The notes under the pieces were generated by a model. That model did no database searches, was not told the origin of the DNA, and saw only the letters and a program-made list of their open reading frames with translations. A program made the translations under genes and the position numbers. A DNA stretch of 53,946 bases, the filler included, from Sluysia triapertura (lineage: Eukaryota): assembly GCA_046118255.1 (NCBI GenBank). It is 4 parts of 4 records of this genome, joined end to end, with 100 filler letters (N's around TTAATTAATTAA, not from the genome) between each part and the next. Parts side by side here need not be neighbours in the genome. Positions count along the whole stretch, not along the records: positions 38,447 to 53,946 come from JBJNIA010226572.1; 3 more parts are not named here. One strand, 5' to 3'. This document shows positions 1 to 53,946 of this stretch, piece after piece. Numbering within the stretch: position 1 is the stretch's first letter; every line of letters begins with the position of its first letter.

Positions 1-1099
1 ATAATTATATAAAATTATTAAAATATATTTTCTAGATTATTTAAAAAATTTAAAAATCATTTATTAAATCGAAAATTGCTCAAAATTGTATATATATTGA
101 TGTAATTGTGATTGCTCAATAATTTCTCTATTCCAGAATCATAATTATCTTCAACTATATTTATTTTCTATCATTATTTATTACTTGATTATTTGATTTT
201 CATTTTATATTCATTTTTCACTGTGGAATACAAAGAAAGAGTAAATATTGAACATGTTCTTTCATAATTTACAATCATTTCTGTCATTTTAATACGTATT
301 ATTAATTATAATAATAAAATAATAATAATTATTATTATTATAATCATCATCATTATTGAAAAATAAACTTATTTCTTATTTTTTATCAATTGTACATATT
401 GCATGTCAAAACCCTTCGAGTCTTGGTTTATTAGAACTTATTGAGAACGCAATATCACGATGAATACACATTTTTTGTAGATAAGTAAATGAATAATAAA
501 AGACTGATTAAGATAAAGAAATTTAAGTTAACTTTTACTAATTTTGAACTGTTTGCATTGCCAGGTAGTCTCTTTTCTTATGTTATTGGCTGATAACCAA
601 CACATCATTCTCCGGAAAGTGTCCCAAAAATAAAAATGAAAATGGAATAAATTTATTTTCGCTCATCAATTGTTACGTGGGCACCAATAGTGTTAGAGAT
701 TTTGCACAATAATAATAATAATAATATATTAATTATTAATTTCAAAGTAAATATTTATATTTTATTGTACTTATTAATTTCTTATTAATTTAGTTAACCC
801 TTTAACGTTAGATTCATTATTTAGATTTATTTACTTTTATTTTTACTTTTTATATTTATTATCTAATATCACAAAGTTAAAAATGGTTAATTATAAATAA
901 TGTTCAATTTTGAATCAAATAGTTAAATAACAATTACAAAGTATAAAAATGTATGAATACAAATAACAGAATCAACTGTAATATCCACAAAATCGAGATT
1001 AATACGAAGGCGATTATGTTTGTGAAATAATTTCTAAATTGTCTTTTATTGTTTCTTTAAAAATGTAAATGAAAAGACATTTTTGAAATTATATCTATA

Positions 1100-1740
1100 T
1101 TTATATTCGTACACAATAAAAAATAACAAATGTTGAAAATCGTATATGATCTAAACATCTGCAATTTCACGAGCTTGTAAGAGTTTAACAGTCGTATCAG
1201 AATCTGAAATTTTTTCTTATTCTATAGCCTCGGTAACACCTTATTAATATAGAGAACTATTTGAAAAATTAATGAATTTAATATGTATGCTGGACGAGAA
1301 TGTGTAAATTGAAATAGTGTTTGTCGAAATTCAGAAATATCTGGTGAAAACTTTACTAAATGTAATAATTTAAACATAAAACATTACTTTGTCGCAGATT
1401 TTTCGTCTATGCTATTTTCTTGAAGATTTTCCTAACAAGGCTTCTTAATACGTTTCTTCAAAAGATCTTAAGACTTTTTTAAGTTTGCAATGCATTAGGA
1501 AGCAATAAGTTGCAACAGCTTGATAGTATTAACCTTTCAATTTCCCAGATTCATACACATCTTTGAGTATACTCATAGCTTTTTAAAATATTTAGTCGAT
1601 TTCTTCAAGCATTCTAAAAGTGGACGGATTCGTAGAGAGTAAGTTATTATGATTATTTAAATAACGACTTGATTGCTGGCATTAATCAAGGTCTGTGATG
1701 ATACTACATTACCATTTCTGCTCATTTAATAAGAAGCATA
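1100..1740 (-). pseudogene. Decayed coding-like segment, all-helical (HAT/TPR-like?), unidentified
   Basis: Manual minus-strand translation gives protein-like runs (KAMSILKDVYESGKLKG*YYQAVATYCFLMHCKLKKVLRSFEETY*EALLG...KLLQAREIADV) broken by many stops; GC is higher than in the flanks. Confidence 0.3.
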
Positions 1741-4309
1741 CTAATATTTGAAAACAACATTTATTAAAACAAAAATAAAAATATTGGTAAAACTATTTAT
1801 CTTCAGAATTTGCATCTTTTTGACGAATACAACAAGCTTTAAATTTATTTCTCAAAAACACATTTAATTTTCGTTTGAAGTTCGTATCGTACATTCATTT
1901 TGTAAGGTTGTACAGTCATAAAAGCGTTACAGTTATTATTATTATTAATAATAATAATAATAATAAAAACGGAATAATACCAGTGTCATAGAGACAATTA
2001 CTGTTGTTATTATTTACTGTTGCTATTATTTTTTAATTATTACTATCATTATTACTATTATTATTGTTATAACATTACGGAGTGCGTCTTAGGACAGTTC
2101 GAATACGATTGTTAATGAAGTAGTTCATGCTCCTCGACTTCTTAAGAACTCACAATATATTTGTCTTACAACTTTATATAAAATCAGTCGAGGTTGATAA
2201 TTATTTTTTGCTTCTCGAATTAGTTTTGCTAATAAAAACTTCAATTTTATTAAAATAAAAGTTGTCAAAATCAAACTTATTATGAAATTCAATCCATTCC
2301 CTACCAATCCTAAGTTGTGTGAAGTTACTCGCTTTGCTATTTGCGTTTTGTCACACACATATTTTGTCATACATAATCATTTACATGTATATATTTGTGA
2401 TTGGCAATGGGAATGCAAAAGAACTCGATATACTTTTTTAACTTTTCACACACATTTAAGCAAAAAAACAAATCATGAATCACACAAATAAAGATGAAAG
2501 TACAAAATTAAAAAATGGGACACAATTTTCTGTAAATTTGCAAAGGCTGTTTAATCACTTAGATTCAATTTCGTCTCAGAGATAACGGGATCATGCACAA
2601 TTGAACAATATGACTCTAACTGAGTTTATCTGCAACATCTCTCATCGGAAATCAGTAGGACCCATCAATAAATTATTAGTGGGGTAATAAACACAACAAA
2701 TTAATAAATAAGGTTGAATCTTTTTAGGCATTTTTGAAAGTTTTTTAAAAGTATATTTATGTTTGCGACCATAAAATGTTTGCAAGCTCTCCACAAGTTG
2801 TACGTTATAAAATATATTGAAAGTACCACGAGTGTATTCGTAGTTGACAGCAAATGGGTACTAAATGTATATTTTGTCGAAATATCTTCAGACTGTTCCG
2901 AAATAGAAACAAATATATGAAATATTTGAAATGTTTCTGATACGGTCTCATTCTGGAAACAATCTTATAATAATTATTTTACTTCTCTTGTTCGATGGTA
3001 TCGATCCAGACGGTCAGAAGGTAGTACTCGCAGAAGAAATTATCCGATGAGTGAACAACAACTGAAAAATGAGAAACAAATTTTATCGATGTTTCTAAAT
3101 CGAAAATTGATAAAAGCAATAAACATTAAGATATCAAGCTTATCTTTCTTTAAATATTGCCAGATGTACGAAAAATCAAACTATTTATGAAAAAGGTTCA
3201 GAAAATAATCTCCAGAAACAAATAAGATACAAAATTTTAACAAAGTGCGATCTGTTGATACTCAGCATCAAATAACTTCTCATGCGATTTCATTACATAC
3301 AAAGGATTGACTCTCGAGGGCCTTGATAATGCCTCTCTGATAATAGATGCGATTTTGGTGCTTATCTCAGCTTTTCCTTCCTTTTTAGTGATATAATTTC
3401 ATTATCATATAGACCCTTATATATCTTCATGGCTAAAGACCTTATGCAAGAGATGCATCGATTGACTTGTTATTGTTGCCTGTTTCTAGTTGACTCTCAC
3501 AGTCGTATGCGATTCTCTTGCATCTTTTATTCATTTTTGTCGCAATAAATCTTTGTATTGTGTAATCAAAAGTTTCATATTTCGTAATAACACTATATAA
3601 AAATAAAAAATATTACTAAATTGAATGAATAATGAATTTTATTTGTTAATCTACCTAAAATTTATTGATAAATTCGTATAGAACAAGTTTAATGTTTATG
3701 ACATATGATTGAAATTATTATTGGGATCTACGATTTATAAATTAATTAATGCAATTAATTAAACATTTAATTAATTAATTAAAAAGAAATTACATTTGCA
3801 AATTTATTGCAAGACTATTTTTCTGGTTGCACGATGAGCTGTACTTTCTAAGCTCATTTTTATTGGTTGCTTCGTCTCGAATTTCCAAATATTTTCACAA
3901 TGAAAAGGCATTTTCTGTAGAAGTAAGCGGGAGGTATTTGATGGTATATCGCACAATTTTCTCATCTTCTACTAATAATTCCTCTCTGTCGATATTCGAA
4001 AAATGAGTTTATTTTAATATATTCGATATTTATTATTCTATATTTTTATTTAATTGCCTGAGATAACCCCCTATGCGACCATCTACATTTTTTTTACTTA
4101 GTAAACTATTGGAATAGTGTATTATTCGCAAATTAATAATTTATAAATATATTATAAAATTAACATAAAGAACATCTTAAAATTATTTAAGATATGGTAC
4201 AACTTTACACATTTGAAAATTATGACACACTGTCCTGTACACACAAAATGAATGATAGTAATAATGATAATAATAATAATAACTATTATTATATTAATAG
4301 TAATAATAA

Positions 4310-4653
4310 NNNNNNNNNNNNNNNNNNNNNNNNNNNNNNNNNNNNNNNNNNNNNNNNNNNNNNNNNNNNNNNNNNNNNNNNNNNNNNNNNNNNNNNNNNN
4401 NNNNNNNNNNNNNNNNNNNNNNNNNNNNNNNNNNNNNNNNNNNNNNNAGTAATAATAATNNNNNNNNNNNNNNNNNNNNNNNNNNNNNNNNNNNNNNNNN
4501 NNNNNNNNNNNNNNNNNNNNNNNNNNNNNNNNNNNNNNNNNNNNNNNNNNNNNNNNNNNNNNNNNNNNNNNNNNNNNNNNNNNNNNNNNNNNNNNNNNNN
4601 NNNNNNNNNNNNNNNNNNNNNNNNNNNNNNNNNNNNNNNNNNNNNNNNNNNNN
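4310..4653. other. Sequence gaps (N runs) next to an (AAT)n microsatellite
   Basis: N at 4310-4447 and 4460-4653, with AAT repeats to the left and between them; the ORFs called across them are artefacts. Confidence 0.95.
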
Positions 4654-4758
4654 ACTGTCAGTGACAATAAATAGTATTTTGTGTAAATGGACGGAAATCA
4701 ACCAATAAAACTGAATCTGATGTAATGAATCTGATGCACACACACATACTTTCTCCCT

Positions 4759-5115
4759 TTACAAACAGAACCTCTTCACATTGATGGTGGTGCATGTTTG
4801 ACATTTCACAGTAAAATTTTGTGTCAACTCACACCTGCATCTACTCTGCTTACTCGTTAATTCTTCTCGCTTTCCTCGACCACAGCACATGTTATTACAG
4901 TGTTCCGGGGCACCAGAATCCACTTCTATTGTTACACATTCTCGACCTTGTGTTCCCATAGATCCAGTGTGTGTGTCAGGTTCACAGTAGTCAGGAGAAT
5001 GTTGAATGAATCCTAGCACATCTGTTGCTAATGGTTTCCGGTATTCTAGTGGACCACTGCTTTGGTAGCTAGGATACAACTCTTTATTATCGTCCATAGT
5101 AACGTGTTTGGCTTT
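4759..5115 (-). CDS. wnt: Wnt ligand, last coding exon (Wnt11-like group suspected)
   Basis: Acceptor tctag| at 5117-5116, phase 0. Reads KAKHVTM...SPDYCEPD..GSMGTQGREC...CNNMCCGRG...CRC......VKCQTC......CL*, the Wnt C-terminal cysteine pattern. Confidence 0.95.
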   Translation of the reverse strand, partial: KAKHVTMDDNKELYPSYQSSGPLEYRKPLATDVLGFIQHSPDYCEPDTHTGSMGTQGRECVTIEVDSGAPEHCNNMCCGRGKREELTSKQSRCRCELTQNFTVKCQTCTTINVKRFCL

Positions 5116-5488
5116 CTAGATAATAGAAAAAATGAAGTCATATTATAGACAGTTTAGAAAATAAATTTTGATTGGTTGAAGGAAATATGACAAGTATAAT
5201 AATATAACTTGTGCAAACATTATTACTAATTGAAATATTTAGTGGGCGGATGTTAGATATATCAATCATTTAAATTAATGGTCAAAATAGACGAATTATA
5301 ATAATAATAATAATAATAATGACAATAATGATAATAATAGTAATGATAATAATAATGTCATGTTCAAAAAGTATATATAAAATAAAAATCAAACAGCAAA
5401 TTCTAATAAGATTATTAGAAAACTTATAAGCATACTTAAATTATCGGTGGGAGCACTTGTATTTATTCGTCGGCCCTTTGGGAAGCGA

Positions 5489-5541
5489 TAGCTCACTGGT
5501 TCGGGTTCAGTTCCCGACCAGTCCATTTTATGAAGTCTAAC
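5489..5541 (+). mobile_element. tRNA-derived SINE, internally deleted copy
   Basis: TAGCTCACTGGT (A-box-like), GGTTCAGTTCCC (B-box-like), then CAGTCCATTTTATGAAGTCTAAC, identical to the tail of the copy at 38271-38346. Confidence 0.75.
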
Positions 5542-7949
5542 ATATATAACTTTTATAAAATTTAATTCAAAGACTAATAGGATTGTTCATAAAAATGGTT
5601 TAAGTAGTCAACGTTGAGTTTAAAAAATATGTTTCTAGTACACTTTGCAGTTTTTATAAGTTGGTATACTAAAGGTCAAGTAAAAGTACATTGATGTTGA
5701 TGAATCAAGGTAAACCGAGTGGATTTTATTGAAAAATGGAAGTTTCATTTATGTTACTTAAATTTTAGTAAAAAAATCTATGCTAGTTTGAGCTATACTC
5801 GTGAAAACATTCTTGGTATGAATAAGACAGTATTTTGTTTATACAATAATTTATTTTTAATCACTTCATTGATTATTTAATTCAAATTTAAGATCTACAT
5901 CATTATCTAAGTTATCATTTAATAATTTCATTGTAATTTAAATTAGTTTCGAATTTCGGTTAAGATGTATTTCAATATCAAATTCGAAAAATAAAAAAAT
6001 AAATAATATTGTTAGCTTGCCATCACAACCTCCTAAAATTATGTAAAATATCACTAACAAATTTTAAAATCATTTAAAAAATATTTTAAAGCTTCTTAAA
6101 AGTATTTATTTTTTCAAAAAAGAAAATATAAGCCCCTAAAAATATAATAGAAGCTTCTAGAATCTCTAGAACAATCCATCGATTTCTCTTGCGTAATGGC
6201 CGGGTATTGAATGATAAATGCATTTTAATAATTAATTAAAAACAAAATTCGAAAGTGGGACTTAAGGTCAATTTTTATTATTTGAAATTTTACATGTAAA
6301 GTTCTGAAGTAAATTCCATTTATAAATAAATAACAAAATAAAGATCCGTTACATTTAATGCTTTAAAATTAAAAATTTAAAAGAAACACCAACTATAACG
6401 AGAATTGCGAATTTACTTTTATTATCGTTGTATAGAAGTATCAACATTGTATTTATGTTATTAAGAATTTGAAATAAATTCAATATCCATGTGTAGATGA
6501 TAAATCCTTTAACAAAGTTTAATCCATTTAGAGTTATGAACATATTTACTCAGTGATGAGGTCTAAATATTCTCACAGCTGCCAGGTAAGTTTCCTGGAA
6601 CCAAAATTAAATATGTCATATCATTGATAGCAGCTGCTAATTGTTGCTGTTGTTTAGTTCGTAATTGTGGCCCTTGAATTTTCGAGCATTAATTATAGCA
6701 ATTATTAAGCTTTTCTAAGCCATCTTTAAAATTATACAAATGACTCTGAAAAATAAATTTGAGTTGAGATTCTGTAGATTCCTCTTGAAATTTGTAACAG
6801 TTAATTAAATGCATAATTTCCTCCAATTGTTCACACCTTCGAAATGCCCGAACGACTATTCGAATTGCAGTAGTTTTGTCTTGATATTCTAATTCTTGAA
6901 ATTTACTCATAGTCAAATTTCGGAATGATATTTTAAATCAAATATTTGGTTCAAATTTTGATACATACGTATGTGTTTTATTCTTAAAGGATATATTTAT
7001 TAATTATGCCAATAAAAATTTTACTTTATTACTCCTCTTTATGTTGTTGAATATTAAAACAAATAATAATACAAATAATACAAATAATGCAAATAGGAAA
7101 AACTAAAAAATAATAAAAGTAATGAGAATAATTAATACGAATGGTAATAGGAGAAAAGGACTGTAATGTTGAAATGAAAAGCTTGTTCCACTGTTATAAT
7201 ATTAAAATGAATGATTTTGACGTGATATTTGGAGTCTATAGAGTGCTAAATGTAGGAAGGTGACAATGAATGGAAGAGGTTAAATGTAAAGTTTTATAAA
7301 AAAATTGATGGTAACAAAATTATTATAGGTAACAGTGGCACCACAACTAACATCAGTTAAATTTATCACACAATTTTTCGATACATAATTTTTAAGTATA
7401 TTTTTACAATTCTTTGTTCAATGCGCCATTACACTGTCACCATCTTAGTTTTGCGATTTAGAATTAAATTAATCACATCTACTCAGCCATCGTGGATATT
7501 AATTTTGTTTTTGGTAAGATCTATTATTATAGGAAGATTTCAATCGTAAAATATACTTACATTAATTAATATCATTTTTAAAAACCCCGATTTAATGAGG
7601 GGAGTTTTTGTAGGTTAAAATATTATAATTAATCAAAGATCATTTCGATTTTGATTTTAAAATCATTTATTCTATCTATTTTATCATTTTATTATGTTTT
7701 TTGACCCGTTTTACATTAATGTATTAATAAATTTATATTCTTTTCAATCTTTATTTAATAAACTAATTTAATATCTCGAGTGTTTTTGTAAATAAGTTCG
7801 ATTGATAATAGAAATAAGACCCTCAAACTTTACTTTAAGTTGTTACATAAATTTTTACATTAAGAAACGTCATCTTAATTTTATTTTTCCGCAGGTTATG
7901 GGTTAAATAAACTCACAGCAATATTGACGACAATTTAAAAACAACTTAC

Positions 7950-8084
7950 TAAATATGTATCTTTCAGTGTCTTCAATAGAACATCATCATCTAGTCTTCT
8001 CATTTGTCTGAAACATGTTTCGTAAGTGCAACTTCCACTGACTCCGTGACATTTACAATTATGTTTCCAGCTCTTTTTCATAAT
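7950..8084 (-). CDS. wnt: Wnt ligand, internal exon with the lipidation motif (not in ORF track)
   Basis: tag|ATT...TTA|gtaagt, 135 nt, phase 0/0. Reads IMKKSWKHNCKCHGVSGSCTYETCFRQMRRLDDDVLLKTLKDTYL, containing CKCHGVSGSC with the palmitoleoylated Ser. Confidence 0.96.
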
Positions 8085-8878
8085 CTACAATTAAATAACT
8101 CGGAAATATCAAAAATTAAACATGTTTATTTACATAAAACATCGATATTTTGATAAAGATATCTTCTGATAACAGAAATAACCTTTCAACACCGATTTTA
8201 AATAGAAATCAGAACTGAATTAAATATGTGGAATTCAATGACCACACAAGTATAACCAAATATGTATAACAATTCGGCTTAAGATCGTTACAATCTGTAA
8301 AAGAAATAGTCTATTTCTGTAAAAATTTTGTATTTTATTTCATTAGTAATCTCTGTCACTGTTTTTGTATTTCAATATTTTTGTATAATTATTTTAATTT
8401 TAATTTTTAAAACATTTTTAATAAAAATGATTTTAATAAAAACAGAATGAGAGAATTAATATTTTTATTACAAATAATTTATGATATTATTACAAATAAT
8501 TTATAATAATAATGATGTTCATATTTTTATTTTAATTGCGAGAAATAATAATATTTTATATTGAATTAAGAAAGGTAAATCTATAAATACAAGAAATTAC
8601 TCTTAATAATACAATAATTCTCGAGTTTTCTAAGAAATTTCTCAACGTAAATTTGTCTTCTACTAAAAGGAATTTGTTCTCCATTAATTAAATCTTACTT
8701 GGAACATTGTCTGAAAGTGAATCACAAGCAGAATGAAAGTCTTTCAGACTGTATTGTAATTTAAAACTAATTGTGCTCTTTAAATACAGAAGTATCCTAT
8801 TTTAGAGATAGGTCTTAAATTAAAATCATCCTGAAACATCACGTTAGGTATTATTTTTGGGGAATTGATGATGATATA

Positions 8879-9235
8879 TTAGGTTGGTGCATAAATTCGT
8901 GCGGTTTTACATATTGCAAAGAAAACACACCATCGTCGTGTTTTAACTGATAATTCATTCAGCTAAATTATCTATCTAAATCATTTTAGACTAACTTTCA
9001 CTCTCATTATCCTCATTAAAATGGTGTGTCTACTCCTTCTCTATTTCAATCAACATTTAATCGATCTCACATTTGAAAATGTGGATTGAAGAATTTGTCG
9101 ACAAAAAATCACCAAGTTTTTTCAAACATAGAATTGTCACCGATTGAGAAACTGAGATATTTGTTTTTTCTAATGATTTGATAAATCCATTTTGTTATCT
9201 GGAATTTTTCCCATGGTTTTTATTCTTGACTAGTA
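8879..9235 (+). mobile_element. Mariner (cecropia-like) internally deleted element in a Wnt intron
   Basis: Left end TA|TTAGGTTGGTGCATAAATTCGTGCGGTTTT resembles the Hsmar1-type TIR; collinear with both ends of the copy at 48772-49469; transposase 3' remnant near 9070-9150. Confidence 0.85.
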
Positions 9236-9677
9236 TACATTATTATATTGTTTTCTAGATAATTCAGATCATCGAATGTGAATTAATAGTGACTTTGAAG
9301 AATGTATTATTATGTTTGAAAGATTTTTAATAACCACAATGTTCATATTATAATAATAAATGGAATAATCAATCATTGTTCTTTTAATGAATATTAACCT
9401 TGTTTATGGTCAGTATTAAATGATATGACTAATCACATTTTTTAAAATCATTTATTTTGAAAATTTTCAATTTTATTTTATTATTCGAATAAGTCGAAGC
9501 TTTTATAAAATAATTTATCATTTCGTTTAAATTTGTATTTATTTTTCTCCTATTATTAATCACAAATGTCCATTGGGAGAGATTATAAAGATCAATGTTT
9601 TTAAAAATCTCATTTTACGTGGTCTACTCTAATTTTAATTATGGCTTTATTATTAAGAGCCGTAATAATAACCAAAC

Positions 9678-10087
9678 CTCTATTCCAACTTCATAATTGT
9701 GTCCATTTAATCTATTAATAATTTTTTGCTTCATTCTAGATCCATTCAAAAAATTAGGTCTTTGTTTTTTACGCTTTTTGTTGCCTTTTTTATTTTTCTT
9801 ACGACGACCCATAATGTGATAACCTAGAAATCGTCTGGCATACTCAATACCCATGTCCAAGTTGTCTGGACACATACCTTGAATAAAGGTTCGCTTTATG
9901 TTCGAAAAATCTTTGTTTTTGTTCGAATTATTTATTGAAATTAAATTCTGATTATCTGTTGACACTAAATGATCCAACCCACGACCACAACTGCAATTCT
10001 TTATTTTACCTTCTGAGCATCTCCTAGCCACCTCAAATACGATAGCAGTACTTGCAAAGGCATGCACTATTGCTTGTTCTTGAGTAC
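9678..10087 (-). CDS. wnt: Wnt ligand, internal exon (gene is 5'-partial; no earlier exon found in this contig)
   Basis: cag|GT (phase 1) GTQEQAIVHAFASTAIVFEVARRCSEGKIKNCSC...CPDN..MG...ARRF...NGHNYEVGIE|gtttgg; splices in phase 0 to the 7950-8084 exon. Confidence 0.94.
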
Positions 10088-10992
10088 CTGTAATTGAAGA
10101 TTTGTCTTAGATCATTTGACAGAATGTTGTATTAATTAAAAGAAATAACGGAAAAATATTAAATACTTTCGATAGCATAATATATAAAGTAAAATTTTAT
10201 TGGAAGTGTTGCATTTTAATCTTCCAATAATAGAAAGACTTTGAGATTGAATAATTATTTAAAAATTATCTAAGAAAATTGTAATTGAATTTAATTTCTC
10301 TATTAATAATAATAATAATTAATATTTAAAATAATTATTTTATTATTATTACTATAATTTTAATATTATCTTTAATATGGCCACTACTATTATCATTAAT
10401 AATTATCATTTTATTATAATCAGTACTATTATTGTAAAAATTTGGTTGTTGCTTATAATTTGTAAATATTTGAATATGCTCAAATGAACTCTAAATAATT
10501 AAACTCTAAAGTTTTGTCTGGGCATTGTAAATCAAGATTTAAGAATTAATATTGTTAATATAAAATTCTTTTACTAATTTATCTGTATATCATATTCACC
10601 TTATCTGGAAGTATGAATTCGATTACTCGTCTCAAATATTCGAGATTGAAGTGCCATTTTAAAAAGAAACTTTCACAAATTTTATTTCTCTTTATTTTAT
10701 TTGAATAACTTATCAATTAATTATACTTTGTTACACCTTTCAAATTTTATGTTACTTTATCTCTCTAAATAAAAAATTCTTATTCTTTGAAGACTTCTTA
10801 ATCTACTAAGACTTTATTTTGTACAATTTTGTTATAAGGTTTATGTTGTTTCGTACAATATTTTAGCTATTCTCTATTTTTCTATTTTCAATTCTTTCCG
10901 TTTAATGAAAAAGAAAATAAATTAAACACGAGATTATTTACTTAATAAAAAAATCACATTATACTTTTATAAATTTGTACAATAAAATTATA

Positions 10993-11015
10993 TACTCCCT
11001 CTGTTCCAAAATATG
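10993..11015 (+). mobile_element. Solo Stowaway/DD39D-type terminal motif
   Basis: TA-CTCCCTCTGTTCCAAAAT matches the CTCCCTCYGTT terminal consensus; no partner end found. Confidence 0.4.
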
Positions 11016-11559
11016 GTATACATTTCTAAAATAGTGTATAATTATGTTTATCTAAAAATGTTGCTTTTTTAAATACATATTTTTCAGGTTTAAATACATT
11101 TAAATTTAAGGTAATTTTAATATCACCCATTATGTCTGAATATGAGAGAGAAATGAATAACGAAACAATTATTCTATCAAGAGTTAGTAAGACAAAGCAT
11201 TCAATTCCACATTTTAGTAAAGAAAAACTTCGTCGTCAAAACAGATTTCCAGTATCCTTTTTGGACAATTAATTTATACAAAATTATATTAATGGCCTTT
11301 AATTTTGTTATGAATTCAACTATTATAAGGTTGAATTACGATTATTATTAAAAATTATGAAATTAAAAGAAGTTAATTCAAAATTGTCTTTCATAAACAA
11401 AAGTAATTGACGAAAAACGGATATAATTCTATTTAAAATAAACAAAAATATCATATTAAACTTTCTAATAAAAGATCGCTTATTGTATTTACGATTTAAA
11501 TTCAGTTGAGGATATGTTACCATTTGTCTAAGATTGAGAATCCTAAAATAAAAATAGAT

Positions 11560-12573
11560 AATATAAATTAATTATATTAGGAATTACTTCAAAGTAAACA
11601 TTGTCAACAAAATTGTTTGGTCCATTAACATCAGGTGAATTCATTTTAACTTTGAGTTCGTATTTGTCAAATAAAATATCCTAAAGTAAATTTTACTCTT
11701 TCCATATACGATGTTCCTGATGGATCTGTAGCTTGATTGAAGAATATGAAATTCAAATTGTTGCCGTTTAAATCAGCATCTTTCGAATTTTGATATATTG
11801 TTTGATACTGGTTATGTAGGAAAAATAATACAGTGATGTACATCATTTTTATTCGTTCAGCGTTGAATTTACATGCTAAGGTTTTATATAACTTCAACTT
11901 ATTCAACACATTATAAATGATAAAACATTTTTTATTCTTACATGATATTTATTGATATTAAATGATATAATTAGACTCTGATCAACGTTATACTAAGAAA
12001 TGAGACTCACAAAGGGTTTAACATATGCATATGTAAAAATTATTACCTGACTTTATTTCTTTCGTTCGTTCTAAATACATAAGACAGTTTCCTATTCTTC
12101 TATCCACTTTTTGTTTCATTTCATCATGACATTTGCTGTTATACTCATCACACATAGTTTCAGTTTTAATTATCACATGTTTGGATGTTTCATACTTTAA
12201 ATAAATTAAACAACCTTTGAATGTTATGGTATCATCATCTTGTTCACTTTCAACATTAAATCTATTTAACATTTCATTATTAATAGCAACAAAATTATTG
12301 TCAGTGAAATACAAATATGACGAAATAATCTATGGATAAGAATTAGAAATGGTACCGTATTAATTGTTTTGTCCATATATAACTCTAATAAAACTTCAAA
12401 ATCATAGCAATCCTTTTGTTCAGTAAACTTCTTAGAGAATCTAAACCCAAAGTTTCATCACCAATTCCATTAACATCAATCAACAAATCAAATATGAAAT
12501 TTCGTGTTATTGTAGACACCTCATGTAACAGAAATTTTGATTTACTAGATCTTTCCAATTGTATAACAATCAA
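11560..12573 (-). pseudogene. Cluster of short, intronless, partly decayed ORFs (cargo of a large element?)
   Basis: Closely spaced same-strand ORFs at 11667-11909, 12018-12314 and 12385-12573 with protein-like composition; no family recognised. Confidence 0.3.
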
Positions 12574-12723
12574 TATTGGAGAAAATCTTTAATAAAATCA
12601 GTCGTTTATTTTTGTAAATTATAGTACTAATATACAATTATTAAAATTAACTCTTTTATAAAATCATAAAATCACTTCTTGTCACCATTTTTGCACACCG
12701 GCTGTGTCTTTTGTAACTATTAC

Positions 12724-12830
12724 TGGTTGGACAACCAATAAAAATAACAGCAACGTAAACGATGATTTTGGTTGGACAACCAATAAAAATGACAATGTAA
12801 ACGATGATTTTGGTTGGACAACCAATAAAA
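12724..12830. repeat. Tandem repeat of about 2.5 units (45 and 42 nt period) containing a palindrome
   Basis: GGTTGGACAACCAATAAAA at 12725, 12770 and 12812; core TGGTTG-GA-CAACCA is self-complementary. Confidence 0.9.
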
Positions 12831-13761
12831 GCGCAGACAGTGTAGTAAAGCTATTATCAGTAATGACAGTGAATGGTATGTAAAAATTGATACTGTCATT
12901 GCTACTAAATACGATTAACGAACTTAAAATAATTGATTTGTGAATTAAAATAATAATAATCATAATAAATGATAATAATAACAAATTATAGAAAATATAA
13001 AAACGCATAAATCTTTTTCTTTTTATACACGAACTTTCTGTTGAATTAACATCTTTTCTTTACATATTAATCTTTTGCTATAAGTATGAATGTTATTGTG
13101 AAATGTGATTAAAATATGGCTTTGAAATGTTTTGAGTTGAATTTGAGATGTAAATTTGATAGTTTGAGATGTAATTATGATTTTTAATGTTATTAAATAA
13201 TGTGTAAAAATGTTTTAGCTGAGTTTAAAAATGTGGATTGATAGTTTTAACTGAAGATAGATTATTTAGGAGTTCTATGCTTTTGATGTAGTTTCCTATG
13301 AAAAATCCACAATCACAATTGGTTTCAACAATTTAAGAGTCCGACAAGATTTGAATATTAAATAAATTATAGCATTCAAAATGCGATTTATCTAAAATAA
13401 ATGGTCAATCGTTAAGGAATTCAATTTGTAGATTATTGTTGAACTTTTAGCCTCAACTAGGTCAATTTGAAATAAAGAATTTGAGTCCTTTTTTAAACTA
13501 GGACGAAAAATGAGATTTTATCGTCATAATTTATTCTCTATTTATTTTATATAATCGTCTAAATCGTCTAAATATAATCTTCAAACACAATGTATTTTTT
13601 ACAAAAAATTCTATTTAAACAAAACTAATAAGGAATAATAATAATATATTAATTTATATTGTGATCATATATACTGCAAAGTACGTACTCAAAGGCGTTT
13701 AAAGTAAATCATTCACCATAATATTTCTGAAACAGAAAGAACTTTGCCTTTTTCTTAAATA

Positions 13762-14750
13762 CAGTCAACCCTCACTAATCCAAAAATTAGAAATCGATTT
13801 CCTTTCTGATTGTGAATTAATTCGGATAATGATGGAATTTAAAATCTATATGATCGCCAGATTAATGATGAAATTATTAAGAACGTTTTTTGTAGAGTTT
13901 TCTTTTGAATGAATTTCTGCAAATCATATTTGACTTCTTTTAAATTTTTTTAAATTCTTTTAAACTTGATTTGATGACAATTTCAATTGCATGGAATAAA
14001 TTTCTTGGATTATGTTGTAACTGTCATCGACCTGACCATCTTCAGAAATAAGGATAACATCTTCAACAGAGTATCCTTCCTGACACAGTGCAATGATTTC
14101 ATCATCATCAATGACTTCCTCTGTTTGAATTATATCATCTTCAACCATTATTTGGTCAAGCTCATACTTGTGTGTCTCAAGAACGGGATCTGATGACAAG
14201 TTTTCTTCAGCATAAGATCCGTGAGACCTGGAATAAACGCAACTTTGTTGAAACAATTTTTGATGGTTTTTTCTTTCACATCTTTCCAAGCTTCATGGAG
14301 TATCAATGTGGCTTTCTTAAATTAACAACAAAGACTTTTGTTTGATCAAGCGAGTTCATATAATAATGCTTTAAATTTTTTATTATACCTGCATCCATGG
14401 GTTGACAATGAGCAGTTGAGTTCTTCAGAAGCATTATAACTTCAATGTTCCGAAAACATTTCTTCAATCTATGACTTGGAGCGTTATCAAGAAGTATATC
14501 AAATTTCTTTTTGTATTTTCTCAGTTCATCATCAAGATGTTGCATAAAACGATTAAACAAATCGGTGGTCATCCATGCTTTCGAATTTGTGTGGTAATTA
14601 CAGTATCTTTCAACATTAAATCCTTTAAAACATCTTGGTTTCTTGCTGTCCAATAACAAAGGGCGTAATTTTAATTGATCCACTAGCAGTTGAACATAAA
14701 GCTACGGTTATTCTAACTTTAGATTGTTTTATGCCTTTTCTTTCGCTTTA
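13762..14750 (-). mobile_element. pogo/Tigger-type DNA transposon remnant (DDE_1 transposase, frameshifted, 5'-truncated)
   Basis: Motifs KQSKVRITV, SKKPRCFK, NSKAWMT, LLDNAPSH and QPMDAGII, an acidic C-terminal tail (13960-14289), and a terminal TA|CAGTCAACCCTCACTAATCC at 13760. Confidence 0.9.
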
Positions 14751-14820
14751 TGAAAACCTTCCATTTTTTATTTAATAACATATCTTTCCATGTTGATGAA
14801 TTTGTATGAATTAATATGCG

Positions 14821-14908
14821 TGAATCCACCTACGATCCTAGACTTACTACTTAAGACTAGTCAGTAGGACTTTAAGGAGAATAGTAATGTAGGTCTACTG
14901 GAGGTTAA
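14821..14908 (+). repeat. Dispersed ~80-90 nt hairpin-forming repeat, copy 1
   Basis: TGAATCCACCTACG..TAGACTTAC..GACTAG..GTAGGA..GGAGGTT; homologous to 15331-15405, 22820-22885 and 46745-46824. Confidence 0.65.
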
Positions 14909-15330
14909 TTTTAGTTTTCAATAATTTGCATTAATGTTTAATAATAGTTATTACCGAAGTTCGCAACAAACTTAATCCTTAATAACATATCTTATCGTTG
15001 TTTACACCGAATTCAATATGAATCTTTTAAATAGTATATTATCGTAAATAAATTTCTATCATATACAATATAAGTTATTCAAGGAGATTTTACACAAGAT
15101 TCTTCTTAAGTATGATCAACAAATTTGGTATGTTACGAAAACCGATGTGAAAAATTCGGTTCACAGAACTTTTTGTAAGGTTTATTTAGATAATTTGAAA
15201 CTATAAAAATTACGAAACGATCTCTTTTAAATAAAATCAAATTAATTGGTCAGTAATCTTCAAATTAAAATTAATATAAAATATATATATTGCAAGATTT
15301 GGGTGTGAGAATAAAACTTAAAAAATTATG

Positions 15331-15405
15331 TGAGTCCACCAACGTATTGGGCTTACAAACCTAATGGCCAACCGTTGGATTTTTTAGATTAAAAATGGAG
15401 GTTAA
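15331..15405 (+). repeat. Dispersed hairpin-forming repeat, copy 2
   Basis: TGAGTCCACCAACG..TGGGCTTAC..GGCCAA.CGTTGGATTTTTTAG..GGAGGTT. Confidence 0.7.
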
Positions 15406-15592
15406 TAATTTAATAATTTAATAGTTTAATAAATTCAATATTTTAAGGGGCTATTTATGATTTTAATAATTTTAATGATTTTTCTTAGGTTTGAATATAC
15501 AAACCTTTTTTCAAAAATTGGATAATTTACTAAGGTTCAGTATAAATGAACCTGTTAAATATTTTGCTTAGATTCTCAAAGGAACCTGATCA

Positions 15593-15692
15593 NNNNNNNN
15601 NNNNNNNNNNNNNNNNNNNNNNNNNNNNNNNNNNNNTTAATTAATTAANNNNNNNNNNNNNNNNNNNNNNNNNNNNNNNNNNNNNNNNNNNN
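15593..15692. other. Artificial contig spacer (44 N + TTAATTAATTAA + 44 N)
   Basis: Exactly 100 nt with a six-frame stop linker; occurs identically three times. Confidence 0.97.
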
Positions 15693-15713
15693 TATTATTA
15701 CTATTACTATTAC

Positions 15714-15771
<58 letters not shown>

Positions 15772-16224
15772 ATCACAACTAACAGTTTTGGTTAATTTTT
15801 TATTGGACGCTTTTAATTTATGCCGCCGAGTTTCATCATCTGAAGCACTTCCTAATCTTGATCTAGTCGTTGTTTTCTTTTTCTTATTTATCCAATCTTT
15901 GGGCTCCAACATATTATAATAATCATCATCGTCATCGTCATCGTCATCATCATCTGCAAGATTTAATGTTGTTGTATAAAAAACAGAATTTTTCATATAA
16001 ATTGGATTATTTAATGATTTCTGTTCTAACTGAGACGATGATCCGCCAAAATTACTATTTGACAAATTGTCTTGTATATGATGATTTTGGTCACTTGCAC
16101 TAATTACACTGGAAGTTTTTGTTTCTGTACTTGGAACAGTATGATCTTGAATTTTACGAAGTTTAATCAGGGAAGTGTTGCGAACAGAATCTGTAAATCG
16201 ATCTTTCCATTCTCGCAAACGCAC
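15693..16224 (-). CDS. Exon of an unidentified gene, low-complexity (poly-D, poly-N), cut by the contig end
   Basis: Acceptor tttag|GTG, phase 0, open for over 170 codons; phase-compatible with the donor at 26143. Confidence 0.65.
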
Positions 16225-18857
16225 CTAAATTTATAAAATTTTTAAAGGATATTTTTTAATGAAAAATTATTATTGTAGATCAATAAAATTAATGTTTTTA
16301 ATTAGGGTTTTATTGATATGATCGATAAGAAACTAAACTTAGCGGAAGTATTGTTCTCCACACAGAAGAATTTAGTACAAAAAAAGAATGCAATATTTTG
16401 TAAATATTCAATTCGACTAAAGAACAGAAATTTATAAAAATAAAATTTCAACTATTAAAAGGTTCATTAAAAATATAGCTTTACCACGTCACTATACAAA
16501 ATAACTTTTTATGTTTTGAGTAGTTAGCACATGTTTTTTGTACATAATGCTCATTTTTCATTTTAAAAATAATTGTTAAAATATAAAATTAAACATAATA
16601 TTTATTTTGTAAATAAATAAAATCATTTTAAATAAAATTACAAAGATTATAATGCTTTAGTATTAATTTAAAATGAGATTGCGTGTAGTTAATTAAAAAT
16701 TTAATAATAAATGACAATCAAATTTAAAGTGAAAATGTAGAAATAATTATTTTAAAGTGAGATTCAATAAAGACAATATGAAATTAAAGTTTATAAACAT
16801 AAAACTGTACTAGTATAATTAATAAATTCATTAAAACTAAGAATCAATATCAGTAATATGAAATCAAACTTTAAGAACATAAATCCGATCAAAATTATCT
16901 TAAAAACATGACTGAGGATATCATAATACGCAAGATAAATTATATTAAATTCAGAGTGAATAGAATTATTGTGTAATTAAAAATAAATAACATTATTCTC
17001 GATCAAAATTTAAAAGCATTATAATCGAATAAATCATATTAAATTGAGATTACATAGAAACAGTATGTAATTAAAAAATTATTTTCGGCTATTTTTCTGA
17101 ACTATTATAATTTATAATTGAAAGTATTATAAGTTTTTGTAAATTATTTGGATTATATATAATAAATTTGATTGAATGGAAAAGTAATATAAAAGGAAAA
17201 GGAAGTAGCACAAAAAATAAGAATAACTATGCAATATCAAAGCAATCGCTAAGCTACAGATTCTCGAACCATTGGTAACCATTATTTTCTTTCGTGAACA
17301 TAATCGTTTTAATGATCATTTTGAAGACAAGAAAGCTCAAAAGTAAGAATTATTACTAGTCGAGAATGATAATAAAATCGAAATTAAAATTTTATTTATA
17401 AATTATAATTAAAATAAAAGAGAGATTTTGTAACAAGAATTATTTTCATTTATAATTTACTTAATAAATAACTGTTATAATTATTTTTTGCTTGCTGTTA
17501 TTTTCGTACTAAATATCTGAATTTTGAATTGAGTAATTACCAATAAAATTTGATCAAAGTTTAGGATTTACATTGACTAAAGTTTGTGCAAAATAACTAA
17601 GTGAATTCAGTAATATAAAATAAAAGAAAATTTGTAAATTGTGAGATTTAAAATAACTAAATTATAAAGAATTAAAAAATCTGATTAAGAACTTCCTTTT
17701 CAGACAATCGAAACGAGTATACGAATTCACGCCTCTAGATAAGGCGAATTTAAAGTACAAATAATACTTATAATACTTATAAAAGTTTAAACTTTCAGTT
17801 GAAAGCAGGTAGTAATATAAGTTGAAAATATCAGTAAAAAGGTTAAGTTAAGACTATTACAAAGACTAAGAGTTAAGAATTTATTATAAAGCCATTCAAA
17901 AACATTAAAAAGCATAACACTAACATTTTGTAATTTTTATGTCAAAGAGTTTTAAATTTTTATGTTCATAAAGAATTATACCTTTAGTTAAATACTAAGA
18001 AAGAGTATTAATAGAAAAACTTAGAAATTTAGTTTATTAACAGAAGCTAAGAATTCATTGCAAACATATAAAATATAAATAGAATTAAGACAATGCTATA
18101 AAGTATAACTTAATTTTTTTAATTTTTACACATATCAAGTCAAAAGTATTCTATACTTTCTGAAATATTTAAAGCATTTCACATCATAGATCAATATATC
18201 TGTGATGTCCAAATGGAAAACAAGTTTAAATTTACTTTTTTCTGGGAACATTTTGATTTTTAATAAATGAAGTTTTCGCAAACTTCATTTAATGACTTAA
18301 GAAATAAGAAACCTGAATACTTACTTAACACTTGCACTACTAAACAAGAGACAAGTTAAGATGGCTCACGGCAAAACATATTTCAAAGTCCTAGTTTATA
18401 TAAATGTCGCAATTCTGAAGAATTTTTAATTATAAGGGAGACAATAGTCAAATAGAAGTAAGAAAGTTTTAAATAATAAACTTATAAATATTTAATTCAT
18501 AATTAATTATATTATATATTATAATTTTGGTATCATAATTTAATTTCATGAGTTGTCATTCACCGAGTTTATTAGTGTAAAAGCATGATATAATAATAAT
18601 AATTTAAATAATAAAATTTTAAATTAATAAGATTAATTAGTACAGCAATAAATTTGTATGAAAAATGATATATTAAATATTATAAAAAATTAATATTTTA
18701 GAAATTTTTATGACGGTAATAAAAATATTTTATTTGCGTTTGGTAATAAAAAATATAAATATTTGTGATAAAGCTATTTTAATATCGTACCTGCCAATAT
18801 ATAAAAGGTAATAAATATTATCTAGTAACTCAATAAATACTTTTAAAGAAAACTTAC

Positions 18858-19039
18858 GTACTCATAATCATTGAATTCCACAGATAAAAAGACAAATTTA
18901 GTTTCAATCGCTGGTCACGCATTTATCAAACGGATTTTAGGATCTAACAAAACTACCGATTGAGGAACATCATTAAATCTCAATACAATTTAACCATTCC
19001 ATTTTTGATTTTGTAAGTTCATCATTTGTAAGCTTTTCC
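18858..19039 (-). pseudogene. Decayed exon-like segment
   Basis: Bounded by ttag| and |gtaagt, but with stops in all frames; protein-like fragments EKLTNDELTKSKMEWLNCIEI and VLRFNDVPQSVVLLDPKIRL. Confidence 0.3.
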
Positions 19040-20601
19040 CTAATTTAAGATTAGGGACAAAATCCTACTCATAATATTTAAATTTTGTGCTAACTCATTT
19101 CACAATCTATAACTTTGAAATATTAAGTATTTATCTTAATACTATATTATTATTATTATTATTATTAACAATAGTGTTTATGATGCAAAATATAATGTAC
19201 ATTTTATCGTTTATTTATTTGTCTAAGTATCTTGAGTTTAATAACGGTAACATTAAAGAATTAAGTGGTTACGTGGAAAAATAGCAGGATGTATTGACTT
19301 TTCAAAAATAATAACTCGTTAATAATACATTAGATGAAGTAAACATATTTAAATTAACTTGGAAGATAATCAATAGAATACAATCTACATAGATTCATCA
19401 GTTAACAAAATTGAAAAAGATTAATATTAAAGAGATTCCACGCAGACCTCACAAGTAAAATACAAAACCTTCGTAATGTTGTTTCTAAGAAACTTAATTT
19501 TAGATTATAAGTGCACCCAAAGTATATTTTATTTCGTAAGAGAAAAATCTTACATTAGTAATTGTTTTTTAATGATTGTTTTTTTGCGTGAGAATTAAGT
19601 GTGGTGGATTCTTAATTATTTTCTCAACATTATTCAACATTATTTTCTCAAAAAGTATTTAAAAAATTAATACAAACAGTTAAAAGTCATTTTAAAAAAT
19701 TTACAAACTTGATCTATCGTGGAAGAATATTGATCATTTGCACAATCCAAAATCCACATACTTATTTTTCGGATTCCCTTATTTTTGTGTAACCGTTAGT
19801 TTCTAAGTTTTTAAGTTTGAGTACCATTTAAACGTACTAATAATCTTTAACTTAAAATGTGTTAATCATAATTTTTCAAAGCAACATTTTAAAATAGTTC
19901 TAATTTTTATCTTAAATTTTGAATTCATTTGATTATTAACGAAATATTTGATAATCAAGTAAAGTATATTATCTATATGTGACTATTATTACTATTACTA
20001 TTATTATTATCAATAAGCTTGGTATTATGTTTATTATTATTGATGGAATCTTTAAGATTTTCGGGATTGTAAACGCCAGTGACGCCCGAAATGGAGCTTG
20101 TTGAAAGTTGGTATGATATAAAGTAGTACCATAAGTTATACTATTTTGAATTAAGGATGAAATATTAGCAATATTGTTCTTAAATTCATCACTTTTGGTA
20201 CAAATTTTGGCACTGTCGAGTAACAAAATTATTGCCTCTGTCATCAAAATGGTGAGACTTTCTATTTTTTCGAAAAATTCTGATTATTTACTATTTAATA
20301 TATTTTTATTGTATTATAAACTTTTTTTTGTAACATATATGAAGAACTCAATATTGATATTTTTATAAAAATTTTTATTTAATTTAAAAAAGATTTTACC
20401 AATTAAAGGGTTGTTTCCGTGAATATCATTTGATCTATTACCACAAATACCACCTGTGAGCAAAATATAAACATAAAAACATTCAATTTATGTAAAATTT
20501 TATCCTCTGGCACCATTGTAATGGTTGATATATTATTATATTAATATTATCAAATATTCGAAGTGATAATTGAAATTGAAAATGGATTTAAGGTCCTTAC
20601 A

Positions 20602-21890
20602 CTAATTAGGTTTGAAAGTATTTACGTGAATAAACTTTATTACGATATCATAAAAATCTATTACAGTCCAATTAGGAAAATTTATTAAAATTTTAACAAG
20701 AACCTTTATTAACAAATAAATAAAATAACTAGATTTTACAACATTAAGATCATATGTTGAATATAAAAGATCACAAAAAGGCTTACGTTTAAAATGTTGT
20801 AGTCTTTTAGGTGAAATTCGAAATTCAATCAGTGAAACAAAAACTCCCGAATCATGAGAATTTTGAATTTTCAGTCTATATTTGTAGGGATTGCATGTAT
20901 AATGTGAACTCGAGCATAAAGTATTTAAATACAAACTTCTAGAATTAATTTTCTAAATGTTTTCCGATATTATTTTGACTTTTTCTTCCATGATAGTTAA
21001 TCCCTCTTTAACATCAACATAGTGCGTTGAGGTAAGCTTCAAGTTGCTGTTCGAGACGTTGCATTCATCTGTTGAAAACACACCCAAGTTATACGCAATA
21101 GAGTTTTTGAATTCAATTAAATCATTTAATAGTTTTTCAACAATTAGAACGTGTATCCATGAAATAACTAAGTTGCACCAATTCCAAACTTCATCTTTGC
21201 CATTTTTTGAATGAAACTCGGAACGTACCATAATCTAACTAATTTATTCAATAAGTGAAATATTCCTATGACGTTAACCATCACAGAAAAAGCACATTTT
21301 ATATCTACATATTGAAATTCATCATAATTCAACTTTGAGTCCAAGTTTTCAGTCATCCTTGGACTTCTGATTCTAAATGCCACGGCTTGAATAAATTTTT
21401 TTTGCATTTTTCTACGATACATTTCTTATTTTCTTTAGTTTGCTCGCCGCATTTTTTGCATAAATAATGATCACATACGACCACATAGTGATAATTGATT
21501 TCATCTTTACATTCGTGGCAAAAGTGCATTGTTTGTACATAGATTTTTCTTTTAAAAGTGATCTCTTTATTCCATATTACGATATCATCTGCATGCATTA
21601 TAAAGCTTTTTAAAATTGCTCAACTTATTCAATATATTCTTTTTAAATTATTTAAATTATTTTCTTTTAATATATTCCAAAAACATAAACTTGAAAATCC
21701 TGCAATAGATCTTTGAGCTTGTTTGTTTTCTGGGTTTATTTTTAGTACCTTAAACATGCAAAAACATATTTTTTCACTTCATAAAATCAGATCGCATCAT
21801 AAATCCCGATTCTTTTCTATACAAGGCTTTTTCATTTTGGCTCTCTAATTCTAACACCTTATCACATTGTTCTAACAATTTGATCGATAG
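20602..21890 (-). pseudogene. Decayed chimeric ORF: FKBP4/5-type TPR fragment, then a C3HC4 RING finger, then unknown sequence
   Basis: EQCDKVLELESQNEKALYRK...DF...VLKINPENKQAQRSIA (21700-21885, one stop plus a frameshift); CHEC...CDHYLCKKC......CIVEKC (21400-21530); further frameshifted ORFs down to 20602. Confidence 0.65.
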
Positions 21891-22819
21891 ACATTTAAAA
21901 TATAAGGAAATAGAAACAAAAAAGGTAACATACAACAAGCGGAAAATTAAATAAAAACAGTACATTTTTTACCCTGTTTTGCTTTACACTTAATCTATAA
22001 GCAACATACGTAAATTAGAAAAAGAGAATGTGGTGAAAGTGATGCTGAGATGGAATAGAAAAAGCGATATCCATGGAACTAATTGTGATATTGGCATGAT
22101 AGATTGTGGTAGTTTAAAAGGTGATTTTATTTTAAGTTTCGTGAATGTTGTGATATGAGATGAGGTTACGAAATGTTAAAAATGTTAATAGGTGACAACA
22201 AAAACGTACACGAATGGGACTTTATTCCATTGACCTGTACATTTAACTTGATATTCCACCGTTTAATTTTAATCATTTTTATGAATAAATTTAATAATTT
22301 TTGTATAAAGTATAATATTTTTCAATTGTATTAACTAATAAATAACATTATTAATTGTATTTAATTAGCTAATAAATGTTAACTAATAAATTTTAACTAT
22401 TCGCAAAATCTATTTAAAATTATCAATTATTCCTATTTTTTGTTGATAATACGTAATTCCAATAGGACTTAATTAATCCACTACATTGTTGTTTAATAAT
22501 AGTTAAATTACATAGTTTCAAAAAACTCTAAAATAAATAATTCTTTTTAAAAAAACTGAATTTTCAACTCGGTAGTAAAATATTTATTTTAGCAGATCCT
22601 CTTTAAATAGGATCGTACATAAAATCATTAATACTAATCTCACTTTATAAGCAGAAGATAAATCCTAAGCATTAATTAATTAATCCTTAAATCCATTAAC
22701 ATATAAGTATTAATTTTTGTCGATAGAATCTTAATAATTTATAGCGTCATTATTAAACATAATCATTACAATAATAAATATTCGTGTTACTATTGTGTTC
22801 TATTACTTTAACTGACTAT

Positions 22820-22885
22820 TAAACTTCTAATTAACTTACTTAAATCCTGTGGACTAGCCCTTAAGTGTGTAAGCCTAAGATCGCT
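22820..22885 (-). repeat. Dispersed hairpin-forming repeat, copy 3 (5'-truncated)
   Basis: Reverse complement CGATCTTAGGCTTACACACTTAAGGGCTAGTCCACAGGATTT aligns with copy 1. Confidence 0.6.
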
Positions 22886-25800
22886 TCATTATGTTTGGCT
22901 ATTAATAATTTATCATATAATAAAAAAATTAATATTTTAAAATAAGTCAAGAGCTCATATTTTCAAGAAAAAATATATAAATCATAAAATGGGAAATAAA
23001 TATTTCAAGAATATATTTAAACTTAGAAGAAGTAAAAGATATTGAAAATAAAAGCAATAAGAATGACGAATGGAGCATGACACACTTAATTAACCAGAAA
23101 ATGAGTTACACTGATCACTAATAATTAACAGTAACAGCAAACTAACAAAGCGGATGTAAATATTATCTGAATTATAATACAGAGTGGGATCGAATATTAC
23201 AAAAATACATAAAACGAAACCATATGAGTGTAATTTCATTTTAGACAGCGAAACGAATTACAAAAAAAAATTGATTATTGTAGACACTATTAAAGAGTAG
23301 GATTAAGAAAATTTTATAATTTTTAATAAATATATAAACAAGAAGTGATTAGTGAAATTATTTATGCTAAGATTCTCATTAATTATCATTAATAAAAACC
23401 AACAAAATTTCTGTTCACATTGAAAATTAGTACAATTTGGATAATTAATTTTAGTAACTAAATTTAGAAAACAATTTATTGATCATGGAAAATTAACTAA
23501 TCATAGAAGATTTATTACTTCAAAAAGTATTCTATTTATTTACTATAACAAAAAGAAAAATTAAATTATAACCAAACAAAAAAATGGTCTTATATTCAAA
23601 ATTAAATTTTAATTGAAATTTCGACTTTAGAATAGATTTTTAGTTAATTAAATCTTGATTTTCAGAATTCTAAGATAATTTATATTAAGGTTTAAAAGAT
23701 ATATGATACTAAGATTTCACATTTTAAAGAAATTAATTGTGGTGGTTCAACCTTTTTATTTAAAATATTATGCATAAATAAGACCAACAAACATCCCTCA
23801 TTCAATCACAACTAAGTACTTCAACACAAAATCTTCAAACTTTAAAATAAGTAGTAAATTACAAATTAACATTGCAACGAAATTATTGAATTCAAATCAT
23901 TTTATAAACTGCCAAATTTATTGGGAATAAATCACGGAAAACGTGGTAAACATTTTTTATCCCAATAGGAAAAAAGTCCGGACGAGTGCTTGAATTTAGT
24001 GACTATTCCAAGTAGGTAGTTCCTTTCTCTCCCCAGTAGACCTCGATCTGACGGACTCTGATTAACTATCAACTTTTATATGTGCATTCAATGCATTTTT
24101 ATGTGATTATACTTTATGATTTCTAGTAACACTTAATTCAGTGATTCTTATTTTATTTATAATTACTTTTGATTCGCGGACAAATCTTTCTATGCGGAGA
24201 AGTATTTATAAGAGTAAAGTAATAAATAAAATAACAAAATTAGTTATCAAAAAATATTTCAAATTTTTATATTATCAATTAATTCAAATTATTATATAAA
24301 TTAATTGAAATGCGAACATTACTATATGTTATATTAATTTGTTACCAGAAAAATATTATTTTGTTGATTTGGAAACGGTATGGAAAAATATACTTGAAAA
24401 TCTTCAGTAATAAAAATAACGATAATACCAAAATAAATGAAGCAAAGTTAATTGAAGGTGGCAAGACACTATATATAAGAAATATAGGTTGTTGTATGGA
24501 TTAAAAATGAACATGGAAAATATTAATTGTATTGTTAAAAAGGGTAAATATCAATTAAATAAGATAACATATATTCGAAAATTTATTAATCAATAAACAG
24601 CTAAACTTATTGTTCATTCATTGATAAGTAGCAACACAGATTTTAACAATGGTTTGTTGCACTCAATTTCATATAGAAAAGTGAAAAGATTACAATTAAT
24701 AATCAAGCAGCAAGACTAATTCTCCAAGATAGAAGAAGATCTCATGTAAAACTTTATCTTAAAGAAATACATTGGTTTCCAATAAGAGCAAGAATAGAAT
24801 TCAAAATCATGACAATAATTTGTTGGGATTGGTGAAGAATAACGTTATTTTTATTATTATTAACTAAATGTTATTTTTTATTAAATGTATTTAAAATATT
24901 TTGTATTAATTAATTAATTTTCTGCAGATGTTACTTTCTAAAAATACAAATAGTATATATAGATGTACAACATTTTTTGCATAACAATAATTTTATTTTT
25001 AATCTTTTATTCGCAGTATTTGAAGTTCAATTATTTTAAAGCAATAATTCACACATACAGAATATCAATTTGAATTTGGTGTTCAAGAATATCCTTTTTA
25101 CTTTTGGAGACAAGCTTGATTCTGTAAATTTGTTTTTGTAAGATTAAGTTTCTTTAAAAGTCATAATATACCCACTTAAATTTCATTGTGTTTTTTCTAG
25201 CTTAAGCTAGATATAAAATCTTTATCAATTCAAATAATCAAACAATAAAATTTAATCTTATTGGAACAATTTTATATTTATTATATAATTTTAATAATTT
25301 GCATACTACATTGTTTTATAATATTTTTTGTTTTTATCAAAAGAAATTAGATAAAATAATAGTAAGATAGATAAATAATTTTAGTAACACTATCAATAAC
25401 TCTTTTGTTTTTTAAAAGAAAGCTAAGATTCAGTACTAAAAACCGCAAGAATTTTGCATCAATGATAGTAAGTAAGAATAAGTCATTATATTAATAGTTA
25501 AAACAAAAGGGGCTACCGAAATAATTCATATAAAAACTTAACTAAAACCGATTAAATAGTTCGATTAAAACCGATTGAATAGATAAATGACCAAACCGTT
25601 AACATTTAAAACTTACGTCACTCAGATTTCCGGTTTAAATCTTAAACTGTAGGCTTAAGGAAAGTAAATAAAAGCATTGTTTATTGTACAAATGACGGTT
25701 ATGCGAAAAAGTAATGTTTTTAAACATAATATTAATATGTTCATCGAAACTCACAATTTTGTACTTTTTTTAGATATTAAAAACAACTCGTAGTGTTACA

Positions 25801-26143
25801 TTTAACGAAAAAATCGATAGAAATGTAACTTGGTCGTACTATGATCGTAGACAGTTATTGCATCATGTAATATTTTGAACGGTTGCAGATGTAAGCATCC
25901 ATTAGCGAGTTACCTTTTTTGTTTTAAAAAATTAAAATAATTAAAATAATTATTTTTTGACATAAAGCACAGCAACAGTTTATTTTATTAATAAATATAA
26001 TATTATATCATTACATTTAATTACAAAGATAAAGATTTCAATTTTCACTTTGAATCAATTATCCATATTGAAGTATATTCAGTTATCTTTCAAATGTCAC
26101 AGAAATATTACGATTAATTAAACAATAAAGCAATAAAACAAAC

Positions 26144-26433
26144 TTTTTCTTTAACATTTCGTAACCCTTGCTTAATAGTTTCGATTTTTGAATGTTGTTC
26201 TTCTTCGTCTGATAAATGCTGTGATCGAGAAGGACCAGTTGATATTCTTTGCTTAGTAATTGCTGTTCCAGATTCATATCCATCCTCCTCACACCCAAAT
26301 TCTTCGTCATCTTGCAAAAGCATAACATTTTCGTATAAAAAATTAATATTAATTGATATTTGGAGTTCAAATGGAATTGGTTCTGCTCGCAAACGATCTA
26401 ATTTTGTTAATTCTTCATATTCAACAGTATCAT
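26144..26433 (-). CDS. Exon of an unidentified gene (acidic, then basic helix); probably spliced to 16224
   Basis: ttaag| acceptor at 26435-26434; open frame DTVEYEELTKLDRLRAEPIP...KIETIKQGLRNVKEK|gtttgt with a phase 0 donor. Confidence 0.55.
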
Positions 26434-26439
26434 CTTAAA

Positions 26440-26490
<51 letters not shown>

Positions 26491-26590
26491 NNNNNNNNNN
26501 NNNNNNNNNNNNNNNNNNNNNNNNNNNNNNNNNNTTAATTAATTAANNNNNNNNNNNNNNNNNNNNNNNNNNNNNNNNNNNNNNNNNNNN
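26491..26590. other. Artificial contig spacer
   Basis: 44 N + TTAATTAATTAA + 44 N. Confidence 0.97.
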
Positions 26591-27800
26591 TTAAGGTTTC
26601 AAACCCCTACATAGGTCTTTGGAACTCTAAGATATTCTTCAACTGTTAAGATTATTATAAATGTTTTTTCTTTTTTCATGATTCTTATTTCAACGATGTT
26701 TATAATACTTTCTCTGTTACTTATCAATTCTTCCTTCATTTGTAATTCTATGTTTTTTACTCGTCTCTTAATCCAAAGTTGTGCAATCCCAACAAAAACA
26801 CAAAATCTGATTAATGATCAACTATTACTTTCTTCTACTTAAGTTACTTCCCATATTAAAATAACAGTCAACAGTATTGTTAACATACATAATAATGAAT
26901 TTAATTTTAGTTTTTAGAATTTAATTGATTTTCTATTTTTCACTCCTAATTTTCTAATGTAAAATGTTTGGGGCTCTCTTTTTCAAGCAAACTACTCTGC
27001 AAACATTTCAACATTTCAACTGGATTCTCTTTTTTCGTAGCAATCATCTCACATTCAATTTATTATTTTGTCATTATTCTAAGTATGAAAAATTCAACAT
27101 TCCATGATCAAAAAGTAATTAAAATTTAACTTTTCTCAATATTAAGGCTTTCCTTGCATGAACTTGATCATACATTCATATTTTTGAAACAAATCATACA
27201 TGGTTTCAACCTTAACATAGCATTCAGCATTCAAACTTTCTTAATTAAGTGAATTACGGTTTTAATTAATCTTAATCTTATTTTTATATTTAAACGTTTT
27301 ATTAAAATTCTAATATTGTTTAATACTTTAATACAAGGCACTCAGGGGCTCTAGATATTTTCACTTTATCTCTCTGGTTCCTTTGTTTACTTCTTTATGT
27401 TGATTACTACGATATCAAACTTACCAAAAATGATCTTATTTTTCCAATATTCTAAAGATTTCAGGTACTTATAAGATTACTCAAAGGTCTTAAATGATTA
27501 TCAGAGATTCTCAAAGGTTAATAAGGTTTCAGATGATCTCAAGATTCACTTCTAAAGGTTTTCTAAACCAAACTTGAACTCCACAAAGTCTCAATACCCT
27601 ATATAGGTCTTTGAAAGCCCAAGGTATTATTCAGCTCTCAACATTTCTATAGATATTTTCATCGTCATGATTCTTACTCTAATAGTATTTATAATGTTCA
27701 ATCTTACCACTTTGTATCAGTTTTTCATTCACTTTATAATTCTTACTCATCATCTAATCTACAATTTGGCAATCCCAAAATATATACCTAACAATATTAA
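26591..27800 (-). repeat. Long repeat family, copy A (about 1.2 tandem units, inverted relative to B and C)
   Basis: AAAATTCAACATTCCA and CTTTTCTCAATATTAAGG are reverse complements of blocks in 28265-29440; ATAGGTCTTTG...CATGATTCTTA occurs at both ~26620 and ~27605. Confidence 0.8.
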
Positions 27801-28264
27801 CTTCAGGTTTAAAATGAATTCGAAACCATTTGAGTTTAAATTTGTATTTTAATAAATTTTTAGATTTTATAGAGTTTACAGATAATCTTGTAATGTAATA
27901 CATTTATTGTATATCATAGTACTTGTAAAAAATTTAACAGTATTTACAATAAGAATATATTTAATAAATTGCATATTGAATTCAACTAACAATAGTACTT
28001 AAAACATAAGCATATAGAAATGAATTGACCAAGTAATCGAAATTAATTATAAATATTTAATATGAAACAAATCTTTCTTTATAACCATTTTTAGAGGCTT
28101 AAACTAGTGATCAAGTGTTAGCACAATGAAGTGGAAGTTTCTCTAGTAAATCTAGATTAAGTATTTTAAATTATGTGGTTTTGAAAAAGTCAAAAATAAA
28201 ATATTAAATTTGAAACGTTTTTCATTGTGCCTTGGAATAAATGCTTAAGCAAAAGTTCAAAGAA

Positions 28265-30130
28265 AATTGTTGGGATTGTCCAACTATGGACCAGAAGACG
28301 AGTGAAAACAAACAAGATCACAAAATAGAGAAAAATGATACAAGGTAATGGTTGGAACATTATGAATACTGTTGGAATAAGTATAATAAAAATGAAAATA
28401 TCTATAGCAAAGTTGAAATCTGAGGAGTACTTTAGAGGAATTCCTTGAGGAATACCTTAGATTTCCAAATACCATATAAGGTGTTGTGACCTTGGGGAAG
28501 CCGAAACGGACTAGAAAAGCCATTGAAGGCGTTAGAGTACCTTTGAGCTTGTTAACATTAAGATCAGCTGAGACTTTATTAATCTTTAAGTATTTTTGAA
28601 ACCTTGATATGATCTTCGAGTAATATTATAAAGTGCTTAAAATTTTTAAAATGTTTGAGAAATAAAGTCATTGTTCAAAATAATGAAGATAAGTTTAATA
28701 TGGTAATAATTAACATAAAGAATTAGAAAAAGGAATAAGAAATGCGAAGGTGAAAACACTTAGAGCCTCCTGAATGTTTTATAAACTACTACATAGTTTT
28801 AGAACCTTAATAAAACCTTTAAACATAAAATAAGATTAAGTCTAAAAATGATTAATTTAATTAAAATTGTAATTAACTTAATTAAGAAAAAGTACGTTTT
28901 TGTGAATAACTTTTGAATGCGAAATGCTATGTTAAATTTGAAAATGTTTGTCTATTTACTTAGAAAAGACCTTTCGACGAAGGTATGGTTTTACCGACTT
29001 CATACAAGGAAATCCTTAATATTGAGAAAAGTCAAATTTTAATTAATTTTTAATTATGGAATGTTGAATTTTTATACTTAGAGTGATGCAAATGTAATGA
29101 ATGAATATGAGATGATTGCTATGAAAGAGGAGAATCTATAACTGAGTTTAAAATGTTTGTAGAATGGTTTGTTTGAGAATAAGAAGCTTAACTCATTTTT
29201 TTAGAAAATTGGATGTGAAAAATCAAAAATCAATTAAATCCTATAAAGTGAAATTAAATTCATTACTTTTATGTATGTTAATAATATTTTTGATTGTTAT
29301 TTTAATTTGAGAAGTAATTTAAGTAAAAATAGATTGAGTAAAAAATGATGGTTGATAATAAATCAAATTTTTGTGTTTTGTACCTAATGAAGTTTGACAG
29401 AATGTACCATATAATTGTCAAAGTTGTCGGTCTAATTCTCTAAGAAGTTTTGATGATTTGTGTGAGAAAGTGTTTGATTGTGAAACTTAGGATTGATTGG
29501 ATGTTGAAAGAATATAAAATGAAAACTTAAAAATTTTAACACACAAAAAAACACAAGTGCGCAATTAAGTTATATAAGAATTATATATTTTATTTTTGAT
29601 TTCATTATTTTAATAAAGTTATTTTTATTATTATTATTATTATTATTATTTTATTTTATTATTTTTGGGGGAAAATTCATAAAGGTTTAGCTTTGTGGGA
29701 GACACCCTACTCAATTTATGTTAAGAAATTTTAAATATTCTATTTTTTAATTCAGATATTACTGTTAAATTTTAGGGAGGATCCCTGCCCAAATTGTTTT
29801 ATAATATTTAATCTTCATTAAGTTAGGTTAAAAATTACCTTTAAATATTTAAGTATTATAACCATTTGAAATTTTCTAGATATTGATATTTTTATTGTTT
29901 GTTGCGTCACCTCTAGTTTTCTTTTTTTAGATATATTGTTGTGTCCTTCATATTATTATAACAATTATTGTTAATCATGTAATTTCAGTCATTTGTATTA
30001 TTGTTCAACGTAAACTTATAATAGCAATTTGTATTTTGATTTTTGTATTCATTAGATTATTGAGCTTTTACTAATATGATTTAAGAACTTAATCTTTGGA
30101 TTGAATAACTATTACCATCAAAATAAGAAA
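28265..30130 (+). repeat. Long repeat family, copy B
   Basis: Shares GAAGGTATGGTTTTACC, GAATGTTGAATTTT, GAGAAGTAATTTAAGTAAAAATA, TGTACCTAAT.AAGTTTGACA and GTTGCGTCACC with copy C. Confidence 0.85.
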
Positions 30131-30560
30131 ATTTCTGATAATTTTGTATTGAATTAAGTGATTAACGAAATTAATGAGATTTTATTAAGTAAATTATCCG
30201 ATATTGATTTGTTATTATTATTAAGCATAAAGACGCAACAAAATATTATTCTTTTAAATATTTGCGCTTCATTTCTTATAAGTAGGTGGATGAGCAGTAA
30301 ATATTTCATAAGGAAAATAAATAATCCAATTAGAATTTTTATTTATTGATAAAACAAATCCTATTTATTACTAAAATTAATAAAATATACATCCAATATA
30401 CAAAAAAAGTAATAATAATAAATAAATAAATGACCACGGGAATGAGTAACATTTTAAAATTTCTCATTGACGACAGACGTAGTTAAGGAGTTAAAAATAA
30501 TTTAATTTTTATATTTAATTTATTTCATTATTATTTATAAATATACATTTTAAATTTTAG

Positions 30561-31349
30561 AATTTTAAAGAACATTATGCACAAAATTGAATTAATGCTA
30601 CTGATTCATATAAACGTTATAGTTGACTCTAAATTTGATTTGCTGTTTAACACTAACAATACCAGAGTTTTGTGTAAAAAGTTACAAGATATCTGCATTA
30701 CTATGGATTATAGGAAACAAAGCATTTGTAATGATTTACGACCTAAAATAGATTCTATGGTACGCAATTTAACCAGTTACCTTAAAAGTTCAGATGTTGA
30801 AGAAAAAATGTTGAAAATACAGAGACCGACATATGATGATAATCCGAATGTAGAATTATTATCGTTAATGTTGAAAAAATTTTTAGCCAATGAAATTAAC
30901 AAAGAAATTATTGAATGGGACAAAAAAAATAATGAAATTAATAGATTGTGTCATTTTTTGATTGGATTATTTAAGAAACATTTAGATGAAATTCAAGAAG
31001 AAATATCTATACCAAATGATTTGATAAATGAAGAAACATTAATGTTGGCTTGGAATGAAAATGTGCAACGAGAAGCTGGAAATAGTGAAAATTATATTAT
31101 ATCAAAAGTTGAAAAAGTATTTATAGTAGGAACAATGACTCTTTTATTTCCAGTGGTAGCATTTGCAAGTTTGTTGGCAGCACCACTGATAATTTCTAAT
31201 ATATATAACGAAACAAAAATATTTCACATTCAAAATGAAGAATTTGCGAAAGATTCCAAACTATTTTTTGACAATATTATCAAAGATACATTGAAAGAAT
31301 TAAGTGAAGAAGATATTAAAGAAAATTTCTTTAGACACATTTATAAAAA
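30561..31349 (+). CDS. Exon of a dynamin-like (DSTYK-like / bacterial dynamin-like) protein, helical stalk plus hydrophobic hairpin
   Basis: tttag| acceptor and |gtaagt donor; over 260 open codons; LTSYLKS, IIEWD and EKVFIVGTMTLLFPVVAFASLLAAPLII resemble the post-GTPase region of invertebrate DSTYK-like proteins as I recall it. The exon is solid; the family call is tentative. Confidence 0.6.
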
Positions 31350-31397
31350 GTAAGTTTAATGTTTTAATGTATCTTTAAAAATAAAATTGTTTTTCAG

Positions 31398-31552
31398 TTG
31401 TGAAGATCGAGTAAAATCTTTTGATATATTTATTCGTGAAGAATTGAATCTTAAAAAGAAAAGTCTTGATAATACAATTACTGAACAAAAGCAATTACCT
31501 GAAAAACTGAAAGTATTGAATCAATATTTAAATGATTTCGAGAGTATTCATG
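31398..31552 (+). CDS. Next exon of the same gene (coiled coil)
   Basis: 48-nt intron gtaagt...ttttcag; frame continues NCEDRVKSFDIFIREELNLKKKSLD...ESIH; donor gttagt at 31553. Confidence 0.7.
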
Positions 31553-31615
31553 GTTAGTTTAATAAATTAAAAATATGGTGAACAAAAAACTAGAAATAAA
31601 TAGAAATATTTTTAG

Positions 31616-31677
31616 TAATCTTGTTGAAATACTATTTTGATATACGAATTCAGTATCTTTTGAAGAGAGATTATTAA
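31616..31677 (+). CDS. Probable terminal exon of the same gene
   Basis: 63-nt intron ending tttttag; frame gives VILLKYYFDIRIQYLLKRDY*. Confidence 0.45.
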
Positions 31678-31689
31678 TTATTAAATATT

Positions 31690-33200
31690 ATTGTTTGGAT
31701 CACTCAACTGTTGAGTATGAAGATGCAGGAAGAATTGTTAGAGTAATTTTGACAATTGAAGAATACCTTGGACTTCCAAAGACCCTTGAGATTAGCTTGA
31801 AAAAATGTTTCGAAGCAATAAAGTACCCTTAAACTGGTGAACCTTGAAACCATTTAATATCTCATCAACCCTTAAGAATCTTTGAGTAACCTTGTAGAGT
31901 TTTTAAAATATTTATGAAATAAAGTTATTGTTAACAATATTAAAGATAAATTTGTTACATTAATAGTTAGAATAGATAAGTATAAAAGGAACAAAAACTT
32001 TAGAACCTTAATATAGCCTTTAAACATAAAATAAGATCAAGTCTAAAATAGGTTAATTAATTAAAACTTTAATTAACTTAATAAAAATTAGGTTTTATAA
32101 AAACGCTTGAACGAGGAATGTCATATCTAAGTTGAAACTCTGCATGTATTTGTTTTAATAAGATATTTGAATGAAGGTATGGTTTTACCAAGTTCATGCA
32201 AGGAAAGCCTTCATAATGAATAAAGTCAAATTAATTAATTCTCAATTATAGAATGTTGAATTTTCATATTTTGAGTGATGAAAAGATAATGAATTGAATA
32301 TGTGGTTATGGTATGAAAGATAAGAATCTAGAAATTAATCTGAAATGTTTATAGAATGATATCTTTGAGAATAAGAACCTTAGACCTTTTCAATTAGAAA
32401 ATTCGATGTGAAAAATAAACATTAATTGAATTCTAAAAACTAAAATTAAATTCATTATTTTTATGTGTGCTGACAATGTTAATGATTGTTATTTAAATGT
32501 GAGAAGTAATTTAAGTAAAAATAAATCGAAGAAAATAATGGCTAATCATTAATAAGTATTTTGTAATCTGTACCTAATAAAGTTTGACAAAACATAATAC
32601 GTAATTGTCAAAGCGATTATTGTCGGTCTAAACTTTTTATTATAAAACTCAAGGGTGATTGGAAAGCTTAAGAGGGAATAGTTCTAAAAAAATTTTTTAG
32701 AGATAAAATTGTAAATATTGTAATGTCTGGATAATATTGTGAGTTTTTATTATTATTTTATTGATTTATTTTTCAAATAATATTTTCCTTAATATATTTT
32801 AGGTATTTTGGGGAAAATCCACATTCAATCAATTTTTAAAATAATATTTTGCTGTAAATATTTTATTGAAAGTAGCTAAATATTTTGAGAAAAATCCCTT
32901 TTAAGTTTTATTTTAATTGAATTGAATTTTTATTAAATTTAGGTAAACCCCTTTTTAATTTTTTATATGGCATTTATTTCTAAATTTTTAGTTGCGTCAC
33001 CCTTGGTTTATCGTGCTGTCAGTATTATACAAAAGTTGATTGTTAATTATTTAATATTGATTTATATCATTATCAGTGTGTAGTGGTTTTATTTATTTTG
33101 AATATTGGACTTTTATTAGCGATAAAACTAATAATTGTGAGATTAGTTAGATTCATTTGTCGTAATTGTTTGATTACGATATTTGCATCACATCAAATAT
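31690..33200 (+). repeat. Long repeat family, copy C
   Basis: Direct, diverged copy of 28265-30130; boundaries are approximate. Confidence 0.8.
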
Positions 33201-33599
33201 TACTTAGGTTGAGTTTTTCAATTTAAAGTTAATGCAACAATAAAATAAATTAAAGTGAATATTATAATTTAAATTCAACTGCGAAATATAATATTCATGA
33301 AGAAAACCCTAAGCCTAACACATTTATTAAAAATCAACAACACAAGAACTCACACTTAAACATATTTTCACAATAATAATTGTAATGGTTACTTTACTTA
33401 ACCTAACATTTACACACATCTACATTCTAAAATTTAACATTGTTATTAAAATTATTCTTATCTTATTGTATTACTCTATTATTGATATTTTTTCATTCCT
33501 TTTTCTCCTGTTGTTATTTTGTTACACTCTTGCTTCTCCATTATTTTATTCTTATTCCTTTTGTTGAGTCCCACTTGTAGCATCACTCAATTTCTAAGA

Positions 33600-34830
33600 G
33601 ATGATCAGTTATCGAATGATTTATATTTCTGAAGTAATGACAATACTTTATTAATAATTCGTTTTGAAATCAAATTAGAACTGATTTAAACCGTTTAGTA
33701 AATCTTAATTTTAGGTCTTCTGAATATTTATCAATTTTTATTGACTTCAAAGTTCGACAAACGGAATCATTTCAGAAATTAAAAGTCCTAGCTCCTACTG
33801 TACTTATTGTTGACGAAAGAAATGACGATGTACGTAACAGCAGTTGTAGAAGATGAAGCATTCAAGATTCATGCCTGACAAAAATTTATTTCGATATTTC
33901 AGTTAGAAAGGCATTTATAAAGTTGAAATATTTAAAAGGCAACATCAGTCATAGTAATGAAGAAATTAAATATCTGTCACTTAGAAACACAGCTTAATCA
34001 AATAATGTAAAATCTAGGTTATTCTGAATTAGATTTTTGTCATCTTATTCTGCCTATGTTGTATATTAAGAGAATTTTAATGGAAAATCCGAATTCATAT
34101 CTTAATGTTTCATTATATCCTGTCAATCATCAATTGACTGAGAAAAATATTCAGATATAGAACGAAAATGTCATATTTTTTAACTGAAAGTATGATATAT
34201 TTAATAGATTACAATACAGACCTATCAAATTTACGAAAGTTATACATATTCCCAATACAATGTGTAGTGACGATTTATTAATAATTCTGTCTGCTTATCA
34301 TGTAAAAGTGAACCGGAATCAATTATTCATTATTATAAATTCCGATGTTAAAGTCGAGTAATCTTAAATTACCTGATCGTGGTTCTAGAAATAATCCGTC
34401 TTCTTTAAAAAAGCCACTCGGTGTTCTGATACAAGAGAATAATGTCACTCACTTGTATTATAGACAATAATTTTCTGAAGAATTTAAAGATAAAACTTAG
34501 ATGTATTGTTAAATATTGTTTATCAATCGGATGAGAAATTTTGAAATATATACGCACTTTCTGGATAAAAATGATATTATAGATTTAAATGTTAAACGTG
34601 CATTAAAACAAATTGGTGTTTTAGAACCTTTCGATTAGATAGATGGTTTTGACGATCATTTATTTATTGTGAGAAATAATATATTGTTTTGTTCGAAATT
34701 TCGGAATTATGAACTTTATCCTTAATATTGCCAGTATGAATTTTCAGAAAAATCCCAAAAAGTACATTTAAATAAATTCGGAAAGATTTATGTTCTCGTA
34801 GGATCTTCTATATGGACATTAGATTTATTA
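33600..34830 (+). pseudogene. Decayed coding sequence; the 3' part is beta-propeller-like
   Basis: Fragments such as DDHLFIVRNNILFCSKF and SQKVHLNKFGKIYVLVGSSIWTLDL between many stops. Confidence 0.3.
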
Positions 34831-35058
34831 TTTTTATTACATATTACTTCATTATTATTTAACATTAATTAGTTACTTACAAAAGTAACTAAGTTATATT
34901 CATGATTAATAGTAATGTATTATAGTTGTTAATGTCATTGTTTTGTTATTATCATTATGATTAATATTATTATTTTATCATTACATTATTATTTAACAAT
35001 TAATAAAAAGTCAAAATTATTACTAACAGTGATAATGGCAAAATCTTGATCAATATTC

Positions 35059-36230
35059 ATGTTAAGTAAAGTGCCACCAAAACAAGCTGTCAAATCAATT
35101 GTTAAACCTATTAGAAAAACCAAAGTGGCTAAAAATAAATTTAAAGGTGTTGAAAACGAAGACGATAAATAGGATATCATTAAAGACTTTAAAAAGAAAA
35201 ATGGACTACCATTGCCAAAAAATATTAATCGAAGAACAATTAGTTAAATATCGAAAAGTGTTTCATATGGCAATGGGAGACGATAAGGTAAAATTACCCT
35301 TCAATCAGTTAATGAATTTGTTGAGATCCTTAAAGTTCATGCCATTTGATTTAGACGCAGAAATCAAATTTAAGAATTTCTTGACTAATTTTGATCAAAT
35401 TGAATTTTCTGTTATTTATATCGTTTTTCTTTGTATTTTTCTTTCGTCAGACCTCAAACCGGCTTAAATTCAGTTAAATTTTGTCTAATTAAAATGTTAG
35501 GTAAATTAGAATTCAAAAAAGTAAATTTGATTCAGAAAATCTTAGCAAAGGCACTGAAGGTTATTACGAATTGATCTTTTAAGTATTAGTAAACATTAAA
35601 ATTAAGTAACTGACAAAACAATGTTGAATCATTCAGATCTATAATTAATATCTTAATTGATGTTTCCAAAAGAACTTCTACTACAGATTTAACATAGCAC
35701 GTAGCATCATTGATATTCTCAGTTTGTTAAAATCTCAGAGTTCTAGAAATATAAATGATGGTGCTTGAACAAGTACTCGACATTAATATTCAACTGAGTA
35801 TGAAGGCGTATCACAAAATACTTATTGTTCCTCGTGGCCATCAAGATCTCAAATGGTTCGAAACATTCAGAGAGTATTTCACTGAACAGTTATGCCTTTT
35901 TTTGAAATTTAAAGATGCAGCTTTTAGTAATAATGAAATTTCATTATTGTTTTTAAAAAAACTGGCACTGAATATCTGACTATACGACAGCCCTTTTATG
36001 TAATAAAAAGAAATACTTACATCAAAATAATGCGCTCAATAAAAAAATTAAAGTTATATTCAATACTTTATTCAGTGTAGAAATATTAGAAAAATTCTCC
36101 AAAGATTGGAGGATAAATTAAAATCAGAAAAGCTGTCTATTAATGATAAAATTAATAATGAATTGCAAACCCGGGAATGTTTATAAGTAGACTATAATGT
36201 TATGATCAGAATTTGCTCACCGATGTTGCA
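35059..36230 (+). pseudogene. Decayed gene with a degenerate calmodulin/EF-hand-like N-lobe
   Basis: EEQLVKYRKVFHMAMGDDKVKLPFNQLMNLLRSLKFMP parallels calmodulin [38 protein letters not shown]; stops and frameshifts occur on both sides. Confidence 0.4.
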
Positions 36231-36677
36231 AGAGTCTATATTTTTAAACTTAAACTTCATTTTAAAGTTTTTATGCATTTTTAAAATAAAATTATAATAT
36301 AAAAATAACGAAAATTATTGTACTTACCATAAACTTAAAGAAATATCACTGAAACACCTTTAAACAAGATCAAAATAGAAAAAGGGAGAAAACATGAATC
36401 CTACCTAAATTAACACTCAAAAATGTTTATAGAGTAAACACAGTCGCTAAAAATGGAATATTACGAGCACAAATACTAACTAGCAAGACAGATTTAACTG
36501 AATAAAGTGCATAGTTATACACTTGAATTTTGGCATTTTGTTTGGAAGGAATTAAATTTCAATACGTGATTGTTGGTAGGAACAAAAAACATTATTGGAC
36601 TTGTTTCTGCATCTATGTTTTATATACCGAAAAAGCCCGGTATTATAAAGATTTGTGTGGTAGTGAATGATTTATAG

Positions 36678-36752
36678 TAAAATGAACTGGCCGGAATTCG
36701 AACCCGAACCCTCTTACCTCACAGTTGTGCAGTTAGATGCTCTGACCACTAA
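36678..36752 (-). mobile_element. tRNA-derived SINE head
   Basis: Reverse complement AGTGGTCAGAGCA...GGTTCGAATTCCGGCCAGTTCATTTTA: A box, B box and a similar tail start to the other copies. Confidence 0.7.
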
Positions 36753-37449
36753 CAATTTTGTTTTATTATAGTCACTTATACTATCATTATTCTTTAGTAC
36801 CACAAAGTATAATATGAAATTTTGAGCAATTTTTATGAAGAATTGAGTAACTATAAGTGAATTAAAATCAATAATCGGACATAATATACAAAACTTATAG
36901 GATGGAAATTCGTAAAAAATATTATGAAAAATAGTTAATGAAGTTTTAGCATTGACTAAAGAATTAAATTTAAAATATAAGGCGTTTAAAAGTACTTTAA
37001 ATATTCGTCTAATAACTAAGAACTACCTTATAGTCCTTTGCTTCTGTATCTTTTTTAGTTTTTCCGTTATCAACTAAGCCTGTAAGCTCCCACGTTTCTT
37101 TTTATCAAGCTAATAACATTTAAAGCACATTTATAAATCAATTAAAAAAATTGGGCTAAAAATAGCTTTAAAACTATTTTGATGAACCTCAACACTTTTA
37201 TAGACTAAAACATTTAGTCTCGTGAAAAAATTGCATTATTCAAATACTTAATCGTTACATACTTTTGAGTTCTATGAGAATTTTGAAAAATTCTTACCCC
37301 ATTTAACAACTACATTTAATAAAGTTATCACTAATGGTACATGAACAGTTAATAATACAAACATTTTATTTTCTCTATTAAATACTTTAGACAAAGAACA
37401 CATTTCAACATTAAAATGTTTAGTACTCTAGATATTTTAATGTTATCAA

Positions 37450-38100
37450 AAGTTTATTTTATCATCCACATGCACATTTATGTAATAAATATCATTGGTA
37501 TTTCCTTATATACACCTTGCAATTACTTTAGCACCAAGTCTGGATGGGCCGCATCAACAGCATTATCGATGTTAATTTTGAATTTTTCGAATGTGTATCT
37601 CCATAAACTTGTAACCACCGGAAATTCGTCACTTGCAGCTTCTCAGACTTAATATTGATGTTGTAGATATAATGATTGAATATCGGCAATTTTCTAATAT
37701 CTTTGAACACTTTCAGAAACGTGACATCACTTTTTTACCAAACATCTTTAACTTTATATCGGCTTGATCATTTATTTCTAATTTATTATCTCATCTAACA
37801 ATTTCAATATATTTTGAAAATAAAACCTTTAAGGATTCCTAACAATTTTCAAAATGTTCATTCTTAAAACTTTCTAAAACATTTGGCATCTTTTAACCAA
37901 TGACTTAATTTTAACCTTTCAGATTTAGAGATTTATCAATAAAATAAGCATCAAGTGATAACAAATTAGTGTCTTTAATTGTGAGTAATAGTTTTCCTAA
38001 ATAAATCTTCAGCGATGAATTTTATCAAGAATTTTTCCAAGACATTCTAATGGATGTTATTCAAATTAATGATTTTTTCATTTAGTATATTGACATTAAA
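37450..38100 (-). pseudogene. Decayed coding-like segment, unidentified
   Basis: Fragments DEFPVVTSLWRYTFEKFKINIDNAVDAAHPDLVLK and IYLGKLLLTIKDTNLLSLDAYF separated by stops. Confidence 0.3.
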
Positions 38101-38270
38101 ATTTTCCTTCATGTTAAAACAAAGTAGATATAATTTTTTAACTATAACTATTATAAAAATATAACAATTAAATATAAAGATAAAAAATAGAAAAATATTA
38201 ATTAAAAAAGACAAACGCTAAACTTCTGAAATATTTTGATATAAAGACTATATATTTAAACTTCGAAAGT

Positions 38271-38346
38271 GTTAGACTTCATAAAATGGACTGACCGGGG
38301 ATCGAACCCGGGACCATCGTCTGCGCAGTCCGACTGCTCTACCACT
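38271..38346 (-). mobile_element. tRNA-derived SINE (best-preserved copy, cut by the contig end)
   Basis: Reverse complement AGTGGTAGAGCAGTCGGACTGCGCAGACGATGGTCCCGGGTTCGATCCCCGGTCAGTCCA-TTTTATGAAGTCTAAC: canonical A and B boxes and T-arm, an imperfect anticodon arm, and a shared non-tRNA tail. Confidence 0.8.
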
Positions 38347-38446
38347 NNNNNNNNNNNNNNNNNNNNNNNNNNNNNNNNNNNNNNNNNNNNTTAATTAATT
38401 AANNNNNNNNNNNNNNNNNNNNNNNNNNNNNNNNNNNNNNNNNNNN
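38347..38446. other. Artificial contig spacer
   Basis: 44 N + TTAATTAATTAA + 44 N. Confidence 0.97.
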
Positions 38447-38499
38447 ACAATTTATTCAAATTATTATTTCAATGTTTCAAAAATTGATAAATATCTAAA

Positions 38500-38980
38500 T
38501 AGAGCGAATGATGCAGTGAAAACTTTTAATATTCAAGATCTCAATCCAGACAATATGTGCATGAAAGAATTGAATTTGATAACCGATTCTGATAATGCAC
38601 TCAATAAATTTGATATTGAAGATTATGTGCTTTCCGATCATGTTACGATTCGAACTTCTACGAATATAAATATTACTAATAGCTATGCGCAAACTGCTAA
38701 AGAAATAAATGATTCAAAATTTTCTATTATCGATGAGAATAAAAGATAATCCATCATCCTTTGCTTACAGTGGTGAATTTTATGTTTGTTTTGAAAAGTT
38801 TCCTAAATACGCGACAACCACATATTTAGTGCGTGAATTCGAGTTCCTCAATTTACTGTTCGTGATGTATGGACACCGTGGTCATTATACAGACAACCTT
38901 GTTTTATTACAATTAAAGTATCGTCAAGTTTCAACTTTGCTAAATATCTCAGTAAGCCTCATTTTTATCAATTATTTTTA
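38500..38980 (+). mobile_element. Degenerate LINE fragment (AP-endonuclease motifs with an internal deletion)
   Basis: LNPDNMCMKE..L...FDIEDY resembles the APE PDIxxxxET...IxxY region and is followed directly by SDHVTI (SDH motif). Confidence 0.45.
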
Positions 38981-39363
38981 GTTCTTAATAAAAATTTTAT
39001 ATTCGTCGTTTCGGTTGTACGATATTACAGTGTAAATAAATTGTTTTTGTCGTTATGTCGATTACTTATTTTATTTCGCAGTTCGCATGAAATATTATGT
39101 TGTAGAGTATGGCAGCAAAATTTGTTTTGGATATAACTTAAAGATTTATATTATACTGTGTACTAACATCTTAAGTCTGATTAAACGTATGTTTGAAAAA
39201 CCTAGATACAATACTCTATAATTACTAAGCTTTTTCTTTTTCTGTAACTATTTTTGTGGAAAATATAAGCATAAAAGATTCTTTATCATCTCAATCAAAT
39301 GTGTGTAGATATTGAAAATTGTACTATTTTTAGAATATGATTCAATAAAATTAGCAAACTAAC

Positions 39364-39643
39364 CCAGATCAAAACTCCCAGTCAACTCCAAATTATTCCC
39401 ATTTTGATTGCCTCCTCCTCCTGACCCTAAACCACCAGTACTATGATAACCTTGGCAACTAAAAGTATCATTACAACAAACACTAGTAATATTGCCATTT
39501 CGAATTTTGTTTCGTCTTTTCTGTTCTACTCTATCTGATTCTTGATTTACTGCATCAAATACTGTCTCCGTTATTTCCAACTGCCATCTCTCAGACACTG
39601 TGGTTGGGAAATCTTTGTATTGTGCCTGATCTTCTTCTGTTAA
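39364..39643 (-). CDS. GRK2: GRK2/3-type kinase exon (RH C-terminal helices and linker); PH-domain exons not found in this contig
   Basis: ttacag|LTEEDQAQYKDFPTTVSERWQLEITETVFDAVNQESDRVEQKRRNK matches GRK2 [30 protein letters not shown]; probable phase 1 donor G|gttagt at 39363. Confidence 0.9.
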
Positions 39644-40696
39644 CTGTAAATAAACAAATTCCATTGTTATTCATTTTTTTGTTAAATTTAATCAAAATAA
39701 TCACTGCTTACTAAACAACTATTTCATTAACATGAATAAATTTTCTCTGTTTTCTTGTAATTGTCATTATTATTACTTATTTTATATAATTATACTATAT
39801 TAATATTAAATTATATTCGATTTGTTTCAATATTCAATATTTAAAATGGCGCCTTATACGAAGCAAACTGTATTCATTATGAAAATATATGGCTATTGGA
39901 TGTTTGTGGTAGAGGTTTTACAAATAATATCTATTTAGCTTATACTTCACGCTATGAGTCATTGAATAAAAAATTAAAATTAAAAATAAATCAAAATTAT
40001 AAAATAATATCGATTGGACCATTAATTTATAAAATCAAAAAATTATCCTTGAAAAATTATTTTTTCAACACATTTTCGAAATCACGAAAGTTTGAGAATC
40101 ACTGATTGAATGACCGAAAAAATTTGAAGTTAGTCACAAGCTAATTCTCGATGAAGATCAATACTATATAATTATCAATATCGTTAGTTATTGATGAGTT
40201 AGTAGTAAGTATTTTCTAATTATTTTCTTAATGTTACAAAATGGTACAATTGAAGATGTTAGAAATTATTTAATGAAAATATTACTTATTTTGACATATT
40301 TATCAGAAATTGATATATTAAATTATCACTTATTTCGGTCATTCTCATCTTATAGATTATATCGTATCATATCATACTTTGATTAATGATGGTTTGTTAC
40401 AAAACACACACACAGAATACTAGTAAATGATAGTTGGAAATGATACATAATCCATTAAAATAATTCGTAAATCTTGTATTACTGGAAGATAAAAATTGGT
40501 CAAATTATATTAAGAATGCTTGTCGAAAATAGATGAATTTCAATCAAACATGACAAGAAACAAACAAATACTATTCGATGGATGAATACTTTCTCGTCAT
40601 TTTAAGTTACATACCCAATTCATGTAGCTTACAAAAAACAAAGTGGTTATTATTCAAAATACTATTTGTATTAAATTACACAAAAGATGAATATAT

Positions 40697-41427
40697 AGTA
40701 CTACTCTTACTACTACTACTACTACTACTAATGCTACTGCTGCTGCTACTAGTACTTCTAGTACTACTATTACTACTACTGCTACGATTAATACAGTGGT
40801 GGCCAAATTATTAGATTAAAGACAATTTTTGTGATACAATTCAACATTTTTCAAGGATACTACGAAAATATTAATCAGGGTGAAACTCCTCATTAGGTCT
40901 CCTTAAGAAGATGGTTGAAAGGACAACTAGTCACTAAAACACATTTGACTATAGTCAACCTCAGTTAAATGTTAGTGTTGCTTAGCCCATGCCAACCTAA
41001 GGTTTCTTCTAAGTCGTCTCGCTCGCAAACCATTGTCTATAAGTCTCCTTCTGGCTGTTCTGTTACTAATGTGAATTCCGCAAGTCACTAACTACTTCTG
41101 CAAAGTCACTTTGGTAGCTTTACGATTTATCGTAGAAAGTTCCAACAAATATCTATATTTTCTCAGGATTTATAACATAGTTATATTATATATCGCATTT
41201 AGTATATTATACATAATATTTCGTATCTTACACATTCAATAATGAGCAAATATTAAGAAAAACATTTTTCCTGTTTTAGTCTTATAATTTGGCCACCACT
41301 GTACTACTACTACTACTGCTACTACTACTACCACTTCTACTACTACTATTACTACTACTAATATTACTACTACTATTATTATTATTATTACTACTACTTC
41401 TACTACTAATAACAATAATAATACTAC
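40697..41427. repeat. (CTA/TTA)n microsatellite split by a Tc1 insertion
   Basis: CTA-rich runs at about 40697-40785 and 41302-41427. Confidence 0.9.
40794..41301 (-). mobile_element. Tc1-family internally deleted element (508 nt)
   Basis: TA|CAGTGGTGGCCAAATTAT...ATAATTTGGCCACCACTG|TA (18-nt perfect TIR, extending with mismatches); remnant GIHISNRTARRRLIDNGLRARR..RLAWAKQH..T..D..Q.CFSD..RRPNEEF. Confidence 0.93.
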
Positions 41428-41590
41428 TTTAATTCCTTTCGTATCTTCTTCATCAAAAGATCCAATGTCAAAAGCATCAGCGGCATTCACTTCTCCTCGA
41501 GGTGGAACTAAAGGAGGCATATATTTTTGTTGATAAACTTGTAACCAATCAATTCCTTTGAAAAACGGATGTGATTTGATCTCAGCGGCT
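41428..41590 (-). CDS. GRK2: GRK2/3-type kinase exon (AGC C-tail)
   Basis: ttttag|A GCC..., phase 2; [54 protein letters not shown]|gtagta. Confidence 0.96.
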
Positions 41591-42047
41591 CTAAAACAAT
41601 TTGTAATAGTTTATTTAGTATCACGTTTTAAATAAAACAGATATTAAATAAGACATTTTACTATTAATTTTGTAAGGTAGCTAAGGTATCTAGAGAAATA
41701 TCATGAAAAAGAATTAAAATATGATGTCAGCATTTTCTTGCAATTAAAAAAGTTAATTAATTAAAAATAAATAATTGATAGGAATAATCTTAAATAAACA
41801 GGAAGCACCTAAATATAAGAAAACAAATTATGAAACAAATATAAAAAATTGAAAACTGAATAGGAAGTGCATTAAGTCCAATTAAAAATAAAAAAGTATT
41901 TTTTATTTTATTGAAAACGGATGTCAAGAAAAGAGTATATAAAGAGAACTCAATGACATAAATTCGCACAAGAGAAAAGAAAAACCTTTGCAGATTAACT
42001 TAAATTGTAAAAGTTTATAAAGCAAATTTGTGGATAGTCGGATTATT

Positions 42048-43231
42048 AGTTATTACATCAAGCAGTCAACGAAGAGAAATACATTCAAAGTATTTTATTG
42101 GGTTCTACAGACTTCGAAGAGTATTCATGAAGACATCTATCGGATCTACATATTTTGTTCAGAGAATTCGTAAGTTTATGTTTGATAAGTTTGCTCTATC
42201 TTAGGGTAGAGATAATTTTCCACTTAAATTAAAGTAATTGCACAACTAGTTTTCCACTAGTCATAATCTACAAATTAAACTTGGTTGTTCAAGCAATAAT
42301 TAATTATTTATTGTATAACGAATAGTAAAGGTATTTAAAACACATTTTAAAAATTACCTTTAGAAGCTTTCGCGTATCCTTTAACAAATATTAAAAGAAA
42401 TCCTACAGGGGTGCCTACCACAAAGTTATAAGACATCAATTCCAGGCGAATCTGGCTTCACTTAATGAGTTCATTAAATGTCTTTATACTGTGCACAATG
42501 CACTCAAATGGTGTACTAAATGTAAAATAAAGTTACAAGACTACATCTGTGAACGACATCTTTTCAAAATACTTCATAACGTTGAGTCTATATATTTTCC
42601 CCACTGATTCAGAACTCATTAATAGTGAAATTGAAAAGCAAAAGTCGCATTAACATTTTCTTTTTGTATTCTTGTGTATAATTTTATTGTTATTTAAGTA
42701 TTTTATAACTGGTATTAATATTTAATGAAAAATTTATTTGTGGCTCTTGAAAAAATTTAATATAATCATAAAAACCTAGAATGTTATGCAGAATATAAAA
42801 GAGAAAAGGAGACAAAAAACAGCTAGATCAACTCATACCGAAACATCCAATATAATAAATGATATGTGAAGCGTAAATGTCTTTAACTTTAAGTATCTAT
42901 ACGTAATGAACGGGTTCCTAAACATATCGAATGTATAACATAACACAAAGATTTTTATTGTACTATCAAAAGATGGCTATTGTGACCGGACGACATCAGA
43001 ACAAAGAGTCATTGAGATCAATAATGAGACTTTGTTAATTGATACATGAATACGTGGTATATCCATTACGGACTTCAAATTGAAATACGACTCATACCAA
43101 GTTTTCAATTCGATGTTACGAAAGAAACATTTTGTGTGATTATGCACAATATTAAAATAAATAAACTAATAAATTGTATCATGAACTCAAATACTTTCAA
43201 GAAAATCATAAAATTTGAAATCGTAGAATAA
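42048..43231 (+). pseudogene. Decayed coding fragments inside a GRK intron; the 3' part is weakly small-GTPase-like
   Basis: Exon-like pieces with ag/gtaagt ends and internal stops; EQRVIEINNETLLIDT* and FDVTKETF recall Ras/Rab strands, but no P-loop was seen. Confidence 0.25.
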
Positions 43232-46200
43232 GTACTTCAACATAGAAAAAAATAAAATAAAAGTAGAATAATAAGAATGAAGAACGGAACCAAGCACACT
43301 TAATTAGCTAGAAGAGACAATTATGTAAAATATGTAATACTGGTATAATAGAAATGAAGAACAAGCATTATCACATTCACAAATTCATACAAATTCGCAA
43401 AACGGATATAAATAAATTATATGGCCAAAGTTATAATATAGATTGAAGAATTGGCCATAAAATATGTAAAATAAGATTATGTATACATGTATTTAAAAAC
43501 GGCTCTATAGTGATGAAGTTAACTCAGAGAAAATGGATTATAGAAAAATTATTATCCACATTAATGTCATTGAAAAATAGTCAGAAGTTAACGCACTTTT
43601 TCCACGCGATTTTATTGGAGTTTTTGGAGAATTAATTACTGAGGATTATTAATATTATTAATATAATATTAATAATCATAGATAATAAACTAGATAAAAT
43701 AATAAATTAAATTAATCTTAAAATGTCGTTTTTATGATTGCAAATTGAATTTAATTCTACGATATTTTGGAAATAGATACTAAATTGATTACTAAATGGA
43801 GACTGAAAAATTTTAAAACCTCTCATCTCCATCTCTAATAACAGAGTCGAGTTAAAAAATTCACGATATAAAAGATAATGATAATTTGGATTAAGAATTA
43901 AAAATTATTCGATATCATTGGAGAAGCTTAGATTGTTAAAGTCTGAATAAAATGGTAATAATAATAATAATCTAATAAAATATTCACAAATTAAATGATG
44001 ATAAAAAAATCGATTAAAAAATTGTCTAAAGCCATTTTTAGGTTACTATTTTTATTTTTGATGAAAAATAATCATTTCATGTCTACAAATGCAATACTAA
44101 AAGATATTAACAATTTTATGAACATATATTTTGGAAAATGTTTCACTGATAAAGAAACTGTTGTCCATCATTATCATAATGATAATGATTCAAATCATGT
44201 CCAACAGTTCGTTTTAGAATTGCTCCTAACTTTTCATTAATAAAAAGTGACGTAAATTGTAGTACCAAAAAAGTTCATTAAATAAATATATTTAAGACAA
44301 ACAACCAACCCATTAATTTAAATTTAGCGTGTGCATTATTTGTTTAGATACTTTTAACATCAGAAGTTTTGCTGTTTTATTTTTACTTGAGAACGGTTAT
44401 ACAGATGTGATTATTTATTGCATTATGGATTATGTATTTAATTTAGCGCATCCAACTGGATGTATTAAATTTTTGGAAACATTACAGTTAGTCCATTTTT
44501 TATATCGATGTGTTCATTGTTTTAAAGATTTTAATAAGTTTTATTACGTACTCATAGTTAATACAATAATTGTTAAACTTATTTGTAAAGAATAAAATAG
44601 TCCTTAAGACTGAAATTTGTAAACATTTTGTATTTTTAAAACAATTTAATGAAAAATTAAATGAAATTATAATAATTAATTAATAATTAAATTTTAAATG
44701 CCTATAATTCAATTTAATGGTTTTAATGTCTTACCTATGCTTTACATTAATGTAACATCCAGTACGTATTTCGACAACATCTTGAACTATTTCAATTTTA
44801 AGACCAATAATTCAAGCATCTCTCACACTTACAACACAAAATACAACTACTACTTTACTCACCTCATTAATAAAACAACTGCAAGTTTGCTACACAGTAA
44901 AGGGCACGTTCTCATTTATTTTTTCTCCGAATTTTGGTGTACGCATAATCACTTGGTGTTATTGCATTTAAATAAAGATTTCAACATGACGTTTTTTAAA
45001 CAATCTTTAGACAAATACAAATATTGGCCTTTGAACCTTAAGTTAATAAGATCATGTTCGATATACTTTTACAACACATATTTAAATATAAAACCATTCA
45101 TAGTAAATAAAATAACTTATAATAAATTCATAAAACCAACATCATCACTTTCTTTAACACCAAAGTAACTTAATACAAAGCGAACATAAACATACAAACA
45201 TAGAACAATAATTGGGGGTTGCACTATATGGGATGAATAAGAATTATTGATTATTGACAAACAAATTGGAAAATAAATATTAAAGTTGCATTATTCTAAT
45301 TTCAATAAAGCAACCAGTTGAGTTTTTTGGATTTATGAATAATTATTTAGGTTTGCTAACAAAATAATTTAATCTTCACAGTAAATTATATATGAAAAGA
45401 AACTTTCAGAATTTGATAAAAATAAAAACAACCACCTCATTCTAAATACGGATTTGTAAATATGTGCAAACAAGTGAAGAATAATCAATAAATTAAATTT
45501 AAGACTAACTCTGGATGTTAGATTTGTAAATGATCAGCAAAACTGAAAATTACAAGTACTTTTGGTCACCTACCTCACAACCAGTATCGATAGATGACAC
45601 TGATTGACATTTCAAAAATTGCTTGTCAACATTTGTTTTTAACTTACTTTACTAGAACATGCAAAATCATCTTGCAAGGAAACAATATGTACACTGTTAT
45701 CATCAAGAACAAAATATCAGATACAATTACTTTTACTTATCAGTATAGTAAGTTTCTGTAGGAAACATTTTTATAGGTGTAATAAATAAGTAATTAATAT
45801 GTTTTTAGAAACTTATTTGTCTACAAAATTGTGATTGTCGTCTGCTTCTCAATTCAACTTTTGCTTTTCGTTTCACCTTTAAAATGTCTGTTATTTCCTT
45901 AAGTCTCATCTTTGGATATTGTTTTTAATATTTTGTGTGTAATTGAAAAATCGAATTAGTTTTCTAAATTCTTTTGTTTTTTAACAACAGTTTGTTAAAA
46001 GTAGATACATTCATAATAGTAATAAAAGTAATAACAATAATAATAATAGAAATAGAATAATAATAATTAAACAATAGATTTACAATTTAAGTTGAGATGG
46101 TTGAAGGTGTGAAGATAGTGTAAGAGAAATTGTTAAATTGTGAGAGCACATGAATATGTGTAAATGCAAGAATGAGTAAAATAGATAAATAGTTTGTTCG

Positions 46201-46744
46201 CATTTGAGAGGTGACAGTTTTGGGTCAATATTCATTTAATTAATTAATTATATATAAATTGTAAATAAGCACCCAAACAAGGGTGAGAACATTTATAAGT
46301 ATTCCTGTTTGACAGTTATTTCTCCATTTCACCAATCCACACAAACGTTCAATATTCTAAATTCTATTGACAGAGCGTCTTCAAGCTCTGTGGCTTTATA
46401 AACTGTCCAATGTCAGAGTGAATAATAGAACACAAGAACTTGTGTGTGTCTGTAAATTTTTTATTGATAATTGGATATGCATCTTTATTAATAATATAAA
46501 TTGTCCTAAAGAATTTTGAATAATTTAGAATTACTTAAGAGTATATATAACCAACCCCAAAATTGATTTAGTTGGTTTTTCTATACTCATATTATAAAGT
46601 CTTTCTTGTTTAAGAAAGGATCTATTATAAAATAATAAATTAAACTAGAGTAAATCATACTAACAACCTTACATAAGTGAAAACATTAAATAATATAATC
46701 ACGCACTTACATAGTAGGATTGAGCCTTCATAAATAGTTAGTAG

Positions 46745-46824
46745 TTGACCTCCGTTAATTATCTTACTAAAAAATCCGACGATCTAGTCGTAACCCGTAA
46801 GCCTACATACGTCGGCGGGACGCA
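46745..46824 (-). repeat. Dispersed hairpin-forming repeat, copy 4
   Basis: Reverse complement TGCGTCCCGCCGACG..TAGGCTTAC..GACTAG.TCGTCGGATTTTTTAG..GGAGGTC. Confidence 0.7.
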
Positions 46825-47572
46825 TAAGCGTAGTTTTATTCTGTTAAGATTAAATTTTCTTTCAAAAACCACCAACACATAGATAAACTAACACATTAGA
46901 GAATCGAAATACTTTCCAAGAATTCAAATGATTCTTATTTTCAATTTATGTCTTTGTTAACTGGTCTACTAACACGTATGATTTACAATCGATTTTCAAG
47001 TTTTAGTTACTTCCAGATTAACTCAACAAAATAAGCATTTCAAAATCGATGTCTCTTGCGATAAAAGTAAAGATGTTTCCAATATCAATTCCTATGTGCT
47101 AATGTCAAAAACATAACCAAAACACAATAATTTTATAAAAGATATAAAGTAATTAATTATTGGGTTATGTGCATTGAGAGTATGTTGTCAAAAACATAAT
47201 TTAACTAATAGAATAATTTCCTATACTCATCTAGTAACAACCGTACTCGAGTCAAGTTTTGACTCGACTCAATACTCGAGTCCATCAAGTCAATACGTAC
47301 AGTTTTTATCCTAGACACAGTAAAAGTCACAGAAACACATTTTCATAAGTATTTGAATGTAGAGTTTTAAAATCTAATTTAAATATAAATATCGTACTTC
47401 TATCTCTAGCAACAGAAACAAGTTCAGAACTAAACTCGAAGATAGTTAAACATTTACAATAGCTTGACTATTACAATAATTTCATTTAAATACAACATCA
47501 CAAACAAGTAAAAGGTAAATTTCAAACATTTAATTAATTAAGCAGAAATACTAAAATAAGAATGTAGCATAC

Positions 47573-47673
47573 CCAATTCCTTTACATCCCAATCTGGCAC
47601 TGACACTTCTTTGTAATAAACCTTCTAGTAAAGATCTGACTTCAAGACTCATTGTATCTGGTAAATCTACGTT
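47573..47673 (-). CDS. GRK2: GRK2/3-type kinase exon (subdomains X-XI; not in ORF track)
   Basis: tttcag|[34 protein letters not shown]|gtatgc; phases 0/2 match the neighbouring exons. Confidence 0.95.
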
Positions 47674-47737
47674 CTGAAAGTTAATTTAATGCTATAAAAT
47701 TATAAAACAACAACATATTATTATTTATTATCTAGTA

Positions 47738-48040
47738 CAGGGGTGGCCTAGCTTCTTGATAGTCCGAGTTATTTTTCAAAATTTGAAATTTTTCGCGAGC
47801 CACAATTAAATATGTATTAAAAAGTATGAAAAAGAGGTATTAAAAAATCTTTTTTCGATGAGTCATATGAAATTTGTTACCACGTTGCACTTAGTCTTTC
47901 GTACTTGTTGTCAGTAATTTTGAAACACATACGGAACGACAATTTTTTAAAATATAATAATAAAAAAATGAAAAGGGAACTCGGTACATTTATCGAGAAC
48001 TACAAATAATCCTTCACAGATCCACAGGTGGCCACCCCTG
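47738..48040. mobile_element. hAT-type (Charlie-like) MITE, 303 nt
   Basis: Perfect 11-nt TIR CAGGGGTGGCC...GGCCACCCCTG; no 8-nt TSD visible. Confidence 0.7.
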
Positions 48041-48123
48041 GTGCTTTCATTTATTATATATAATAATTGAATATTAATAAATGATAAGATTCATTTATCT
48101 TCAAATGAAAACCAAACAATAAC

Positions 48124-48393
48124 CATTGTTAATGTCATCTTATCAATTTCGTTTTTATCTTTCGTCATTTGACGCCGAAATGGTGAATGACCGCGCAGTA
48201 ATTTATATAACATGCAACCCAAAGAAAACCAATCAGCACTTGAGTCATAAGATTGACCTTTTTGAAGAACTTCCGGTGCAATGTAACCATGTGTACCAAC
48301 ACTAGCAAAAGGTCGTTTGATACTGAAATCACAAGCTAAACCCAAATCACTGATTCTCACATGTCCATTTTCATCCAATAAAATATTAGCTGG
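48124..48393 (-). CDS. GRK2: GRK2/3-type kinase exon (subdomains VIb-IX)
   Basis: tttag|[46 protein letters not shown]...[20 protein letters not shown]...DKMTLTM|gt; the DLG motif is typical of GRKs. Confidence 0.97.
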
Positions 48394-48771
48394 CTAAATA
48401 TAATTTTAATTAAATATAATTATCAATATATAATCAACACATACAAAGAATAGTTTATTATGTTGGATTATTAAGTTAATAAAAAAGTAGAAAACAATGG
48501 TAATAAATGAATCAAAATAATACTAAAATTTATAAAGGCACACGAATAGATCTATAAATGAAATTAAAACAAAGCGATTAAACAGAACTTAAGTTTCTTA
48601 ACAAATTTCAGACCAGATCTTATAGAAAGCTGGCTAACAAACTACTATGTTCACAATCACTTTTCGAAATTCTAAAATACCGAACCTTTTTTGTATTATT
48701 TTTACCATCGAGCAAATTTTCTTTTCGATTATTATTCGTTGGTGTGGTTTTTTACAATTATGAAAAATTCA

Positions 48772-49469
48772 TACTGATCACGAATAAAAACCGTGCAAAA
48801 AATTCCTGATAACAAAATGAATTTTTATTTATTAGAAAAAACTAATATCACGGTCTCAATCGGTGAGATATTCTCATCCACAATCGATCATTTCCTTCCA
48901 CCGTTCTGGCAGTTTGTCAATGACACGTTTGAAGAAGCTTGGTGATTTTGGTCGACAAATTGTTATTGCTTCTTCGTTTTAAAATGTGAGACCAGAAAGA
49001 TGGTTCGACATGGAGCAGAAAAGATGAAAATCTGTTGGGGCTAAGTCAGGCGAATACGGGGGATGCAAGCTTTTGAACTTTTCCAATTTTCTTGAGATGT
49101 CGAGAAATAGTGTTGTGATCACAATCCGTGGATCGTCATGAATCAATTGGTTCAAACAGTCTTCATCAAAGTCACTAGGTCGGCATCGTTTAAATTTTCT
49201 ACTGTTAAATTTCGAAAACTACTTTTGTGCTGTTCATTCACTGACTACCTTTTCTCCATAAAGGCAACGTTTAAATGTTGATTAAAATAGAAAAGGAACA
49301 GATGCCTGACACTCCATTTTAATGATGGTAATGAAAGTGAAAGTTAGTCTAAATTGAGTGAAATAGATAATTCAGCTGAATGAATATAACTCAAATAATT
49401 TTAAACAAGAAGTTGGTGTGTTTTCTTTGCAACAAATAAAACCGCACGAATTTATGCACCAAACCAATA
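48772..49469 (-). mobile_element. Mariner (cecropia-like) internally deleted element
   Basis: TIR TA|TTGGTTTGGTGCATAAATTCGTGCGGTTTT; remnants YGEKVVSE..RPSDFDEDCLNQLIHDDPR and HPPYSPDLAPTDFHLF...IDKLPERWKEMI. Confidence 0.93.
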
Positions 49470-52165
49470 TTTTAAATTATTCACAAATTTATCACAACAA
49501 ATAAATAAATAAGAAAATATTTATAAAATATTTATCAAAGAATCTAATAACAATATGCCTATCTGGTGGTATTCCCTAGAAAGATAAACTTTTTACGCAA
49601 AATAAAAGGATAAAAAATAGAAAAACAGTTAAATGATACAAAAAGACTGTTTTTCTATATTCTGGATCTTTCTTTAAAAGATACGAAATTTGGTAAATAT
49701 TTCACTTATGGACTTCAAGAAATAACTAATTAGAAATGCTTGGCTGACAAACAGAAATATTGAGAAGAGCACCGCCTTCTGAAAACCAGTGTAGGTTGTT
49801 TTTCTAGCCTTACCAAAAACTCTCAAAATGTTTGTATGGTATGAAAAGTAAAAAAAGAAGACTAGATGTATCTGTGTAATGAGTGTAATGTTGAGTTATG
49901 TTTGCCAGACTACATATATTTATATTGCATTTCCCACACTTTTTGATATCTTGCAAAAAATTGATTTTTAGAAAAATCCCGCTCCGTAAGATGTAAGACT
50001 TAAGTTAACGTATGTCAATAATTAATAATAGAACGTTGAATATAATTAAAGAATTATCAAAAAATATATACCTGATTCAAATATTAAACAACAATACTGA
50101 AATATGTACAATAAAAATATTTCGAAAATTTGACGAGTGAGACTCGTCATCGATATGAATAACCAAAGTTACAGTGCGCATGCGTCAAGTGATGCCTGCT
50201 AACAATTAACGAGCGAAAATAAATACCTTCAATATGTTAAAAAAGTTCAAATAAATTAGAACTTAAGGGCTTAATAATTAAATAATTTGATAAATAGTAA
50301 ATAAATGATACTTTATTAATAATATAATACATGATTGCAAGATAGTTACTAGGATCAAAATCTAAGTTACTTATCAAAGATAAATTATACAGGTTGCAAC
50401 TGTATTTGTAGGTAGAGGCGCAATGGTTGGAAGTGCAATTGATAAATTTAAAATATTCTACCACTGGTTAGAAGGCATTATTAGGATTCTCCTACGGATA
50501 CTTCGTTAGTTATTTATTATACAATAAATTAAATAATTAAAATGAATAAATAAAGTAAATAAATAATAAATGAATTTTATTGGTTAGAAATTAAAAGCCA
50601 ATTAAAAGCTAGTTTTTTGGAATTCTGAAATATTTATTCTTTAATAAATTTAAATAAAACTGTCAATCTGGTTGTGCATTCTCGACAAACTTAATCTGTG
50701 GTGACCAACTCAACAATTTGAAATTTTGTTCAAATAAAACACAGCCAAAAATCTCATAATTCTTAATACTTCTACACATAAATTTACAATACACTACATT
50801 CACATTCAATAATGAAAATCATCAAAGATTAACTTTTAAAATTAATTCTTGTCACTACAAACTTAATTCATAATACTTCACACAAAATCACATTCCATAA
50901 GATTCTAACTACCTTCCATTAAAACCTTTCCACATGTTATCTCTTCAGATCCACTAGAACCATTCTCATTTTAGTACATGTTCAATTACAAATTTATTAC
51001 ACCAAAATCACTTCTACATTCAAAACCATCATTACACATTAAATTTTATTCAATACATTTTCAATACATTTTTCAATATCCAAACTCAGAAACATTGCAG
51101 CATATCTAAAGATTTTTTAAAATATTCATCCTTTCTTTTATAACATTGGAATCGTAATTGCACCCTGAAAATTTTATTTAAAAAGTTAAAGCTTAGTTTA
51201 AAAAACATCATGGCTTCATAATCTTTCAACATCAGCCTTTAAGACTCCTAAAGATATTTATGATAATTAAAGAAATTATATGTTCAGAAACAAAGATGAA
51301 ATAAAAGAAAGTTTATGTTTAGAATAAAGGATTTATGTTTTTGAATCATTTTATTGTTATTATTATTATTATTTTATTTTCTTCTTATTTGATTTTGATT
51401 ATTTTCACCATTATTATTATTTGATGTTATTAATTTTATAAACATTTTTAATTTCATTGTAACTACCAACAATTGACAGTTTTAATCAAATATTACTGTA
51501 TCTACCCAATTTACTGTCAATTGTTGAGAATTTGCTTACAGACACATTGTTGAGCTTTTCAATTGATTTTAGTGCTGATAGTTAAATATCTAAAATTTAC
51601 TTATTAGGAACATACACTCACCAATTCGTTGTGTGCACTTGATGATCTATAATGTAATTTTATTCGTCCTCCAATCAACATAAAATTACTAAGTAAAACC
51701 ATATAATGTTATTATTGGTGTACGGTGGTTTGCACAGATATACAAGATTGTACTATCGACATATGCATCATAGTCATATCGATTAACTGAAAATAGACAA
51801 CATACATCACAAAGATTGATAGTAGTGTTGTATACACGATGTAGCAATTGTGTTTCGTAAAGGTTTTTGATGTGATATGATAATTTGTTTAAGCACGGAA
51901 ATTTCATAGGTGATATCAGTTAATAAATAAAAGAAAGATAAAAAATTTTCACAAATAATACCGTTAAAGATAAAAGAAATTAACAATTATTAATAGAGTT
52001 ACAAAAAACAAATTGAGAATAGTCATTTAAAAATTTAGAGCACTGATAAAAATTAATACCTCAATTCAATAATGTTAACAATTGTACCTAACATATCTAA
52101 ACTTTTAGATCATGTTTCAAAATTAAAATATTCAAAGCCAGGTTATGTACATCAACATGCTATGC

Positions 52166-52210
52166 CAGCGATGGCGAACCTTTTTGAGAAGTGGGTCAAA
52201 TTTTGTTTAC
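52166..52210 (+). mobile_element. Solo hAT-like terminus
   Basis: CAGCGATGGCGAACCTTTTT resembles hAT-Charlie MITE ends; no partner end seen. Confidence 0.35.
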
Positions 52211-53060
52211 TAATTGTTAGACTAGCTCGTGGATCATTAAGTGTTTAAATATACATTATTTAATGAGAAATCTGTTGTTTATTTTGAAATAATTTTTTTT
52301 TAATATCAGGTTCATATTTCGTATTTATTAGTTGACGCATTTGGCAGTTAATTCTATTTGTTTGAAAAAATATTTTTTTTTAATAATAAAATATTATATT
52401 AAATAATATCCCGAAACGCGTATTTCAACATTAATGCTGCTTCAAAATAAATTTCACATATTACTAATTTTGAGCTATTTTTATATAGTCATTTGATTCA
52501 TTAGAATTTTTCATGGTAACATCATTAGTAGAGACACTGGCCATCAAATTTGAATTGCATTTATCTTTATAATACATTATTAATCCTTTTATATCATCCG
52601 TTGTAGCTTCAATAGCACTTAGAGTTCAACTTATCATTTTTTTTGTCACTTAAAAATAATATTAAAATAATAATAATTACAAATATTAATAATAAAGTAC
52701 GTTATTTGTTATAATAAAATTTTAATTATGTTTGTGTATAATCAAATAAAATTTCAAAAAAAAAATCAACATAATTTAGGAAATGTAAATACCAAAAGCA
52801 ATAAACAAAAAAATTAATATCATTTATTATTTATTATTATTATTAATGTACAATATAATCAAATCAAATTGATTGCAATGAAAATGATAAAAAATTCAAT
52901 TTAAAAAACAATTATTCTAAAAATAATTGCTGATGTTCAATTTTTGAAATAATAGATAATTATTCAAATTTAAGTAATAAATACTATATAAATAATATTT
53001 AATTATTGGTAAGGTTCATTTATTTTGAATTTTAGGAAAATTTATTTAGATTTATTTAAG

Positions 53061-53239
53061 CACATTCTACACAATTTGAAGATATGGGAAAACAAATTGT
53101 TGAATCAAAAGCAGCAATTGACCAAATAAAATCGGACCTAATGGAGAGATCGGAAAGATGGAAAAGAATAGAAAAATTGACCGGTTTTAATTTAATTCCA
53201 ACTCCTGGCTTACAGAAATTATTAACCGAATTTAACATT
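53061..53239 (+). CDS. STIM SOAR/CAD C-terminal half (N-terminal segment of a chimeric ORF)
   Basis: (A)HSTQFEDMGKQIVESKAAIDQIKSDLMERSERWKRIEKLTGFNLIPTPGLQKLLTEFNI aligns without gaps to human STIM1 [60 protein letters not shown] (recalled sequence). Confidence 0.85.
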
Positions 53240-53946
53240 CATTATTCTGATGTTTCTAAGCATAGACAATCATCAATTGGTGTGCGCTTCTTTTTTAGTA
53301 ATAGTATTCCGCAAGGGTTTGTTATAAACAAATTGCTCGGTTTTGTGGAAGAATTAATCATTATGAACGATCCGGAACACGAATGGAGAGAAAAATTACG
53401 AACTTCTAGAGCGACAAATGAATCTAGACAACGATTGTTCAGTAAATTAACAGGTGAATTGCAGAGAAAAATTGGTGTTAAGGTTCTCGAAGAAGGTGGA
53501 AATTGTGTTATTGGCCTGCAGGTGTGTTTCGATTTGGAAGGAGAAACGGGTGTTGTTATTCGTGGAATTGGAACAGCCGTAGAATTGAAAGAAATCGAAA
53601 CATCAGCTACAGAATCTATTAGTCTTTCACAGCCACCAGCTAGTAAAATTGAATTTTCTCAGTCATTGAATATATCAACAACTGAATCCAAAGAAACCGA
53701 TTTATATCGTTCAAAAACTCAAGTTATTCCGAAAATTATCAAAAACAAAAACGTTGATTTAGGTGAATTGCCATTGTTGACAATATCACAAGTACCTTCT
53801 GGTTTTATTCAGCATCTGGGTAGCATTGTTTCAGTAAAGTCAGTGAAATTACTTGAAAGAACCCATTCTGAAGATCGTGAATGTCGAGATGCATGGTGGT
53901 TAGAATTGCGGCGAGAAATGGCTGCACATACTCGTAGTATTGGTTG
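53240..53946 (+). CDS. C2CD5: C2CD5/CDP138 (KIAA0528) homolog, post-C2 region; same reading frame, runs off the window
   Basis: RQSSIGVRFF, GFVEEL...DPEHEW..K.RT.RATNESRQ, GELQRKIG.KVLE.GGN.VIG...CFDLEGETGVVIRGIGTA, SVKLL, RDAWWLELRREM..H..SIG; no stop from 53060 to the window end. Confidence 0.93.

Follow-up and report, generated by a model that had tools for sequence, protein, structure and literature searches.

An intron-free frame joining a STIM coiled-coil helix to C2CD5 in Sluysia triapertura: a possible RNA-mediated chimeric copy

C2CD5 (CDP138) is a trafficking protein built of a C2 domain, which binds Ca2+/lipid, and of YbjQ_2, YbjQ_3 and C2CD5_C. In STIM proteins, the SOAR/CAD region is composed of the coiled coils CC2 and CC3, arranged as helices Sα1–Sα4; contact with Orai and its gating depend on CC2 and on the F394 apex in Sα2, and CC3 forms a resting clamp with CC1α1 and drives oligomerization (PMC7795233). 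Intron-less, 5′-truncated copies, as well as chimeras created by template switching, are known products of LINE and LTR elements and hallmarks of retrocopies (PMC5470649, PMC2104539).

In the genome of Sluysia triapertura, which is AT-rich (GC 27%) and has introns of several kb, the end of a SOAR-coding sequence was found joined to C2CD5. Such a GC content and intron length fit a free-living flatworm, for instance a planarian, or else a monogenean. The window, that is, the whole stretch of DNA analyzed, comprises 53,946 nucleotides, and the frame lies at the end of its last piece (38447–53946, 15.5 kb). The explanation preferred here, to which we give an even chance, is that the frame represents a real, lineage-specific chimeric coding segment that was made through an RNA intermediate and inserted in an intron of a GRK gene. 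The features of the frame, all on the plus strand, are as follows.

53057–53059, plus strand: in-frame TAA, directly 5′ of the first STIM-like codon
53059–53060, plus strand: AG, a weak (AAG) candidate splice acceptor or the 5′ edge of an inserted copy
53060–53197, plus strand: STIM-derived segment, residues 1–46 (Pfam SOAR, 3TEQ match, AlphaFold helix)
53084–53086, plus strand: earliest in-frame ATG, at residue 9, flanked by G at −3 and +4
53198–53239, plus strand: tail after SOAR, residues 47–60, presumably STIM-like
53240–53266, plus strand: junction and linker, where C2CD5 homology starts, HYSDVSKHRQSS
53267–53587, plus strand: complete YbjQ_2 domain of C2CD5, residues 70–176 (Pfam)
53588–53764, plus strand: variable coding linker, with PPASKI in common with Paragonimus C2CD5
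53765–53946, plus strand: second conserved block of C2CD5 (ELPLLTISQ ... RDAWWLELRRE), truncated where the piece ends

Composition of the open frame

The initial annotation had reported a stop-free frame from 53060 to the end of the window, and this was confirmed: the frame runs for 295 codons to the piece edge, the second-longest open run in any of the six frames of the piece being 156 codons. If no upstream exon is spliced on, the ATG at 53084 is likely to be the start codon.

Codons 1–60 had been expected to match SOAR, and a profile match was indeed obtained on residues 1–45 (Pfam SOAR, PF16533; profile positions 57–101 of 101; E 2.3e-10), with a score of 40.8 bits against a curated cut-off of 25. 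In a phmmer search of PDB chains, residues 1–46 aligned with residues 54–99 of the 3TEQ chain without gaps (E 1.6e-4); they correspond to human STIM1 397–442, the first residue being the equivalent of A397. Identities amount to 18 of 46 with the 3TEQ construct and to 17 of 46 with wild-type STIM1, because the T at position 437 was engineered in 3TEQ and the wild-type residue is C437 (PMC7795233). The gap-free alignment with STIM1, which had been proposed for all 60 codons, thus stands for residues 1–46, where the equivalents of R426, R429 and W430 are kept together with those of I433, L436, G438 and F439. Residues 47–60 (PG..L...NI) presumably resemble STIM as well, as aligned in the initial annotation.

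The part of SOAR present in the frame is Sα3–Sα4 (CC3) only, that is, the C-terminal 45 of the 101 profile positions. The gap-free 3TEQ alignment includes a CC3 helix with the conserved clamp and dimer residues, and a complete SOAR/CAD (CC2 and CC3, about 100 residues) was not found, CC2 and F394 being absent. The name SOAR/CAD given to this segment was therefore too wide. Because CC2 and F394 are missing, the STIM-derived helix would not be able to gate Orai by itself, and the earlier suggestion that store-operated entry is coupled to exocytosis through this protein becomes speculation for the same reason.

From codon 61 onward the frame had been expected to encode C2CD5, which is borne out by the second conserved block and by a match of Pfam YbjQ_2 (PF23025) to residues 70–176 (profile 2–101 of 103, E 1e-37). 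In the YbjQ_2 core, 27 columns reach at least 90% conservation among 110 relatives, and the frame retains 25 of them, a proportion within the normal range (median 0.96). No C2 domain (PF00168) was matched by Pfam in the frame, nor was a C2 exon detected in the 15.5-kb piece by tblastn of eight C2CD5 homologs. Relatives with an intact N-terminus begin to match at about residue 130–150, after their C2 domain, and some other relatives are truncated gene models. The frame ends with the piece at 53946, and the C-terminal two thirds of C2CD5 (YbjQ_3 and C2CD5_C) lie beyond it. Among the matches listed, the best full-length ones are trematode C2CD5 proteins (Fasciola, Trichobilharzia and Calicophoron), with 50–54% identity. 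Maximum-likelihood analysis placed it as the sister of trematodes plus Taenia (a tapeworm), with Macrostomum outside and a support of 96/94. Because it nests in flatworms as sister to Neodermata, the C2CD5 part is native to a flatworm lineage.

An AlphaFold model of the frame, built with 29 aligned sequences, contains a single long confident helix at residues 3–41 (block pLDDT 78–94) and a short helix of low confidence at residues 49–57. Residues 43–47 and 59–71 have pLDDT values below 50, the junction (59–71) being predicted as disordered, and residues 76–178 form a confident YbjQ-like α/β domain (block pLDDT 76–94 over YbjQ_2, residues 70–176). According to this model, the STIM-derived helix would sit on a flexible linker ahead of an intact C2CD5 body.

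GC contents at codon positions 1, 2 and 3 are 0.44, 0.37 and 0.23 in the STIM part, 0.47, 0.39 and 0.24 in the C2CD5 part, and 0.45, 0.38 and 0.23 in the kinase exon of a GRK gene on the opposite strand; since the same pattern is found in both halves and in the GRK exon, both halves look like native coding sequence. The 1 kb 5′ of the frame has a GC content of 20%, and a step from 0.20 to 0.35 occurs at the frame start. Rfam, tandem-repeat and repeat scans gave no match relevant to the chimeric frame.

These properties bear on the possibility that the junction does not exist in the animal and arose in the assembly or the library, either by the linking of two unrelated coding sequences or from a chimeric cDNA. 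Such an artefact is improbable. It would account for the finding that no independent sequence with the junction occurs in any collection searched (exact look-ups with two complete ORFs of the window also matched nothing on record), and an intron-free coding stretch in genomic DNA could stem from cDNA contamination. However, the piece contains no N, the junction sequence is unique and not of low complexity, both parts share strand, frame and codon-position composition, and on its 5′ side the frame passes without a break into ordinary intron-like, AT-rich DNA in which a native GRK gene is located.

The junction and the absence of introns

The STIM and C2CD5 parts are joined on the same strand and in one frame without an intron. 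The onset of C2CD5 homology was placed at 53240–53249 (residues 61–62) by tblastn of eight C2CD5 homologs and by phmmer, in which the alignments start at residue 60–63 in nearly all of the best 150 of 876 matches; this agrees with the earlier statement that the frame turns into C2CD5 at about 53240 with no intron between. The break had also been placed at the end of the C2 domain, and the homology does start two residues before the final strand of C2 ends: HYSDVSKHRQSS matches the last two residues of this strand and the linker that follows C2. The junction lies in the linkers of both parents, with the SOAR end complete on one side and YbjQ_2 complete on the other.

In a full HMMER search of 1.84 billion sequences, the best 150 of 876 matches were all C2CD5, and residues 1–52 were not meaningfully covered; a word-indexed protein search with the whole frame matched only proteins that combine C2 and YbjQ_2. 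No SOAR piece was found when residues 1–61 were compared by phmmer with 158 C2CD5 relatives (best E 1.7). Protein look-ups with short queries (residues 1–62, and residues 1–130 across the junction) gave no match and, being length-filtered, carry little weight. The literature search likewise yielded no STIM–C2CD5 fusion, in keeping with the initial annotation, which knew of none.

The frame contains no intron in 886 nt, and the stretch that corresponds to its residues 62–295 contains at least seven introns in Trichobilharzia and two in Macrostomum, the comparison being with orthologs in other species and not with the parent gene in the same genome. A phase-0 intron directly before the [D/E]xPF motif is common to Macrostomum and Trichobilharzia, whose lineages bracket the position of the chimeric C2CD5 part in the tree, and is absent here, where GGT and GAA are contiguous; this shared intron sits just before the first residue of the second conserved block (53765). 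The genome is not generally intron-poor, as the GRK2-like gene consists of many exons, whose acceptors are TAG or CAG. Judged against orthologs, the frame lacks the introns of its source gene, as a processed copy does. In both Trichobilharzia and Macrostomum, moreover, a single exon runs from the last part of C2 into YbjQ_2. The breakpoint accordingly falls inside an ancestral exon and does not represent exon shuffling through introns; together with the missing introns, it points to an RNA-mediated copy. A reservation applies to the introns, because introns are also lost from functional genes and Macrostomum is without most of the trematode introns.

The same comparison bears on a further reading, in which the C2CD5 part belongs to an ordinary C2CD5 gene whose far-upstream C2 exons are spliced to an acceptor at 53214–53215 (cttacag, followed by AAA; phase 0), the STIM-like 155 nt being an alternative 5′ extension or an intron that is not normally translated. 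The acceptor is a good phase-0 YAG, and three phmmer alignments begin at residue 53, the first codon past it. Nevertheless, neither Trichobilharzia nor Macrostomum has an intron at this place, the C2 end and YbjQ_2 being on one exon; residues 53–60 can be aligned with the last C2 strand only with gaps; the 155 nt, with their coding-type composition and significant SOAR match, are unlike an intron; and no C2 exon was detected over the 14.6 kb that precede the frame. This reading is therefore very improbable.

Several observations on gene structure were made in passing. The phase-0 intron that lies exactly before [D/E]xPF[LV]T in both the Macrostomum contig (6120–6830) and Trichobilharzia (29920–33500) may serve as an ancestral marker of flatworm C2CD5 structure. 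In Trichobilharzia szidati, C2CD5 residues 150–172 match twice (contig 2320–2610 and 10891–11049), at 81% as a read-through after the C2 exon and at 98% in the next exon 8 kb away, and may represent a duplicated or alternative exon. In a Logan contig, an 889-residue ORF without a Pfam match (1400–4069) lies between two YbjQ_2-coding parts of C2CD5 and is probably a mobile element in an intron. On the STIM side, a conserved intron was considered on the basis of a supposed vertebrate exon boundary before AHS and was rejected, since the position of the STIM2β insert contradicts it. That insert lies after STIM1 G379 (PMC6274866).

The upstream DNA and the GRK2-like gene

The DNA upstream of the frame contains exons of a kinase gene in the opposite orientation.

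48094–48393, minus strand: GRK2-like kinase-domain exon (Pfam Pkinase, E 9e-25; splice sites)
47554–47685, minus strand: GRK2-like exon (splice sites)
41239–41610, minus strand: GRK2-like exon (splice sites)
39362–39670, minus strand: GRK2-like exon (splice sites)

We take this gene, of at least four exons, to be GRK2-like, an assignment made by eye; by the same judgment, the kinase exon is very similar (roughly 85%) to human GRK2. Neither an RGS nor a kinase match was found in the minus-strand open pieces from 48.4 to 53.9 kb, in which GRK 5′ exons were sought. Because these 5′ exons were not encountered up to 53946, the chimeric frame appears to be nested, in antisense orientation, within an intron of the GRK gene that measures 5.5 kb or more. 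Such nesting makes it less likely that a long multi-exon STIM or C2CD5 gene reaches in from upstream.

Two kinds of repetitive sequence were noted in this region. An open piece on the minus strand (48982–49218) has the look of a mariner-type transposase (PPYSPDLAPTDFHLF), without a Pfam match, and probably derives from a Tc1/mariner element that has decayed within the GRK intron. (TAC)n microsatellites are present at 40699–40785 (29 units) and 41302–41408 (36 units), and the latter directly adjoins the GRK exon that ends near 41410.

Alternatively, the frame could be one of the internal exons of a fusion gene with many exons. Those encoding EF-SAM, TM, CC1 and CC2 of STIM would then lie upstream beyond the piece and be spliced to 53059–53060, yielding a STIM anchored in the ER that has the body of C2CD5 in place of its C-terminal tail. 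This possibility is unlikely, despite several features that agree with it: the first STIM-like codon coincides exactly with an AG, before which lie a T-rich tract and a stop codon in frame; the step in GC content coincides with the frame start; and each parent is cut cleanly at a domain boundary. Against it, the open pieces of the plus strand in the 14.6 kb upstream gave no Pfam match to SAM, SOAR, C2 or STIM; pieces of at least 28 amino acids were scanned at 48.5–53.1 kb and of at least 35 amino acids at 38.4–48.4 kb, and shorter exons would escape. Within the pieces so scanned, no luminal EF-SAM, TM helix or CC1 was found, and a search for motifs of the N-terminal SOAR half, which provides a lead only, found none upstream. 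The upstream stretch is instead occupied by the antisense GRK gene. The sole acceptor that keeps the first STIM codon is the weak AAG at 53059–53060, as opposed to the TAG and CAG acceptors of the GRK gene in the piece, and the architecture is absent from the best 150 cluster representatives of the 1.84 billion sequences searched. Two TAG acceptors, at 53034–53035 and 53048–53049, were also considered and rejected, as both read into the in-frame TAA at 53057–53059.

Possible origin and comparison with known systems

Under the preferred explanation, a chimeric copy made through RNA, the most economical origin is that C2CD5 mRNA would have been reverse-transcribed from its 3′ end, and the cDNA would have been truncated at its 5′ side two residues before the end of C2. 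The copy may then have switched template to a STIM mRNA, or may have landed in STIM-derived sequence; the STIM part so joined would be the 3′ end of SOAR, that is, the CC3 helix and about 15 further residues. The chimeric copy would have been inserted antisense into the intron of the GRK2-like gene. The sequence itself shows the two homologies, their in-frame junction, the native codon composition, and the lack of introns and of any C2 or upstream STIM exon in the piece; that the copy passed through RNA and is nested in the GRK gene is what we infer. The 3′ end of the C2CD5 copy, where a poly(A) remnant or a target-site duplication would lie, is beyond the piece, and so are the parent loci.

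Translation, if it occurs, might most simply start from the ATG at residue 9 or follow spliced-leader trans-splicing at the AG at 53059–53060, a process known from flatworms (PMC12582326, PMC8629364). The resulting C2CD5 would lack C2 and would carry the CC3 helix of STIM on a flexible linker at its N-terminus. Docking of this helix onto STIM, perhaps by pairing with CC1 or CC3 of STIM, is conceivable, because CC3 clamps CC1 and drives STIM oligomerization.

Whether such a copy is functional can be weighed in both directions. The in-frame join in the linkers of both parents, the complete SOAR end and the complete YbjQ_2 fit a selected fusion better than a truncation at random. Lack of function is favored by the base rate at which retrocopies are dead and by the choice of this case for its neat look. 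The earlier argument that the neat breakpoint implies function or a recent origin is accordingly sustained in part: the in-frame join at domain boundaries is real, but the missing introns and the breakpoint inside an ancestral exon point to an RNA-mediated copy, whose function would be putative. Between the two forms that the copy may take, a young non-functional retropseudogene is somewhat favored over an expressed chimeric retrogene. There is only a slight chance that the frame is a translated gene maintained by selection in a planarian-like lineage, possibly its sole C2CD5, in which CC3 replaces C2 and the protein is recruited by activated STIM, or modulates it, at ER–plasma-membrane junctions; recruitment would in that case take place via activated STIM instead of by direct Ca2+ binding.

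If the frame is expressed, it would amount to an experiment of nature, with one coiled-coil helix of STIM occupying the place of the Ca2+ sensor in a membrane-trafficking protein, and it would offer a handle on what CC3 can do alone. It would also add a fresh case in which chimeric retroposition gave rise to a new flatworm gene. As a young retropseudogene or an assembly join, on the other hand, the frame would be an ordinary by-product of a repeat-rich genome, and the one lesson would be that chance can produce in-frame chimeras whose domain boundaries are neat.

The frame resembles SOAR/CAD of STIM1 in that the heptad hydrophobic residues are kept and one long helix is predicted, as in Sα4/CC3, and differs from it in lacking CC2 (Sα1) and the F394-bearing apex of Sα2; no EF-SAM, TM or CC1 was found in the upstream pieces scanned. 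With C2CD5/CDP138 it shares the complete YbjQ_2, the linker and the next conserved block, and it falls inside flatworm C2CD5 phylogenetically; unlike C2CD5/CDP138, it has no C2 domain and no introns where relatives have from two to at least seven. The frame also resembles chimeric retrocopies and retrogenes, such as template-switch chimeras, TRIM5-CypA and jingwei, in which an intron-less, 5′-truncated copy is joined in the same orientation to part of another gene. The in-frame junction at two domain boundaries, however, is neater than what typical retropseudogenes show.
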